Shown: positions 1 to 64,000, counted from the stretch's first letter. The stretch is DNA of 64,000 nucleotides from Candidatus Saccharimonadota bacterium (GCA_024635455.1 JAGXIU010000002.1:236309-300308), one strand, 5' to 3'. Program-made: numbers and translations. Notes: generated from the sequence alone by a model not told the origin.

Positions 1-479
1 GTTCCGGTAAAGAGCAGAGTATCACCATCCAAAATAGCGGTAATCTTGAAAAAGATGAAGTAGAGAAGATGGCAAAAGATGCTGAAGCGCACGCCGAAGA
101 AGATAAGAAAAAGCGGGAATCTATCGAGGCTCGAAATGTGCTCGATAGCGCAATATACCAAGCCGAGAAGCTCAAGACTGACAATAAAGATAAGATTTCT
201 GATGACGACAAAAAGGTGATTGATGAAGCCATGGAGTCAGCTAAGAAAATTCTAGATGACGAAAAATCGGACAAAGATGCGCTCGAAGCAGCGGCTAAAG
301 AGCTGCAAGAAAAGATCATGCCGATAGGTGCAAAGATGTATGAGCAGAATGAATCAGGCGACGAAGCGAAAGATGACGCAGAAAAGAAAGAGGATGATCC
401 AGTCGAAGGTGAAGTTGTTGATGACGACAAAGCCGATGAAGACAAGAAAGACTCTGATAAGAAAAAAGGCAAGAAATAG
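1..479 (+). CDS. dnaK: Chaperone DnaK (Hsp70), C-terminal part; the 5' end lies upstream of the window
   Basis: The frame is open from base 3 (SGKEQSITIQNSGNLEKDEVEKMAKDAEAHAEEDKKKRESIEARN...). It ends in an acidic/lysine-rich tail typical of DnaK, and dnaJ follows. Confidence 0.85.
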   Translation, partial: SGKEQSITIQNSGNLEKDEVEKMAKDAEAHAEEDKKKRESIEARNVLDSAIYQAEKLKTDNKDKISDDDKKVIDEAMESAKKILDDEKSDKDALEAAAKELQEKIMPIGAKMYEQNESGDEAKDDAEKKEDDPVEGEVVDDDKADEDKKDSDKKKGKK

Positions 480-498
480 CCAGGAAGCGAGCTGATAG

Positions 499-636
499 AT
501 GCAAGATGCAATAGATGATTTACGGGCGGCGCTAGATCAAATGAACCGATCACTCAAACTGATTGCTGAGCATCAAGAGCAGCAAACTAAGCTACTTGAG
601 TCGATTGACGATAAGCTTAAAGACGGTACTAACTAG
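499..636 (+). CDS. Small hypothetical ORF (45 aa, helical/charged) between dnaK and dnaJ
   Basis: ATG at 499, stop TAG at 634-636 (MQDAIDDLRAALDQMNRSLKLIAEHQEQQTKLLESIDDKLKDGTN). It is below the ORF-track cutoff and no motif was recognised. Confidence 0.2.
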   Translation: MQDAIDDLRAALDQMNRSLKLIAEHQEQQTKLLESIDDKLKDGTN

Positions 637-703
637 ACAGCTACGCGAAAATACGCTACGGTGCAGAAGATTTAAATGATATATACATACAGCAAGGTGG
701 ATT

Positions 704-1810
704 ATGTCAAAACGTGACTACTACGAGGTGCTCGGTGTTTCAAAAGACGCCAGCGCTGATGAGATTAAGAAAGCTTTTCGGAAAAAAGCGGTAGAGTATC
801 ACCCCGATCGCGGGGGTGATGAAACTAAGTTCAAAGAGGTTAATGAGGCATATGAAACGCTAAAAGATCAGACTAAGCGTCAGCGCTATGACCAGTTTGG
901 TCATGCTGGTGTTGGTGGTTCTGCTGGCGGTGGCGGCGACCCATTCGCCGGATTCGGTGGCTTTGGTCAGGGACAGGAAGCTCACTTTGACTTCGGAGAT
1001 ATGGGTTTCGGTGATATATTTAATAGTTTCTTCGGTGGTGGCGCTGGTGGCGGCAAGCAATCACGACGCAATCGTGGCCGAGACGTTGAGACAGAGCTTG
1101 AGCTTTCATTTGAAGAAGCAGTTTTCGGTACTGATGCTAGCGTTTCAATAACACTGGACGATATTTGTAGCCACTGTAAGGGCAAAACGGTTGAGCCAGG
1201 TCATGAGCTAGAGACTTGTGACGAGTGTAAAGGCACTGGGCAAACAGTGCGGGTGATGCGCACTGTATTTGGTAATATCCAACAAGCAGCAGTGTGTCCG
1301 AAATGTGAAGGTCGCGGTAAAGTACCAGAGAAAAAATGTAGCGTCTGTAGAGGAAAAGGTACCGAGTCAAAGAAGCAGAACATCGATCTAAAGATTCCAG
1401 CTGGCGTAGATGATGGTGCAACAATCCGCTTGCGAGAGCATGGTGAGGCGGTCGCCCATGGCGCGAAAGGCGATCTCTATGTAAATATCCGCGTTAAGCC
1501 GCACAAGAAGTTTACGCGTGAGGGTGACCTTATTTTAAGTGAACAACATATATCAATGGCCGACGCAGCTTTAGGAATCGAACTCAAAATAGATACGGTT
1601 GACGGTCCGATAAAGATTAAGATTCCGGCAGGTACTCAGTCTGGTACTGACTTTAAACTGTCAAATCACGGTGTTCCTCACCTAAAGAAAGAGACACGCG
1701 GGCCACACATCGTGACAATCCATGTAGATACGCCAACTAAGCTGAGCCGAAAGCAGAAGGACCTGCTTAAGTCGTTTCAAGATTCTGGTAAGTCATCCCT
1801 GTTTAGTTGA
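704..1810 (+). CDS. dnaJ: Co-chaperone DnaJ
   Basis: J-domain with HPD (YYEVLGVSKDAS...YHPDR), a G/F-rich linker and four CxxCxGxG zinc-finger repeats. Confidence 0.95.
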   Translation: MSKRDYYEVLGVSKDASADEIKKAFRKKAVEYHPDRGGDETKFKEVNEAYETLKDQTKRQRYDQFGHAGVGGSAGGGGDPFAGFGGFGQGQEAHFDFGDMGFGDIFNSFFGGGAGGGKQSRRNRGRDVETELELSFEEAVFGTDASVSITLDDICSHCKGKTVEPGHELETCDECKGTGQTVRVMRTVFGNIQQAAVCPKCEGRGKVPEKKCSVCRGKGTESKKQNIDLKIPAGVDDGATIRLREHGEAVAHGAKGDLYVNIRVKPHKKFTREGDLILSEQHISMADAALGIELKIDTVDGPIKIKIPAGTQSGTDFKLSNHGVPHLKKETRGPHIVTIHVDTPTKLSRKQKDLLKSFQDSGKSSLFS

Positions 1811-1841
1811 TAATAAATAAATAGGAATTTATTGCCAGGCG

Positions 1842-2050
1842 TGGTAAAATATGAGTGGACGAGAAGAATCGTCAGAACATCATAAATTAATCTGCATATT
1901 CATGTAGTGTAGGCATTGATCTCTAGGACCGTATTTGGTCGCTTGGTCTTAGAGGGAGTCAGTAGCGAAACCGGACACTGCACTCTTGTTTACATAGAGT
2001 GTCGCACTAGTTGTCCCCTTCGCGCGTAAGCGTTAAGGGGATTTTTTTAT
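1842..2050 (+). promoter_or_regulatory. Candidate leader or small RNA: extended -10 box, about 190 nt of structured sequence, then an intrinsic terminator just before the CAP-domain gene
   Basis: TGGTAAAAT at 1842-1850. Hairpins include CACTCT/AGAGTG. Terminator hairpin CCCCTT..AAGGGG at 2015-2040 is followed by a T-run at 2042-2048. Confidence 0.3.
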
Positions 2051-2110
2051 GTGAGGCGCACTACGTGGATGTTGCACCGTCCCGTTCTGGAAAACGGGGG
2101 AGGTCACACC

Positions 2111-2794
2111 ATGCGTAGTACGTCATTTTTATGTCGCATCTGGCAAGGTCTGTTCAGCACCATTTTGCTTACAAGCTTAATGCTAGTTAGTAGTGTATCT
2201 GTTCAGGCTGCACCTATAACACAACAACAAACAGTAGTCAGTACAAACCAAGAACGTGAAAGCGCTTCTTTGGATGAGTTTATTGTCGACGAGCGCTTGA
2301 ATCAGTCTGCTCAGCAGAAAGCAGAACATATGCTAGCTAACAACTACTGGAGTCACGATGCGCCGAACGGTACAACACCATGGGTATTTATTGAGCAAGC
2401 AGGGGTAGAATACGAGATGGCTGGCGAAAACTTAGCACGAGGTTTCTACCAAGTAGAGTCAATGGTAGAGGCATGGATGGCTAGCCCAATGCATCGAGCT
2501 AATGTTCTAAATCAATCGTTTACTCACATCGGTATTGGTGTGGCCACCGGGACTTTAGAGGGCATTGAAACAACAGTCGTGGTAGCGCATTATGCACGGC
2601 TAGTAAGCCCAGTGGTGCGTCCAGTAGCACGTCCAGCCAAAACAGAGGAGCGTGCTGCTGTATCAGTTGATACAGTCAAGACTGTTAAACCGAATATATT
2701 CGAGTCCATTGGACAAAGAGTTTATCGTGGTTGGCAACGATTACTTATCGTGGCTCATTCTGTTGTCCAGCCAGCACAAAAGTTACTGACATAG
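2111..2794 (+). CDS. Secreted CAP/SCP (YkwD-like) domain protein
   Basis: RBS GGGGGAGG lies before the ATG at 2111. Signal-like N-terminus (MRSTSFLCRIWQGLFSTILLTSLMLVSSVSVQA). CAP motifs NNYWSHD...GENLA...AWMASPMHRANVL...THIGIGV. Confidence 0.75.
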   Translation: MRSTSFLCRIWQGLFSTILLTSLMLVSSVSVQAAPITQQQTVVSTNQERESASLDEFIVDERLNQSAQQKAEHMLANNYWSHDAPNGTTPWVFIEQAGVEYEMAGENLARGFYQVESMVEAWMASPMHRANVLNQSFTHIGIGVATGTLEGIETTVVVAHYARLVSPVVRPVARPAKTEERAAVSVDTVKTVKPNIFESIGQRVYRGWQRLLIVAHSVVQPAQKLLT

Positions 2795-2827
2795 TTTTGC
2801 AATAAGCGTTATAATTAAGTACGTAAT

Positions 2828-2941
2828 ATGCAACAGTCGCCTCAATCCGGATTCGTTTTACTGATAGCGAGCCTCGTGCTGCTCTTGGTGGCATTCATTG
2901 TCTTGGTTCTACACAGGCTGCACAACGTGCCTATATATTGA
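2828..2941 (+). CDS. Small hydrophobic ORF (37 aa), possible membrane peptide
   Basis: MQQSPQSGFVLLIASLVLLLVAFIVLVLHRLHNVPIY contains a single TM-like stretch. It is below the ORF-track cutoff. Confidence 0.25.
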   Translation: MQQSPQSGFVLLIASLVLLLVAFIVLVLHRLHNVPIY

Positions 2942-2989
2942 CAATTTGCACGAATAATGCTAATATAGTACCATTCGGGTCATCTACAC

Positions 2990-3412
2990 ATGAGTAAAGA
3001 TACACATCAGAAAATACTTGCTGCCTTTGAGGAAATTACTTTTCCTGAGTTTGACATGAACCACGTTAAGGCTAAGATCGACACTGGTGCGTATTCTGGC
3101 GCCATTCATTGTACTCGTATTCACGAAGAGCAAGAGGATGGTACCGGTGTTTTGTATTTTTCACCGTTTGATCATCCTGAACTGATAAAGAAGACGACTG
3201 CATACAAAAAACGCATGGTCCGTAGCTCTAACGGCACTACTCAGCTGCGGTATTTTATCGATACGCGCATTATTATTAAGGGAGTTGAATACCCGATTCA
3301 CATTAGCCTTGCTGACAGAAGCGAAATGCGTTGGCCGGTGCTTATTGGGCGACGGTTCTTGAAGGCGAACCAGTTTTTAGTTGACGTTCGTAGTCACTCT
3401 CACGTATCGTAA
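2990..3412 (+). CDS. RimK-associated retropepsin-like / 'ATP-dependent zinc protease' family protein
   Basis: KAKIDTGAYSGAIHC ... VRSSNG ... MRWPVLIGRRFL..FLVD pattern. It sits immediately upstream of rimK. Confidence 0.65.
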   Translation: MSKDTHQKILAAFEEITFPEFDMNHVKAKIDTGAYSGAIHCTRIHEEQEDGTGVLYFSPFDHPELIKKTTAYKKRMVRSSNGTTQLRYFIDTRIIIKGVEYPIHISLADRSEMRWPVLIGRRFLKANQFLVDVRSHSHVS

Positions 3413-3434
3413 GCGAGTTAGAAAGGTTATACAT

Positions 3435-4349
3435 ATGAAGATAGTTATTTTATCCAAAGGTCCCGGCAATGTCTCTACGAAGCGAATGGTTTCGGTCGCA
3501 AAAGAGCGAGGGCATGATGTTGAGGTAATCGATTACTTGCGCTGTTACGCCAGTATTGAGAAGAACAACCCATTAGTGAGCGTTGATGGGGTAGATTTGA
3601 ACAATATTGACGCAATCGTGCCACGAATCGGTAGTTCATTTACTCGTTATGGAAGTGCAATTGTACGCCAGTTTGAGATGCAAGGTGTATTCACTACTAC
3701 TAGCTCGATAGCACTGGTTCGCTCACGCGATAAGCTGCGCAGTATGCAATTGTTGGCACGGGCTGGGGTAGGTATCCCAAAGACAGTATTCTCTCGTGGT
3801 ATGAACACCAACGTCGAAGATCTACTTGAAGACCTCGGCGGTATGCCAGTGGTAATCAAGCTGGCGCGTGGTACGCACGGAAATGGTGTCGTTCTGGCGC
3901 AGACGAAGAAAGCAGCCAAATCAGTGCTGCAGGCCTTCTATCTTATGGACGACGACGGGACCAACATCTTATTGCAAGAATTCATCGAAGAGGCATCGGG
4001 CACAGATATCAGAGCCTTTGTGGTTGGCGGAAAGGTTGTCGCTAGCATGCAACGAAAGAGTTTGGACGATGACTTTCGTTCCAATCTCCATCAAGGTGGC
4101 TCTGGTACACCAGTTAAATTGACAGATGAAGAGAGAAAAACTGCTCAGAAAGCAGCTCGTTCTATGGGGCTATCATTGTGTGGTGTAGACATGATGCGCT
4201 CCGATCGTGGCCCGCTCGTACTTGAGGTAAATGCGAGCCCAGGGTTTGCTATTGAGGAAGTCACCGGACGAGATGTCGCTGGCAGAATCATTGACTACAT
4301 TGAGTTAAATGCGAAAGGCAAACGGCGACGCGACCGTGTGGGTGCATAA
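3435..4349 (+). CDS. rimK: ATP-grasp ribosomal protein S6 glutamate ligase RimK family
   Basis: MKIVILS start. ATP-grasp motifs (PVVIKLARGTHGNGV, LLQEFIEE, GVDMMRS...LVLEVNASPG). Confidence 0.85.
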   Translation: MKIVILSKGPGNVSTKRMVSVAKERGHDVEVIDYLRCYASIEKNNPLVSVDGVDLNNIDAIVPRIGSSFTRYGSAIVRQFEMQGVFTTTSSIALVRSRDKLRSMQLLARAGVGIPKTVFSRGMNTNVEDLLEDLGGMPVVIKLARGTHGNGVVLAQTKKAAKSVLQAFYLMDDDGTNILLQEFIEEASGTDIRAFVVGGKVVASMQRKSLDDDFRSNLHQGGSGTPVKLTDEERKTAQKAARSMGLSLCGVDMMRSDRGPLVLEVNASPGFAIEEVTGRDVAGRIIDYIELNAKGKRRRDRVGA

Positions 4350-4812
4350 GCGGGGAGTATTTTTATTTTCGTTTGCCATTTTGTTTTTATTTGTGCTCGT
4401 ATTTTTTACGCCTTCTGATGAGCCAAATGAACAAATAATCTCAGGTACTATTACGGATACCTGTACGCCGATAGGTGAGCAGAACAGGTGTATACAGCTA
4501 GAATCAGTCGAAAGCGCTGAAGAGCGCCGTCGTGGGTTGTCGGGTCGTGAGCAGTTGGCGGTGGATGCTGGTATGTTGTTTGACTTTGGCGTCGAGGATA
4601 CTCGATGTATGTGGATGCCAGACATGAACTTTTCTATCGATATTGTTTGGCTGAACGAACAAGCACAGATAGTTGATGTTATGAGTGATATTGCGCCAGA
4701 AACATACCCTAAATCGTTCTGTGGTGCTGAGCCAGCTCGTTATGTCATTGAGTTAAACGCTGGTGTCGCTGAGTCAGCTGGTGTTGAACCCGGGCAGCGT
4801 CTAGAACTCTAA
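4309..4812 (+). CDS. DUF192 domain protein with N-terminal TM segment (start uncertain; overlaps the rimK end)
   Basis: RRRGLSGRE...GMLFDF...CMWMPDMNFSIDIVWL...YVIELNAG resembles DUF192. A GTG at 4336 or 4342 is an alternative start. Confidence 0.6.
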   Translation: MRKANGDATVWVHKRGVFLFSFAILFLFVLVFFTPSDEPNEQIISGTITDTCTPIGEQNRCIQLESVESAEERRRGLSGREQLAVDAGMLFDFGVEDTRCMWMPDMNFSIDIVWLNEQAQIVDVMSDIAPETYPKSFCGAEPARYVIELNAGVAESAGVEPGQRLEL

Positions 4813-4834
4813 CTTCTTATGGTAAGATGAGGCA

Positions 4835-5314
4835 ATGGAAGCGTACGTAATACTCGGCTTTTTGTTTGGCTTTCCACTACTGATTGGTGGGCTATTTCGT
4901 GTGAACACTTCGCATCTATTCGTAAGCATATTAGCTGCTGAGATATTAGAACGTTATTTTGCAGATGAAGCTATCTTAGTGCTGACGCCTTTTATCTCAA
5001 GTGATATTGCATTAGGCTACGTTGGTTTTGCGATGCTTATTTTGCCAGTAGTATTAACAGGCATATTTCTGCACGGTAGTTTGAGTAGGGCAAAAACGTT
5101 ACTACATTTCGTGCCGTTTATATTATCAGGCATTGTGTTTTCTGCCTTTGCAGCACCCATATTACCAGAGGCGATTAAGCTAGAAATTTCCAGCATTCAG
5201 GTTGGCGAAATATTATTAGATTCTGCGCAGTTTATCGTTGGTGTAACCGTTCTACTCCAGTTATTTACTCTGTGGTTTTTAACTAAATCAAAAAAAGAAG
5301 GCAAGAGAAAGTGA
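4835..5314 (+). CDS. Hypothetical multi-pass membrane protein
   Basis: 159 aa with 4-5 hydrophobic segments. No motif recognised. Confidence 0.5.
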   Translation: MEAYVILGFLFGFPLLIGGLFRVNTSHLFVSILAAEILERYFADEAILVLTPFISSDIALGYVGFAMLILPVVLTGIFLHGSLSRAKTLLHFVPFILSGIVFSAFAAPILPEAIKLEISSIQVGEILLDSAQFIVGVTVLLQLFTLWFLTKSKKEGKRK

Positions 5315-5457
5315 TATAACAGATAGACGCGGTTGACTTTTCTCTGAAATTATCGATAATGTGAGGGGTTATTTGACAATTTTTTATGGTTTTCCAGGCC
5401 TGTGTGCTCGGATGATATTCGAGGCAGTAAAGTATATCGTCGAAAGCATAGGCCTGG

Positions 5458-5534
5458 GGGTCCATAGCTCAGCTGGTTAGAGCACCTGCCTTTTAAGCAG
5501 GGTGTCGTGGGTTCGAGCCCCACTGGACCCTCCA
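5458..5534 (+). tRNA. tRNA-Lys (anticodon UUU), CCA encoded
   Basis: Cloverleaf read by hand: GGGTCCA TA GCTC AGCTGGTTA GAGC A CCTGC CTTTTAA GCAGG GTGTC GTGGG TTCGAGC CCCAC TGGACCC T CCA. Confidence 0.95.
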
Positions 5535-5574
5535 AAGAAAAAACAGTCACACTGCGTGACTGTTTTTTCTTTGG
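5535..5574 (+). terminator. Intrinsic terminator whose stem begins with the tRNA CCA
   Basis: CCAAAGAAAAAACAGTCAC ACTGC GTGACTGTTTTTTCTTTGG. Confidence 0.8.
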
Positions 5575-5575
5575 A

Positions 5576-5827
5576 CTGATCTAATGGCTCGAACCCACGA
5601 CAGAGATTCGCCGATAAGGCGAAGATGTAGGTCGTGTGTTCGTGGAGCGACGCAGCGAGAAAATAAGCGCGTAGCATTTATTTCGAGCAAGGAAGTGGAT
5701 ATAACAAGCCCGTCACAAGCGGGCGCGTGCTGACCCACTGGCAATTTTGTAAGCGGCCAACTCTTGCGAACTTGTTTGCAAAGATGTTGCGACGGGGTCG
5801 CGGAGCGTGACCGAGCGCCACTGGACC
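5576..5827 (+). repeat. T-arm-mimic structured module, copy Lys(UUU)-1 (longest copy)
   Basis: GGCTCGAACCCACGACA (5586-5602) is the reverse complement of 17 nt of the adjacent tRNA T-arm. It pairs with GTCGTGTGTTCG (5631-5642) around the inner hairpin TTCGCC GATAA GGCGAA. TGGAGCGA and a CGCAG..CGAG box follow. Homologous to 52275-52401, 32461-32605 (minus) and 43696-43823 (minus). Confidence 0.6.
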
Positions 5828-5844
5828 CTCCAATAAAAATGCTT
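5828..5844 (+). repeat. Direct repeat of the tRNA-Lys(UUU) 3' end (displaced att-like fragment)
   Basis: CCACTGGACCCTCCAA is identical to 5519-5534 plus the next base. It is followed by the hairpin CCAATAAAAAT...ATTTTTATTGG. Confidence 0.9.
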
Positions 5845-5955
5845 CATATTGTATGTGGTATTTTTATTGGAGAGAACCAAGGAGTAAACTTAATTTTAGA
5901 AAGTAGCCACGTTTTTGTGAAGCTATTATCGATACGAGCCGCTAATCGCCAGAAG

Positions 5956-6666
5956 TTATGTTTTGTATATTTCTTCTATTTCAATTGACTCAATAACGTG
6001 AAGCAACTCCTTGTAGTCGGCCGAGTCTTTGAATGACTCAAGAAAACCTTTGCCCGTATCGCCCCAATAGTCATTATTTATATCGAATTCAGTGTATGCA
6101 CCCAATTCAGCGATTAAGACATTTGAGTTATCGAGCACGATACCGTTTTTAAAATCATTGCTACCAACAGTAACATCGGGGTCATTACTTAGGTAAAAGG
6201 CGGAAAAACGAGAAGATGATGTCGTATCTTCCTGCATTGCGAACACTACCTTCGCATCTGGATAGTGAATGTTGTTAATCGGTATAATATCAGACACGGA
6301 ACATGTCCAAGCCTCACCCGTATCCTCATTGCTGCCAGCACACATTGGTTGCTCAAAATCTGGCTGCGTTGCTCGCATGAACCGTAGCACAAGAGCATTC
6401 TGATCATGAAAGCCGGTAACCGTAATACTGTTCGTGGAACCATAGTTCGCTAGCGCAAGAGACGCGGGAAAATAAAAACTAAAGTAATTATTGCTATATT
6501 TTGTAATCTGATCTTCTGAGTTAGTGCTATTCTCGAGAGCAGTGTTTTCGGTGACTGTCTTAGTGTCTTCAGCTGTGTAAACTCTGTATCCCGCAAAACT
6601 TACAACAACGACTATGATGACCGCGAGAATGAGTAAATAAGAGAATCCTTGATTATTTAGACGCAT
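5956..6666 (-). CDS. Hypothetical membrane-anchored protein
   Basis: 236 aa with an N-terminal TM segment (FSYLLILAVIIVVVVSFAGY). No motif recognised. It lies between two tRNA-Lys 3' remnants. Confidence 0.55.
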   Translation of the reverse strand: MRLNNQGFSYLLILAVIIVVVVSFAGYRVYTAEDTKTVTENTALENSTNSEDQITKYSNNYFSFYFPASLALANYGSTNSITVTGFHDQNALVLRFMRATQPDFEQPMCAGSNEDTGEAWTCSVSDIIPINNIHYPDAKVVFAMQEDTTSSSRFSAFYLSNDPDVTVGSNDFKNGIVLDNSNVLIAELGAYTEFDINNDYWGDTGKGFLESFKDSADYKELLHVIESIEIEEIYKT

Positions 6667-6827
6667 GATGCTTCTTTCTTTTTGATTATATTGATCTTAG
6701 AACAGAGTGTTTGGGCTGATAAGGTGGTAAACCACATAGAGCCTCCTAAGCGTTAAGTATAGTATTAATGATACAACTCAACAAGAAATGCTTCGGCTCA
6801 GCTGTAAAGTAAGTTGTCATAATTTTG

Positions 6828-6948
6828 TGGCTCAAACTCACGACACGAGCTACCAAAGGTGGTGTCCGGGTTATGCCTGAAGCTAAAATCAAGGCACAAG
6901 TCACGCCACTCGTAGTTTTAGCGAAGGACGATTACTTCACTGGACCCT
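6828..6948 (+). repeat. Decayed T-arm-mimic module plus second tRNA-Lys(UUU) 3' remnant
   Basis: TGGCTCAAACTCACGACAC (6828-6846) pairs with GGTGTCCGGGTT (6861-6872). CACTGGACCCT (6938-6948) matches the tRNA 3' end. Confidence 0.45.
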
Positions 6949-6966
6949 TCATACCCCTAATGCCTG

Positions 6967-7002
6967 AAACAGAGGTAAATCGCCTCTGTTTTTTGGTACA
7001 CT
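6967..7002 (+). promoter_or_regulatory. Cassette junction: terminator hairpin plus extended -10 box 6 nt before the ATG
   Basis: AAACAGAGG TAAATCG CCTCTGTTTTTT, then TGGTACACT, 6 nt, ATG at 7009. The same junction sequence is seen at 53408-53466, 54187-54245 and 55597-55653. Confidence 0.5.
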
Positions 7003-7008
7003 AATACT

Positions 7009-7632
7009 ATGTCAACGATAAAGAACTATATTGCGAACTCAACTGGTGAATTAGATAACCTAGTTGAAATGATCGATAGATCATTAAGTAGGGTAATCCC
7101 AGTTGCCCAGAAGGAATTGGAAGCTGATAAGATAGACATCATTTTTATTTCAGCAGCTGGTTTAGCTATTCCAGAATACGGTATGGGGGGTAATTCTCCT
7201 GGGCCAAACCATCTGTATGTTTCGTTTGACCCCAACTCGGATAAAATCACAATAGACAAATTAGACGAAACGCTATTTCACGAAATTCACCATTGTATGA
7301 GATGGCGCGATCCTGGCTACGGAGAAACTTTAGGTGAAGCGATGATTTCAGAAGGCATAGCTTGCTTATACGAAGAAGAGCACAGTGGTAAAGCACCAAT
7401 CTATGCCAAAGTCGGTCTAAAGGCAGACCAATTGGTTAAAGCAAAAAAACTGATTAAAACCAAAACATATAATCATAGTGAGTGGTTTTTTGGCGCTAAA
7501 AACATAGATAGATGGTTTGGATATAGCTTAGGTTATAAAATCTGTAAAGAACACTCACTCATAACAGGCAAGAAAGCTTCGGAACTAGTACATACTTCAG
7601 CACAAGAAATATTACGTACTAGTTATAAATAA
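7009..7632 (+). CDS. Putative zinc metalloprotease-like protein (HExxH; DUF2268-like)
   Basis: The HEIHH motif in LFHEIHHCMRW. No SD; appears leaderless. Confidence 0.45.
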   Translation: MSTIKNYIANSTGELDNLVEMIDRSLSRVIPVAQKELEADKIDIIFISAAGLAIPEYGMGGNSPGPNHLYVSFDPNSDKITIDKLDETLFHEIHHCMRWRDPGYGETLGEAMISEGIACLYEEEHSGKAPIYAKVGLKADQLVKAKKLIKTKTYNHSEWFFGAKNIDRWFGYSLGYKICKEHSLITGKKASELVHTSAQEILRTSYK

Positions 7633-7755
7633 CCCCTTGTTAGTACGTAATTTTGTTACGTCAACGAGATACATACATGCTTTAAAGATAAGAAGCCATA
7701 CAAGGTGACTTCTTTTCTTTGAGGAGGGGCGTGCGTGCCGCTAATCAAACTTTTG

Positions 7756-9282
7756 TTATTTTGCTTCGATACCGAGTAGTTTCTCGAGACGTTTTTCTAT
7801 GGAGCCAGGGTGGCGACCGAATTCCTTCGATAACTTACCTATGTCACTATCTATCTGGAATAGTTTTATAAGCGTTTCATCGTCCTTAGTTCGCCATGGT
7901 CGGTAAGCGTTGGGATATTCTTGACGCATCTTTTCTAGTTTTTGCGCCCAGTTACCGCTGTTTTTTTGTGTTTTTGCGGGACGTTTTTTTCGTTCTTCCT
8001 CGGCTTTTTGCCAGTCATCTATAATCTTTTGATGGTTGCGATGAGTCACCTCACTGGTAGAGCGTAGGGTGACGTCTATCTCGCGAGCATACGGGCTGGT
8101 TCGTAGTGCCATATTGTTTATGCCATCTAGCGTCAGGTTATCAAGGCTGCGGACGCGGGAGAGCGCTACGTAACCCATACCTTCGACAAATGCCTTAGAG
8201 AGGTCTATTTGTGCAGCATCAAGTGTCATACCTTGACTCTTGTGGACTGTTATCGCCCAGGCAAGACGGATGGGTAGTTGTGTTAGGCCAGCTCGTTTTT
8301 TATCACCATCCCTTAGTTCCCAGGCTTCTGGCCGAATAGTGATGGTTTTGCCGTTTAATAGCCGTACTATTGGATAATCAGTATCTGGCTCGAAATCGAC
8401 AACGGTGCCTAAGCTCCCGTTTACGTATTTTTTTTCTGGGTTGTTTTTGATACACATGACACTCGCGCCAAGTTTAAGTTGCAGGGTCTCTGATGCAAGG
8501 CACGAGCGCTTGAGCTGTTCAACATAACGAGCACTACCAGTAGTGCTCATCTCGTAGCTGTGTATGTCACCGTCGAGCTCCTGGAGTTTTTTCTGATTAA
8601 TTGCGTCAACATCCACATTGGTGGTTAAGAGCCGTGTAACGCTATGAGAATCCTTTACGGAAGCTTCTCGAGCACGGAGTCGGTCAAGCTGTGAGCGCAT
8701 CAGGCTTCCTTCACGGATGCCGTTTAATATATCGGTATAGTATTGATCATCAGCCTGTCGGTATTGTTCGTGCAAATAACAAACTTCAAAAGAACCTTCT
8801 TGCCAAGATTGCGACTCAGTAACAAAGCCTCCATAGCGACTATCGCCACGGTTAATCGGTGGTAACTGGAAAAAATCACCACAAAGAATGACCTGTACGC
8901 CACCAAACGGTTCCTCTGAGTCTCGAGCTTCACGCATGGCCTGGTTAATAAGATCGAGTCGGAAGTCATGCAGCATACTTATCTCATCGATTATGAGTAC
9001 GTCGGCTTTATTGATGAGTTCCCGTCGTTGCTTACTTAGGTTTTTTCCAAATGAGTGCGGCAATTCATCTTGAATGCCAATACCTGCCCAGGAGTGGATG
9101 GTGCTGCCGTTTAGGTGAGTTGCCGCTAGCCCGGTAGTGGCGGTAATCGCTATGTGTTTACCGTCAGCTTTCCCGCGCTGGATGAACTGATTTAATACAT
9201 GCGTTTTGCCGGTGCCAGCAGCACCGGTGAGCAGGGTAGATACACCACTTTCAAGAATGGCAAGCGCGTCTCGTTGAATCAT
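7756..9282 (-). CDS. Pif1/RecD-like superfamily 1 DNA helicase with C-terminal HTH-like tail
   Basis: Walker A GAAGTGKTH, Walker B DVLIIDEISM, ILCGDFFQLPPI, and C-terminal motifs ITVHKSQG and GYVALSR. Confidence 0.8.
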   Translation of the reverse strand: MIQRDALAILESGVSTLLTGAAGTGKTHVLNQFIQRGKADGKHIAITATTGLAATHLNGSTIHSWAGIGIQDELPHSFGKNLSKQRRELINKADVLIIDEISMLHDFRLDLINQAMREARDSEEPFGGVQVILCGDFFQLPPINRGDSRYGGFVTESQSWQEGSFEVCYLHEQYRQADDQYYTDILNGIREGSLMRSQLDRLRAREASVKDSHSVTRLLTTNVDVDAINQKKLQELDGDIHSYEMSTTGSARYVEQLKRSCLASETLQLKLGASVMCIKNNPEKKYVNGSLGTVVDFEPDTDYPIVRLLNGKTITIRPEAWELRDGDKKRAGLTQLPIRLAWAITVHKSQGMTLDAAQIDLSKAFVEGMGYVALSRVRSLDNLTLDGINNMALRTSPYAREIDVTLRSTSEVTHRNHQKIIDDWQKAEEERKKRPAKTQKNSGNWAQKLEKMRQEYPNAYRPWRTKDDETLIKLFQIDSDIGKLSKEFGRHPGSIEKRLEKLLGIEAK

Positions 9283-9330
9283 TACCTCTAGTATAGCAGT
9301 CGATAGCGACGGCTGAGCGGTCTTATATGA

Positions 9331-11163
9331 TTACTTCTTCTTTTTATTACGCTTATTGCTATCAAGCTCGCGTTTCCGCAGTCGAAGACTTTCTGGCGTA
9401 ACTTCTAGCAGTTCATCGTCTTCGATAAAATCAATTGCTTGTTCTAGGCTCAAAATAGTTGGTGGGGTCAACTGTACAACGCCGTCACTTGAAGAGCTGC
9501 GCATGTTGGTTAGGTGCTTTGCCTTACAGACATTCATATCCATATCTTCTTGGCGTTTATTTAATCCTACAATTTGTCCAGCGTAGACTTTTTCACCTGC
9601 GTCTATAAAGACGGTGCCGCGCTCGCCAGCCATCTCGAGTGCATACGGTGTAGTTGTGCCGGTTTCGTGCGCAACCAGAACGCCGTTGCGCAGCTGATTC
9701 AGCGCACTACCAAGTGGTTGATAGCCGTCCATCAGGCTACTCATGATAACCGTTCCCTTTGTATTGGTTAGTAGCGTATTTCGAAGACCAATCAACGCTC
9801 GAGTTGGAATGCTGTAGGTTAGCTTGGTGGTTCCTTTGTTGTTCGATGACTGTGACTGTAGCTGCGCTCGACGTGCACCAAGCTCCATTTGAATAGTGCC
9901 AACGTGCTCTTCAGGTACCTCAATAAATAATTCTTCAACTGGTTCTTGTTCAACACCGTCTATCTCGCGAGTTATCACGTGTGGCCGTCCTACCTCGAAC
10001 TCATATCCTTCTCGGCGCATGGTTTCGATTAGAACACTTAGGTGCAGTTCACCACGACCGGCTACCACAAAGCCAATGCCGTCGTCTTCAACCTGTAGTC
10101 CGATATTGGTCTCGAGCTCCTTGTTCAGCCGGTCACTTAGTTGTCGGCTCGTCGAGAATTTACCCTCAGTGCCCTTAAACGGGGACGTATTCGGACCAAG
10201 GTATATCTTCAAGGTTGGTGCTTCAACCTCCATGACTGGCAAAGCATCAGGATGTTCGCTGTCAGCAATTGTCTCGCCAATTTGCGCTTCAGCAACACCA
10301 GTCAAAGCTACGATGTCGCCTGCGACACCACCTACTACTTCAAAGCGGTTCACGCCGTGACTCATGTAGACGCCATCCACCTTTGCTTTCGTGATACTGC
10401 CGTCTTTTTTGCACAGTGATACGGCATCATTTGGCTTGATTGCACCACGGGAAATGCGTCCGATTGCATACTTGCCCTTGAAACTATCCCAAGCCAATGC
10501 AGTTACTAACATTTGAAATGGTTGGTCTGGCGCCACATTCGGCGCTGGTACATGTTGGGTTATTGCTTCAAATATTACGTCTAAGTTTGCTTCTTCGTCA
10601 CTGTTTTCTGGCGGGTTCTGCCAAGCTTTTCCGTCACGAGCAATCGCATAATACAACGGGTACTGTAGCTGGTCCTCATCGACAGCTAGTTCTAGGAACA
10701 AGTTAGCCAGTTCATCTTCGACTTCTGCGATGCGGTTACCTGGTTTGTCTATCTTATTAATGATGACGATTGGCTTGAGGTGGTTTAGTAGTGCTTTGGC
10801 CAGTACGAATTTAGTTTGTGGCATTGGTCCTTCTTGCGCATCAACGACGAGTAGGCAACCATCAGCCATATTAAGTGTGCGCTCAACTTCACCAGAGAAG
10901 TCAGCATGCCCTGGAGTGTCGATGATATTTATCCGGTAGTCATCGTGTTGGACGGCTGTAACTTTCGCCGTTATGGTAATGCCTCGCTCTCGCTCCTGAT
11001 CGTTACTGTCCATAATAAGTTCTTGCTCCATCTCAGCTTGGTTATCGCGAAATGTCTGAGACTGCTTAAGTAGACCGTCTACCAGTGTCGTTTTGCCGTG
11101 GTCAACGTGCGCAATAATAGCAATATTACGAATTTTTTTGGCATCTTGGTTCTCTGAAATCAT
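9331..11163 (-). CDS. typA: Translational GTPase TypA/BipA
   Basis: [28 protein letters not shown]. Start chosen at the ATG preceded by AAGGA ([10 protein letters not shown]...). Confidence 0.92.
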
Positions 11164-11198
11164 TACGTGTCCTTGTAGGGGTATAACACCCCTGTTCA

Positions 11199-11231
11199 TG
11201 AAAAAAGCGCTTATACGATTGAAAAGCGCTT
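11199..11231 (-). terminator. Terminator-like hairpin inside the typA 5' leader (possible attenuator)
   Basis: Two copies of the palindrome AAGCGCTT (11205-11212 and 11224-11231) form an 8-bp stem. On the minus strand a T6 run follows. The hairpin lies between a TATAAT-like box (near 11255) and the typA start. Confidence 0.4.
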
Positions 11232-11369
11232 GCTTCTTATCTAATTTGACTATAATTATAACATATTAATACTTTTTATACTGTAGCCAGTGCGTCAGCT
11301 TGTTTGCGGATTCAGCGTGCATGCTATACTAACAGATGAATACACAGCATAAATAACCAGTGAGGATGT

Positions 11370-12098
11370 ATGGCTGGACACAGTAAATGGGCCAAAATAA
11401 AACGCGGTAAGGCAGCTGAAGATGCCAAACGCGGTGCAATATTTACCAAACACGGCAATGCAATAGCAATTGCAGCTCGTGATGGGGCTGACCCGGATAT
11501 GAATTTCGCACTCCGTTTAGCAGTAGACAGGGCCAAGGCCGCAAATATGCCAGCTGCCAACATTCAACGATCAATTGACCGAGGTAGCGGGAAGCTAGGC
11601 GGCGAACAAATCCAAGAAGTTATGTACGAAGGGTACGGTCCTGGCGGCGTTGCTATTATTGTTGCAGCGGCTACAGATAACATTAATCGAACGTATCCTG
11701 AGGTACGAACTGCGTTTTCGAAACATGGTGGTAATATTGCCGAAAAAGGTGCCGTTGCTTTCCAGTTTGAACAAAAAGGTGAAATTCGTATTAAGGGAAC
11801 AGGTGACGAAATAACGCTTCAAGCTATTGAAGCTGGCGCCGAAGATGCGCAAGATGAAGATGACGAGCTAGTCGTATACACTGACCCGAAAGAATTTGCT
11901 AAAGTTCGGGACAGCTTAAAAGACGCAGGGCTAAAGATTAGCGAAGCACAATTAACGTACCTGCCAACAAACACTGTAGAAGTCGATGACGAGAAGACTG
12001 CCGGCAAAGTAAGGCGCTTAATGGAAGCGCTTGAAGAGCTTGATGACGTAAGTGATACATATGTTAACTTCTCATTTGCTGATAGCATAGACGTATAA
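11370..12098 (+). CDS. yebC: YebC/PmpR family DNA-binding regulator
   Basis: MAGHSKWAKIKRGKAAEDAKRG N-terminus is diagnostic. Confidence 0.9.
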   Translation: MAGHSKWAKIKRGKAAEDAKRGAIFTKHGNAIAIAARDGADPDMNFALRLAVDRAKAANMPAANIQRSIDRGSGKLGGEQIQEVMYEGYGPGGVAIIVAAATDNINRTYPEVRTAFSKHGGNIAEKGAVAFQFEQKGEIRIKGTGDEITLQAIEAGAEDAQDEDDELVVYTDPKEFAKVRDSLKDAGLKISEAQLTYLPTNTVEVDDEKTAGKVRRLMEALEELDDVSDTYVNFSFADSIDV

Positions 12099-12102
12099 AC
12101 CC

Positions 12103-12579
12103 ATGAGAATTATTGGTATAGATCCTGGAACTAGTATTCTCGGATTTGGAGTAATCGATAGTGAGGGCCAGAAGAAAACTATGGTTGATGCTGGCGTAAT
12201 CACTACCAGAGCTCATCAGCCACTCGATGAACGATTACTAGAGATATACCAGTGCATTACCCAGATTATAAAAGAGAATAAGCCCGAGGTAATGGTGATA
12301 GAAAAGTTATTTTTTGCACAAAATGTCACCACGGCTATAAGCGTCAGTCATGCGCGTGGTGTTGTTATGTTGGCAGGGAAACAAGCTGACTTGAAGCTAG
12401 TGGAGTTAACTCCACTACAAATAAAGCAATCTCTAACTGGCTACGGTCGAGCCACGAAGAATCAAATACAACAAATGGTGCAGACTATGCTAAAACTTCA
12501 AAGCCTACCCGAGCCGGATGATTGCGCAGATGCCTTAGCTGCTGCCCTGTGCTACGAAGGTGATAAACTAATAGCATGA
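12103..12579 (+). CDS. ruvC: Holliday junction resolvase RuvC
   Basis: MRIIGIDPGT..GFGVI, and DCADALAAAL near the C-terminus. Confidence 0.9.
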   Translation: MRIIGIDPGTSILGFGVIDSEGQKKTMVDAGVITTRAHQPLDERLLEIYQCITQIIKENKPEVMVIEKLFFAQNVTTAISVSHARGVVMLAGKQADLKLVELTPLQIKQSLTGYGRATKNQIQQMVQTMLKLQSLPEPDDCADALAAALCYEGDKLIA

Positions 12580-13157
12580 TAGCAACGTTACGTGGTGTTA
12601 TAGCTGAGATAGAACCAGACCGTGTGGTATTGGAGTGCAGTGGTGTAGGCTACGGATTGATTGTAACTGGTGCCGATCACGGATTATTGCAGTCTGGTAA
12701 AGAGGCTCATGTCTACGTCCATGAACATATTAAAGAAGATGCGCATGATTTATTTGGTTTTTTATCCAAAGACACCAAACGATTATTCGAGCAGCTCTTA
12801 ACAGTAAAAAATGTTGGCCCAAAGGTTGCTATTGCGTTGCTTGATATCGATAAAATAGACGGCGTTCGACAAGCAATTGCCGACGGTAACATAAAAACAT
12901 TACAAACAGCCAAAGGTGTTGGTAAGCGAGCAGCTGAACAAATAGTTGTAGAACTGCGCGATAAAGTTGGGCTTAGCTCAAGTGACTCTGCTGACTCTGT
13001 CGTGTCGCGTGGTGCAGCGAGCCGTCAGCGCAATGACGAGGCATTCCAGGGGCTCGTGGCGCTTGGTTACAGCGATGTCGATGCGCTGGAAGCGCTCGCA
13101 AACATTGATCCTGACTTGTCAGTTGAGCAACGCATAACTCAGGCCTTGAAACGGTAG
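12576..13157 (+). CDS. ruvA: Holliday junction helicase subunit RuvA
   Basis: MIATLRGVI...GVGYGL..., HhH GVGKRAAEQIV. Overlaps ruvC by 4 nt. Confidence 0.9.
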   Translation: MIATLRGVIAEIEPDRVVLECSGVGYGLIVTGADHGLLQSGKEAHVYVHEHIKEDAHDLFGFLSKDTKRLFEQLLTVKNVGPKVAIALLDIDKIDGVRQAIADGNIKTLQTAKGVGKRAAEQIVVELRDKVGLSSSDSADSVVSRGAASRQRNDEAFQGLVALGYSDVDALEALANIDPDLSVEQRITQALKR

Positions 13158-13163
13158 TAGGCT

Positions 13164-14216
13164 ATGGCTATAGATAGAATCGTACAACAAACAGCAGATG
13201 ATCAACCTGATGCAAACGAGGATCAATTCGAGCAAACGCTACGACCTCGAACATTTGACGAGTATATTGGCCAAGATAGGCTCAAGAAGAATTTACGATT
13301 AGCAATTACCGCATCTAAGAAGCGAGAAGAGCCGGTTGATCATGTTCTACTTTATGGTCCACCCGGCTTAGGCAAGACTACTATGGCCAGCGTGATAGCG
13401 AATGAAATGAATGCACAAATTCGAATTACCTCTGGTCCGGCTATAGGGCGGGCGGCTGATTTAGCCAGCTTGCTGACTAATCTACAGGATGGCGATATTT
13501 TATTTATTGATGAAATCCATCGACTTGGACGTAGCGTTGAGGAAGTGCTCTACAGCGCTATGGAGGACTTTAAGCTCGATATTGTGTTGGGCAAGGGGCC
13601 AAGCGCAAAAAGCCTGCGGCTTGATTTGCCGCGCTTTACTATTATTGGCGCCACGACCCGCACCGGTGCACTGGCGGCACCCTTGCGCGATCGGTTTGGT
13701 ATCATGCACCGCCTTGAATTCTACACGCCGGAGGATATACAAAAAATAATAACGCGGTCTGCTCAGATACTCGAGACCGAGATACACGATGCTGCGAGTG
13801 AAATCATCGCTTCTCGAGCGCGATTAACGCCACGTATAGCCAATAGATTACTCAAGCGAGTGCGCGATTATGCAGACGTAAACGGCGACGGTATTATAGA
13901 TACGCCGCTCGCACAAAGCGCCCTCAAGCTACTTGAAATCGATGAAATAGGACTAGACCCAGCTGATAGGCAGCTAATAGACGTCATCATCGACCATCAT
14001 GGCGGTGGCCCGGTCGGCGTAGAAACACTGGCTGCTATCACCGGTGATGAGCGCTCAACAATTGAAGATTTTCTGGAGCCATATTTATTACAGATTGGCT
14101 TTCTGGAGCGTACTCCGCGCGGTAGAAAAGTCACCCCACGAGCCTATAAGCATGTAGGAAAAAAACCTAAACATCAGGCATCTGACTCACCTAGTCCACA
14201 AGAAGAGCTTCTCTAG
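13164..14216 (+). CDS. ruvB: Holliday junction helicase RuvB
   Basis: [31 protein letters not shown]. Confidence 0.95.
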
Positions 14217-14223
14217 CGCTCTA

Positions 14224-14523
14224 TTACTCTGAAAATGGGTTATCTCTTGCTTCTTTAAACAGTGCGTCAACTTGTACGTTCTGATCCTGTAGTTCTTTGA
14301 TTTTATCAACTGCCGCTTGGTCAATCTCTGGCCGATTGACTGACTCCAGCTGCTCTAAAACGGTAAGTTCATCGGCCTCAACTTGCGTCAAGCTGTTTAT
14401 ATGGAGCACCAAATATCCATAGACCATTAGGTTAGCGATGATAAACATGAAGGGCAAAAAGCGCACCAGTGTTTTCGCGAATCTCGATAGGTAATTAGTA
14501 ATGTTTTTAATATCTATATTCAT
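14224..14523 (-). CDS. Small membrane protein, last gene of the pilM-N-O block
   Basis: 99 aa with one TM segment. Its start overlaps the upstream gene's stop by 4 nt. Confidence 0.5.
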   Translation of the reverse strand: MNIDIKNITNYLSRFAKTLVRFLPFMFIIANLMVYGYLVLHINSLTQVEADELTVLEQLESVNRPEIDQAAVDKIKELQDQNVQVDALFKEARDNPFSE

Positions 14524-15110
14524 GGCTTTATGTACACTACCAGATTAACAGTAAAGGTCAGTAGACTGCGATTATCTTCATCTGGAATAATAGAGATGGA
14601 CTGGACTTGGGACGTACGACGATTTTGTTCGAGCTTATTTAGAAATGAGATAAAACGATCGTACGTCGTCGGTGATTCAGATACTCCGATTGACATCTCT
14701 AACTCAAGTAATCCCGGTATGCCTTGTACTGGAGTTGCTTGAGTTATGACAGACTGTGAACTGGCTTGGGCTGCGCCGAGGTTAGAGCTAGGGAACGATA
14801 CAGTTGATACTGTTACGCCACTATCTTGAGCGACGGCAATAACTTCACGGACTGTACGCGCCTGATCTTTCTCTTGCGGAATAATCCGCGTTGCTAGTTG
14901 TTCTAGTCCACTGTATTCCTCTATATCTGCTTTTGCTTGTATGAGCGATAGCTCTTGCGCTTCTGTTACTTCTTGTTGCACTTTCGCCGTATGCAGCTCT
15001 TCCGAGCTTTCCTCGAGCATCGTGACGCCAAAATATACTGAGGCGATAAGCCCGAGCCCGAGCAATAAGGCCAGTCCAAAGAACAGCTGGTATAGTTGTT
15101 TGCCACTCAT
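14520..15110 (-). CDS. pilO: PilO-like type IV pilus assembly protein
   Basis: N-terminal TM plus coiled region, in the position after pilN. Overlapping stops and starts. Confidence 0.55.
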   Translation of the reverse strand: MSGKQLYQLFFGLALLLGLGLIASVYFGVTMLEESSEELHTAKVQQEVTEAQELSLIQAKADIEEYSGLEQLATRIIPQEKDQARTVREVIAVAQDSGVTVSTVSFPSSNLGAAQASSQSVITQATPVQGIPGLLELEMSIGVSESPTTYDRFISFLNKLEQNRRTSQVQSISIIPDEDNRSLLTFTVNLVVYIKP

Positions 15111-15718
15111 GAGGAATTTCCTTCAATGTTTGGTTGCGCTTCTGGTATCAGCAAGAATTGACTGTTTTCGCCAAATAAAGCACGAATAGTTATTTGGCAT
15201 GGATATGTCGGACTATCTTCACCCTGCTCGCAACGAACACTGATGATATCTGAAGATGCAAATATTTCATTTGCAGGATCCTCTAAGTTTACCTGCACTT
15301 GGGTGGCTGTATTGTAATCCGTTGCATCAGCCAGCAGATCTATACCGCCCTCAGTTTCGTTAATTGTCAGACCTGACAAGACCGCCCCTGAAGGTATAGC
15401 GCTACCGACCTGCCTGATAAGATCAGAGAAGAGAACTTGCTGAGATAGTACCTGGACAACCAGATTAAGCGAGTCGCTAATCTCTTGCACCCTCGTCTTG
15501 GTTTCTTGTAGGTCTTGTTGCGCTAAACCTTGTTCGGTCTGATCAATATCCTGTAAGAGTTGATCAGTTGCCCGCGTTATATAAAACTGCCCAAACATAA
15601 CAACAGCGAATACACCAATGATCGCTACAGTAAGTGCAGCCAGCCATTTCAGTAACAGGGTATTACGTTTTGCGTAAAAAATTGTCTGTTTTGTCTCAGG
15701 TGGGAGTAAGTTGATCAT
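15107..15718 (-). CDS. pilN: PilN-like type IV pilus assembly protein
   Basis: MINLLPPE start followed by a TM segment, typical of PilN. Confidence 0.65.
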   Translation of the reverse strand: MINLLPPETKQTIFYAKRNTLLLKWLAALTVAIIGVFAVVMFGQFYITRATDQLLQDIDQTEQGLAQQDLQETKTRVQEISDSLNLVVQVLSQQVLFSDLIRQVGSAIPSGAVLSGLTINETEGGIDLLADATDYNTATQVQVNLEDPANEIFASSDIISVRCEQGEDSPTYPCQITIRALFGENSQFLLIPEAQPNIEGNSS

Positions 15719-16779
15719 GAAAGTATCTCCTGTGAGCGCAAGAGAGCAAGCCCTGCAACAGTGACATACATAGACTTCTCGATACTATTTGGTGGTTGCA
15801 GTTTGCCAAACTGTAATGATTGCCACGGATCACACATGCGTACCGGTAAACGCAGGAGGTTGGTCATGTGCTCTGATAGCCCGGGCATGTTAGCGCCACC
15901 ACCTAGTGTCACAACTTGGCCTATCTTACCCTCAACAGTTTTGCGCTCCTCATAGTAGCGAATCATTCGTTTGATTTCTTTTATGAGTTGATCGAGGATT
16001 GGCTTGAGCGCCTCTGTTATCTCTGCTTGTTTTTTACTAACACCAAGTCCGTACTTTGTTTTTATAATATGTGCTTCTTCTTGGGTAACATTTAATTTCT
16101 TAGAGATTAGATCGGAAAAGTTGTCACCACCACCGGATACGGTTCCAGTTACAACCAACGTTTTATCAAATATAGTAATGTCCGAGGACAGTGAGCCGAA
16201 ATCAATCAGAATACTTGGCTCATCGCTTTGCTCGGCATGTAAGAATAATCGCCCCGAAGCATTAATGGTTGTCTCTACCGCAATTGGCTCTAAGCCGAGT
16301 AGCTTCATAGTGGTCATGTATGAGTCGACAATCTTCTTTGGTACGGCAGTGGCGAGCACTTCAGTCCCTTTGTCAGTCTGGGTTACTACACCGTAATCCA
16401 TATACAGTTGTTCGAGTGGAACAGGTATATATTGTTCGGCTTCAAACCGAACTGCTTCATCAAGCTCTTTTTGGTTATCAATTTTTGGGAATTGAATGGT
16501 TCTGTTAAAGGTTTTAGATGCTGGTATAGCGACTGCAACTCGTCGAGTGGTGATTTTGCCAACAATGTCGTTCTCGAACATTTTATGGACGGCTTCCGCA
16601 ATTTTCTCTGGTTCGGTTATGACGCCGTCCTCCATTGCTGATTTATCAAAGCTCGTAACACCGTAGCCAATCACCTGACGATTTCCGCTGGTGTTATTCA
16701 TCTGCATAACTTTAATCGAGTTAAAGCCGATGTCTATGCCGAAAACTGGTTTGTCGTGGTAAAATTTTGTATCATTCAT
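15715..16779 (-). CDS. pilM: Type IV pilus assembly ATPase-fold protein PilM
   Basis: Actin-like fold pattern (FGIDIGFNSIKV ... DFGSLSSDI ... TLGGGANMPGL). Confidence 0.8.
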   Translation of the reverse strand: MNDTKFYHDKPVFGIDIGFNSIKVMQMNNTSGNRQVIGYGVTSFDKSAMEDGVITEPEKIAEAVHKMFENDIVGKITTRRVAVAIPASKTFNRTIQFPKIDNQKELDEAVRFEAEQYIPVPLEQLYMDYGVVTQTDKGTEVLATAVPKKIVDSYMTTMKLLGLEPIAVETTINASGRLFLHAEQSDEPSILIDFGSLSSDITIFDKTLVVTGTVSGGGDNFSDLISKKLNVTQEEAHIIKTKYGLGVSKKQAEITEALKPILDQLIKEIKRMIRYYEERKTVEGKIGQVVTLGGGANMPGLSEHMTNLLRLPVRMCDPWQSLQFGKLQPPNSIEKSMYVTVAGLALLRSQEILS

Positions 16780-16865
16780 GCTTGCTCACCCAAAGCATAT
16801 AAGCTTATGGCTATCATAGCATATCTGTACGCTGGTTGCTTCTTGTAATTCTTTTGATCCATTGC

Positions 16866-18287
16866 CTATAAGTTCTTGAAATATATCGCTCGCCACGAAA
16901 GATCTATTGGAATTTCATCAACCGGAAAGGTCGGGTCAAGTTCGAGGTCAAACGGTGTACCTGGATTTGATGATATATATACATTTTTGCCTGATATACC
17001 CCCAAGGGCAGGCTCACTGCCAAATCGAGTTCTATCCAAGCAGATGCCATTTGTCGCTAGTAAAAACGCCGCTGGTGCAGAGGTGTTGCCTGAGTTCCCT
17101 AAGAAGACTGACCCACCCAGTGGGCACCGACTTGTTTTCGAAGCAGGGTCAGTTCCGTAAGAGACGAATACGATTGGGCCACTGCCAGGTGCAGTTATTA
17201 AACTATCGAAATTTATCGTCCCTTCAACAAAGACGAATTTCGTATTTTCATCACCAGTATCTGGGTTATTGAATGTTGGCTGGCAGCCGCTATCAGCACA
17301 TAAGTCGGCACGTAGATGTGTGTGGTCCAAGATATTTATCTGCTTTGAACCCAAGTCAATCGAACCATCATCACCGCAACTTTCTTCAGTGCCATCAGCG
17401 CTGTCGGGGTAATGCGTCAACTTGTTGTTACCTGCGCTCGGTATGTCTAAACTAGCACCTGAGTTTGTCCAATCACTACAGTTACCAGCCGCACCATAGC
17501 TCGAATCCAAAACATACGACCATGGTATAAAAGTCGATTGCACTAAGCTGATATTTGATTCATTAGCCGATACATCGAAGTTAGTCGTGTTGTTATTCCC
17601 AGGGGGAGTTATGCAATTATTATAAGCTGTTCTTATTTTTGTTTTAGTTTGTCCTGGGTCGGTAAAAGAGTCGGGTTTAATTAGGTTGCCCATACCCTCG
17701 ATAGAGCAGTTTCCCGAACCAGTGTTTCGGCCTGCTACTGTAACGCTCTCAGCAATTAAATCAGATGTATTTCGTTGAATGTATATATAGCCATTCACAT
17801 ACACATCTCGGGCGGTGACCGTCTTTACACCACTTTGTAGATGTAGAATGTTGCGACTTAGTAGACCGCTGGACGTCGTCTCAGAACTTTGCTCAGCGGC
17901 AACCTCAATTGTTCGGGTATAGGTTGCTTCGGTCGCATCTGCAGGTACATACACGTTGCCGGTTGCTATGATGGTTCGTTGCTTTGCTGTTGAGCCGGCT
18001 AATACGGATACGTCAAAAGTGGCCCTGTATCGATCGCCGTCGAGCAGGGTGGTCTCGCTAGCGTTACCAGGGTAGGAGGGGTCATCGTTTAATTTTGAGA
18101 TAGCTGTGTCGGCACCAGACTCTGCCGCATACTGTGCTTGAAGTACAAATATCCGTTGCCGCGAACGCGCAATAGTTGCGTTAGAAAGTGAAAGTATTCC
18201 GTAGATAAAGCTACTTAGTAGAATAGTGATGATTAGGAGTGAAACAATGATGCTGCCAGTCTGGTTTTTTATTTGAGGTAATTTCAT
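16866..18287 (-). CDS. Large pilus-associated protein (PilX/PilY-position), N-terminal hydrophobic anchor
   Basis: 473 aa. N-terminus GSIIVSLLIITILLSSFIYGIL. Located downstream of the minor pilins. Confidence 0.5.
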   Translation of the reverse strand: MKLPQIKNQTGSIIVSLLIITILLSSFIYGILSLSNATIARSRQRIFVLQAQYAAESGADTAISKLNDDPSYPGNASETTLLDGDRYRATFDVSVLAGSTAKQRTIIATGNVYVPADATEATYTRTIEVAAEQSSETTSSGLLSRNILHLQSGVKTVTARDVYVNGYIYIQRNTSDLIAESVTVAGRNTGSGNCSIEGMGNLIKPDSFTDPGQTKTKIRTAYNNCITPPGNNNTTNFDVSANESNISLVQSTFIPWSYVLDSSYGAAGNCSDWTNSGASLDIPSAGNNKLTHYPDSADGTEESCGDDGSIDLGSKQINILDHTHLRADLCADSGCQPTFNNPDTGDENTKFVFVEGTINFDSLITAPGSGPIVFVSYGTDPASKTSRCPLGGSVFLGNSGNTSAPAAFLLATNGICLDRTRFGSEPALGGISGKNVYISSNPGTPFDLELDPTFPVDEIPIDLSWRAIYFKNL

Positions 18288-18291
18288 GTGC

Positions 18292-19068
18292 TTAATTCCT
18301 TAAGGCCACTCGGATAGTGGTGCTTACTTGTGTTGTCGCAGTTTGCTGAAATGGTGGCGTCCTAGATATATTAATCGTAAGTTCTGCAACTTCGGCTGCC
18401 GGAAAATCTGGGCCAATAAACTCGCCCGTATCTGGATCTGTAACGGATGTATAGTCGACCACGTTTCCCGTACGAGAGAAGTATCGAACATCTAGCGACG
18501 ACACATCTTCGGCCACAACTCTATCGGCCGGACAGGAGCTAGTCGCACTCTCCGGTGGGCAACTAGTTTGTAGCCTATTATCAATGGCATCTGGGTTTGC
18601 GATGGAGCGAAGATATAATGTTTTATCGTCACCATCTAGATAGAGCACATATTCATCCTCATATGCCACAAGATTATCAAAAATGATATCTCTATCTGAG
18701 TCAAAGCTAAACCGTTTAAAGTATAGGATTGGCGTAATAACGCCAGCCGTAGCGGTTCGCGTTTCGGTTGTAGCGCGCAATTCATCCCAGAACAACCCGT
18801 TACCCGGATCTGGCACTAGTACATTATTTTCAGGGATACTGTTCTGATTGATGAGTCCGGTTGAGGATGCAAGCAATTCTCGCAATATATCACCTGCGTT
18901 CAAACGACTATTAAGCGAATCTACACTCGATTGTTGCACATAACTTGATCGCCAGTAATTAAATGTAAAGCTAAATATTGCGCCACTAATGACTCCAGTC
19001 GCGATTATTACAATTAGCAGCTCGGTAATCGTAAACCCGTCGCTATTTATTGGTGTGCGTAGACTCAT
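18292..19068 (-). CDS. Minor pilin (prepilin-type N-terminal methylation motif)
   Basis: GFTITELLIVIIATGVISG. Confidence 0.7.
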   Translation of the reverse strand: MSLRTPINSDGFTITELLIVIIATGVISGAIFSFTFNYWRSSYVQQSSVDSLNSRLNAGDILRELLASSTGLINQNSIPENNVLVPDPGNGLFWDELRATTETRTATAGVITPILYFKRFSFDSDRDIIFDNLVAYEDEYVLYLDGDDKTLYLRSIANPDAIDNRLQTSCPPESATSSCPADRVVAEDVSSLDVRYFSRTGNVVDYTSVTDPDTGEFIGPDFPAAEVAELTINISRTPPFQQTATTQVSTTIRVALRN

Positions 19069-19508
19069 TGCTGCCCAAGCCCATTTCTGGCTACGAGCAG
19101 GCGTAATTCGACTGGTGGCGCACTCGTATTTGGTATGCCTACATCAATCGATATTATTTTTGCGTCATCAATATCGGACAACTCTTCTGTAGCACTGAGG
19201 TCCTCAGTTTGCTGGATAATTACATTTGGCTCATAGGTTATTATTCCAGAGGACCCACCTTCAACCTCAAAGGTGTTATTTGGGAAACAATCATTATCTT
19301 CAGTGATGGAATTAAACTCCAGCGCCCTATCTAGCTCCGGACAAGCGCTCAATACTGCGTAGATCTCATTGTACTGTCGAGCAATGCTATAAGAACGGTT
19401 GACTGCTTGCGTCGCGTTGTATAAACCAAACACAATAATAGGAAAGATTACTGAAGCAACAATAATCTCCATAATACTAAAGCCAGATTGGTTGAGTTTT
19501 TTTAACAT
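19065..19508 (-). CDS. Minor pilin (prepilin-like N-terminus)
   Basis: GFSIMEIIVASVIFPIIVFG. Confidence 0.6.
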   Translation of the reverse strand: MLKKLNQSGFSIMEIIVASVIFPIIVFGLYNATQAVNRSYSIARQYNEIYAVLSACPELDRALEFNSITEDNDCFPNNTFEVEGGSSGIITYEPNVIIQQTEDLSATEELSDIDDAKIISIDVGIPNTSAPPVELRLLVARNGLGQQ

Positions 19509-19526
19509 GCTTATGCCTCATTATAC

Positions 19527-19562
19527 AAAAGAACCTAGGTTTGTCCCTAGGTTCTTTTTTTG
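19527..19562 (-). terminator. Hairpin terminator/attenuator after the major pilin gene
   Basis: GAACCTAGG TTTGTC CCTAGGTTC flanked by A/T runs on both strands. Confidence 0.6.
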
Positions 19563-19584
19563 TGAACCGAATAATCTTAACTGA

Positions 19585-20031
19585 TTATTGTAGGTTGGTT
19601 CGTGTAATGACGTCACCTTCTTCAAGCGTCACAGTTAATGTGTAGCCGTCACAGGTGGTCGTTACGTTGTCACAGCCAGCTGGAGTTGCTTCATACGCAT
19701 ACTGATCTGCAGTTGGTGTGGTTGCTAGCGTGCCGTCAGCAGCATTCGGGTCTTCATAGACCGATTCGTCAAGCCCTTGGAAGTTAGCAGTTCTGAACGC
19801 AGCGTCATTCATATCTGCTTCTGATGGATAGTTCGAAGAGCCTTCAATTGTATAGTAGGCCTCTATCGCTGTTTGCAGTGACTTAACGTCAGACTCTCGT
19901 TTAGCATCACGAGCTCGAGCGTTCGCACCGCCAAGTGCTACCGCAGTAATTGTCGCTAATATACCGATAACGACGATTACAATCAACAACTCGATGATTG
20001 TAAAGCCTTTTTGCTGTAGTTTCGTTTTCAT
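19585..20031 (-). CDS. pilA: Type IV major pilin
   Basis: MKTKLQQKG|FTIIELLIVIVVIGILATI is a class III signal plus a conserved E5. Confidence 0.85.
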   Translation of the reverse strand: MKTKLQQKGFTIIELLIVIVVIGILATITAVALGGANARARDAKRESDVKSLQTAIEAYYTIEGSSNYPSEADMNDAAFRTANFQGLDESVYEDPNAADGTLATTPTADQYAYEATPAGCDNVTTTCDGYTLTVTLEEGDVITRTNLQ

Positions 20032-20150
20032 ATGGTTCCACCCTCCTGAGGTTTTTTATTGTGCTTTAGACCCTACAGATTAGAATCCTAGTGTCATGCT
20101 TGTAATTATAGTCGTAAGCGGGATAACGTCAAGTGCATCTTAGGCTATAA

Positions 20151-21359
20151 CTACTTTATATTTTGGCTAAGTGATGCAATTGGTCCCATCACACTAATTG
20201 CTATGATTCCAACCATAGCCCCGAGGATGACGATCATAATAGGCTCGATGATCGAACTAAGTCCGTCGATTGTTGCCTCTACCTCTTCCTCGTAAAAATC
20301 TGCAACTTTGACCAATATAACGTCAATTTGCCCTGTCTCTTCACCAATGGCAGTCATTTGTGACACGATTGCTGGGAAGTGAGGACTATTTGACAAAGGC
20401 TCTGAGAGTAGCTTACCGTTTTTGACGTCGACCGCTGCATTCTTTAGTTCCTTCTCAATTACCCTATTGCCGATTGCGCCACCAGTGACTTCTAGTGCGT
20501 CAAGCACACCAACACCAGCTGCCATTAGCGAAGAAAAGGTTCGTGCAAAACGAGCGATCGCAATTTTGGTTACAATAGATTTCATGACCGGAGTTTTAAG
20601 GAGTAGGGCGTGAAACTGATACTTACCTTTGGGCGTTTTTATGTAGCGAATAACTAACGTGATTACCGCAAATGCTCCACCCAGCACCAAGAAAACATTT
20701 GAGCGCATAAAGTCACTAATACCGAGCAGTGCTTGTGTATAAACTGGAAGCTCGGCGTCTTCTCCACCGAGATCTTTGAGGATTTCACCAAGTTGCGGCA
20801 TTACAAAAATCATAATCCCGAAGAAAGCAGCGATAGTGATAACTAATATAACTGATGGGTAGGTCATGGCGCTTTTTATCTTCTTGCGCATACTTGCGTC
20901 ACCCTCGAGCTGAACGGCGAGTCGCTTGAGTATTTCATCCAATATACCGCCTGCCTCTCCAGCTCGCACCATGTTTACGTACACATCAGAGAAGACCTTA
21001 GGGTGCTTCTGGAAGGCATCGCCAAGCGAAATTCCGCCCTCAACGTCTTTGGCAATTTCACCAATTGTTCGCTTGAACATATCGTTGGTCGTTTGATCGT
21101 GTAGCGTAACAAAAGCTCTTGTAAGCGGAACTCCAGCTGAGACCATTGTTGATAATTGTCGCGTGAAACCAGCCAGGTCACGTAATTTTACCTTACCTTC
21201 AAATATAGTTATGTTGAGAGATTTTTTTGGCTGTTGAATGCTTAGCGGTCGAGCGCCTTGCTTGGCAAGAGTGTGCGCCAATTCTTCCTTCGAGGTTGCC
21301 TCAGCGGATCCTTTAATTTTTGACCCGTCTTTTTTTATAGCTGTATAGGTAAACTTCAT
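20151..21359 (-). CDS. pilC: Type IV pilus platform protein PilC (GspF family)
   Basis: 402 aa with duplicated GspF-type domains and 3 TM segments. Confidence 0.85.
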   Translation of the reverse strand: MKFTYTAIKKDGSKIKGSAEATSKEELAHTLAKQGARPLSIQQPKKSLNITIFEGKVKLRDLAGFTRQLSTMVSAGVPLTRAFVTLHDQTTNDMFKRTIGEIAKDVEGGISLGDAFQKHPKVFSDVYVNMVRAGEAGGILDEILKRLAVQLEGDASMRKKIKSAMTYPSVILVITIAAFFGIMIFVMPQLGEILKDLGGEDAELPVYTQALLGISDFMRSNVFLVLGGAFAVITLVIRYIKTPKGKYQFHALLLKTPVMKSIVTKIAIARFARTFSSLMAAGVGVLDALEVTGGAIGNRVIEKELKNAAVDVKNGKLLSEPLSNSPHFPAIVSQMTAIGEETGQIDVILVKVADFYEEEVEATIDGLSSIIEPIMIVILGAMVGIIAISVMGPIASLSQNIK

Positions 21360-21364
21360 CGAAT

Positions 21365-23173
21365 TTATGCTTCTGCCGTTACGCGCAGAATCTCCTCGAT
21401 GCTGGTTTGACCACGAAGCGCTTTAATAAAACCATCGATTTGCATGGTAATCATGCCTTCTTTTACAGCTTGCTCCTGGATGTCGTCACTCGTAGCATTC
21501 GATACGATGAGTTTTTGAATCGTCTGAGAATTATTGAGCACTTCGTAGATACCGATCCTGCCTTTGTAACCGATATTGCCACAACTATCGCAGCCGCCAT
21601 CGTGCGGCTTCCATAGTTGTTTTATAGATGATTCGGTCGTACTAAGTTCGCTGGTTGAGTTTTTGCCTTTCGTGTTGTCTTGGCCAATACCGTCTTCCAG
21701 TGCTTTTTCTTCTAACTCGTGCACTTTCTTCATCGTTGCGCCGTCATCTGTACCAAATATATCGTCGATTTTCTTCTTCTCTGCTGCTTCTGGACTTGCT
21801 GGTTCACGACAATCGACGCACAGGCGACGCACCAATCGTTGACCAACGACAGCTCGGACAGTACTAGCTATCAAGAATGGCTCAAGACCCATATCAAGCA
21901 TACGAGGTAGACAGGTCGCTGCATTATTCGTGTGCAGGGTTGCAAAGACGAGGTGTCCCGTCAATGCGGCCTGTACACCTAGTCCCGCTGTTTCTGAATC
22001 ACGAATCTCACCAACCATGATTATGTTCGGATCTTGCCGAAGTAAGGCTCGCAGTCCAGCTGCGAATGTCATATTTGCCTTGGGGTTTACCTGAGTTTGA
22101 TTAGCTCCTGGAATTTTATACTCAACTGGGTCTTCAATCGTAGATATATTGACAGATGGCTTGTTTAGCTTACTGAGAACGCTAAACAAACTGGTTGATT
22201 TACCAGACCCAGTCGGTCCCGTAACGAGTGTCATACCGTGTGGTTGCGTAATGGCTTTATTCAGTAAATCAAGTGAGTGACCCCAATAACCCAGCTCTTC
22301 AAGCGTGATGGGCTTACCAGACTCGTTCAAGATACGCATGACAACCTTCTCACCTTCAGAGATTGGTAGTGTAGAAACGCGCAATGCAAAAACGTCGCCA
22401 CCGACTTGTATTTTGAATCGTCCATCCTGTGGTGCGCGCCGTTCATCAATTTTCAAATTAGCAAGGATTTTTATTCGAGATACGAGTGCATTTTGGACAC
22501 GTTTAGGTAGTTTATTTGCCTCTCGTAGCACGCCATCAACTCTGTAACGTACAACAACGTGGTTCTCGCGCGGTTCAATATGTATGTCACTTGCGCTACT
22601 ACGAATGGCATACTCAATAAGAAGGTTTACTGTTTGGGCAATAGGTGAGTCCTCGGCTAGATCTTCCTCGTCCACCTCATCTTCTTCAACCTCTTCGACT
22701 TCTTCATCAGAGACAACTTTTGTCAGCTCATTACCGATGTTCCCGCGGTATTGATCAAGTGAAGATTGAATGACACTTCGCGTAGCGATGTGAACTTTGA
22801 TAGCATCGCCAAGCTGTTTCTTTAAGAAGCTGAGTGCTTGAATGTCATCAGGGTCCTCCATGGCCAACATCTTCGATCCATCATCCTGAACATCAAATAA
22901 TACCGCAGCGTATTGTCGGGCTATACGCTCTGGGATAAGGCGCAAAATTTCCCGTTTAATCTCCTTTGGTTTGAGTTCTACAAATGGAACATCAATCTCT
23001 TTGGCGTAGAGCTCAGTCATTTCTTTTTCACTGACGATGCCGTTATTTATTGCTAAATCTTGAAGCGGACGTTTTTCGGCTTCTTCTTGCTCACGCAAAG
23101 ACTCGAGCTGGTCTGACTTTACTTTGCCAGCATCAATGAGTAGTTTTTCGACTAATTTATCTGATATACGCAT
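21365..23173 (-). CDS. pilB: Type IV pilus assembly ATPase PilB (GspE family)
   Basis: Walker A GPTGSGKST, MVGEIRD, and a tetracysteine CVDC...CDSC. Confidence 0.9.
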   Translation of the reverse strand: MRISDKLVEKLLIDAGKVKSDQLESLREQEEAEKRPLQDLAINNGIVSEKEMTELYAKEIDVPFVELKPKEIKREILRLIPERIARQYAAVLFDVQDDGSKMLAMEDPDDIQALSFLKKQLGDAIKVHIATRSVIQSSLDQYRGNIGNELTKVVSDEEVEEVEEDEVDEEDLAEDSPIAQTVNLLIEYAIRSSASDIHIEPRENHVVVRYRVDGVLREANKLPKRVQNALVSRIKILANLKIDERRAPQDGRFKIQVGGDVFALRVSTLPISEGEKVVMRILNESGKPITLEELGYWGHSLDLLNKAITQPHGMTLVTGPTGSGKSTSLFSVLSKLNKPSVNISTIEDPVEYKIPGANQTQVNPKANMTFAAGLRALLRQDPNIIMVGEIRDSETAGLGVQAALTGHLVFATLHTNNAATCLPRMLDMGLEPFLIASTVRAVVGQRLVRRLCVDCREPASPEAAEKKKIDDIFGTDDGATMKKVHELEEKALEDGIGQDNTKGKNSTSELSTTESSIKQLWKPHDGGCDSCGNIGYKGRIGIYEVLNNSQTIQKLIVSNATSDDIQEQAVKEGMITMQIDGFIKALRGQTSIEEILRVTAEA

Positions 23174-23290
23174 ACAGGTTATGCTTGATTATATAGGACA
23201 TAGCCGCTCTTGCTAACCCTTTTTCATGAACATAGGTTTGTTATACTTATAAGGAACAGGGAAATAACAGTAACTGAGGAGTATACGTGC

Positions 23291-24340
23291 GTGAGTAAAA
23301 AAGCAACTAAGCAAACCAAACCAGTCGAAAAAGATAAGGCATCAAAGACAGAAGATAGTGGTAAATCAAAGGCTCTTAATTTAGCGCTGGAGACGATAGA
23401 AAAACAGTACGGTAAAGGTTCAATTATGAAGCTGGGCGAGGGCTACGGTGGCCTCGTGGAGACTATACCAAGTGGTAGCCTAAGTCTGGATATTGCTCTT
23501 GGCGGCGGTATCCCGCGTGGGAGAATCATAGAGGTATATGGTCCAGAAAGCTCAGGAAAGACCACGCTTACATTGCACGCTATTGCTGAAGCGCAAAAAA
23601 CCGGCGGTACAGCTGCATTCATTGACGCTGAGCACGCGCTTGACCCACAATATGCCAAACGAATTGGGGTGAATACAGATGATCTTCTGCTATCTCAACC
23701 AGATAATGGTGAACAAGCTCTTGAGATTGCTGAGACGCTAGTACGAAGTAATGCAGTAGATATTATTGTTATTGACTCAGTGGCTGCATTGGTTCCACGG
23801 GCTGAGATTGAAGGTGATATGGGCGATAGCCACATGGGCTTGCAAGCACGGCTCATGAGTCAAGCTTTACGTAAACTAACTGGTGTTATATCGCGCAGCA
23901 AAGCGACCGTAATATTTATCAACCAGATTCGCATGAAGATTGGTGTAATGTTCGGTAACCCAGAAACGACAACCGGCGGAAACGCTCTTAAGTTCTACTC
24001 GTCAGTTCGTATGGATATCCGGCGCATTTCACAGATAAAAAAAGGCGATGAAATCGTCGGTAACCGAACGCGTGTCAAAGTTGTAAAAAATAAGATGGCA
24101 CCACCATTCCGAAGCGCAGAATTCGACATCATGTATAACAAGGGCATCTCGCGCTCAGGTGACGTTTTAGACCTCGCTGTTACTCATGGCTTCATTGAAA
24201 AGTCCGGTCCATGGTTTAGCTTTAATGAGCAAAAATTCTCTGGTCGAGAAAGCATGCGAAATTACTTGCTTGAAAATCCAAAAGATATGGAAGCCTTGGC
24301 TGTAAAAGTTCAAGAGAAAATTAAAGAAGCAGCAGAGTAG
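23291..24340 (+). CDS. recA: Recombinase RecA
   Basis: GTG start 9 nt after [33 protein letters not shown]. Confidence 0.93.
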
Positions 24341-24967
24341 ATGGCAGGGGCTGAGCAAAATCGTATCAGCGCTATAAAGCAACAGGTCAAACGAAGCGAT
24401 AGGTATTCTATATTTATTGATGGTGAGTACACCTGCAGTCTTTCTGAAGGGGCATTATTAGAGACTGGTTTGCGAATTGGCCAAGAACTATCAAAGGACG
24501 AGCTGCATACGCTGAAGGATCAAGCCCAGTCAGACAAGGCATACGATAGAACCATTCAACTGATTGCTCGGCGTCCGAGGAGTGAATGGGAGGTGCGCCA
24601 ATATTTAAAGAGAAAGTCATACGATGAGGTCATTACTCAGCAAACCATTGAACGGCTCCTAGATAAGGGCTATCTCGATGATGTATCTTTCGCTCAATCT
24701 TGGATTCAAAATCGTCGTCTATTAAAACCTAGGAGTAAGCGCAAACTTCGTCAAGAGTTGTTGCAAAAGCGCGTTCCAGAGCAAATCATCACAGACTGTT
24801 TAGCGTACGATGATACTGATGACAAAGAGGTTCTACGGCAACTTATCGAGCAAAAAAGTTCGCAGACACGCTATAAAGATCGCCAGAAACTTATGCGATA
24901 TTTAAGTGGTCAAGGTTTCTCATATGGTGATATAAAAGAGGTGCTCGAAGAAACTGAGGCAGGTTAA
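24341..24967 (+). CDS. recX: RecA regulator RecX
   Basis: Follows recA directly, with a RecX-like helical repeat pattern (SEWEVRQYLKRK..., FAQSWIQNR). Confidence 0.75.
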   Translation: MAGAEQNRISAIKQQVKRSDRYSIFIDGEYTCSLSEGALLETGLRIGQELSKDELHTLKDQAQSDKAYDRTIQLIARRPRSEWEVRQYLKRKSYDEVITQQTIERLLDKGYLDDVSFAQSWIQNRRLLKPRSKRKLRQELLQKRVPEQIITDCLAYDDTDDKEVLRQLIEQKSSQTRYKDRQKLMRYLSGQGFSYGDIKEVLEETEAG

Positions 24968-25491
24968 CCTAGGGCTGGTCGTGGTGTTCGCTGGCCTTTT
25001 ACGGGTGTGAGTTGTAGCGGGTCTTTTACAACAATCCTCGTATCAGTAATTTCAATGATTTGATTTCTATCGATACTTAGCTGACCTTGGCTGAGGTTTT
25101 TGAGCAAGCTCTGACCGACATATAATTTTTTGACATAAAGCGATTCAGAATCAACTGCGTAGTCGAGGACCTTGCCAAGCTTTTTTGTTTTGGTCACGAC
25201 TGTCTTATTCAGTACTTTGAAATCGAGCGCAATAACTTCACGAAGTCTTATCAGCTCATCTTCCTCTACTAGCACGTCGAAATCATCTACTACAAAGCCC
25301 TGTTTTATGTGGTCCCGAATGTCCTGGGAGAGCAGTATAAGCCGTTCTTTGCTAAAGGAGTCGCTGCAAACAAAACCTTCTATCTTTAAGTTATCTGGGT
25401 TGAAAATCGGTGACTCAGCTGTAGCAACAACGCCACCAGTTCGCAAGCTCAAAATACCCTGTTTCATGATTGACTTCGACAATATAAGCAT
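24964..25491 (-). CDS. Hypothetical protein, possibly PRC-barrel-like (two repeats)
   Basis: Start chosen at the ATG preceded by TATAAT and GGGAG. The longer ORF-track start would overlap tsaE. Confidence 0.35.
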   Translation of the reverse strand: MLILSKSIMKQGILSLRTGGVVATAESPIFNPDNLKIEGFVCSDSFSKERLILLSQDIRDHIKQGFVVDDFDVLVEEDELIRLREVIALDFKVLNKTVVTKTKKLGKVLDYAVDSESLYVKKLYVGQSLLKNLSQGQLSIDRNQIIEITDTRIVVKDPLQLTPVKGQRTPRPALG

Positions 25492-25564
25492 AACTACTCC
25501 CATTATAGCGCGTTTAACTACTACTTGACGGCAGTATTTTTTGGCTAGATACTCATATGTGAAC

Positions 25565-26020
25565 ATGAGTAAGAAAACACGAACCACAAAGTCTCCAGAG
25601 GAGACCGAAGCGCTCGCAGAGAAAATTGGCGCAGCCTTACGCGGCGGTGAAGTAATTGATCTTGTTAGTGATATCGGTGGTGGGAAAACTACCTTCGTTC
25701 GTGGACTAGCTCGCGGTATTGGCAGTCACGATGCGGTCGCTAGTCCGACATTTACTTTGAATCGGATCTATCAATCTGAGCAGGTTACTATTCATCACTA
25801 TGACTTATATAGAATCCAGGATGCTGCGTTACTGGAGCACGAGTTACGAGAAGTACTCTCGGATAATCATGCTGTAATTGTTGCTGAGTGGTCTCAAGTC
25901 GTGCAGCACGTATTACCTAGTAAGCGTATAACGATAACTATTACTGCAACCGGTGAAAGCACGCGTGAACTGTGCGTACAAGCTGATTCATTGTTTGCCT
26001 ATATACTGGAGCGTATATGA
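25565..26020 (+). CDS. tsaE: tRNA t6A biosynthesis ATPase TsaE
   Basis: GDIGGGKTTFVRGLARG, ASPTFTL, HYDLYR. Confidence 0.85.
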   Translation: MSKKTRTTKSPEETEALAEKIGAALRGGEVIDLVSDIGGGKTTFVRGLARGIGSHDAVASPTFTLNRIYQSEQVTIHHYDLYRIQDAALLEHELREVLSDNHAVIVAEWSQVVQHVLPSKRITITITATGESTRELCVQADSLFAYILERI

Positions 26021-26409
26021 AGATAATAGCCTTAAAGACTAACGAACCAGAAGCTGAGATAACACTGCTAGACGATAGTGACATAATCGCGAGCTGTCGT
26101 TGGCAAGCCCATAGAGAGTTATCCGACACAATTCACCGGAAAGCAGACGAGTTACTACAGGATGGGCAATGTTCGCTCACTGATATAGATGGGTTGATAG
26201 TCTACAAAGGGCCAGGTAGCTTTACTGGTATTCGGATTGGCTTGGCGTACATGCAAGCGTTAGCCTTAGCCTACCAACTGCCACTAGCGGGGGCAAACGG
26301 TGAGGATTGGATTGCATCTGGCATAGAGCAGCTCAGCCAGTCCAAGAACCTCGCGCCAGTTATTCCAGAATATGGTTCGGCTGCTCGCACGACAACACCG
26401 AAGAAGTAG
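26017..26409 (+). CDS. tsaB: Short TsaB-like t6A biosynthesis protein
   Basis: GPGSFTGIRIGL motif. Overlaps tsaE by 4 nt. Only 130 aa. Confidence 0.65.
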   Translation: MKIIALKTNEPEAEITLLDDSDIIASCRWQAHRELSDTIHRKADELLQDGQCSLTDIDGLIVYKGPGSFTGIRIGLAYMQALALAYQLPLAGANGEDWIASGIEQLSQSKNLAPVIPEYGSAARTTTPKK

Positions 26410-26616
26410 CAAGTTAAACTCGTTGTTTATAAATCAACGATATACTGTCCATCTATTGACAATAAAACAGATGTCAGTATAGTAATAAATGTAGTAATTT
26501 TTAACAAAAAAGGAAACCAAATGCTACCTCCAAAAGCTTCAATAAATTGAGGCTAACAGTTAAAAAACCACATATTTGTGGTATTTACTGAGTTTGATAT
26601 CAAAAGAAAAACTACT

Positions 26617-27639
26617 ATGAACCACCCAAGAAAAAACAGCTACGTTGATAGAGGTAATATGCGCTCGCACGGGCGTAGTCGGCGTGCGCAACGATATGGT
26701 TCTGTCAGTGGTTTTACGCACGAGAGCTCAGATAGGCCGGCGCGAGTAAGTCGAGCCAAGCAAGATAAATCTCCTCAACCTAACAATGACAAGGTGCGGC
26801 GCCATGTATCCAGAGAGAAACCTTCCCGACCTATTACTACCTCCAATAACCGACCAGTCAAGAAATCCAATGTATTACAAAGAAGTGCCGTAAAAAAACC
26901 CCACGATATATTTAACCCACCAAAAAAGTTAGTACTGCCAGCAGCGAAAAAAACGATCGTCCAGACCACACCCTCTCGATCGCGGTATTCGTTTATTGTT
27001 GCTGGGCTATTATTAATGTTTGGACTTACAGGGAGCGCAGTGGCGTACATGATAGAAGCGCGCGATCCCGGCCAGGCGCAAGTATTATCGGAGCAGTCAG
27101 AACAAGAAGCGGCGCGGCCAGAGCAAATCCCACAAGAGTTCATCGATGAATCACCTCGGAGTGCAAGTGAATTACGTGACTATAGTGTAGCTGATGACGA
27201 GCCACGCTTGTTGCGAATGGATGCTATAGATGTAGAGGCAATGATAAAGCAGGTTCAAGTAGATATAGGCAATCGTCTCGTTACGCCTGAAAATATATTC
27301 GATATTGGCTGGTACGAAGGTAGCCGTAAACCAGGAGAGTCAGGCACGGTATTATTAAACGGACATGTCTCTGGCGCTAACGAGCGTGGCGCACTTTACT
27401 ATGCACGTGTTTTGGAGGTTGGCGATACTATCGAGCTAGAACGTGGTGACGGCAAAACCTACACCTACGAGGTACGCAAAAAAGAAAAAATTCCATATAA
27501 GGAAATTCAGACGACATCACTATTGATCCCACACGAAACAGGCAAGAATGGCTTGAATATTGTGGCGGTAGACAATCGTTATAATGTATTGACGGATGAA
27601 TTCCAGGACAGACTCGTAATTTATGCTGTAGAGTTGTAG
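26617..27639 (+). CDS. Sortase-fold protein lacking the catalytic cysteine (membrane anchored)
   Basis: Basic N-terminal region and a TM (FIVAGLLLMFGLTGSAVAY). The sortase-like core is LLNGHVSG...GDTIELERGDGKTYTYEV...LNIVAVD...DRLVIYAVEL. LNIVAV sits where LxTC is expected, and the protein contains no Cys. Confidence 0.6.
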   Translation: MNHPRKNSYVDRGNMRSHGRSRRAQRYGSVSGFTHESSDRPARVSRAKQDKSPQPNNDKVRRHVSREKPSRPITTSNNRPVKKSNVLQRSAVKKPHDIFNPPKKLVLPAAKKTIVQTTPSRSRYSFIVAGLLLMFGLTGSAVAYMIEARDPGQAQVLSEQSEQEAARPEQIPQEFIDESPRSASELRDYSVADDEPRLLRMDAIDVEAMIKQVQVDIGNRLVTPENIFDIGWYEGSRKPGESGTVLLNGHVSGANERGALYYARVLEVGDTIELERGDGKTYTYEVRKKEKIPYKEIQTTSLLIPHETGKNGLNIVAVDNRYNVLTDEFQDRLVIYAVEL

Positions 27640-27829
27640 CATTTTTTTCTCACACATCGTATAGTAAGAGTTAGGAATTTTTGTGAAATTTGAGAGCAAA
27701 ATCCTACAACAACTGTTTTTAATTAACGATAATATTTGATTGTTGAATCTAGTTCTTCTGGTTGACTAATGAAGTGAGAGTGAATGTCAGCGGGTGCACT
27801 AATTCAGTCATTCTTATGAAAGGAATGCT

Positions 27830-29344
27830 ATGGAATTAATAACCATACTGCTTGCAGTAGCTGGTGTTGCTGTTGGATTTGGCGGCAGCCAGGCGATAAG
27901 CAGAAAACGAAATATCAACGCTTCAGAGGCAGCAGAAAAAGAGCTTAAGAAAGCCCAAAAAGAAGCCGAGAAAGAATTAGAAAAAGCGCGTGAAGAAGCC
28001 AAGCAGGTTTCAGAAGAAGCCAAAAAAGACGAAGCTAATCGTCGCAAGGAGATCAAAGACATTGAGCAGCGCTTGATTACTCGCGAGGATAATCTTGATA
28101 AGAAGCTGGACGACCTCGATACGCGTACTGAAAAACTTCGCAAATCAGAAGCTGACGTAGAGGAGCTTAAGGACGCTATCCGAGAGATCCGAACAAAGCA
28201 GGAAGAGAAGCTAGAAAAAATAGCCAAACTTACGAAAAAAGACGCTACCGAGAAACTGCTTCAAATGACAGAGCGAGACGTCAAAGAAGACGTCAAGGGT
28301 CTCATAAACAAGTTACAGGGTGAAGCAAAAGATTTGGCAGAGGAAAAAGCAGCTGCGATTATTGTGAGCGCTATGGAGCGTATGGCGAGTGAAGTGACTG
28401 CCGAGCGAACCGTATCTTCTGTCAAGCTAGAAGATGAGGATATGAAGGGCCGAATCATCGGCAAAGAGGGTCGAAATATTCAAGCCTTGCAACGTGCGAC
28501 TGGTGTCGACATTATGGTTGATGAAACACCAGGCATGATTATACTGAGCAGTTTTGACCCGGTACGTCGAGAAGTGGCTAGAATAGCGCTCGAAATGTTA
28601 CTAAAAGACGGTCGAGTCCACCCCGGTCGTATCGAAGAAGTTGTAGAAAAGGCTCAAAAACAAGTCCAAAAAGAGGTCATGCGAGCCGGCGAAGATGCCG
28701 CTCGAGAGGTTGGTATCATCGGTATTCCGAAGGAAGTGTTACAACTCCTTGGCGAGCTGAAGTACCGAACCAGTTATGGTCAAAACGTTCTCAAGCACAG
28801 TACTGAGATGGCGCACATGGCTGGCATTATCGCTGAAGAGCTCGGCGCTGACGTAAAGATTACCAAATACTCAGCGCTTGTACACGATCTTGGCAAGGCT
28901 CTCACTCACAAGATGGAGGGCAAGCATCACCATATTAGTGCTGAGATGCTCCGCAAGTATGGTGCTCCAGAAGAAGTCGCACACGCCGCAGAGGCGCACC
29001 ACGATGATATAGAAGCGACCACGCTCGAAGCTATGATTATCCGCGTCGTTGATGCAATTAGCGCATCACGACCTGGTGCACGCAACATTAGTGCAGAAAA
29101 CTTCGTTGAACGCATGAAAGACCTTGAGAACGTCGCAAACGGCTTTGAAGGTATTGAGAAATCATACGCCATTAGCGCTGGTCGCGAGGTTCGAGTATTT
29201 GTCAGGCCTGGTGATATAGACGACCTAGCAGCGATTAAGTTGGCTCGGGACATAGCGACGAAGATTGAGTCGACGATGCAGTATCCGGGAACTATTAAGG
29301 TCAACGTGATTCGCGAGACTCGTGCTACCGAATACGCCAAATAG
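27830..29344 (+). CDS. rny: Ribonuclease Y
   Basis: N-terminal TM, K/E-rich coiled coil, KH (GRIIGKEGRNIQ) and HD domain (HDLGKA...). Confidence 0.92.
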   Translation: MELITILLAVAGVAVGFGGSQAISRKRNINASEAAEKELKKAQKEAEKELEKAREEAKQVSEEAKKDEANRRKEIKDIEQRLITREDNLDKKLDDLDTRTEKLRKSEADVEELKDAIREIRTKQEEKLEKIAKLTKKDATEKLLQMTERDVKEDVKGLINKLQGEAKDLAEEKAAAIIVSAMERMASEVTAERTVSSVKLEDEDMKGRIIGKEGRNIQALQRATGVDIMVDETPGMIILSSFDPVRREVARIALEMLLKDGRVHPGRIEEVVEKAQKQVQKEVMRAGEDAAREVGIIGIPKEVLQLLGELKYRTSYGQNVLKHSTEMAHMAGIIAEELGADVKITKYSALVHDLGKALTHKMEGKHHHISAEMLRKYGAPEEVAHAAEAHHDDIEATTLEAMIIRVVDAISASRPGARNISAENFVERMKDLENVANGFEGIEKSYAISAGREVRVFVRPGDIDDLAAIKLARDIATKIESTMQYPGTIKVNVIRETRATEYAK

Positions 29345-29351
29345 TTTCACG

Positions 29352-29861
29352 ATGGTAAAGATGCAATTTAGTAAAGAAGAACACAAGCAGTGGTTTAACG
29401 GCCAGCCACGCAAGCCTATGTCAGCGGCGGTGCTGTTTCTGGATGAGCATGGCAAAGTGCTATTAGTAAAGCCAAACTACAGACAAGACTGGGGCTTACC
29501 GGGCGGAGTGGTAGAACAGTACGAATCTCCACTAGATGGTGCTGTCCGTGAAGTAAAAGAAGAGCTCGGGCTTACTATCGACAGAGTAAGTTTGCAACTT
29601 TGCTCAGTTGACTACAGGTCAGCGAAAGACGACCTTATCGATAAGCTGTATTTTTACTTTCTCGGTGGAATACTTAACACGTCAAGTATATCTCGCATCA
29701 ATTTGCAAGCGGAGGAATTGGACGATATGCGCTTCGTAACCCTTGAGGAGGCTCGCCCACTCCTGAGTGCTTGGACGCATCAGCAGGTAACCCATGCACT
29801 CTCCCCTAATAACCAGCTACGTTACTTTGAGGATAGTGCCCCGATAGGAGATAATCTATAA
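29352..29861 (+). CDS. NUDIX hydrolase
   Basis: Nudix box GLPGGVVEQYESPLDGAVREVKEELGL. The start is uncertain (29322 GTG, 29352 ATG or 29361 ATG). Confidence 0.8.
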   Translation: MVKMQFSKEEHKQWFNGQPRKPMSAAVLFLDEHGKVLLVKPNYRQDWGLPGGVVEQYESPLDGAVREVKEELGLTIDRVSLQLCSVDYRSAKDDLIDKLYFYFLGGILNTSSISRINLQAEELDDMRFVTLEEARPLLSAWTHQQVTHALSPNNQLRYFEDSAPIGDNL

Positions 29862-30652
29862 TGAAAATTCTCTACCTCGGTGACATAATGGCGCGTCCTG
29901 GTATCGATACTGTTGCTCAGCTATTACCAAACATACAGGCTACGCATAAACCAGATTTGATACTTGCTCAGGCAGAAAATGTGAGTGATGGCAAAAGCAT
30001 GACATTAGCTGATATGCACGAGTTGCAGGCGCTTGGCATTGATTTTTTTACAGGCGGTAATCATACTCCAAAAAATTCTGAGCTTCACGATGCGCTGAAA
30101 GATCCGAACATGCCAGTAATAGGTCCAGCTAATATGACTGATTGTCCAGGTGATGGCTGGAAGATATTGCCGAGTAAGCAGGGTGACGTTCTGGTTGTGT
30201 CCTTGCTTGGTGCAACCGTTGGGCGAGAGATCGATTCATCTAATCCATTACATAAGATTGATGAAATACTCGAACACAACAAAGATAGAAATATCGTTGC
30301 CCGCATCGTGAACTTCCATGGTGATTTTAGTAGCGAGAAACGTATCATCGGGTATTACCTCGACGGTAGCGTGTCCATGGTCATCGGTGATCATTGGCAT
30401 GTGCCGACCGCAGATGCAATGGTGTTACCAAAAGGTACAGCTCATATGACTGATGTAGGTATGTGTGGGTCGTTACATTCAAGCCTGGGTGTTACGTTTG
30501 ACTCTGTTGTACCGCGTTGGCGAGACGGCAAACTAACAAAAAATGAGCTAAGCCTAGACAAGCCATGGCAGCTCAACGCCGCACTTGTTGATATAGATAA
30601 TGAAACTGGCCTCGCGCACTCCATAGAGCACATACAACAAATTATCACCTAA
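29861..30652 (+). CDS. ymdB: YmdB-like metallophosphoesterase (2',3'-cyclic-nucleotide phosphodiesterase family)
   Basis: MKILYLGDIMARPG, AENVSDGKS, GGNH, GDHWHVPTAD. The position downstream of rny resembles the known rny-ymdB linkage in Firmicutes. Confidence 0.8.
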   Translation: MKILYLGDIMARPGIDTVAQLLPNIQATHKPDLILAQAENVSDGKSMTLADMHELQALGIDFFTGGNHTPKNSELHDALKDPNMPVIGPANMTDCPGDGWKILPSKQGDVLVVSLLGATVGREIDSSNPLHKIDEILEHNKDRNIVARIVNFHGDFSSEKRIIGYYLDGSVSMVIGDHWHVPTADAMVLPKGTAHMTDVGMCGSLHSSLGVTFDSVVPRWRDGKLTKNELSLDKPWQLNAALVDIDNETGLAHSIEHIQQIIT

Positions 30653-30654
30653 AT

Positions 30655-30688
30655 AAACCCGACAGACTATAGTGTGTCGGGTTTATTA
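30655..30688 (+). terminator. Intrinsic terminator after ymdB
   Basis: AAACCCGACA GACTATAGTG TGTCGGGTTT ATT. Confidence 0.75.
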
Positions 30689-30726
30689 CCCCTGTTTCAT
30701 ATGATTTTAGGCTATGTTTTATTACA

Positions 30727-30738
30727 GGGTGAGAGGAC
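30727..30738 (-). repeat. Third, short remnant of the tRNA-Pro 3' end
   Basis: GGGTGAGAGGAC matches 37099-37110 and 32449-32460. Decayed module-like sequence follows at 30739-30900. Confidence 0.4.
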
Positions 30739-31147
30739 AGCGCTCTGGCTTCCGCGCAGGGCTATATCCACTCCTGCGTTACACAGTCGTTTCACAAACC
30801 TCCGCTCGACAGTGCTCGCTTACGAGGTTCTTGCACCCTAACAGCGACCAAGCAAAAACCCCCAGGGCGGCTTACTGGTATCCAGAAGCATAGATGCAAG
30901 CTAGTAACCGCTAGTTGCAGAGGTACCGCTAATGATGACAGGGATTTCATTATAGCCCCCAATGATGAGGACTTGATAGCTCTTGTAGATGTCGTTAAGA
31001 ACAAGCATGCTGGCAAAAGCTTAAATTTGTTGCGTAAACGCTTTAATGAGCTAACACTTTAGAAAATGAAAACACCCTTGAGTTTTTCATGGGTGTAGTG
31101 CTTTTTAATTCTATAAGCTAAAGTTTTTTGAGCTAGTTAGTAGTTGG

Positions 31148-31696
31148 CTATTGCTGTTCAGGAATAGCTGCGCTAATCCAGCCAAGAAGCTCGTCTACTT
31201 CTTGAGGAGGAAGAGCCTCGCCAATGTTTTGCCTATTTAATTCAGCAGCACGCTCCACTGCTCCAAGAGCAGTGGAGGTAAGTGCGTCACCAAGTAGTTC
31301 TTCGGCCCTACGAAGCAACTGTTCATCCTCCTTTTCTCCAGGCATAGGTTCATAATCTCCTGGGTAGTCTATAACTTGACGCTTCATAACTACACCGTCT
31401 CTGGCGATAAAGTCAGTCTGAATATGGCCCCCGCTTTCAAACACTGTAACTCTATGCCCACTAAAAGTAGACCACTTATCCAAAGCTTCAGTTGCTTCTT
31501 CAGGAATAGGTCGCTCCAAGTAAACTCTTGAAGCTGTTGGGCAGTGGCTAAGCGTGCCAGCAGGTATAAGTGCAAGGCTTTCTTCGTGGTCGCGTACAAT
31601 ACCTCCTCTGTTGGAAGTGCCTTCTGTGAACTTGTTGTCTATAGCAAGGGTAAGCATCTCTGCTGTATTTGGCTGTGTAATTTCTGGGTTTGTCAT
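31148..31696 (-). CDS. Hypothetical protein (in the older tRNA-Pro-linked remnant)
   Basis: Start taken at MTNPEITQ. No motif recognised. Confidence 0.45.
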   Translation of the reverse strand: MTNPEITQPNTAEMLTLAIDNKFTEGTSNRGGIVRDHEESLALIPAGTLSHCPTASRVYLERPIPEEATEALDKWSTFSGHRVTVFESGGHIQTDFIARDGVVMKRQVIDYPGDYEPMPGEKEDEQLLRRAEELLGDALTSTALGAVERAAELNRQNIGEALPPQEVDELLGWISAAIPEQQ

Positions 31697-32442
31697 GGGT
31701 AATACATTAACATAATAAGCATGTAATGTCAATAATTCTTATGATACGACCACACTATGCCAGATAATATAAACGGTAATATTTTTAAGCTACCAGAGAG
31801 CGAATACAAGGTATCTGAACTGACTGACCACTACGCAAGTATTACAAAAGGCAGCCTGAGAATACTTCCTAAAGAAAAAACGTCGCTATGTGATGTACGG
31901 CAAAATACTGTCTAAAAGTATTAGAATGAAACACCTAACTTCTCATATAGCGTGGGCTATTCAACACCTGACATAGAACACGGATAAAGCCTACAAAAAG
32001 TACATCGAGTGACCAGAGGGGTAACTATCTGCTGATAAAGACAGAGCAAACCGTAAATTAGCAGAGGCTAAGCGTTAACTTACAAAACAGGAGGGCAATT
32101 ATTCTAAGTATCAGAACTCACAGCGAGACGGCCCTATAACATAAAAGAAACATCATAAGGGCAAATTAGAACATCATCAAGAGCTGATTAACAGTGGTGA
32201 GCCGAGTGTGAAACAGGCTAAGAATGAGGTCGAGATGCTTAGTGGGTCATTGCCCTCGCAGAAACAATTTGTTGAACATATCGTTCGTATCTGAAAACAG
32301 TCAGCAATACTAAGGATTTGATTGAGGAGGGGTTAGTCTACAAAGAAGTAGTGTTGAACCTCTGTCCTGTAGACGATGTCATCTCTGTTATAAAGCTAAA
32401 TCCACCATACAATTTGATGGTGAATTTAGACAAAGTTCCTCT

Positions 32443-32460
32443 TGGCCGGGGTGAGAGGAC
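32443..32460 (-). repeat. Direct repeat of the tRNA-Pro 3' end (att-like)
   Basis: TGGCCGGGGTGAGAGGAC versus TGGTCGGGGTGAGAGGAC at 37093-37110 (17 of 18 identical). Confidence 0.85.
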
Positions 32461-32605
32461 AATTTAGGCCGGGCACTATTCAGTGCTCGGCTTCATCTCC
32501 GCTCAAACTTTCTCGATGCTAGCATCTGCGAGAGTTTTCGCTCCACCGAACCGTCCGACCTCTGCAACACTTCGTGTTGCGGTCGGAGGTTCAAGCCACT
32601 CTCAA
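32461..32605 (-). repeat. T-arm-mimic structured module, copy Pro(UGG)
   Basis: Read on the minus strand: TGGCTTGAACCTCCGACC (antisense of the tRNA-Pro T-arm), GCAACAC GAAG GTGTTGC, GGTCGGACGGTTCGG, TGGAGCGA, TCTCGCAGATGCTAGCATCGAGAAAGT. The last box is near-identical to 52352-52378. Confidence 0.6.
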
Positions 32606-33113
32606 GCAATGAAAAAGCCGCCCCTGACAGGACGGCTCTTTCATTGGTCGAGTAGGAGCGATTACGCTTGAACAGGTTGAGCCACTACTGTTATCGCTTA
32701 AAGATTACTGGTGTAGAAGCTCAAATATGCGTGAAATGTCTAGCTTACTCAAACATCCACGAGTTGCATCAACAGTAGCAGAATATGAGCTTTAACAGGG
32801 GTAGATTAGCACTTTCCTATTGATAAACGTGATGCGACTTGAACAAGATAACAATACTAATTGGACATTAAGTCCATTTCATGTCGTACATTGTATGTTG
32901 TACGAACCGTGCTAACAGGGGTAGTGGTATATTTTTAGCAACAAAATGGCTTGTCAAGTGCTTGTGTTATTTTCGCCACCCCTGTTTTTTACATATTATA
33001 CAATGATGGTTTCGATTGCAGTGTCAGCTCCATTGTACTAGTCAATTATTCTTACTCGCTGTAATATTTTGATAGCATTTAGCGTTACTATACAATTAAA
33101 GTAAAGATTTCCT

Positions 33114-33584
33114 ATGAATAACGATAAACCACACTTTTCAATTGGCGATATAGATAAAGAATCAATTATTAAACGTGCAGAGAGAAAAGTCTCCCGAACA
33201 AACACTGATCCTTATTATCAAAATGTACAGGTTGAAGTAATGATTGAACGTGAGATGGAGCAAGTCTTTAAGAAGGATTTTATGGGTTCAACAACCGACT
33301 TGTTGCGTTTAGGTGATTCTGGTGCTGCGATTGGCTATTTAGTTTTTGTCTTCATTCTGCTGATTACATCTGACAACGGCTTGAGCTTGGTGCAGTTCTT
33401 TTTCTTAGTAGTAGTTACCATTATGTTGTTAATCGCAGTACATGGCACAATGAAGGAGCGGATCGAGTCTGCTTTTAAATCAGGAGCACATAGTGATTGG
33501 CATCTATATGAGCCTGAATACCGAGATGCGTTATGGGAAATAAGGCAACGCAAAGAAAATACTAGACCTGAACGAAACCACTAA
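33114..33584 (+). CDS. Hypothetical membrane protein (island cargo)
   Basis: 156 aa with two central TM segments. Confidence 0.5.
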   Translation: MNNDKPHFSIGDIDKESIIKRAERKVSRTNTDPYYQNVQVEVMIEREMEQVFKKDFMGSTTDLLRLGDSGAAIGYLVFVFILLITSDNGLSLVQFFFLVVVTIMLLIAVHGTMKERIESAFKSGAHSDWHLYEPEYRDALWEIRQRKENTRPERNH

Positions 33585-33661
33585 GCTACAAGCATAGAGA
33601 TAGTTATTCCATATAAAAAGAGACGACATGTAGCCGTCTCTTTAGTTATTGTTGCTGTTTT

Positions 33662-34231
33662 TTATTTAACCTGAACGATAGCACGGTCCGCATTAAATCC
33701 ATTCGGTTTCCAGATAACATACTGGTGTCCTTCTTCGACTGGTACTTCAAAAACAATCTGTCCTGATGCTTTTCCGCCAGCAACCATGTCTCCTGAGCTT
33801 AATGAGTTATCCACGGTAGCAAATGCTCCATCAAGAACTTGTCCTTCCGCAGTCTGAATACGAAAATCGAACACATTGTATGGCTTAGTTTCGTTACTGG
33901 TGTTCTCTAGTGCAACATCAGCAATAACATAGGTCTTTCCACTTCCAGCTTGTTCAAACTCACTTATAGTAGTCTTATAAACTACGTTAGAAAGAGTCAT
34001 CTTAACTCCGTCAACTGTAGCCGCTTCGCTTGGCAATACTTCTACGTCTTTGGGTTGCTTGTCTGCACGGTCGTCAAACCTGTATGTCTTCTCTCCACTA
34101 GCAGTGTTATTTTCGCCACCACTATTGTTTCCTGAATTATCACTACCACCACCTGCTGCACTTGCAATTACTGCAATCACAATAAAAGCCAATATGACTG
34201 TCAAAATTTTATGTTTCTTAAACCAACTCAC
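33662..34231 (-). CDS. DUF4352-like secreted/anchored protein (island cargo)
   Basis: N-terminal TM, G/S/N-rich linker, then YVIADVALENTSNE...FDFRIQ...ASGQIVFEVP, typical of DUF4352. Confidence 0.6.
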   Translation of the reverse strand: MSWFKKHKILTVILAFIVIAVIASAAGGGSDNSGNNSGGENNTASGEKTYRFDDRADKQPKDVEVLPSEAATVDGVKMTLSNVVYKTTISEFEQAGSGKTYVIADVALENTSNETKPYNVFDFRIQTAEGQVLDGAFATVDNSLSSGDMVAGGKASGQIVFEVPVEEGHQYVIWKPNGFNADRAIVQVK

Positions 34232-34361
34232 TATAAATCTCCTTATTAGTATTAACTATAATATACATTTAATTTCCTTACCTGTAAATATACCCTAAAT
34301 GATGCAAATAATAAACAGTTGGTTTATGTAACTATCTGTTTATTATTTCTACGCTTAGTAC

Positions 34362-34748
34362 ATGACCGAACAGAAACTAATGAAAGCCTTTGGTAAACGT
34401 GTTGCTGAGGTCCGAAAAAACAAAGGCATTACTCAACAACAACTAGCACATGATATTGGTATGAGTGTTGTCGCAATCGCATACATTGAAACTGGTAAAC
34501 GTTGGGCAAGGCTAGGAACACTCAATAAAATAGCCAAACGCCTAAAAGTCGATATTAGCGATTTATTTACAGGCATATACATAACTCAACTTTTGTCCAA
34601 AAACCTCGCTAAACGCCTCTCTGTACGTCACAGAGGGCTTAATTGTCTTTCATTAAATGTATCTGTAATGTGCAGAGCAAGACCCTACGATTTTTTTATC
34701 CAATTTTTTACTTATCAACGCCATTTATTAGCTTGTACAACATGCTGA
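34362..34748 (+). CDS. XRE-family HTH regulator with an atypical long C-terminal tail
   Basis: FGKRVAEVRKNKGITQQQLAHDIGMSVVAIAYIETGKR...LNKIAKRLKVDISDLF. The last ~55 aa are low quality and Cys/Leu-rich. Confidence 0.6.
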   Translation: MTEQKLMKAFGKRVAEVRKNKGITQQQLAHDIGMSVVAIAYIETGKRWARLGTLNKIAKRLKVDISDLFTGIYITQLLSKNLAKRLSVRHRGLNCLSLNVSVMCRARPYDFFIQFFTYQRHLLACTTC

Positions 34749-34796
34749 TTTCTTACATCAAAATAATTAAAAACCTAACGAAAACATGGGTGTTTT

Positions 34797-35030
34797 CTAG
34801 GTAAGTGTAAAGAAACTGAACACTACCTTATTTTGGTTTTCTTTTGCCGCAAGCATCTTCTCCCTAAACACTTCATTATTACGCATATAGTAGAAGAAAG
34901 TGGTACGACTTATGCCTGTCCAGCGACAAGCCTCGCTTATTGTGCTGTTGTGTTGTATTGCATCTTGAAGCCTTAGCATGGTTGTATAGGTGACTTTGGG
35001 CTTTCGTCCTATAGCTTTTCTTATTTCCAT
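34797..35030 (-). CDS. Small HTH protein (resolvase-HTH / terminase-small-subunit-like); possible directionality factor
   Basis: 77 aa containing ISEACRWTGISRTTFFYYM. Divergent from the recombinase promoter. Confidence 0.45.
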   Translation of the reverse strand: MEIRKAIGRKPKVTYTTMLRLQDAIQHNSTISEACRWTGISRTTFFYYMRNNEVFREKMLAAKENQNKVVFSFFTLT

Positions 35031-35098
35031 TTTACTCCTTTGTTTTCTGCGTTACCCCTGTTCTAATTATACAGAAGTAGCATTACCATAAAATATAC

Positions 35099-35127
35099 TT
35101 GACAATGCTTATGGTAAAGAGTATAAT
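35099..35127 (+). promoter_or_regulatory. Consensus sigma-70 type promoter facing the recombinase gene
   Basis: TTGACA (35099-35104), a 17-nt spacer, TATAAT (35122-35127). The 8-bp outer stem AGACCCCA/TGGGGTCT (35137-35184) follows directly. Confidence 0.6.
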
Positions 35128-35512
35128 TAGTAGTATAGACCCCACCAAGAAATCCTTTTCAGGAAGGTTTTTGACATGGGGTCTTAACTTATTTTAAGAC
35201 TTCATAAAAACCTTAGCGAACTAATAACACCTATCGCACTGAGAAAACTCATGGGGGTGAAGAACTTAAAACACTTCACTGGTCAAAGAAAGAACCAGTG
35301 TGGACTACGATGCAAAACTCGATGTTACATCAAATCAAAATACACAAAACAAAGATAGTGACAGCTTATTTAAGTTGTTGGAGTTGCTTAAAAAGGCAGA
35401 TATTAAAAACAATCTAGCCGACTTAAATGAAACAACTATGAGCGACAATAACGGTGGTCGTATAGAGCTTTAATCCTCGCACTCGTACTTTGACTAAGCT
35501 ACAATATATAGT

Positions 35513-37114
35513 ATGTATGAAGACGAAGAAGAACCACAAATAGATATAACAACGCTTCGGTATGTATTGTATGCACGAAAATCTACTGATGATCCAAAGC
35601 GTCAGGTGCGTTCTATTGATGACCAGATTGATGAATGTGAAGTCTTAGCAAGACGTAACGGAATGCGTATTGTCAAAAAGATTACAGAGGAAAAATCAGC
35701 AAGAAAAGCTGGAAATCGACCTAAGTTCGACCAGATGATTCAAGACATTGAGGCAGGTAAATATGATGGGGTTGTTGCTTGGAACCCTGATAGGCTCGCT
35801 CGGAATATGACAGAGGGCAGTCGTATACTGAGCCTTATTGATGCAGGTCGTATTGTTGACCTAAAGTTCGCAACACACCACTTTGTTAACGACTCAAGTG
35901 GACAGATGCTCCTCGGCATATCTTTCGTCATGGCTGATTACTACTCAAGAAGACTTTCAGAAAACGTCAATAGAGGCGTTAAGAAAGGCTTGAAAGAGGG
36001 TAAGTCATCAGGAACTCCAAAGCACGGCTATATTAGACATGAAGACGGTATTTATCGACCAGATGATGAAGATGGCTGCAAGAACTTTGAACTAATTTGT
36101 GATGCATGGAAGATGCGTAAAAAAGGTGATTCACTCAAAACGATTGCAAATTACATGAACAAAAATGGTTACGCACGTATTTATAAAGAAAACGCTGAAA
36201 AAGCAGGTCAAAAAGTAAATATGAGCGACAAGATACTAAGTAATACTGTATTTCCAGACCCCTTTTATTATGGAATCCTAATTCAGACAGATAAGCCTGT
36301 AGACCTTAGAGAGATTGATGAATACAATTTTAAGCCAGCTACCGATGAGGACACATACAATTACATACAGCAGATGACAGGTCGCTCTACTAAAAACACC
36401 AAACGTAGTGTATTCAAACCTTTAGTGGAAATGGTCTATTGTGCGTACTGCAATTCAAAGATGTACCCACAAACACCACAGTCCTCAAACAAGACAAGAA
36501 AATTATCATATAGGTGTGACAATGCACACTGTCAGCGTAAGAATAAAGAGCTTAAACTTAGCCAGTCAGTTAGAGGAATAGTCATATTTAAGTTCATGTA
36601 CGAAATGCTTGAGAATATAGAAGTCAATGAGAGCGATTACGAGAAGTTACGCAATAAGCTAATAGTAAGCAACCAAGCCAATGCACACAAACAGGCTATA
36701 GAGATTCACTCGCTTCAAGGTTCACTTAAGAGTATCGAGAAAGACATCAAGGATCGTAGCTTGAAGATTATTACATTAGACAAGAATAGTCCTATCTACA
36801 GAACTAATGAAACTCATATCAACGAACAGGGTGTCAGAGCTAACGAACTACGTAATGAAATTGATAAACTTACAGAACAGCGAACAAATCCAGACGAAGA
36901 CATTATGAGCTTTGAGGAGTTCTTGAACGTAATAAAAAACGCCAGCAAACACCTTAAAGTTGCTGACGTTGTACTAAAAGACCACATTGCTCGTTTAATC
37001 TACTTGAACGTACATGTAGATAGCGAAAATGTGGTCTCCTACCAGATGAAGGAGCCATTTAAGACTTACTTCAAATCGTATAAAATCTTTACTGGTCGGG
37101 GTGAGAGGACTTGA
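35513..37114 (+). CDS. Large serine recombinase (integrase)
   Basis: Resolvase domain YARKSTDD...SIDDQ...DRLAR, recombinase domain, zinc ribbon CAYCNSKM...YRCDNAHCQ and a long coiled coil. The stop TGA at 37112-37114 lies inside the tRNA-Pro T-loop. Confidence 0.9.
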   Translation: MYEDEEEPQIDITTLRYVLYARKSTDDPKRQVRSIDDQIDECEVLARRNGMRIVKKITEEKSARKAGNRPKFDQMIQDIEAGKYDGVVAWNPDRLARNMTEGSRILSLIDAGRIVDLKFATHHFVNDSSGQMLLGISFVMADYYSRRLSENVNRGVKKGLKEGKSSGTPKHGYIRHEDGIYRPDDEDGCKNFELICDAWKMRKKGDSLKTIANYMNKNGYARIYKENAEKAGQKVNMSDKILSNTVFPDPFYYGILIQTDKPVDLREIDEYNFKPATDEDTYNYIQQMTGRSTKNTKRSVFKPLVEMVYCAYCNSKMYPQTPQSSNKTRKLSYRCDNAHCQRKNKELKLSQSVRGIVIFKFMYEMLENIEVNESDYEKLRNKLIVSNQANAHKQAIEIHSLQGSLKSIEKDIKDRSLKIITLDKNSPIYRTNETHINEQGVRANELRNEIDKLTEQRTNPDEDIMSFEEFLNVIKNASKHLKVADVVLKDHIARLIYLNVHVDSENVVSYQMKEPFKTYFKSYKIFTGRGERT

Positions 37115-37169
37115 ACCTCCGACCTCACGGTCCCAAACCGCGCGCGCTAGCCAACTGCGCCACACCCCG
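37093..37169 (-). tRNA. tRNA-Pro (anticodon UGG), CCA encoded
   Basis: CGGGGTG TG GCGC AGTTGGCTA GCGC G CGCGG TTTGGGA CCGTG AGGTC GGAGG TTCAAGT CCTCT CACCCCG A CCA. Confidence 0.93.
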
Positions 37170-37337
37170 ATAGGTGTAATTGATACGTTTTGTATCAGCA
37201 GACTATATTCTACCACCTCAAGAGGAAATTTCCATACCCTGCAGCGCAATAACTTTAGATACTAAAAAATATGGTGAGCAAACACCCCCGATACGTGGAT
37301 ATCGGAAAAGCCAGTCCGGTAAGCTATACTACGTATT

Positions 37338-38126
37338 ATGGATTTTTTACTTTGGGCGTTCACAGTATCAGTCGGCATCAACATACTCATGTTCATACCG
37401 GCATTTATTTTTAAGACAGATAAACTAACAGATATTTCATACGGTGTAACCTTCGCAGTCGTTGCGTTGGCTGCCTACTTACGAAGTGAACGTGAGTTTG
37501 CACACGCCATACTACTATTCGCAGTGTTGGCTTGGGCAGTTCGCCTTGGTGGTTTTTTATTGATACGCATCAATAAAATGGGGAAAGACTCACGCTTCGA
37601 TGATATGCGCGATAAGTTCTTTGCTTTCTTGCGTTTTTGGTTACTACAGGGAGTAAGTGTGTTTGTCGTGCTGGCTGCGAGCATTTTGTTGTGGCAGGAG
37701 ACTGGCCCTACTGTTACGGCGTTATCTTGGGCCGGCATTATTATTTTTGCACTCGGTCTAGTGCTAGAAGCTACGGCTGACTACCAAAAGTTTTTGTTTA
37801 AGTTCAGCGGTAAGGCAAAAAAACACGAATGGATAGACGTGGGTGTTTGGCGAATGTCACGCCATCCAAATTATCTTGGAGAGATGATGGTATGGACTGG
37901 TCTGTATCTGTTTGTTCTGCCTTCTTTGAGCGGTTTGGCTGTTTTCGGTGGCTTAATAAGTCCGTTATATATAATCGCGCTATTGCTGTTTGGGAGTGGA
38001 GTACCGATTCTAGAAAAATATGCTGATAAAAAGTGGGGGAAGCAAGATGCTTTTCAGACATATAAACGCGAAGTACCCGTACTTATCCCGACTCCTGCTT
38101 CAGTCAAGCGAGCAATTTCTAAATAG
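37338..38126 (+). CDS. DUF1295 / steroid 5-alpha-reductase-like membrane protein
   Basis: WRMSRHPNYLGEMMVW motif and multiple TM segments. TATACT lies 7 nt before the ATG. Confidence 0.6.
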   Translation: MDFLLWAFTVSVGINILMFIPAFIFKTDKLTDISYGVTFAVVALAAYLRSEREFAHAILLFAVLAWAVRLGGFLLIRINKMGKDSRFDDMRDKFFAFLRFWLLQGVSVFVVLAASILLWQETGPTVTALSWAGIIIFALGLVLEATADYQKFLFKFSGKAKKHEWIDVGVWRMSRHPNYLGEMMVWTGLYLFVLPSLSGLAVFGGLISPLYIIALLLFGSGVPILEKYADKKWGKQDAFQTYKREVPVLIPTPASVKRAISK

Positions 38127-38172
38127 ACTTGCGGTTGCGCCTGAGCAGCGCCTGCGCTTAAATAGAGGTTAG

Positions 38173-38811
38173 ATGTTTGAAATTCTCATAAGCCTTATCG
38201 GCATTGGCTTGCTCTTGGTCATTAACCAGTACGTCTGGAGTAGGAAGATAGTGCGTGGCGAAGCATCGCGCAAACTTGCTCACATATCGATAGGTACGTT
38301 TATAGCAACGTGGCCGATATACATGTCATGGGGAGAGGTTAGGGTAGCTCTGGCAATCGGGTTGGTTGGCGCAGTCGCAGTGCGGTACTTTTATATATTC
38401 CCGAGTTTATTTGATATAAAGCGCAGTAGCATCGGCGATGTTGTGGCACCATTGGTCATAATCTTGGCAGCAGTTATTGAGCCAACTAAAACAATTTTTG
38501 CGGTAACGGTTCTGCACATTGCATTTGCTGACGGCATGGCTGCGGTCATCGGTTCACGATTCGGCCAGAAAACTGCCTACAATATAGCCAAGCAACGCAA
38601 GACATTACTCGGCACAGCCACATTCTATGTTTCATCAGTGATGATTATGACTATGGCAGCTATTTTTCGACCGACGCTCGATATTGGGACCATGCTAGTC
38701 TACATTGCCGCTATTCCAGTGGTGGCAACGTTCGTAGAGAACGTTTCACCACGTGGTTTAGACAATGTCACCGTTCCAGCAGTGGTTATTGCGCTGCTAC
38801 TTGTTGCTTGA
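38173..38811 (+). CDS. Polyprenol/dolichol kinase- or CdsA-like membrane protein
   Basis: 212 aa, 6-7 TM segments, RKLAHISIG motif. Weak assignment. Confidence 0.35.
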   Translation: MFEILISLIGIGLLLVINQYVWSRKIVRGEASRKLAHISIGTFIATWPIYMSWGEVRVALAIGLVGAVAVRYFYIFPSLFDIKRSSIGDVVAPLVIILAAVIEPTKTIFAVTVLHIAFADGMAAVIGSRFGQKTAYNIAKQRKTLLGTATFYVSSVMIMTMAAIFRPTLDIGTMLVYIAAIPVVATFVENVSPRGLDNVTVPAVVIALLLVA

Positions 38812-40663
38812 GCTGTTTATTCTTGCGGAAGCTTTGCCAAGCCCCATGTGCACGCAAGGCGTTTATGATGACCACAATGTCTACAACTTCTTGAATAAAC
38901 GCACCCTGCAGAGGACTAAAGCGACCGCTCCAGAATATAACCATCAAGCCGATACTTAGGAAGATACCTATTAATATACTTTGCCGTGCGATTGCAAACG
39001 TACGATTAGCAATCTCTACACTGTCAGCCACCTTGCTGACATCATCTTGCATTATTACTACATCTGCAGATTCACTTGCTGCCGTCGATCCGCGTGCTCC
39101 CAAAGCTATTCCGATATCAGCAGTAGTAAGTACTGGAGCATCGTTTACTCCGTCACCGACAAAACCAACTGGCTGATGCTCGGCGCGCTCTATAGCGAGG
39201 ATTTTATCTGCTGGTAAGCATTCGGCTTTGACGGTTTCAATACCAAGCTTTTTGGCAATTTTGTGAGCAACAGCAGATGAGTCACCAGTTACCATCATAG
39301 TGTGGGCGATACCAGATTTATTGATGCGCTGGAGCATAGACTTAGCTTCTGGTCGTATTTTGTCAGAGAACGATATGCTACCAGCTAATTTGTTGTCGAA
39401 TGATATGAAGGTAGTAGTTGTATCAACTTGTGTCTTTATGCTTTCTGGTATGTCTACACCGACAGAGTCCAAGAATGATAGTCGGCCAATAGCAATAGTT
39501 TTACCATTCATTCGTCCAGTCAAGCCGTTACCAGCGGTTTCTCTGACATGTTTGGCTTTAGTTACTGACAAGTGCTTGTTCTTTGCATGCTCTACGACCG
39601 CTTTCGCCAGTATGTGAGTGGAGCTTTGCTCTAGGGCTGCCGCATAGGTTAATATATCGCTTTTTGTGAAACCTTTGTGTGCTATGACTGACTCAACTTT
39701 AGGAGTACCCAACGTGAGCGTACCAGTTTTATCAAACGCCATAGTGTTGATGTTGGCGAGGCGCTCCATTGCTGATCCGGTGCGCACGATGATACCGTGC
39801 TTAGCAGCTCGACTCATGCCAGATATGAGGGCAATCGGTGCACCTAATATGAGTGGGCATGGTGTCGCTACGACAAGCACCATCAGGAAGCGAATCGGGT
39901 CGCCTGAAACAACCCAGGCAGAGGTGGCAATAATATAGGCAACAATAGTGAAGGGAACTGCAAAACGGTCTGCCATACGAATAAACGGCGCCTTACTGGC
40001 GTTGGCAGATTGTACGAGCTTAATAATCTGTTCGTATTGGCTGTTGGCAGCTGTTTGGGTTGCTTCAACAGTAAGCTCGCCATCAATGTTAATTGAGCCA
40101 CTAAGAACTTTGTAACCATTTTTAGCGACGACGGGTAAGCTTTCCCCAGTTAGGCTCGATTCGTCAACACTTGATTCACCTTCTGCCACGATACCGTCTA
40201 CTGGAATAACTTCGCCAGGTAGAATCACCAGTCGGTCTTTGACCTTTATCTTTGTGACGCTAATGTCCTCACGTTTACCACTTTTTATTATGTGTGCCTT
40301 ATGAGGCTTGCGTTCAATCAAGGAGGTTAGTTCAGTTTTCGCACGTTTTTCAGCATAGTCTTCTAGGGCTTCACCGCCTGTGAGCATCAAGACTATCACC
40401 ATACCTGCCCAATATTCACCAAGTATGACTGAAGTTAAGATTGCAGTGGCTGCTAATATATCAATACCAACACTACCCTCGCGTAATGTTCGTACCATAT
40501 CGATAAGCAAGAACACCAGCATAATACTGGCAGCAACACCAAGTACCCAGTTTGTAGCAGTCTGTTCGCCGCTAATCTGTAGACCTAGCGCAATGGTAAT
40601 CGCGGTTAATGTAAATGCCAATTGTCGGTATTCCCGAAAGAATACTTTGATGTTCTGTAGCAT
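38786..40663 (-). CDS. Heavy-metal-type P1B ATPase without N-terminal metal-binding domain
   Basis: DKTGTLT, TGES, MVTGDS, GDGVNDAP, and TM6 motif ATPCP. Confidence 0.88.
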   Translation of the reverse strand: MLQNIKVFFREYRQLAFTLTAITIALGLQISGEQTATNWVLGVAASIMLVFLLIDMVRTLREGSVGIDILAATAILTSVILGEYWAGMVIVLMLTGGEALEDYAEKRAKTELTSLIERKPHKAHIIKSGKREDISVTKIKVKDRLVILPGEVIPVDGIVAEGESSVDESSLTGESLPVVAKNGYKVLSGSINIDGELTVEATQTAANSQYEQIIKLVQSANASKAPFIRMADRFAVPFTIVAYIIATSAWVVSGDPIRFLMVLVVATPCPLILGAPIALISGMSRAAKHGIIVRTGSAMERLANINTMAFDKTGTLTLGTPKVESVIAHKGFTKSDILTYAAALEQSSTHILAKAVVEHAKNKHLSVTKAKHVRETAGNGLTGRMNGKTIAIGRLSFLDSVGVDIPESIKTQVDTTTTFISFDNKLAGSISFSDKIRPEAKSMLQRINKSGIAHTMMVTGDSSAVAHKIAKKLGIETVKAECLPADKILAIERAEHQPVGFVGDGVNDAPVLTTADIGIALGARGSTAASESADVVIMQDDVSKVADSVEIANRTFAIARQSILIGIFLSIGLMVIFWSGRFSPLQGAFIQEVVDIVVIINALRAHGAWQSFRKNKQLKQQVAAQ

Positions 40664-40750
40664 GCTGTCTCCCTATTTTTTGCTAGTTTATTCACATGAT
40701 AGTATAACAAAAACTAGAGTTGATACACACTATCGGGTAGAGCAACCGGA

Positions 40751-42091
40751 TTAGTTATCGGAAGACGTGAGATACACGGTGCCATTTGTGCTGACATGCG
40801 CGGCAGGCACTGCATATAATCGCTTGTCGCGCAGAAGATAAAGGCTTCGTTCTTCTTCGCATTCGTCCGGGCAGAATGTGGCTATAAATGTACCGATATC
40901 CTCAAACGTACCTTCGTGGTAACTCAAGTAGTACGAGCCGCTTCTACGTAAGAGTGTGTTTCCTGGGGCAGTCCATCGAGGTCTTTGGACTAGTTCGTAT
41001 ACACCGGTGAGCCGATCGTCACCATCAGCGACGTTAAGCATGGTGAGTATGGAGCCGTCCACTCCGGGGGCAAACCATTGGATGTTTGGTTTCGAGTATC
41101 TGTTGCTATTCTCAGCTTCATTAGTTTTACTGTAGCCAAATACTGGCCAGCTGTGATCTTCGTCAATCTCGTATACTCGAAGATACGTATGTTCGTTGGT
41201 GGAGTAATCCGGCATAGTTGCTCGGTAATAGACCGATCCATCTCGTACGAACATATCATATGGGGCGTGTGTATCGGCTTCTGGTAGACGTGATTTAACC
41301 AAAACTTCTTCACCATTACTGATGCGATTGACATACAGGTGATCCCGCATACCACCTTCTCCGCTGGTGAACCAATACAGTTCGTCTCGTGTGGTATCTG
41401 TATCAACGATTTGAATTCCACCCATGGTTTCTCTATGCGTAAACAGCTCTGTCATTGATTGTTCGCCAATATTGTAGCGAGACACGGTAAATTTATAACT
41501 TTCAAAGTATCCCTGGCTTTCGGTTGTTTCGCGGTTTCGCACGAGAAAGCCGCTACTGTCGCTCAGCCATACCAGTTGGTTGTTTGTGGTTGGTTCTGCG
41601 GCTGGAGGAATAACTTCCTTAAAATCCAGCGGCTCAGCAGTCTCTGCAAGATATACTGCTTCACCATCGATTTTTGCCACGTAGCGACCATCTTCTGACA
41701 CCTTGAAGTCTCGCAAGCTTGCCGAATCATCGTAGGTCTCAAAAGAGTTGGTTTCTTGGTTAAATAAATCTACGACGGCGTGAGTGCCACCTTCCGGAGG
41801 AGTAGTGTAGACCACTCGGTATAACTGGCTCCCGTCAGTAACATCAAGGTTAAGTGGCTCTGTACTTTCTAGGGGTTCTTCTTTTTGGGGCGTTGCAGAT
41901 TGCTGTTCTCCTGTATCGCCGAGGTTATCGTTCTGTGTATACAGCCAGAAACCTAGACCAGCTACGACTACTACCAGCAGTCCGTATATAAGATTTTTGC
42001 TTCGTTTTATCTTTTGAGTGGTAGGCTTTTTCGCCTCATCAATGCTGTTCTTGTCCTGTTGTGTCGTTGGTCTTTTTAAAAAAAACTTCAC
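40751..42091 (-). CDS. Hypothetical anchored extracytoplasmic protein
   Basis: 446 aa with one N-terminal TM (LIYGLLVVVVAGLGFWLY). The rest is beta-rich. No motif recognised. Confidence 0.5.
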   Translation of the reverse strand: MKFFLKRPTTQQDKNSIDEAKKPTTQKIKRSKNLIYGLLVVVVAGLGFWLYTQNDNLGDTGEQQSATPQKEEPLESTEPLNLDVTDGSQLYRVVYTTPPEGGTHAVVDLFNQETNSFETYDDSASLRDFKVSEDGRYVAKIDGEAVYLAETAEPLDFKEVIPPAAEPTTNNQLVWLSDSSGFLVRNRETTESQGYFESYKFTVSRYNIGEQSMTELFTHRETMGGIQIVDTDTTRDELYWFTSGEGGMRDHLYVNRISNGEEVLVKSRLPEADTHAPYDMFVRDGSVYYRATMPDYSTNEHTYLRVYEIDEDHSWPVFGYSKTNEAENSNRYSKPNIQWFAPGVDGSILTMLNVADGDDRLTGVYELVQRPRWTAPGNTLLRRSGSYYLSYHEGTFEDIGTFIATFCPDECEEERSLYLLRDKRLYAVPAAHVSTNGTVYLTSSDN

Positions 42092-42257
42092 GAGTTCCTG
42101 CCTTTTATCATTAGCTATAGCGTTATATGTATAATATTATAACAATAAAAACATAAAAAAGCAAATCTGTGCTGTACAATACTCGAGTTATAAAGACTAA
42201 AGACCGCTGTCGTTATAAGTGGCCGGTTTAGAGCCAAGGCTCTATGAAATAACCTTG

Positions 42258-43091
42258 CTACATCTTTCGTCGGCGGACAAGTGAGCCGCCGGCAGCAACC
42301 ATGGTGCTACCGCCAAGGGCAAGAGCCAATGCACCGATACCTGTAGCTGGCAATTCTTTTTGAGGCTCGGCCGACCCTACAGGTATATCCACCTCATCTT
42401 CTTCCTCGACAGTAGCATCTGTTTCGGTTGGTTGTTCCTCGCGCATTTCTGGCTCAGGTTCAGCTTCTTCTGGAGATTCGACGGGCTCTTCTGGGGTTTC
42501 AATTGGAGATTCTGGTGCGGTTTCTGCTTTGCATTTCGTAAAGTCAACCTTACTACTGTTCAGCTCTGCCAGCAGTTGGTTTTTGCCGGTATCAACCCAC
42601 TCATAGCGGGCAATTTGCGGAAGGCTAGTAACGGTTACTGACTTGCTTTCACCGGGCTCAAGATTTAGCTGGTAGATGACATCAGGGTTATATTCTGGCG
42701 AGTCGGCGTCTGGTCCGCCATGTGGGGCAATCCTGCTCTGAAGACCGCTCTCATCTAGGTCATTACTGTCGTCGGAAGCTTTAACGGTGAATTCCCACGT
42801 GTCCTCAGTGACGCATCTCTTGACTACATCTATAGATGTACCCGGACGTATCTCCGCTTCCAGGGGTGCTTCTTCGGGCATTTCAACTTTTAAAGTTTCA
42901 GCTTGGTTCTCTTTGTCCGGGCCGTCAGTTTGCGCATTTATACTTTCAGTGACAGGGCTTTCTTTTTCTAGCGTGGGAGCTTCCGCGGCACCAAGCAGGC
43001 TTAGAGTAGCTACGCCAACTACGAGTGATTTGTATCTACGTTGCGGCGATAGGTCATAGTGTGATGCTGGATTATTTTCTGACTTCTCCAT
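42258..43091 (-). CDS. LPXTG-anchored surface protein
   Basis: The C-terminus is LPATG, a hydrophobic stretch, then RRRKM. Acidic P/E-rich stalk. Start chosen at the ATG after GAGGA. Confidence 0.8.
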   Translation of the reverse strand: MEKSENNPASHYDLSPQRRYKSLVVGVATLSLLGAAEAPTLEKESPVTESINAQTDGPDKENQAETLKVEMPEEAPLEAEIRPGTSIDVVKRCVTEDTWEFTVKASDDSNDLDESGLQSRIAPHGGPDADSPEYNPDVIYQLNLEPGESKSVTVTSLPQIARYEWVDTGKNQLLAELNSSKVDFTKCKAETAPESPIETPEEPVESPEEAEPEPEMREEQPTETDATVEEEDEVDIPVGSAEPQKELPATGIGALALALGGSTMVAAGGSLVRRRKM

Positions 43092-43211
43092 TATATTTGT
43101 CCTCAAGCCTACTTCATTACTTTGTATGTGAAACTACCATATATCCAAAAAATTAATACATTAGATCATTATCTTGAGGAGATCCGAATAGTCTTTAAGA
43201 AGTAAATTTTA

Positions 43212-43289
43212 TGGGGCGAGTGATGGGTCTCGAACCCACGGCCTCCTGGACCACAACCAGGCGCTCTAACCAACTGAGCTACACCCGCC
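43212..43289 (-). tRNA. tRNA-His (anticodon GUG) with encoded G-1 and CCA
   Basis: G GCGGGTG TA GCTC AGTTGGTTA GAGC G CCTGG TTGTGGT CCAGG AGGCC GTGGG TTCGAGA CCCAT CACTCGC C CCA. Confidence 0.9.
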
Positions 43290-43376
43290 ATATTCTTAAA
43301 GATTTGTACGTTGGTCTTACACTGTATCTCATTGGCTAGAGCGCCTAAAGCGCCATTACTATTCCTGACCTATCGG

Positions 43377-43399
43377 TCGCCAACTGAGATACATCCGCC
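43377..43399 (-). repeat. Duplicated 5' fragment of tRNA-His (pseudo-tRNA piece)
   Basis: The minus strand reads AATATGGCGGATGTATCTCAGTTGGCGA, against AATATGGCGGGTGTAGCTCAGTTGGTTA at the true gene. An inverted partner GTATCTCATTGG lies at 43324-43335. Confidence 0.6.
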
Positions 43400-43678
43400 A
43401 TATTGTTATCAGAAAACAGGGGTAATTATATCGTGTTTTATGCTCTGCCGCAACAGCCCTATAGAAGTCATAAAATCACTAGAGAACGTACGCGCAGGAT
43501 ATGTTTCTGAAGTGCAAATATGTCGATAGCTTGGACTGGATGACATTCTTAATCTACTAATGATGCTCAAAGCAAGTTTCTGTGCGTGATGCTCAATCCC
43601 CAAACTTGCCTGAGGGGTTGAACCTCGCCCACGCGAGCACCCATAGAAAAAGTCGGCCACAAGTGCCGACTTTTTCTA

Positions 43679-43695
43679 TGGTACCCCGGGAGGGA
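43679..43695 (-). repeat. Direct repeat of the tRNA-Arg(UCU) 3' end
   Basis: TGGTACCCCGGGAGGGA is identical to 43862-43878. It is followed (minus sense) by the hairpin CCATAGAAAAAGTCGGC...GCCGACTTTTTCTATGG. Confidence 0.9.
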
Positions 43696-43823
43696 TGACA
43701 TCGTTGCTTCTGCGCTGTTACTCGGAGCGAGCTCCTGCGTGACAGCTTGTATCACCGAACCACCCGACTACTATCTTTGCCTTCGGCAAATCCAGGTCGG
43801 TGAACCGAATCCTACTCGACACT
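43696..43823 (-). repeat. T-arm-mimic structured module, copy Arg(UCU)
   Basis: The minus strand reads GGATTCGGTTCACCGACC, TTTGCC GAA GGCAAA, GTCGGGTGGTTCGG, then CACGCAGGAGCTCGCTCCGAGTAAC. Confidence 0.6.
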
Positions 43824-43861
43824 CCAAATAAAAAGCCGGTCATTTAGACCGGTTTTTTATT
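43824..43861 (-). terminator. Terminator hairpin starting at the tRNA-Arg CCA
   Basis: CCAAATAAAAAACCGGTC TAAAT GACCGGCTTTTTATTTGG (minus sense). Confidence 0.8.
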
Positions 43862-43939
43862 TGGTACCCCGGGAGGGATTCGAACCCCCGACCTAATGGT
43901 TAGAACCCACTTGCTCTAATCCAACTGAGCTACCGGGGC
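43862..43939 (-). tRNA. tRNA-Arg (anticodon UCU), CCA encoded
   Basis: GCCCCGG TA GCTC AGTTGGATTA GAGC A AGTGG GTTCTAA CCATT AGGTC GGGGG TTCGAAT CCCTC CCGGGGT A CCA. Confidence 0.9.
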
Positions 43940-44003
43940 ATAATTGTCATAAGAAAACGGTACAAAAATGTGTTGTCTTTTCATCTGTTGTGCTTACACA
44001 GAA

Positions 44004-44078
44004 TGGTGCGAGAGGAGGGAATCGAACCCTCATCGCCTGCTTGGAAGGCAGGCATATTAGCCGTTATACGACTCTCGC
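44004..44078 (-). tRNA. tRNA-Gly (anticodon UCC), CCA encoded
   Basis: GCGAGAG ... CCTGC CTTCCAA GCAGG CGAT GAGGG TTCGATT CCCTC CTCTCGC A CCA. Confidence 0.88.
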
Positions 44079-44170
44079 AGGTGAACAGAAAGATTATATC
44101 AGATTACGCAGTAAGATTTAATTTGACTTGCGCTCTCAGTTATACTGTAGATATAAAAAGGAGAGTTACT

Positions 44171-44485
44171 ATGCGTTTAATAAGTTTTACAACCAATCTA
44201 ATTAATGTATTTGTCAGCACCGTACTTACGGTACTTGGCCTTCGTTTTATACTCCGCCTGTTCGGCGCCAACGATACAGCAGGGTTTGTTTCATGGGTGT
44301 ATGAGATGAGTGCAGTGTTGCTTGAGCCGTTTCGTGGAATATTCCCCACTCAAACATTCGAAAATCAGTTCGTATTCGAGTTTTCGACTTTGTTCGCAAT
44401 GATTGTGTATGGCTTGCTCGGATTATTGCTCACTTCTGCGGTAAATACATTAACGCCAGCTACAACCAGCAAACGAAAAAAGTAA
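44171..44485 (+). CDS. YggT-family small membrane protein
   Basis: AAAAAGGAGAG RBS. MRLISFTTNLINVFVSTVLTVLGLRFILRLFGAN. The longer ORF-track start would overlap tRNA-Gly. Confidence 0.65.
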   Translation: MRLISFTTNLINVFVSTVLTVLGLRFILRLFGANDTAGFVSWVYEMSAVLLEPFRGIFPTQTFENQFVFEFSTLFAMIVYGLLGLLLTSAVNTLTPATTSKRKK

Positions 44486-44499
44486 CCTCCCAAAGAGAC

Positions 44500-46032
44500 C
44501 TACAGCTCGTGCATAATCTCGATATCAGCTCCGAGATCGTTTAGCCGGCTAGCGATCTTTTCGTAGCCACGATTTATTGAATAAACGTTTCGTAGCGTGG
44601 AAGTTCCTTTTGCGGCTAACATACCAATGAGCAATATAGCTGCCGGTCGTAGAGCCGGCGGACAGGTTACGTCTCCAGGTGTGAACTTTGTTTTCCCATG
44701 GATGTATACTCGGTGGGCATCGACTAGCTCTACATTCGAGCCAAGCTTACTCATCTCTGTGAAGTAAATAGCGCGGTTTTCATACATCCAATCGTGAATA
44801 AGGGTCGTGCCCTCTGCAACTGAAGCAATTGGTACGAAAAAGGATAGGTTATCAGGCAACAGCCCTGGATATGGCAGCGGGTGAATCTTGTCCTCGAGAG
44901 CAACCAGTAATCCGTTGTGTGGAAAAATAGTTACGTCCGATAGTTTCGTATGGTTATTCTCACTCAAATACTGTTTGCTTCGTTTGATTTTTAACCCCAT
45001 CTTCTCAAGTTTGAGTAGTTCAACCTCGAGAAAGTCTATCGGGCATCGTGCCACAGTAAGCTTTGAGTTGGTGACGACCCCAGCTGTAAGAAAGAACATA
45101 GCGTCAATCGGATCTTCTCCAATGCTATAGGATACATTTTTGCGTATGTTCGCCTTACCCTCGATCACTAAATCAGAAGTGCCAATGCCAGACACCTTGA
45201 CGCCAAGTTTTTTCAGGAAGTGACAAACATCATGGATATTGTAGTTTGAAGAGGCAAGGCGAATCGTACTTGTGCCGGGCATACGAGCCGCCGCGAACAG
45301 GGCGTTTTCGGTTGGCGTCTCGCCCATTTCATATAGCACGGTTTTTGCCGGGCCTGCACTTCGAGATACCTTCATGTGGTAGCGTGCTGTCTTAACAGAG
45401 GTATTCAAGCCGAAGTCCTCTAGCGCGTACATGTGTGCTTGAATCGAGCGCTTGCCAAGTTTACAGCCACCAGCGTAAGGGATTTTGAATTCTTTAAACT
45501 CATGCATCAGCACGCCAGCGAGCATTATTACGCTTCGTGTACGCTTGGCGGCGCTTTCATTTATGTCAGTAATTTTGAGCTTCTCTGGTGGTTTTATTTC
45601 TAGATTACTTCCACCGTACCAACGAACTCTGACGCCCAAACTTTCGAGTACTTCGATAATTCTATAGACTTCTTCAATTTGCGGGACTCGAAGTAATCGA
45701 GTTGTGCCCTTATTGAGCAAGCTTGCGCATAGAAGTGCTACCGCGCTGTTCTTTGCCGTTTTCGTTTCTACTGTTCCAGATAATTTGTGTCCACCCTTGA
45801 CTCTAAGGTTTGTAGCTTGACCACTTACTGTTATGAGTGGTTTTTTTAGTACGTCACTAATTCTCGCTATGGTTTCAAGGCTCATGTTTTGTTTGCCGTT
45901 CTCCATGCGATTCACTGCCGACTGCGAAGTTCCTAATTTGCGTGCAAAGTCAGCTTGCGTGAGGCCACGCTGTTGTCGTACCTGATAAATTAACTGACCT
46001 ATTTTTTCGTTTGTCTTTACCATCTGCGCCAT
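44500..46032 (-). CDS. murA: Fusion protein: N-terminal XRE-type HTH plus UDP-N-acetylglucosamine 1-carboxyvinyltransferase (MurA)
   Basis: The first ~65 aa are an HTH (RGLTQADFARKLGTSQSAVNRMENGKQNMSLETIARISDVL). A MurA core follows (LRVKGGHKLSGTVETKTAKNSAVALL, active-site loop AGGCKLGKRS). Confidence 0.85.
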   Translation of the reverse strand: MAQMVKTNEKIGQLIYQVRQQRGLTQADFARKLGTSQSAVNRMENGKQNMSLETIARISDVLKKPLITVSGQATNLRVKGGHKLSGTVETKTAKNSAVALLCASLLNKGTTRLLRVPQIEEVYRIIEVLESLGVRVRWYGGSNLEIKPPEKLKITDINESAAKRTRSVIMLAGVLMHEFKEFKIPYAGGCKLGKRSIQAHMYALEDFGLNTSVKTARYHMKVSRSAGPAKTVLYEMGETPTENALFAAARMPGTSTIRLASSNYNIHDVCHFLKKLGVKVSGIGTSDLVIEGKANIRKNVSYSIGEDPIDAMFFLTAGVVTNSKLTVARCPIDFLEVELLKLEKMGLKIKRSKQYLSENNHTKLSDVTIFPHNGLLVALEDKIHPLPYPGLLPDNLSFFVPIASVAEGTTLIHDWMYENRAIYFTEMSKLGSNVELVDAHRVYIHGKTKFTPGDVTCPPALRPAAILLIGMLAAKGTSTLRNVYSINRGYEKIASRLNDLGADIEIMHEL

Positions 46033-46126
46033 AATTATATCCCCGAAGATATAAATGTCAAACATTTGATGATACATATTACGAAACTAAAAATATTGCT
46101 ACAATAGAACCAAAGGAGAAAAGCCA

Positions 46127-47407
46127 ATGCGTGACAAAGTTATTGATGAACTAGTAGCTGCCGAGCAGAAGCGTCAGACTGAAACGTTTACATTGATTCC
46201 GAGCGAGAACCACGCCAGCAAACAGGTGCTGGATGTTTTAGGTAGCGTATTTACCGATAAGTACTCAGAAGGCTATCCGGGAAAGCGCTACTATGCCGGG
46301 CAAGAAAACACAGATAAGGTGGAGCAGCTCGCCATTGATAGAGCAAAACAGCTATTCGGTTGTGCTCACGCAAACGTACAATCACATAGTGGCGCTCAAG
46401 CGAATGAAGCGGTCTACCATGCATGGCTCGAGCCCGGTGATACAGTGCTGGCAATGGATCTTGGACACGGAGGGCACCTGACGCATGGTCACCCCGTCAC
46501 CGTGTTAGCCAGACAATATAACTTTATTCGCTACGGCATGAAAGATGTAGATACGGGGGAGATTGATTATGATCAAATTTATAACTTGGCAAAGAAGCAC
46601 AAGCCAAAGATTATTCTTGCAGGCTTTAGCGCCTATCCACGCGAGTTAGATTATCAGAAGTTTAGCGAGATTGGTCATGAAGTGGGTGCTGTTCTCATGG
46701 CTGATATGGCTCATATTGCTGGCTTAATAGCTGGTAGGGCGCTGGCGAATCCATTCGACCACGGCTTTCATATTATGACGTCAACGACGCACAAAACTAT
46801 GCGAGGGCCACGAGGCGGTATGATATTGAGTCAAGGAACAGTCGGCAATCCACTAAAAAAACCAGAAAAGACCATAGATAATCTACCAACTATTATTGAT
46901 AGAACGGTATTTCCTGGCGTACAGGGAGGCCCACAGATGCATGCTGTAGCTGGCAAAGCAGTTGCCTTTCATGAAGCACTTCAGCCAGAGTTTCAGGATT
47001 ACGCCAAGCAAGTAGTGACTAATGCAAAACGGCTGGCTAGTGAGCTCGATGCGCGTGGCTTTCGAATGGTTACGGGAGGAACTGATAACCATCTAATACT
47101 CGTGAACGTCAAGCAATCATTTGATATAGACGGTAATGAAGCAGAAGCAGCACTAGAGAAGGTTGGCCTGATTATGAACAAGAACGCTGTACCTGACGAT
47201 CCATTGCCGCCATTTCGACCAAGTGGTCTTCGCCTCGGAACTCCAGCTATTACTAGTCGTGGTATGAAAGAAGACGATATGACACAAATCGCTGACCTGA
47301 TGCAGTCAGCGATTAAGCATAGAAATGACGATAAGAAGTTAGATCTTCTACGAGCGCACGTTCAAGAGCTTGCTTCAAAGCTGCCATTACCCTCATCTCG
47401 CACTTGA
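46127..47407 (+). CDS. glyA: Serine hydroxymethyltransferase
   Basis: LIPSENH, YSEGYPGKRYY, TTHKTMRGPRGG. Confidence 0.95.
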   Translation: MRDKVIDELVAAEQKRQTETFTLIPSENHASKQVLDVLGSVFTDKYSEGYPGKRYYAGQENTDKVEQLAIDRAKQLFGCAHANVQSHSGAQANEAVYHAWLEPGDTVLAMDLGHGGHLTHGHPVTVLARQYNFIRYGMKDVDTGEIDYDQIYNLAKKHKPKIILAGFSAYPRELDYQKFSEIGHEVGAVLMADMAHIAGLIAGRALANPFDHGFHIMTSTTHKTMRGPRGGMILSQGTVGNPLKKPEKTIDNLPTIIDRTVFPGVQGGPQMHAVAGKAVAFHEALQPEFQDYAKQVVTNAKRLASELDARGFRMVTGGTDNHLILVNVKQSFDIDGNEAEAALEKVGLIMNKNAVPDDPLPPFRPSGLRLGTPAITSRGMKEDDMTQIADLMQSAIKHRNDDKKLDLLRAHVQELASKLPLPSSRT

Positions 47408-47417
47408 ATAACCCAAT

Positions 47418-47957
47418 CTATTCAATATCGTCAAAAAGTAATTTGCCAATAAATACATTTAGATCACTACGCATGTGCGCCTCATGGTCTGAGAGTATTG
47501 AGCCGACAATGGCTTCTGTCGCATCAATAGTTTCCGGGTCATCAATGCCGAGTGTGTGATATTCGCTGAACTCATTAAAGTCGGTTTCTAAAGGCTCATC
47601 GCCAATAGCTATGTTAAGTATTTCTGCGTATATATCGGTACGTAGTATCTCATCAGATTCTACAAGTTCATGGGCAAGCCTCATTTTGTCGTCAAAAGTG
47701 GCGTCATCTTGACCAAAGCCAAATATTATCGCTGTCGTGGTTGCACGTATTAATTCCTCTGAGGCTTTCTTCATACTTTCGACTTGTCCTCGTGACAATG
47801 AATCAGAGGCAAGCGCTTCATCGCCTATCTCTCGCAGGCAATCAGCATAGTTAAGTGATTCTTGGTCAAATAGTAATAGGCTATCGAATAGAGAATTTAG
47901 CTTTTCTGGAGCCTCCTGTTCAAAAAAGTCTCCACCATGTCGTTCATTCATAACCAT
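47418..47957 (-). CDS. Hypothetical acidic protein
   Basis: About 179 aa. No motif recognised. Confidence 0.4.
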   Translation of the reverse strand: MVMNERHGGDFFEQEAPEKLNSLFDSLLLFDQESLNYADCLREIGDEALASDSLSRGQVESMKKASEELIRATTTAIIFGFGQDDATFDDKMRLAHELVESDEILRTDIYAEILNIAIGDEPLETDFNEFSEYHTLGIDDPETIDATEAIVGSILSDHEAHMRSDLNVFIGKLLFDDIE

Positions 47958-48001
47958 AAATTGTAGCAACAATTATGCAGATAAGCACAAGCGTCAATAA
48001 T

Positions 48002-49030
48002 TTACGGTAGTAGCTCTGGCTCTTGCTCGAGTTCTACCGAAAATTTTTCTTGTACAGCGCCGGCAATCTTATCTCGAAATGCTAACACCTGAGCAGTTGT
48101 CTTAGCATGTTGATTTACGAGTACGAGTGGTTGTGTTGGCCATGTCGCCATGCCGGTTTCATCATCTTGAGCACTCTTGAAACCAGCTTGTTCGATAAGC
48201 CAGGCTGCCGACAGCTTAACGTTATATTCATCAACATCCCAGTATGCGATATCTGGGTAATCGGCGCGCAGTTGAGTAAGTTTAGATCGGACAATATATG
48301 GGTTTTTGAAGAATGAGCCGGCGTTATTGACACTTGCGGGATCGGGAAGTTTTGATTTCCTAATGTCAATAACTGCCTTCCTGATATTTGTAGCGCTGTG
48401 TTCTGATATATCGTTTTTTTTCAAATACTGGTCTACCGCATGATAAAACGGTGGAATTGGTGGGCGCTTTGATAGAATCAATGAAATTGACGTAATCAAG
48501 AACCTGTCACGATCACTGGTCTTAAAGCGACTCGTTCGGTAGCCGAACTCGCAATCAGATGCAGTCATAGTAACTAACGTTTTTTCGTGCAAATCATATG
48601 CCTGCAGCGTCATAAGTACGTTACTGATTTCTTGCCCATAGGCGCCAACATTCTGAACTGGCGTTGCTCCAGCTGTGCCAGGTATCAAAGATAGCTGCTC
48701 AATACCACTGAGTCCAGCGGAAACAGTTCTCTCTACGACACTATCCCAGTCTTCACCAGCACCAATCGTTACGTACGACGCTGAGTCATCAAAGGAGCTT
48801 ATATCAAACCCTGGGATTTTGTTAACAAGCACAAGTCCTTCAAAGCCCTCATCGCGCCATATAACATTACTACCTGATCCGATCATCAATATTGGTACCT
48901 GCTTTTCTTCAGCAAATGCAACTGCATCAGAGATTTCATGGGCATTTGCGATGTCAGCGAGATAGCGAGCGTTTCCACCTACGCGCATAGTTGAGTAAGC
49001 TGGCAAGGGTACATTTTCAAGTACGTACAT
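48002..49030 (-). CDS. murB: UDP-N-acetylenolpyruvoylglucosamine reductase MurB
   Basis: FAD-binding pattern TMRVGGNARY...ILMIGSGSNV, GAGEDWD, AGSFFKNP. Confidence 0.88.
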   Translation of the reverse strand: MYVLENVPLPAYSTMRVGGNARYLADIANAHEISDAVAFAEEKQVPILMIGSGSNVIWRDEGFEGLVLVNKIPGFDISSFDDSASYVTIGAGEDWDSVVERTVSAGLSGIEQLSLIPGTAGATPVQNVGAYGQEISNVLMTLQAYDLHEKTLVTMTASDCEFGYRTSRFKTSDRDRFLITSISLILSKRPPIPPFYHAVDQYLKKNDISEHSATNIRKAVIDIRKSKLPDPASVNNAGSFFKNPYIVRSKLTQLRADYPDIAYWDVDEYNVKLSAAWLIEQAGFKSAQDDETGMATWPTQPLVLVNQHAKTTAQVLAFRDKIAGAVQEKFSVELEQEPELLP

Positions 49031-49137
49031 ATGAGTTCAGTATACTCGTTTTATTCGTTCTCACCACCCTGAAGACGCATGTATGTGCACTGAAATATCT
49101 TGCGAACAATCGCCAGCAGGCGTACCATAGAAATCAT

Positions 49138-49698
49138 ATGAGCGATAATCACTATCAACAAAAGCTATATGAATCGCTGGGTGTAGAGCTTAAAAATATT
49201 CGACTTCGCTTGCGCCAAAGTATAGCCGAAGTTTCCGGAGCAGTAGAGGTAGATGTCGAAGCGTTGGCACGTTTTGAGAACGGTGAAGTGCGACCCGACG
49301 AAGAGATACTCCTTCTCCTAATAAGTCATTTTGACTTGAGTGATGATGCCGCTGCCAAGCTCTGGAATCTAGCTGGATACGGCAAAGAAGACGCTGTCAT
49401 GCAAAACTTTGCAGATAGCGCTCAGCAGGCTGGTGCCTTTGTGCTGCCACAAGATGCTCGAGTGGTCTACACTGATGTAACACATGCTTCAGCGAACAAG
49501 CATGGGGCAGTCATAAACTTTATGCAATCAGCTGGGCCTATGGGAAAGCCAATGATAGTCTCCCGGGTTGGCATGAGTAGGGAGCACGCCCAGAATTTAC
49601 TCGAGCTACTGCAGAGTATCTTGCACCAACCTGAACAAACACAACGACTCCTAGAAGCACCAAAAGACGATAAAGACGAACTTAAGAACGAGCAATAG
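49138..49698 (+). CDS. Hypothetical protein with N-terminal XRE-like HTH
   Basis: LGVELKNIRLRLRQSIAEVSGAVEVDVEALARFENGEVRP. Start taken at ATG 49138. Confidence 0.45.
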   Translation: MSDNHYQQKLYESLGVELKNIRLRLRQSIAEVSGAVEVDVEALARFENGEVRPDEEILLLLISHFDLSDDAAAKLWNLAGYGKEDAVMQNFADSAQQAGAFVLPQDARVVYTDVTHASANKHGAVINFMQSAGPMGKPMIVSRVGMSREHAQNLLELLQSILHQPEQTQRLLEAPKDDKDELKNEQ

Positions 49699-49735
49699 AG
49701 CTTAGAAGTAAAGCTCGTCCTTGCCTACACTCAGC

Positions 49736-50002
49736 TTATTCTGTAGCTTCCCAGCCCGGTGCTAGGCAGCTACTTGGGAAGGCAAGTTCAGCGCCAGTCT
49801 CGGTGTGTATTGCCGGCGTTATCACCTGAGCACATAGTTCATCTGACTCATACAGTCTTGCTTTAGAAATCGCTTCTTCCTGAGCGGTTTGATTATTTGT
49901 ATCGTTTGTTGTGCTGCTCGCCTGGTCAACCATAGCTATGCCAAAAACCATTACCAGCAGTACACCGATACTTGCTCCTGCGATGAGGATTTTTTTATAC
50001 AT
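49736..50002 (-). CDS. Small secreted/anchored hypothetical protein
   Basis: 88 aa with an N-terminal TM/signal (MYKKILIAGASIGVLLVMVFGIAMV). Confidence 0.45.
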   Translation of the reverse strand: MYKKILIAGASIGVLLVMVFGIAMVDQASSTTNDTNNQTAQEEAISKARLYESDELCAQVITPAIHTETGAELAFPSSCLAPGWEATE

Positions 50003-50142
50003 GAGGGCATGATAGCACGCTAGGCTGAGTAGTTTAAAATAGCTCAGCCCTCTTTAGTGGAGGTCGACAAAAGGCGACGGGCTGATCATGTAACGAAATA
50101 CTAATGCTAATTCGCATAAATTACTTGATACAATATCTCAAC

Positions 50143-50412
50143 ATGAGTAAAAGAGAGCACGAACTACAAGAGAATATTGAGTTGGCTGGTGAGCTTGTTG
50201 TAGTTGGTGGACTATATACTAACTACAAGAATCTAGACAATATTTATGAGGCGCAGAAGCTAACTATCATGGAATCAGATGAGTCCGTGGCGATTACTTA
50301 CCAAGCTTTATATGGGCTGAAAATTACGTTTACTCGCCCTCTTTATGAGTGGATTGAGCAGGTAGAATTTGAGGGTGAACTTGTTCCGCGATTTAGGAAG
50401 TATTCTTTTTAG
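50143..50412 (+). CDS. DUF1653-like protein
   Basis: GGLYTNYKN...YEAQKL...ITYQALYG... and C-terminal GELVPRFRKY resemble DUF1653. Confidence 0.5.
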   Translation: MSKREHELQENIELAGELVVVGGLYTNYKNLDNIYEAQKLTIMESDESVAITYQALYGLKITFTRPLYEWIEQVEFEGELVPRFRKYSF

Positions 50413-50468
50413 CCGATCTTTGAGGAAGGTGGTTTCATCGGCGCAGTACGCTAGGCCAGTCCAGAGCG

Positions 50469-50702
50469 TTACTTGCTTGAAGCGTTGTGTTTCATATTCA
50501 TATAAATACCGCCTGCCTCTAGCTCGTCTAGCATTTGGCTGAGCCTTTTGTTTATAGTTTGCTCTTGTTTTGCGCGCTCAATCCAGCTTATATAATCATT
50601 TCTCTGGTATTCAGGCCTACCATTGTAAGCTTCTACTAGTTTTCTTTCCTGGAGGGCATTTTTGATAAAATCAGGCATTGGGTGAACTTTTCTTTGCAAC
50701 AT
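50469..50702 (-). CDS. YdeI/OmpD-associated (OmdA) family protein
   Basis: PDFIKNAL...YNGRPEYQRNDYISWIERAKQEQTINKRLSQMLDELEAG. Confidence 0.6.
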   Translation of the reverse strand: MLQRKVHPMPDFIKNALQERKLVEAYNGRPEYQRNDYISWIERAKQEQTINKRLSQMLDELEAGGIYMNMKHNASSK

Positions 50703-50727
50703 AACTAAATATTAACAAAAAAAAGAT

Positions 50728-50774
50728 CCTGCGACCACTGTCTTCCCTCCGGCAAATCGAATCTCGCTCGATAG
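50728..50774 (-). repeat. Truncated T-arm-mimic module fragment downstream of tRNA-Arg(UCG)
   Basis: The minus strand reads GAGCGAGATTCGATTTGCCGGAGGGAAGACAGTGGTCGCAGG. It is related to the Arg(UCU) copy and preceded by the CCA-hairpin CCAAATAAAGAGTCGGCC...GCCGGCTTTTTTATTGGG. Confidence 0.4.
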
Positions 50775-50811
50775 CCCAATAAAAAAGCCGGCACAAGGCC
50801 GACTCTTTATT

Positions 50812-50888
50812 TGGTGCACCGGGTAGGATTCGAACCTACGACACCTGGTTCCGAAGACCAGTGCTCTAATCCACTGAGCTACCGGTGC
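50812..50888 (-). tRNA. tRNA-Arg (anticodon UCG), CCA encoded
   Basis: GCACCGG TA GCTC AGTGGATTA GAGC A CTGGT CTTCGGA ACCAG GTGTC GTAGG TTCGAAT CCTAC CCGGTGC A CCA. Confidence 0.92.
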
Positions 50889-51006
50889 CTAAGAAGATTA
50901 ACCAGTGTATTTTAACAGATTGTTTATGTGTTTGGTAGGGGGAGCTTTTTTGGACTATTTGTGCATGCATCCTTATAATGTATAGAAATGGTTAAGCTAA
51001 TACAAA

Positions 51007-52104
51007 ATGTGGGAAAGGATTTTATCCGTGCGTAAGATTGGTGTGTTGAGCGGTGGCGGTGATTGCCCAGGAACCAATGCAGTGATAGCCAGCATTGTTA
51101 AGCACGGTACTCGCCTAGGGTATGAGATAGTTGGATTCGAGCGAGGCCTCGAAGGGTTACTTGGTGATATGTCGTATCGTCGTCTAGGTGTTGATGATGT
51201 CAAGGGCATAAGTTGGTTGGGCGGAACTGTCCTTAAAACTACTAGCAAGGGTCGTTTCAGCAGTAAAGTTGGAAAGCACAAAACGATTGCAATCGATCCT
51301 CAGATTCTTCAAGAGGCAAAAGATAATTTAGATAGTCTTGGTGTTGAAGGTTTAATCGTCATCGGTGGCGATGGGACGCTTGCCTCGGCGCAGCAGCTTA
51401 TGCAGTATGGCGTGAATATTGTGGGCGTGCCCAAGACTATAGATAATGACCTAGGCTTTACGGACGTAACGTTTGGATTTAGTAGCGCCGTAGACGTAGC
51501 TGTTGATGCGCTTGATAAGATTCATACAACTGCTACCAGTCACGAGCGAACGTTTATTGTTGAATGTATGGGGCGTAGCGCCGGGTGGATTACTTTGTCG
51601 GCTGGTCTCGCAGGTGGGGCAAATGCCATATTGCTCCCTGAGTTTAACTTTTCAATAGATGACCTTATCGATTTTATGCGCCATAGACTCCAGAGCAATA
51701 ATCGTTCTACCGTCATTGCGATAGCCGAAGGCGCTAAGGTCAATGGATCGTATCAATATGAGCATACTGAGTCTGGTGAGGTTCAATACACGGGCGCAGC
51801 AGAACAGTTAATGCGTGAAATAAATCGGCGTGCAGGTAATGAATTTGACGTACGGCATGCTGTACTTGGGCATACGCAACGTGGTACTAAGCCTAATTCG
51901 GCAGACAGAATCCTATCTAAGCGATATGGAATTGCAGCAATAGAAGTGTACGACCAGGCAAAGTTTGGAAGCATGGTCTGTGCAGTGAATGGTGAGATGA
52001 AGACGGTTCCTATAGAAAAGGCTACGGAGCGTATAAAACAGGTTACACGCGAAACTAACGAATATTACACTGCCAGACAGCTTGGTATCTTCTTGGGTTC
52101 ATAA
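51007..52104 (+). CDS. pfkA: 6-phosphofructokinase (ATP- or PPi-dependent)
   Basis: GVLSGGGDCPGTNAVI, IGGDGT, PKTIDNDL, MGR. The start may instead be the GTG a few codons in. Confidence 0.88.
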   Translation: MWERILSVRKIGVLSGGGDCPGTNAVIASIVKHGTRLGYEIVGFERGLEGLLGDMSYRRLGVDDVKGISWLGGTVLKTTSKGRFSSKVGKHKTIAIDPQILQEAKDNLDSLGVEGLIVIGGDGTLASAQQLMQYGVNIVGVPKTIDNDLGFTDVTFGFSSAVDVAVDALDKIHTTATSHERTFIVECMGRSAGWITLSAGLAGGANAILLPEFNFSIDDLIDFMRHRLQSNNRSTVIAIAEGAKVNGSYQYEHTESGEVQYTGAAEQLMREINRRAGNEFDVRHAVLGHTQRGTKPNSADRILSKRYGIAAIEVYDQAKFGSMVCAVNGEMKTVPIEKATERIKQVTRETNEYYTARQLGIFLGS

Positions 52105-52161
52105 AATTTCAGTTGAAATAACAGGGATAAGTTGCTATAGTCTCATCTGTTAGTAGCAATC

Positions 52162-52238
52162 GGGCCAGTAGCTCAGCTGGTTAGAGCACCTGCCTCTTAA
52201 GCAGGGTGTCGAGGGTTCGAGTCCCTCCTGGCCCTCCA
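52162..52238 (+). tRNA. tRNA-Lys (anticodon CUU), CCA encoded
   Basis: GGGCCAG TA GCTC AGCTGGTTA GAGC A CCTGC CTCTTAA GCAGG GTGTC GAGGG TTCGAGT CCCTC CTGGCCC T CCA. Confidence 0.95.
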
Positions 52239-52274
52239 ATTCATGAAGCCACCTTGTGTGGCTTTTTGAATTGG

Positions 52275-52401
52275 ATAGACGAGCTCCGAACCTGAGACAC
52301 AGATTCGCCACCTGGCGAAGATGTAAGTCGAGTGGTTCGTTCGTAAGGATCTCTCGCAGAAGCTTGCTTCGAGAAAGTGACGCAACGTGCCGCGGGCAGC
52401 C
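52275..52401 (+). repeat. T-arm-mimic structured module, copy Lys(CUU)-1
   Basis: CTCCGAACCTGAGACAC, TTCGCC ACCT GGCGAA, GTCGAGTGGTTCG, then TCTCGCAGAAGCTTGCTTCGAGAAAGT (52352-52378). Confidence 0.6.
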
Positions 52402-52419
52402 CCCTCCTGGCCCTCCAAT
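52402..52419 (+). repeat. Direct repeat 1 of the tRNA-Lys(CUU) 3' end
   Basis: CCCTCCTGGCCCTCCAAT is identical to 52223-52240. The hairpin AAAACGCCCACC...GGTGGGCGTTTT follows. Confidence 0.9.
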
Positions 52420-52462
52420 ATAAAACGCCCACCTTTTCGTTACCGGTGGGCGTTTTATATTG

Positions 52463-52599
52463 ATTGTCTTGAATGGCTCGACTCCTCGAAACGCCAAAAA
52501 GGTGTCGTGGGTGAAGATTTCCAGTGGCAATCCGCAAGAGAATCTTCACCTGACAGCAGTGCTGTCACGGCGGAAGTTCTGGGCCCGCAGAATGTGGGC
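52463..52599 (+). repeat. T-arm-mimic structured module, copy Lys(CUU)-2 (more diverged)
   Basis: AATGGCTCGACTCCTCGAAACGCC ... GGTGTCGTGGGTGAAG, plus further hairpins (GAAGATT..AATCTTC, CTGACAGCA..TGCTGTCA). Confidence 0.5.
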
Positions 52600-52621
52600 G
52601 AGTCCCTCCTGGCCCTCCAAT
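52600..52621 (+). repeat. Direct repeat 2 of the tRNA-Lys(CUU) 3' end
   Basis: GAGTCCCTCCTGGCCCTCCAAT is identical to 52219-52240 (22 nt). Confidence 0.9.
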
Positions 52622-52656
52622 ATGTTTAATCGTTCTCGTCCTGCTATACTTCACTT

Positions 52657-53388
52657 ATGAAACCCAGAAAATTCGCTGTTTTCGACCTTGACGGCACTCT
52701 ATTCCGCTCTTCATTGTATTTTGAGATTGTTCATGAGCTCTCCAGGAGCGGGAAGCTGGACGCTATCACAAGACAAGCCATAGATAGCGCATATTCCGAC
52801 TGGAAAATTAGAAAGTCAGATGAAGTTTTTTGGGAATATGCCAATTCGCTCATGTCTGCATACCAAGAACAACTGCAAGACCTATCTCCTGAAGATTACG
52901 AGACAGCTGTAAGGCAAGTATTTGAGTCTCAAAAGGAATACGTATATGTATACCCAAAACAAATGTTGGCTAGACTAAAACGAGAGGGTTATTTTTTGCT
53001 GGCAATATCTGGCTCGCAGGTAGAGATAATAAGATTATTCTGTGAATATCATGGATTTGACGACTGGCTTGGCTCGGTGCATGAGCGTGATAATTACGGC
53101 CTCTTTACTGGCAATTCTACAATAACTCATATAGATAAGTCCGACGCTCTCAATGAGCTTGTGTCAAAAAATAATCTAAGCCTTGAGGGTAGTATCGGCA
53201 TAGGCGATACACAGGGCGATACAAAAATACTCAATATGGTCGAAAAGCCGATAGCCTTTAACCCAAATAAACAGCTTTACGAACACGCTAAAAATAATGG
53301 CTGGGAATTAGTTTTCGAAAGAAAGAATGTAGTGATACAGCTGACCAAAATCAATGAAAAGTACGTACTTAATGAAAAGAACCTTTAG
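52657..53388 (+). CDS. HAD-IB family hydrolase (phosphoserine-phosphatase-like)
   Basis: FAVFDLDGTLF, ISGS, GDTQGD. TGCTATACT lies 6 nt before the ATG. Confidence 0.7.
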   Translation: MKPRKFAVFDLDGTLFRSSLYFEIVHELSRSGKLDAITRQAIDSAYSDWKIRKSDEVFWEYANSLMSAYQEQLQDLSPEDYETAVRQVFESQKEYVYVYPKQMLARLKREGYFLLAISGSQVEIIRLFCEYHGFDDWLGSVHERDNYGLFTGNSTITHIDKSDALNELVSKNNLSLEGSIGIGDTQGDTKILNMVEKPIAFNPNKQLYEHAKNNGWELVFERKNVVIQLTKINEKYVLNEKNL

Positions 53389-53407
53389 TCGCGCTGGCAT
53401 GCGCTAT

Positions 53408-53466
53408 AGCCCTCCAATCTTGTTATGTTTGAAACAGAGTTGACCCGCCTCTGTTTTTGCTATAGT
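53408..53466 (+). promoter_or_regulatory. Cassette junction (tRNA remnant, terminator hairpin, extended -10)
   Basis: AGCCCTCCAAT CTTGTTATGTTTG AAACAGAG TTGACCCG CCTCTGTTTT TGCTATAGT, with the ATG 7 nt later. Confidence 0.55.
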
Positions 53467-53473
53467 TAAGTCT

Positions 53474-54142
53474 ATGGACGAATTAAATAAAGCAACTACA
53501 ACTTTTTTGCAGAAGCTAACTAAGGATGAAAGCGTTCTAGGGGTTGCTCTATTTGGTTCGTGGGCCAGAGGTAATCAAAGGGAAGACAGTGATGTTGATT
53601 TGCTCGTAATTGTAAAACAGGGTTACAAGCGATCAATTGAATACGTAGAGAGTCAAGCGTTTGAAATAATATACACCTCCGTAGAGGGTGCAAAAAAATA
53701 CTACAAAACAGATTTAGATGCGACACATAGGTTTTGGGCACATGCAAAAATTTTAATGGACCGAGACAATTCAATACAACCTTTGAAAGAATTTGCCATT
53801 GATCTCACAAAAAATGGAAAAGCGGTTCTTTCTGAAGATGATTTGAAGTATTTTGAGTTTGATGCTCTAGACCAAATTAGGTTTGCTACCGCGGCACATT
53901 CAAATGGCGATATTGCGACAGCAAACTTAGTTTTACATATTAAGGTGGCTGCACTAGCAGAAATATACTTCGATACAATTCAAGAATGGCGACCTGCCCC
54001 AAAACAGATTTTGGCTGAAATACAAAATAGAAATGAAAAACTGGGTAATCTTCTAGCTAATTTTTATTCTGACGAGATTCATTTTAGTAACCAAGCTGAG
54101 CTGACAGAAAAGATTATTGGCGTGATATTCCAGAAAGACTAA
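53474..54142 (+). CDS. Nucleotidyltransferase-domain protein (KNTase/MNT-like, N-terminal NTase plus helical C-domain)
   Basis: GVALFGSWARGNQREDSDVDLLVIV. Confidence 0.7.
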   Translation: MDELNKATTTFLQKLTKDESVLGVALFGSWARGNQREDSDVDLLVIVKQGYKRSIEYVESQAFEIIYTSVEGAKKYYKTDLDATHRFWAHAKILMDRDNSIQPLKEFAIDLTKNGKAVLSEDDLKYFEFDALDQIRFATAAHSNGDIATANLVLHIKVAALAEIYFDTIQEWRPAPKQILAEIQNRNEKLGNLLANFYSDEIHFSNQAELTEKIIGVIFQKD

Positions 54143-54186
54143 TTCACCTCAGCATACAAAAAAATAGTTACAAAAAGAAACACAGT

Positions 54187-54245
54187 AGCCCTCCAATACG
54201 CTTATGTTTAAAACAGAGGTAATTCGCCTCTGTTTTTGCTATAAT
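54187..54245 (+). promoter_or_regulatory. Cassette junction (tRNA remnant, terminator hairpin, extended -10)
   Basis: AGCCCTCCAAT ACGCTTATGTTTA AAACAGAGG TAATTCG CCTCTGTTTT TGCTATAAT, with the ATG 6 nt later. Confidence 0.55.
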
Positions 54246-54251
54246 AATTCT

Positions 54252-54614
54252 ATGAAACAAAGCATTATCTTTCAAAGACTAGAGGGTTTTACTCTGCTTG
54301 TAGTTAGTATTTTTGTATACGTGAATCTGAATTTGAATATCTTTGTATTTATTCTAGCTTTGCTGCTTGTAGATATTTTTATGGCTGGTTATCTCATAAA
54401 CAATAAAGTCGGCGCATACATTTACAATGTAGGACATTCCATCTCTATCCCTTTAGTTATAGGGGCTGCAGGATATTACACAGGTTCAGGTATGACGATA
54501 GCAGTGAGCTTAATCTGGTTTGCGCACATTGGAATGGATAGAGCATTTGGGTATGGCCTGAAACTTGAATCTGGATTCAAAAACACTCATCTCGGCCACA
54601 TCGGTAAAAAATAG
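54252..54614 (+). CDS. DUF4260-like small membrane protein
   Basis: Start at MKQSIIFQRLEG. C-terminal HIGMDRAFGYGLK...FKNTHLG pattern. The ORF-track start at 54204 runs through the junction hairpin. Confidence 0.55.
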   Translation: MKQSIIFQRLEGFTLLVVSIFVYVNLNLNIFVFILALLLVDIFMAGYLINNKVGAYIYNVGHSISIPLVIGAAGYYTGSGMTIAVSLIWFAHIGMDRAFGYGLKLESGFKNTHLGHIGKK

Positions 54615-54633
54615 TTGTAACCAGTAGTACGGT

Positions 54634-54661
54634 AGCCCTCCAAATCGCAGTTTGCTATGAT
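54634..54661 (+). promoter_or_regulatory. Cassette junction, hairpin-deleted variant
   Basis: AGCCCTCCAAAT CGCAGTT TGCTATGAT, with the ATG 6 nt later. Confidence 0.45.
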
Positions 54662-54667
54662 GAGATT

Positions 54668-55561
54668 ATGAATCTTGATTCACTGCAACCACTTTCAGGA
54701 AAAATACCACCATACCCCTTGCAAAGTGACGATTTAACCCAACAAGCTATACAAAAATTTGCTAGTGACAATGGTTATGAATTTTATTCAAAAAAACCTG
54801 AACTGGTTCAATACAACTGGCGAGACTACAAAAAACTTCCTTCTCACCTTGGTATGGTTGGCCCAACAGCGTCTAAAGATGCATACAATGTCATTCAAGG
54901 CAATTACATGGGCTATCCGTTTACGATGTACCTGATGTGGGATAATATAATCAACGGGAAATACTACAGTAGATACAGCAGAGCGACTGAAGATCAGAAA
55001 ATAGAATACATAAAACAGCAGACAACAGGAGTGATCAGATTAGCTTTGCCTAAGGTATTTCCGCAAATAGTGCTTGATTCAAACAAAAACGATGATGGTG
55101 CTTGGAGTAGTATACGCACCGAATTTTCCCAATCCCAGAAATTACAACTCGAAGGTGATTTCTCTCAATATTTTGATTTATATATACCTTCTGGGTTACA
55201 AATCAACGCGCTCAGTGTATTGGCCCCAAATATGATGCAGATACTAAAAAATCATTCTGGACTATTTGATGTAGAATTTTTTGGAAATGAGATGATCTTA
55301 ATGACACGGCATTCTTTGTATGACCCAGCAAATATGAAGCTACTAGAGGAGGCACTTAAAGAGCAATTAGCCTACATGACCCGCCTCATGAATAGTTGGA
55401 ACTACATGCCAATCAATAATCCCTTTGACTTACTGGAGAGACCATCAATAGGGGGTAATACTATAAAAATTGGCAATCTACGCCTAACAGCCAAAATGCA
55501 ATTAATTGCGATTTGTGCGTTTTTCTTACTTTTTAGCTTTATCATCATGTGGCTAAACTAA
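54668..55561 (+). CDS. Hypothetical protein with C-terminal TM anchor
   Basis: 297 aa. The C-terminus is MQLIAICAFFLLFSFIIMWLN. No motif recognised. Confidence 0.5.
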   Translation: MNLDSLQPLSGKIPPYPLQSDDLTQQAIQKFASDNGYEFYSKKPELVQYNWRDYKKLPSHLGMVGPTASKDAYNVIQGNYMGYPFTMYLMWDNIINGKYYSRYSRATEDQKIEYIKQQTTGVIRLALPKVFPQIVLDSNKNDDGAWSSIRTEFSQSQKLQLEGDFSQYFDLYIPSGLQINALSVLAPNMMQILKNHSGLFDVEFFGNEMILMTRHSLYDPANMKLLEEALKEQLAYMTRLMNSWNYMPINNPFDLLERPSIGGNTIKIGNLRLTAKMQLIAICAFFLLFSFIIMWLN

Positions 55562-55596
55562 AGTTTTGGGCAGCAGTTGCAACAAGAAGTACGGCG

Positions 55597-55653
55597 GTCA
55601 TCCAATACGAGTATGGTTAAAACAGAGGTGATTTGCTCTGTTTTTGCTATACT
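55597..55653 (+). promoter_or_regulatory. Cassette junction, decayed remnant
   Basis: GGTCATCCAAT ACGAGTATGGTTA AAACAGAGG TGATTTG CTCTGTTTT TGCTATACT. Confidence 0.45.
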
Positions 55654-55687
55654 CAGTTCATAGAAATGGAGCCAAAAATGTGAGGTC

Positions 55688-55944
55688 ATGCCTCCAGAGG
55701 TGGGAGTACATGAGAGCTATAAGAGCACCCCAGAGGACAGACGATATTACCAGTTGCTTGGGCTTGCTCGGCACATAGAGACCGACGAAATTTTGACGAT
55801 CTACGTGCCACTATATGTACACTTGATGTACATCAGGTGGATCAGCGAGCTCGCTCGTCGGATGTGTTTCTGGAAGATGTTGAGGCTGATGGCCAGCCTG
55901 TTCCCCGATTTCGCTATATCGACCCAAACATTTTGACGCTATAA
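55688..55944 (+). pseudogene. DUF1653-like gene interrupted by a frameshift
   Basis: The first frame gives YYQLLGLARHIETDEILTIYVPLY and then nonsense. A second frame from about 55807 gives ...DVFLEDVEADGQPVPRFRYIDPNILTL, with a stop at 55942-55944. Confidence 0.6.
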
Positions 55945-56529
55945 AGAATAATCAGTCAGCAATAGCTTAAATAGTGAGTGCCATATTTCTTGAGCATGCT
56001 CTTTTTTATGTAGTTTTTCTGGATGAAACTGTACGCCGATTTGAGGTTGGTGCTCGTGTTTCATAATTTCGATGCAGTCCTCGGAAGTAGCAAGTATATC
56101 GAACGGTGAGGGAGCTTGCGTGACTCCTACAGTGTGATTTTCATAGACAGGGAAGTTATCTGTCCAATCAAGCAGTTCTTGGCCAGTTTGTGTTAGCTCA
56201 ATTGTTCGCATACCGTGTTGTTGATGCTTTAGCTTTGTCAGCTCTCCGCCGTAGCTGGCAGCCAGTAGCTGCATGCCAAGACAAATCCCGAGAACTGGCG
56301 TCTGTGCGTGTCGTATATACTCAATCTCTTCGCCGTAATGTAGCCCTTGTTGTGTAGGGTCTTTGTACCACAATCCTCCAGATAGGATAATCAAATCATA
56401 GTTTCGGGAGTTCGCTTCAATATGCGTGCTGAGTGAATTGACCACATCATACGTTAGCTGATTGCGGCGGCAAGCGTGAACTAATTCCGGTAAATTATCG
56501 GATTGGTTATCGATTATAAGTACATGCAT
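55939..56529 (-). CDS. Class I glutamine amidotransferase-like protein
   Basis: Nucleophile elbow GICLGMQLL and FHPE near the C-terminus. TATACT lies 7 nt before the ATG on the minus strand. Confidence 0.7.
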   Translation of the reverse strand: MHVLIIDNQSDNLPELVHACRRNQLTYDVVNSLSTHIEANSRNYDLIILSGGLWYKDPTQQGLHYGEEIEYIRHAQTPVLGICLGMQLLAASYGGELTKLKHQQHGMRTIELTQTGQELLDWTDNFPVYENHTVGVTQAPSPFDILATSEDCIEIMKHEHQPQIGVQFHPEKLHKKEHAQEIWHSLFKLLLTDYSL

Positions 56530-56546
56530 AACGCACAGTATACCTG

Positions 56547-56556
56547 AGCCCTCCAG
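56547..56556 (+). repeat. Last tRNA-Lys(CUU) 3' remnant (end of array)
   Basis: GAGCCCTCCA, with G replacing A afterwards. Confidence 0.4.
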
Positions 56557-56675
56557 TGGATTAAGAATCTTCAGCCGCGGAAATATTAGATAATATACAA
56601 AATTAGGCTAGATTTACAAAAATAGTGGCGTATAGTTCGTAGTAATAGAACGTTAATTACAGGCAATTCGTTTGT

Positions 56676-56963
56676 ATGGAAACAAAACAATCATACCAAG
56701 ATACACCTACTCTACCAGCTGACACATCAATTAGTAGAGATGACGCAATGATGGAAGCTGTGACAGAACTATGTGCGGCAAGGCGAGCTTATGACGAGCT
56801 TATTCTTGGAGTAATTATTTGTAGTCCAGACCGGGACCCTGATGTACAGGTGTCGATAGATGAAAGAATACGTGACTGTAAAGACCGAGAGGCTGCCGCA
56901 AAGTCAGAATACGACACGATCTTTAGTGGCCGGAGTCACTTTACTCCTGGAGGCTCAACCTAA
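56676..56963 (+). CDS. Hypothetical protein
   Basis: 95 aa. No motif recognised. Confidence 0.4.
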   Translation: METKQSYQDTPTLPADTSISRDDAMMEAVTELCAARRAYDELILGVIICSPDRDPDVQVSIDERIRDCKDREAAAKSEYDTIFSGRSHFTPGGST

Positions 56964-57046
56964 GGTAATATCGTGTGATAAATATCGCATATAGAAGTGC
57001 GGAACTATGATAAACATAAACGTATAGTTAAACTCATAAAAACACT

Positions 57047-57400
57047 ATGACAAACCAGCCAAAACCGATAATCCCAAAAAAACTACAGCCGCACGGCATA
57101 CGGTCTGAACTACCTCGTATCAAAAGTGCACCACCAACCCTAGAGTCTACAGAGTCGCAGACGCCATTAGAGCGGTATCAACGAATTTCTCATGAGATGG
57201 CGCGTACAATAGATGTAAAAAAACAAATAGAGGCTCGAGAGCGAGAGCTAGGTATAGCGCTGACACTTGCTAGGAACGCGTGCATTATGGCTGGTATTGA
57301 AAATCCAGCCGCAGAACCCAAGCCAGCAGAGTTTGATCAGACGACCGAAGGTTCTGAGCAGGCTGACTTCACTATCATTCACCGCCGTTCAGTAATATAG
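57047..57400 (+). CDS. Hypothetical protein
   Basis: 117 aa. No motif recognised. Confidence 0.4.
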   Translation: MTNQPKPIIPKKLQPHGIRSELPRIKSAPPTLESTESQTPLERYQRISHEMARTIDVKKQIEARERELGIALTLARNACIMAGIENPAAEPKPAEFDQTTEGSEQADFTIIHRRSVI

Positions 57401-57457
57401 CTCAACTGCTTGAGCCAGATCACGCTATAGGTGTTGTTGCGTGCTACAATACCTTTC

Positions 57458-58267
57458 GTGCAGAAACTACTCAATGGAACTGAATTAGCCGGATATATAA
57501 AGTCACGACAAGCTCATCAAGTGCGTGGACTAATTCAGGCACATAATATCCAGCCAAAACTGGCGATTATTCAAGCCAAAGACGACCCAGTTATAAATAC
57601 GTATGTGCGCCTCAAGAAGCAATACGGCGCCGATATATCGGTAGAAGTTGATGATTATGTTTTAGACCAAGCTGATGTAGCTGATCGTATAACGGCGCTC
57701 AATGCAGACGATACAGTGCACGGTATTATTGTTCAGCTGCCATTAAGTGATCCGTCACAAACCGACACACTCTTAGCCCAGGTTGATCCCCAGAAGGACG
57801 TCGATGCTCTTGGAAGTACGCAATATTTTCAGCCTGCTACGCCAATGGCAATTATGTGGCTACTTGCTGGTTACAATATTGAGTTACGAGGCAAAAACAT
57901 CTTATTAATCGGGCAGGGTAAGTTGGTCGGCGCTCCACTAAGGTCAATACTCGAGTCAGCCGATTTGCCAGTGACTGTTGCTAGTAGGGATACCAAAGAT
58001 CTAAAGGCACTCACTCAAGAGGCGGATATTATTGTGACCGCGACTGGCAGTCCAGCAATTATATACGCAGATATGTTAAAGCCAGGTGTTGTGGTCGTTG
58101 ACGCTGGTGTGGCGAGCGAAGGTGGAAAGACGGTCGGGGATGTTGCCGCAGATGTGTACGAGCGGGATGACATTATTGTCACTCCGCCAAAAGGTGGTGT
58201 CGGTCCTCTAACGGTTTGCTCACTGTTCGAAAACGTTATCAGAGCTGCTGGGAATCACGCTAGCTAA
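57458..58267 (+). CDS. folD: Bifunctional methylenetetrahydrofolate dehydrogenase/cyclohydrolase FolD
   Basis: LLNGTELAGYIK..., VQLPLS, GQGKLVGAPL, PPKGGVGPLT. GTG start chosen; the ORF-track start at 57431 is also non-ATG. Confidence 0.85.
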   Translation: MQKLLNGTELAGYIKSRQAHQVRGLIQAHNIQPKLAIIQAKDDPVINTYVRLKKQYGADISVEVDDYVLDQADVADRITALNADDTVHGIIVQLPLSDPSQTDTLLAQVDPQKDVDALGSTQYFQPATPMAIMWLLAGYNIELRGKNILLIGQGKLVGAPLRSILESADLPVTVASRDTKDLKALTQEADIIVTATGSPAIIYADMLKPGVVVVDAGVASEGGKTVGDVAADVYERDDIIVTPPKGGVGPLTVCSLFENVIRAAGNHAS

Positions 58268-59549
58268 CCTCAGACAATAAAAACCCTCGAATATCTTCTG
58301 GCATGCTATCGGGCATTAGCTGGCGATAGTCGTAGCTCTCAGGCAGCGAAACTTCATATTTCTTCATCTCAGGATGAGATTCTTGGGCCATCTTTAGTGC
58401 AGATTGGGCTTCTTTAATCTCACCGACACATTCTAGTGGTTTATCACCTTGGATTCCTAAGAGCTCTTGATAGGTTTGCTCTAGTTTTGAGTCGGTAAAC
58501 AGGTTTTTGCCAAAAACTGATTCGAGGGTTTTTTGCTCAGCAAAAGGGCTAAGGGCAAGGAAAGTAAAAGCGCACTTTGGGCATTCACCACACCAGAACA
58601 TACGATTGCTATGCTGGGTAAAGGCGCGGTTACACGAGCTGAAAACGCCTTGATACTTATTCAGAAAACCTCTTTTTACAAATAGCTCAGCTATATGCAG
58701 GTCGCTTAGTGGCCGCAAAAACGAATAGTAGTGTTGAGCTGTATCAAAATGACGTTTCAGCAGGTTTTGGTATTGCTCTTCAAAGTCTTGCGACTTCGAG
58801 TATTGATGATTAATCGGTACATCCTGGTAGGTCAAGTTTGGTTCATTAGCCGAGTATTCGTTTGATACAACAACATCAGATCTTCCAGAGAGAATGGCGA
58901 CTATTGTACCGACGCAAGCCAAGATTGCTGAAATTGGCACATGTCCATTGAGTGCGTCTTTTTGGTTGAGTTCACTTATCTTTTTGTCTAATTGTCGCTC
59001 AACCCACATATGAGGAAGCCCTACTTTTTCAACAAGCGGCTCAAGTTGCTGACGGTGACCAAGGCTCCAGGTCGCAACATTTGGTAGGTCGCGCAAGAAT
59101 TCCACACTGACCAGTGAATCTTTTCCACCACCCAGTGCAATTAGCTGACCGTGTGGGGCATCTTCACGGATGGAAACTGCCGTTGCTTCTTCCGTATTGG
59201 CTACAAAAGGAATTTCTGTGCGTGGATTGAGCTTGTTCGTATAGAAAAACTCGCCCAGACCTTTTTGATAGACCTCGCTAAAAAACTTTGCATCTTCATC
59301 GTTGAGCTGTCCGGCTTCGATGATAATCTCTGGTGGTAGGTACATTTTGTAGTAGGAGACGCCAGCCATAAAGAAGAGATTCTGTAGTGCTCGGTCCAGG
59401 GCCACTTTGTCATAGTCAGTAAATTTGAAGTCAAAAGTGTAGCGTTCCTCGAACTGCACCTCATCATCAAGACTGTAGGTAAAAACGGCCTGCTTGGACG
59501 TCTCGTCAAAACGATAGGACAAAAAGATAAAACGTTGAAAATGGCTCAT
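58260..59549 (-). CDS. PP-loop (GGGKDS) ATP-pyrophosphatase-like protein translationally coupled to murD; possible MurL-type epimerase
   Basis: LIALGGGKDSLVS motif, CGECPKC cluster, and a 4-nt overlap with the murD stop. The functional call is inference from context. Confidence 0.4.
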   Translation of the reverse strand: MSHFQRFIFLSYRFDETSKQAVFTYSLDDEVQFEERYTFDFKFTDYDKVALDRALQNLFFMAGVSYYKMYLPPEIIIEAGQLNDEDAKFFSEVYQKGLGEFFYTNKLNPRTEIPFVANTEEATAVSIREDAPHGQLIALGGGKDSLVSVEFLRDLPNVATWSLGHRQQLEPLVEKVGLPHMWVERQLDKKISELNQKDALNGHVPISAILACVGTIVAILSGRSDVVVSNEYSANEPNLTYQDVPINHQYSKSQDFEEQYQNLLKRHFDTAQHYYSFLRPLSDLHIAELFVKRGFLNKYQGVFSSCNRAFTQHSNRMFWCGECPKCAFTFLALSPFAEQKTLESVFGKNLFTDSKLEQTYQELLGIQGDKPLECVGEIKEAQSALKMAQESHPEMKKYEVSLPESYDYRQLMPDSMPEDIRGFLLSEVS

Positions 59550-60859
59550 AGATTCTCCACAGCTTCATTAAAGGCCTGGCCGCGCACCTCGAAGTTCTTA
59601 AACATATCAAAACTTGCACAAGCGGGCGATAGCACGACAGCATCACCAGTCTGAGCTTCTTTTGTGGCTCGTTGCAGAATTTCTTGCATTGACGTGCTCT
59701 CAGACACCACATAGTCGGCGTAACCTACCTCATCAAATGTATTGGCGATTCTCTGAGCAGAAGCACCAATCAGAACGACTTTTCGTACGTTTGCCTCTGG
59801 CTTGGTGATTATTTCTGCGAGCTTTTGGAAGTCAAGGCCACGATCATAGCCACCCACGATCATTACTTTTTTGTTTGGTATTGCTCGAATTGCTGCAATG
59901 GCTGCGCCTGGGGCGGTGGCGAAGGAGTCATTGTAGTAATCGATGCCATTGTGTGTACCGCGAGGCTCAATCCGAAACGGTAACCCACTAAAAGTACTGA
60001 TAGCTTGCCTCATTACTGCAGTATCTTGCGTTACTTGCCACACTGCTGTCACCGCTGCACAGACGTTTTCGTAGTTGTGTGCGCCTGTCAAAGCAACATC
60101 GTCCAATGAGCAAACTTCTATATCGTCTATAACTATCGAATTTTCCTGTACGTGAGCGCCTTGCTCTGAGAAATAAGCGACGTGTTTACCTAGGCTACTG
60201 CGAGCAATGTGCATGGATCGGTTGTCGTCGTTTTTATAAATCGCTATATCTTGTTCTGTTTGGTGGAGGAAAAGTTGCTGTTTGGCTCGCAAATATTCAT
60301 CAAGAGACTTATGCCAGTCTAGATGTTCTGGCTCAATCATCAAGCAGAGTGCAATATGTGGTGAATGGGCTAGATCAATTAGCTGGTAATTGGCGAGCTC
60401 TAGTATAACCCAATCATCTGGCTCGATAGCATCTTCTAGCATATCCAGTGGAGGTATACCGATATTTCCACCGAGGTGAACGTTTTTGCCAGCCGCCTCA
60501 AGCATGTTGGCGATCAGCGTACTAGTCGTGCCTTTGCCTTTGGTGCCAGTGACACCAATAATATTCTTGGTAGGACAAACGCGAAAGAACTCGTTCGTTA
60601 CGGTTGTGGTCTTTTCGAGGATATCTGGACTGTCTGGGTTTGAAGTTTGAATAGCTGCTGGGTGTATTCCAGGGGTGCGAACCAATACATCAAACTCATG
60701 TAAGTTCGCAAGGTAGTGCTCTCCAAGCTGAGTGGGCACCCCTTTAGGGGTCTCGACGGCTTTGTTCTTATCGCAAATAGTTATTTCATTGCCATCTCTT
60801 GACCAGTACTTTAGGGCTGATCGACCTTGCCGATCATATCCCAATAGTGCAATCTTCAT
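59546..60859 (-). CDS. murD: UDP-N-acetylmuramoyl-L-alanine--glutamate ligase (MurD family)
   Basis: GVTGTKGKGTTSTL, Mur ligase middle and C-terminal patterns. Confidence 0.88.
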   Translation of the reverse strand: MKIALLGYDRQGRSALKYWSRDGNEITICDKNKAVETPKGVPTQLGEHYLANLHEFDVLVRTPGIHPAAIQTSNPDSPDILEKTTTVTNEFFRVCPTKNIIGVTGTKGKGTTSTLIANMLEAAGKNVHLGGNIGIPPLDMLEDAIEPDDWVILELANYQLIDLAHSPHIALCLMIEPEHLDWHKSLDEYLRAKQQLFLHQTEQDIAIYKNDDNRSMHIARSSLGKHVAYFSEQGAHVQENSIVIDDIEVCSLDDVALTGAHNYENVCAAVTAVWQVTQDTAVMRQAISTFSGLPFRIEPRGTHNGIDYYNDSFATAPGAAIAAIRAIPNKKVMIVGGYDRGLDFQKLAEIITKPEANVRKVVLIGASAQRIANTFDEVGYADYVVSESTSMQEILQRATKEAQTGDAVVLSPACASFDMFKNFEVRGQAFNEAVENL

Positions 60860-60941
60860 ATGGTAATTGTAGCATCGAACGATGATAAATACCGCACCCC
60901 AGTGCTACAGGATAAGAGCTCATTGTCAGGACAGTCGCTGC

Positions 60942-61316
60942 TTATTTGTCGTCGAGCTCAGCTTTAACCATCTCGGCAACTTGTCGTGGAGTCATGTCAG
61001 CTTTTACGATAAATCGTTTCACATCTAGCTCTTTAATAATCGGTGGCGCTTCTTGCTCGCCCATGTTGGTGAGAATAATCACTTTGATGTCTTTGCCCCA
61101 ATCAGTCTTGCGAAGTTTCTGGAGCATCTCATCACCACCCATCTCTGGCATCATCAAGTCCAGCAGGATAACACTCGGACGCATATCTTCGGCAAGTTCA
61201 AGCCCTAGCACGCCGTTTTCGGCAGTCTCTACCTCGTACCCTTCGGTTTCGAACTTCATTCGATACATCTGGGCTATAGCTGGATCGTCCTCGACTATCG
61301 CAATTTTGGTAGCCAT
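60942..61316 (-). CDS. Stand-alone receiver-domain response regulator
   Basis: IAIVEDD, LLDLMMPEMGG, ILTN, VKADMTP. Confidence 0.85.
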   Translation of the reverse strand: MATKIAIVEDDPAIAQMYRMKFETEGYEVETAENGVLGLELAEDMRPSVILLDLMMPEMGGDEMLQKLRKTDWGKDIKVIILTNMGEQEAPPIIKELDVKRFIVKADMTPRQVAEMVKAELDDK

Positions 61317-61366
61317 GTTCTAATCTTACGTAAAATCTGCTGTAATTACAATTTCTCTAACAGATT

Positions 61367-61753
61367 CTAGGTAGATGACGTTTCTAGGCCGAGCGTTTCG
61401 TTGACAATATTTACGAGGTCATTTTGCTTGAGGCTTACCTTGACGATGTAACGCTCAAACTGGAGGTCATTCAGACTCAGCGGTGCTTCTGACTCGCTAA
61501 TATTGGTCAAGAAAATCGCTTTAATATCTTTACCCCAATCAGTTTGTCGCATTCGCTGAAGCACTTGGTCGCCAGATAGTTGTGGCATCATAAGATCAAG
61601 CAATACAAGGTCAGGCATCTCAGAATGAATCATAGTTAGTGCGCTCAGTCCGTCGTGGGCTACCTTGCATGTATGTCGGCCAGACATCTCTAGGCGTGTC
61701 TGGTATATTTCTGCCAGCATTTGGTCATCTTCTGCTAGGACGATTTTTGCCAT
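61367..61753 (-). CDS. Stand-alone receiver-domain response regulator
   Basis: IVLAEDD, LLDLMMPQLSG, FLTN. A paralogue of 60942-61316. Confidence 0.85.
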   Translation of the reverse strand: MAKIVLAEDDQMLAEIYQTRLEMSGRHTCKVAHDGLSALTMIHSEMPDLVLLDLMMPQLSGDQVLQRMRQTDWGKDIKAIFLTNISESEAPLSLNDLQFERYIVKVSLKQNDLVNIVNETLGLETSST

Positions 61754-61793
61754 ACGTTGTGCTGCTTATTTACTATATTTGTATTCTAGATGT

Positions 61794-62366
61794 TTATTCA
61801 CTGCTGTCAATAAAGCTGTTGGATGTGGTCTCTGTGATAGTTGACTCTTGCATCGATGCAAGTATGTAGCTGATTATAGAATACTGATTCTGCACAACCT
61901 CCTTATCTCGGGTGAAGTCGAGATCAACGCCCTCTACAAGTACGCGTATTTCTTGGTGGTCTATCTCTATTTGCAGGGACATCATGGTATCTTCGTCTGG
62001 CATCAAGAGGACTATTGGCGTGCAGGCTATATCAAATAACTCCCAGTTTGGCGTCTTTTCATGATAAATATAGCCATATGCTTCGTCTGACCACAGAGGG
62101 TGTGTTATTTCCCAGTTTGCACTATGCTCTGCGCCATCTTCCGAGCAATCAAATATCTTGCTTACTGATTCTGCGAATAGCTCAGAAACAAGCGCAGCAC
62201 GATCAGACGGCATCAGTTCAGTGTCGTGCAATAACTCTGCAGTGTAGGTTGTGCTATCGAACACTCGAGCCCCAAGTTGCTTCAAATCGTGTTCAATATT
62301 TGCGAGTACGGGGAGACGCTCTTGCATATCGTCCTGGAACTGGTGTGCTGATTCATAATTACCCAT
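61794..62366 (-). CDS. Hypothetical protein between receiver genes
   Basis: 190 aa. No motif recognised. Confidence 0.45.
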   Translation of the reverse strand: MGNYESAHQFQDDMQERLPVLANIEHDLKQLGARVFDSTTYTAELLHDTELMPSDRAALVSELFAESVSKIFDCSEDGAEHSANWEITHPLWSDEAYGYIYHEKTPNWELFDIACTPIVLLMPDEDTMMSLQIEIDHQEIRVLVEGVDLDFTRDKEVVQNQYSIISYILASMQESTITETTSNSFIDSSE

Positions 62367-62418
62367 AGATGCCTAGACTATACGTAGAAGGCGGTCACTG
62401 TACAGCAAAAGCGGTTTA

Positions 62419-62790
62419 CTAATACAGGATTTCTTCGACGATGCTTACAACTTGAGCAGGTGTATGGTGGGCTTTTACTACATAACGGTCCACGCCAAGA
62501 AAACGAAGCGTACTGGGCGCTTCATCTCGGCTAATGTTAGTCAAGATGATTACGCGCGGTCTACTCCCCCAGCCAGTCTGTCGAACCTTTTCTAGCATTT
62601 TATCGCCAGACATCTCAGGCATGCGAAGGTCGAGCAAGATGAGGTCAGGCGAGAAGGTTTTTATAAGGTCGTAACCTTCGACACCGTTGTTTGCCACCTC
62701 AACCTCATAACCATCAGAGGTGAGTTTCATTTTATACATTTCAGCGATGGCGTGTTCGTCTTCTATGATAGCTATTTTGTACATTTGCAA
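62419..62790 (-). CDS. Stand-alone receiver-domain response regulator
   Basis: IAIIEDE, LLDLRMPEMSG, ILTN, VVKAHHTP. Confidence 0.85.
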   Translation of the reverse strand: MQMYKIAIIEDEHAIAEMYKMKLTSDGYEVEVANNGVEGYDLIKTFSPDLILLDLRMPEMSGDKMLEKVRQTGWGSRPRVIILTNISRDEAPSTLRFLGVDRYVVKAHHTPAQVVSIVEEILY

Positions 62791-62943
62791 ATATATGACT
62801 TTGATTATATGATTGACAATTTATAGATATATTGCTAGTATAGCAGGGTACTTTAGAAGATAAATGCGGCACCAAATCTTATGGCTATAAGCTACTAGAT
62901 TTGGTGCCGCATTTTTTATATCTGGAAATTATGGAAAAATTTA

Positions 62944-63810
62944 ATGTTACCTAGCACTACCCAATCACAAAGTAGCCCCGAGCATCTACCCAGGAAAGAT
63001 CGACTTGAGCTAATTTCTCAAGTTGAGCCTGATCAGTATGTACATCAGATTTTTATGGAGCATGATAGCCCAAGTATGGCGCAAGAAGCTTGGCGGATAC
63101 ATGCCGAGGGCTATCTAAACATGCGTTTCGTAAATGAAGGTGCCATCACCAGTGAGGGTTATTTGACTTCTGACATCGATAAAGCACGTGGCAAAAACGT
63201 AGAGTACATGTTGGCCCTTAACCCGGATAATGGTGATGATTGCGCCAGTATGCGAAAAATACACGTAGCAGAAGGCCAAGACTACAAGTCATTGCCGGCA
63301 TATAACGCTTGCGCAGAAAAACTGCACGACATTGGAGCAGCTCAACTTGACCTACGACATGAGAATGGTCAAAACATAAAAGAAATATCAGCTCTCGCAA
63401 AAACGAAAGCCGGTGCCCCTCGAGCAATATTTGAATTGTTTCGGAGCGCAATCCACGGTGCTATGGGGAAAGATGAGGTCTTTTTCTTTAGTATGGTTTC
63501 TGCGACACATGAAGTACTCACCCCACGCTTAGGAGACGATAACTTCCTTGTCATTGGTGAGGACGTTGCTATTGATGACCCAAGAGTCGAGCCAGGTATA
63601 AAGCTCCGACCCCTTCTCACTATTCCGGATCAATTTAACGATAATATACTTAAAGCCCTTAACAGTGCGGATACGGCCGCTTCTGAAAGAAGGCTTGCGC
63701 AGAGTCTAATATTCTATACCGATGGCTTAAATCAACAATTTATGAGTGATGAAGTTCGTCAGGCGCGTTATGATATCTTGCGCTCGTTCGGACAGAAGGA
63801 TGGATTATAG
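62944..63810 (+). CDS. Hypothetical protein; weak resemblance to GNAT-fold N-acyl amino acid / autoinducer synthase-like proteins
   Basis: 288 aa. The pattern W..HAEGY...EY.L......MRK......KEISALAK is only suggestive. Confidence 0.3.
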   Translation: MLPSTTQSQSSPEHLPRKDRLELISQVEPDQYVHQIFMEHDSPSMAQEAWRIHAEGYLNMRFVNEGAITSEGYLTSDIDKARGKNVEYMLALNPDNGDDCASMRKIHVAEGQDYKSLPAYNACAEKLHDIGAAQLDLRHENGQNIKEISALAKTKAGAPRAIFELFRSAIHGAMGKDEVFFFSMVSATHEVLTPRLGDDNFLVIGEDVAIDDPRVEPGIKLRPLLTIPDQFNDNILKALNSADTAASERRLAQSLIFYTDGLNQQFMSDEVRQARYDILRSFGQKDGL

Positions 63811-63813
63811 GCA

Positions 63814-64000
63814 ATGGTTTCATATCAAGAAGGTTCAGCTGTATCTCCACGAATCGAAAGCTATCTGACTAGAAATGCTCGGCCATTCATGCGCTGGCAA
63901 GAGCCATGCGGCTTCGATCTGGCTGACACGGTTGATAATCAAAAGCTTGAAGATCTCATGGCAGCGAAAGATGTTAGCGTAGCCCCCGATATTTTGCCAG
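63814..64000 (+). CDS. Hypothetical protein, 5' part (runs off the window)
   Basis: From ATG 63814 the frame is open to the window end (MVSYQEGSAVSPRIESYLTRNARPFMRWQEPCGFDLADT...). Confidence 0.35.
   Translation, partial: MVSYQEGSAVSPRIESYLTRNARPFMRWQEPCGFDLADTVDNQKLEDLMAAKDVSVAPDILP

Follow-up and report, generated by a model that had tools for sequence, protein, structure and literature searches.

Positions 52239-56555 of the window (the whole 64-kb stretch of DNA analysed here, from an uncultured member of the Saccharimonadia, CPR) are likely to consist of small mobile units that were serially inserted at the 3' end of a tRNA-Lys(CUU) gene and mobilised in trans by site-specific exchange at a short core. 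Because the units each carry one gene between tRNA-end cores, and relatives have similar rows of other genes, the locus suggests an undescribed integron-like gene-capture system. The initial annotation had proposed repeated, integron-like, site-specific insertion at the tRNA 3' end, and overall this is supported by content turnover, a junction search, cassette sharing and a core-bounded indel. Downstream of the tRNA are two ORF-less modules followed by five units, each terminating in a copy of the core:

52162..52238, + strand, tRNA-Lys(CUU) (ARAGORN; Rfam tRNA, 72.2 bits)
52239..52417, + strand, ORF-less module M1: terminator hairpin, structured region and 17 nt of the tRNA 3' end; repeat family D3
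52418..52619, + strand, ORF-less module M2, closing with 23 nt identical to the tRNA 3' end, of which the final 2 nt (AT) lie inside the next unit; family D3
52620..53416, + strand, cassette 1, HAD hydrolase ORF at 52657-53388 (Pfam)
53417..54195, + strand, cassette 2, NTP_transf_2 ORF at 53474-54142 (Pfam); families D1, D2 and D6
54196..54642, + strand, cassette 3, DUF4260 ORF at 54252-54614 (Pfam)
54643..55604, + strand, cassette 4, 297-aa ORF at 54668-55561 with a hydrophobic C-terminus and no Pfam match
55605..56555, + strand, last unit, left-end hairpin at 55619-55645 and TGCTATACT at 55645-55653
56599..58300, + strand, conserved right flank: 95-aa ORF, 117-aa ORF and FolD (blastn, window versus locus L032, 73% over 1.7 kb)
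6942..7632, + strand, junction at the tRNA-Lys(UUU) locus, family D2, with a DUF2268 ORF at 7009-7632

Since blastn homology with L032 resumes at 56599, the variable region spans approximately 52239-56598. The core is the last 9 nt of tRNA-Lys(CUU), GGCCCTCCA (52230-52238), and is repeated at every unit boundary. With at most one mismatch, GCCCTCCAAT occurs 11 times in the window versus 2.4 expected, and none of 100 shuffles reached 11. Seven of these copies are on the + strand between 52231 and 56557, starting at 52231, 52410, 52612, 53409 and 54188 (exact) and at 54635 and 56548 (one mismatch), and a decayed core copy, GGTCATCCA, is found at 55596-55604. Repeat counts and shuffles thus confirm the tandem array with tRNA 3'-end remnants first described at this tRNA. 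Pfam and reading of the sequence likewise confirm the gene list given then (HAD, nucleotidyltransferase, DUF4260, a C-terminally hydrophobic protein, a frameshifted DUF1653 and an inverted GATase).

The units differ in how completely their ends are preserved. Cassette 1 has no left-end hairpin; TGCTATACT (52642-52650) lies 6 nt before its ORF, and the cassette closes with a variant right end (53387-53407) and the core AGCCCTCCA (53408-53416). Cassette 2 begins with the left-end hairpin AAACAGAG..CCTCTGTTTTT (53432-53458) and TGCTATAGT (53458-53466), 7 nt before the ORF, and finishes with a right end at 54166-54186 and a core at 54187-54195. The hairpin of cassette 3 (54210-54237) leads into TGCTATAAT (54237-54245), 6 nt before the DUF4260 ORF, whose TAG stop (54612-54614) doubles as the opening triplet of the right end TAGTTG (AGTTG..., 54613-54633); its core is at 54634-54642 and the junction profile described below matches at 54611-54644 (18.2 bits). 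Cassette 4 has lost the hairpin, with TGCTATGAT (54653-54661) 6 nt before the 297-aa ORF, and carries a consensus-type right end, AGTTGCAACAAGAAGTACGGC (55575-55595), directly before the decayed core (22.5 bits). The last unit contains a DUF1653 pseudogene (approximately 55660-55936) with ATA for ATG at 55660 and a frameshift, such that the Pfam fragment covers 55688-55936 and the conserved C-terminal motif is in another frame. A GATase gene follows on the - strand (55939-56529, Pfam), and the closing core AGCCCTCCA (56547-56555) is not preceded by a right-end motif. Module M1 has a fold z of -2.55, with homologous modules behind three other tRNAs in the window, and M2 a fold z of -5.24; the M2-type consensus structure, from six copies at five loci, has 59 pairs, 27 of them with compensatory changes. 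At tRNA-Lys(UUU), a module-like 3' end closes in TGGACCCTTCA, identical to the 3' end of that tRNA itself, and is followed by a left-end hairpin, TGGTACACT, 6 nt and the DUF2268 ORF.

The junction reads, in order, right end (TAGTTGC-N15), core, left end (..GCTTATGCTTAAAA and the terminator hairpin), TGnTAnnnT, 6-7 nt and ATG. The shared junction of about 60 nt recognised earlier was recovered at 53407-53464, 54186-54243, 55597-55651 and 6942-6999 (families D1 and D2); it reaches about 21 nt further upstream than first noted (family D6), and the families span about 85 nt in all. A typical gene cassette (0.36-1.0 kb) starts directly after CCA and ends in its own GGCCCTCCA copy. Throughout 30 aligned junctions, the core is a direct repeat with a non-palindromic right end on one side and the left end on the other, has no obvious dyad symmetry of the simple tyrosine-recombinase-site kind, and is followed 12-15 nt downstream by the sole hairpin, an A-tract/T-tract terminator. 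The right-end motif keeps exactly 15 nt to the core in both of its sequence subtypes.

From these signals we infer the sites of transcription start and stop: the left-end hairpin is a predicted terminator that would stop transcription arriving from upstream. The promoter geometry reported initially, in which the -10 box stops 6-7 nt short of the ATG and a Shine-Dalgarno sequence is missing, is present in all five intact array genes; it also precedes 12 of the 59 remaining window ORFs and is therefore not array-specific. Across arrays, TAnnnT (mostly the extended -10 box TGnTAnnnT) ends 6-7 nt before the ATG in 28 of 39 cassette ORFs, and one of the 39 has a Shine-Dalgarno-like motif. Given an extended -10 box this close to the ATG, the cassette mRNAs are probably leaderless. 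As expression signals, the hairpin and -10 box could be conserved by selection on expression alone, an observation that we counted against the mobile-unit reading.

A metagenome scan with the right-end motif, in which loci were kept where the motif runs straight into the core, recovered the same junctions in 16 further loci, all of 0.38-0.46 GC. Of 17 real loci, including one with a right end but no core, 12 have a same-strand tRNA-Lys upstream; the search with the junction consensus suggested at the outset was thus productive. Arrays hold 1-7 units each. Among 46 core-bounded units from 18 loci, 29 have a single ORF, in every case (29/29) on the tRNA strand, and ORF-less units of 120-330 nt bear the same ends around a conserved folded structure where other units have their gene. 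The cargo is accessory, including HAD, NTase and NUDIX proteins, methyltransferases, the putative resistance enzymes APH and ANT(2''), and toxin-antitoxin pairs. A profile built from the 30 junctions, all outside the window, matches in the window only at 54165-55606, apart from bare cores at the tRNA and in the modules; one further window junction (6942-6999) is likewise at a tRNA-Lys locus. Copies are thus not dispersed over unrelated loci in the 64-kb window, as those of a genome-wide intergenic repeat (MITE/REP-like) would be. With respect to the initial concern that the junction might be a common terminator/promoter repeat, the right end and core are array-local by this profile, whereas the promoter geometry alone is not. 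Window junctions are diverged (7-22 bits versus 30-45 bits elsewhere), and at such low scores the window's own array may be inactive.

These distributions bear on the proposal that there is no mobile system, and that a regulatory unit (terminator, promoter and 3'-UTR motif) is reused in an ordinary hypervariable island changing by unrelated processes. The hairpin and extended -10 box are plausible as such signals, and the non-array ORFs with the same promoter geometry are consistent with it. However, right end and core occur at tRNA-Lys loci and, by profile, only in the array within the window, the core is itself the tRNA 3' end, identical cassettes lie between the same ends in different arrays, and ORF-less units have the ends too. 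We consider this proposal highly improbable.

Comparison of array content across relatives, a check proposed with the initial annotation, demonstrated complete difference between the window and L032, L007 and L011. The window and L032 have the tRNA and right flank in common (73% identity) and share no array gene. In L007 and L011, PFK is 82-83% identical to that of the window and different genes follow the same PFK-tRNA-Lys(CUU) left flank; the L007 sequence runs on through to FolD. Individual cassettes recur in other contexts. The 297-aa cassette is present in four arrays (window, L048, L086 and L087) with differing neighbours and 61-62% amino-acid identity to the window copy, a 111-aa membrane-protein cassette opens the L026 and L037 arrays and is about third in L020, an ADH_zinc cassette is common to L017 and L020, and the GATase of L074 is a core-bounded + strand cassette. 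L026 and L037 are approximately 100% identical save for a 121-nt module set exactly between two cores and a second difference, a deletion of about 85 nt at the 3' end of the ORF in the first cassette. Each of the four upstream end types (tRNA, right-end subtype A, right-end subtype B and module 3' end) is joined at the 9-nt core to both downstream types (left-end hairpin and module 5' hairpin). The earlier idea that older cassettes are pushed outward was not supported: junction quality shows no gradient by distance from the tRNA, and the unit that differs between L026 and L037 is internal. Arrays appear stable at strain level (L020, L028 and L054 are identical, as are the window and L085), and neither an excised circle nor an empty site was seen; these two points were counted against the mobile-unit reading.

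Natural transformation with RecA-dependent homologous recombination, in which the 60-90-nt junctions would serve as portable homology arms and no dedicated enzyme is needed, might produce such exchange. Genes for RecA/RecX, RuvABC and the type IV pilus (PilM, PilB-type and PilC-type ATPase/platform proteins, and pilins) are present in the window, and junction identity between arrays from different organisms is 80-100%. At many joints, however, the common sequence is limited to the 9-12-nt core and at least one side is unrelated, including tRNA/core/left end versus right end/core/module and the L037 module insertion, and such a stretch is too short for efficient homologous recombination. The exact 15-nt spacing held in two right-end subtypes also suggests recognition by a protein, not use of homology. 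We conclude that this route is unlikely.

In line with the initial annotation, Pfam detected no recombinase in the ORFs of the window array; the same holds for the other arrays and fetched flanks, and for the 46 units. A crude regular expression for the tyrosine-recombinase motif gave no match in the window or in 19 array loci, and the only recombinase encoded by the 64-kb window is of the large serine type and linked to tRNA-Pro. This negative result was counted against the mobile-unit reading, as were the diverged window junctions and the lack of core dyad symmetry. It is quite unlikely that units move as single strands, carried by an HUH (Y1) transposase (IS200/IS605 or RAYT type) that acts in trans and inserts them 3' of ..CCCTCCA without target duplication, with the right-end core belonging to the element. 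Such a transposase would account for insertion invariably 3' of one short sequence in a single orientation, for the subterminal hairpin 12-15 nt inside the left end, and for the modules, which place a hairpin roughly 15 nt from their 3' terminus and whose fold draws on G-T/G-U pairs on the + strand alone. L087 has a Y1_Tnp gene 4.3 kb upstream of its tRNA-Lys, but this copy has unrelated terminal hairpins of its own, the right end of gene cassettes has no hairpin, and tblastn and Pfam found no Y1 gene in the window or any other array locus surveyed.

Under the preferred reading, mobile units exchanged at the core, units would be gained, lost and reshuffled through site-specific strand exchange within the invariant core, most likely inside CCCTCCA, which is common to both Lys tRNA ends. 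We infer this chemistry, any circular intermediates and the enzyme, a recombinase that would be encoded elsewhere and act in trans, so that any core beyond the tRNA's own could accept or release a unit. There is a small chance that the ORF-less modules are instead the active core of the platform, as folded RNAs or folded single-stranded DNA sites guiding integration, mechanistically unrelated to integrons. The free 3' tail of a module, which is the 3' end of its adjacent tRNA (Lys-CUU, Lys-UUU, Arg-TCT or Arg-TCG, each its own), would then direct or template integration at this tRNA, and gene cassettes would derive from modules, retaining only the module 3' segment as right end. If true, cassette integration would be structure- or RNA-guided, in a system so far known from Saccharimonadia (CPR) alone.

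We found no prior description of such tRNA-Lys cassette arrays, and the mobile-unit reading is best placed beside four known systems. Xer-dependent modules, flanked by 28-bp XerC-spacer-XerD sites with an 11-6-11 dyad, include IMEX elements at dif and the pdif modules of Acinetobacter plasmids, whose sites alternate in orientation. The array units are similarly small and recombinase-less, build up in tandem at one chromosomal site, would depend on a host enzyme in trans, and have a left-end motif, TTATGCTTAAA, that by eye resembles a XerD arm. Unlike Xer modules, they are at a tRNA end rather than dif, all repeats are direct with no 11-6-11 dyad, and no GC-skew switch is seen at the array locus. 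IS200/IS605-derived PATEs and REP/RAYT elements are non-autonomous hairpin elements mobilised in trans, with strict orientation and insertion 3' of a short sequence. Array units share the hairpins, the orientation and the specific insertion, and presumably mobilisation in trans, although a right-end hairpin is present only in ORF-less modules, no HUH transposase was found in the window or in array loci other than L087, and units sit at tRNA ends rather than dispersed through the genome.

The tycheposons of Prochlorococcus are kb to tens of kb long, encode their own tyrosine or large serine recombinase and often carry replication genes (bioRxiv 10.1101/2020.12.28.424599). Like tycheposons and tRNA islands, the array is inserted at a tRNA gene, with a full tRNA and partial tRNA direct repeats flanking neighbouring elements, and has adaptive cargo. 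Its units are 0.12-1 kb, with conserved left and right ends, and none of the 46 encodes an integrase, so they were rejected as tycheposons.

Integrons (sedentary chromosomal integrons and the integrase-less attC clusters, CALINs) are closest in layout. Both have one-directional, mostly single-ORF cassettes of 0.4-1 kb, some without an ORF, a recombination site at each cassette boundary (a role that the core would play here), a fixed insertion platform, accessory, resistance-like and toxin-antitoxin cargo, and content that differs wholly between related genomes. The initial comparison with integrons therefore stands for layout and fails on the defining features. No intI is adjacent by the Pfam and motif searches above, and the 30 junctions contain no attC (imperfect inverted repeats, R''-L''/L'-R' boxes and a GTTRRRY core); a direct 9-nt core with non-palindromic ends takes the place of the attC hairpin, and a tRNA 3' end that of attI. 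Whereas integron cassettes rely on Pc, array cassettes have their own predicted terminator and promoter, the -10 box typically following the terminator hairpin, and the host is a CPR bacterium. The array thus points to an undescribed gene-capture system in Saccharimonadia that is integron-like in layout only.

With one mismatch allowed, 11 copies of the motif GCCCTCCAAT are present in the window where 2.4 would be expected, and none of 100 shuffles reached 11, which bears out the clustering behind tRNA-Lys(CUU) reported in the initial annotation. Seven of the copies lie on the + strand at 52231-56557. The first three of these fall within 23-nt repeats of the tRNA 3' end, which delimit two modules lacking ORFs (family D3), and the remaining array copies sit before genes or close the array. 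Pfam agrees with the genes named earlier from sequence, namely HAD, NTP_transf_2, DUF4260, DUF1653 and the - strand GATase.

Features of the tRNA-Lys(CUU) array and the intact DUF1653 paralogue (gene families from Pfam)
50104-50412, intact DUF1653 paralogue
52162-52238, tRNA-Lys(CUU)
52239-52417, ORF-less module
52418-52619, ORF-less module
52657-53388, HAD
53474-54142, NTP_transf_2
54252-54614, DUF4260
54668-55561, 297-aa protein with hydrophobic C-terminus, no Pfam family match
55688-55936, DUF1653 fragment
55939-56529, - strand, GATase

Judged from its sequence, the array's DUF1653 copy is a pseudogene. An ATA stands at 55660, where the promoter geometry would place the ATG, and on reading the sequence the conserved C-terminal ..GQPVPRFRYI.. 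falls in a different frame, as expected from the frameshift noted earlier.

A junction consensus was derived from repeat families D1, D2 and D6 together with 30 junctions of other loci. It opens with the right end, (T)AGTTGC-N15, of which AGTTGCAACAAGAAGTACGGT is the most frequent form and AGTTGCrATAGCaTCyACkAT a second subtype. The core GGCCCTCCA follows, consisting of the acceptor stem 3' strand, the discriminator base and CCA, and after 2-5 variable nt come GCTTATGCTTAAAA and an A-tract/stem/T-tract hairpin, frequently AAAACAGAGG-N7-CCTCTGTTTT. The 3' part reads TGnTAnnnT, 6-7 nt, ATG. The junction described in the initial annotation exists, but its extent had been drawn too small. The DUF4260 ORF uses the TAG that opens TAGTTGC as its stop (54612-54614), and the right-end TAG likewise ends cassette ORFs in metagenome loci L053, L072, L073 and L074. 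By inspection, the right end showed no convincing pairing as a T-arm mimic or attC-like palindrome.

A junction profile built from 30 junctions, all outside the window, scored 22.5 bits at 55575, 18.2 at 54611 and 7.5 at 54165, compared with 30-45 elsewhere; the window junctions are best described as diverged versions of the consensus. The rest of the 64-kb window gave no match except bare cores at the tRNA and modules, so the junction is not a genome-wide terminator-promoter repeat, a possibility that had been raised for checking. The matching junction seen earlier in the tRNA-Lys(UUU) locus is present at 6942, bounded by GGACCCTCCA, the tRNA-Lys(UUU) version of the core, which has CCCTCCA in common with it. 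This locus (5458-9282) resembles a second small array.

Features of the tRNA-Lys(UUU) locus
5956-6666, - strand, PsbP_2-like gene
6790-6951, module-like stretch ending in TGGACCCTTCA
7009-7632, DUF2268 gene, preceded by a left-end hairpin and promoter
7756-9282, - strand, next gene, a PIF1-like helicase with leaderless-type promoter

The best named homologues of the window's PFK belong to Candidatus Saccharimonadia/Saccharimonadales; going by these names, the window would come from a CPR bacterium. Exact look-up of the 365-aa PFK ORF returned no record (database copies are mostly 358 aa), and a PFK search of genome contigs for synteny yielded, among the matches listed, only relatives about 40% identical, which were of no use. 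Metagenome loci L007-L009 and L011-L012 encode a PFK 82-83% identical to the window's and keep it together with tRNA-Lys(CUU), and the genes after the tRNA are wholly different from the window's. FolD is also reached in L007-L009, and same-type junctions number four in L011 and one, decayed, in L007. The tRNA and right flank of locus L032 correspond to those of the window (73% identity over window 56599-58300), but DUF1905, a 206-aa ORF and a His_Phos_1 gene take the place of the window's array genes. In both, the closing core lies 40-100 nt upstream of the common flank. Since the two arrays differ and each closes with a core before that flank, the DNA from the tRNA CCA to the last core behaves as inserted. 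The comparison across relatives suggested at the outset thus found wholly different array content behind a kept tRNA in all these loci.

The junction motif, also suggested as a probe, was run against metagenomes as a single query, AGYTGCRACRAGAAGTASG, and returned 68 stretches. The motif runs straight into the core in 16 loci (18 sites; GC 0.38-0.46), and in L017 it occurs without the core, 3' of tRNA-Lys(CUU); the other stretches are chance matches in unrelated DNA. A tRNA-Lys lies upstream on the same strand in 12 of the 17 real loci (11 CUU, 1 UUU), and the five without a visible one are short contigs or incompletely retrieved sequence. Arrays hold 1-7 units, each starting after CCA and ending with its own core. 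Among 46 units bounded by recognisable cores, counted in 18 non-redundant loci with mechanical ORF calls, 29 contain a single ORF (357-999 nt, median 506), on the tRNA strand in 29/29; 12 are ORF-less (121-327 nt), and five contain several ORFs, some probably through overlooked decayed junctions. Phage or plasmid carriers were sought in viral contigs, using the right end, the core joined to the left end, and the tRNA end of 23 nt as probes; none yielded a genuine match.

Several cassettes recur in different company. The window's 297-aa cassette is found in L048, L086 and L087 at 61-62% amino-acid identity, each time following tRNA-Lys(CUU) or flanked by junctions, and its neighbours and rank differ from case to case. 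Farther homologues of the protein, in L088 and L089, lie in ordinary chromosomal surroundings; these loci were rejected as further arrays, and such homologues are as expected if the gene was captured. A 111-aa membrane-protein cassette takes first place in both L026 and L037 but roughly third place in L020; L017 and L020 both contain an ADH_zinc cassette, and GATase is a + strand cassette in L074. Loci L026 and L037 are ~100% identical save for two differences: L037 has an extra 121-nt module placed exactly between two cores, and the ORF of its first cassette lacks ~85 nt at the 3' end. The proposal that insertion at the tRNA pushes older cassettes outward was not supported, since these two loci differ in an internal unit and junction scores follow no trend with distance from the tRNA, hence no decay toward outer units. 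A purely regulatory role for the repeat is contradicted by the reshuffling of cassettes and by the restriction to tRNA-Lys loci.

Upstream ends are of four kinds (tRNA, right-end subtype A, right-end subtype B and module 3' end), each of which is joined to both downstream kinds (left-end hairpin and module 5' hairpin), and the sequence common to mixed joints is the 9-nt core only. The bases following CCA differ by downstream partner and those preceding GCCC by upstream partner; this variation on both sides would place the exchange point within the invariant core. Free assortment at the 9-nt core is a prediction of site-specific exchange and is hard to get by homologous recombination. A swap of cassettes by transformation and homologous recombination via the conserved junctions would have the required machinery at hand, as RuvC/RuvA/RuvB, a type IV pilus cluster (PilM, PilC-like, PilB-like, pilins) and RecA/RecX lie within 12103-14216 and 15715-24967, so that DNA uptake and homologous recombination functions are encoded nearby; many joints, however, have merely 9-12 nt in common. 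On evidence that is comparative sequence analysis throughout, we regard site-specific exchange at the core by a trans-acting enzyme as the best-supported reading, and a fairly likely one. Strand exchange would take place inside the invariant core, with the enzyme supplied in trans, and any core could serve for insertion or excision of units.

The ORF-less modules are not confined to this array. Homologous modules lie directly 3' of four different tRNAs in the window, twice at tRNA-Lys(CUU).

Modules at the other tRNAs
5535-5832, at tRNA-Lys(UUU)
43663-43861, - strand, at tRNA-Arg(TCT)
50715-50811, - strand, truncated, at tRNA-Arg(TCG)

The truncated copy excepted, modules have at their start a terminator hairpin pairing with the tRNA CCA tail and at their end 17-23 nt of their own tRNA's 3' end. 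The second tRNA-Lys(CUU) module has a fold z of -5.2. The consensus structure of six copies from five loci contains 59 pairs, 27 with compensatory changes; in its closing helix 5' GGCTYGA pairs with the T-loop-derived TCGAGCC near the 3' end, and the G-U pairs occur on the + strand. For the modules, Rfam gave no match at gathering threshold in the window scan and no credible one in permissive searches, which would make them a structured element lacking an Rfam entry. By inspection, the cassette right end is similar to the module 3' segment (..CTAGTTTGCCTTGGCAGAAGTTTCGG..). The modules may represent cassettes without an ORF, RNAs of the tRNA trailer, or a component of the insertion machinery. 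A cassette-like stretch also lies 3' of tRNA-Arg(TCG) at 50104-50811, where after the truncated module come TGTTAATAT-N6-ATG and the OmdA-family gene at 50469-50702 (- strand), adjoined by the intact DUF1653 gene.

The stems of the left-end hairpins vary in sequence among cassettes while the A-tract/stem/T-tract form is constant, and they are best read as intrinsic terminators insulating each unit. By simple pattern matching, 28 of 39 cassettes have a -10 box (TAnnnT, mostly TGn-extended) whose end lies 6-7 nt ahead of the ATG, and just one of the 39 has a Shine-Dalgarno-like motif, an arrangement that fits leaderless mRNAs. The leaderless-type geometry described initially was thus recovered, but it is not specific to the array: a -10 box at this spacing, with no Shine-Dalgarno motif, precedes 17 of the 64 window ORFs, including 12 of the 59 non-array ORFs, and Shine-Dalgarno-like motifs precede 28 of the 64. 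Examples outside the array include 7756-9282 (-), 59546-60859 (-), and the recombinase gene 35513-37114 and ORF 37338-38126, at both of which the pattern had already been noted. Given these non-array cases, leaderless mRNAs may be common in the source organism.

Judged by predicted products, the array cargo is made up of accessory genes. It includes metal handling (CsoR with a Cu-ATPase), enzymes (ADH_zinc, SDR, GDSL, alpha/beta hydrolase, NUDIX, methyltransferases, GNAT, HAD and kinases), small membrane proteins, toxin-antitoxin pairs (ParE/Phd in L011; RelB/ParE among L072, L074 and L087) and putative aminoglycoside-modifying enzymes in the L072, L074 and L087 arrays (ANT(2'') PF10706, APH and GNAT). 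From our own reading of the products, three ORFs of L020 (456, 230 and 287 aa) would encode a putative ABC-type transporter.

No recombinase or transposase domain was found in any array, in line with the earlier statement for the window's own, and a crude regular-expression scan for tyrosine-recombinase motifs found none in the window or the array loci. In L087, 4.3 kb upstream of the tRNA-Lys array, there is an IS200-type Y1 transposase gene (2730-3146) that has terminal hairpins of its own; it was rejected as mobiliser, as tblastn found no homologue in any other locus. Single-strand HUH transposition in trans would account for the observed orientation, for the hairpin at the left end and for insertion at a fixed point 3' of the target. 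Against it, a hairpin is missing from the right end, and neither the search with the Y1 gene nor the window domain scan produced a transposase.

Across the window, which was scanned in full, the only recombinase or transposase domain belongs to a large serine recombinase (35513-37114). It was rejected as the array enzyme because the 3' end of its gene runs 22 nt into the 3' end of tRNA-Pro (37093-37169, - strand), which marks a separate, tRNA-Pro-linked element. A low-GC (0.39) stretch with an HTH_3 gene (34362-34748) precedes the recombinase gene. The region 32000-37169 probably represents such an integrated element; the tRNA-Pro end has no further copy in the window. A dif site or replication terminus at the array locus was dismissed, as a GC-skew switch is absent. 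Elsewhere in the window, a CAP-domain secreted-protein gene (2051-2794) is preceded by a c-di-GMP-II-GAG riboswitch aptamer (1900-1985), whose 50.2 bits exceed the gathering score, and a 29-nt, 90% identical copy of the tRNA-His 5' end (43380-43408; D11) lies ~90 nt upstream of tRNA-His (43212-43288, - strand).

CPR/Patescibacteria genomes are tiny and hold few recognised mobile elements, and accessory gene acquisition in them is, to our knowledge, poorly understood. Full-text literature gave no account of such arrays in Saccharibacteria/Patescibacteria, nor of integron-like arrays at tRNA ends. We file the array system as a putative site-specific gene-capture platform. If that reading is true, TAGTTGC-N15-GGCCCTCCA would be a searchable signature with which to mine Saccharimonadia for their pool of accessory genes, putative aminoglycoside-modifying enzymes included, and the system would offer natural compact expression units that combine a terminator with a leaderless promoter, and perhaps a tool for site-specific insertion, in these newly tractable bacteria.

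Tycheposon-type islands have tRNA anchoring and partial-tRNA separators in common with the arrays described here, whose units are 10-100 times smaller and lack an integrase. The resemblance to integrons proposed in the initial annotation stands for layout and cargo but fails on the defining features, as intI, attC and Pc dependence are each absent. Should the modules prove to guide insertion, the system would be categorically new. A tRNA-located cassette platform with its recombinase in trans would, if true, be a second, independently evolved answer to the problem that integrons solve.
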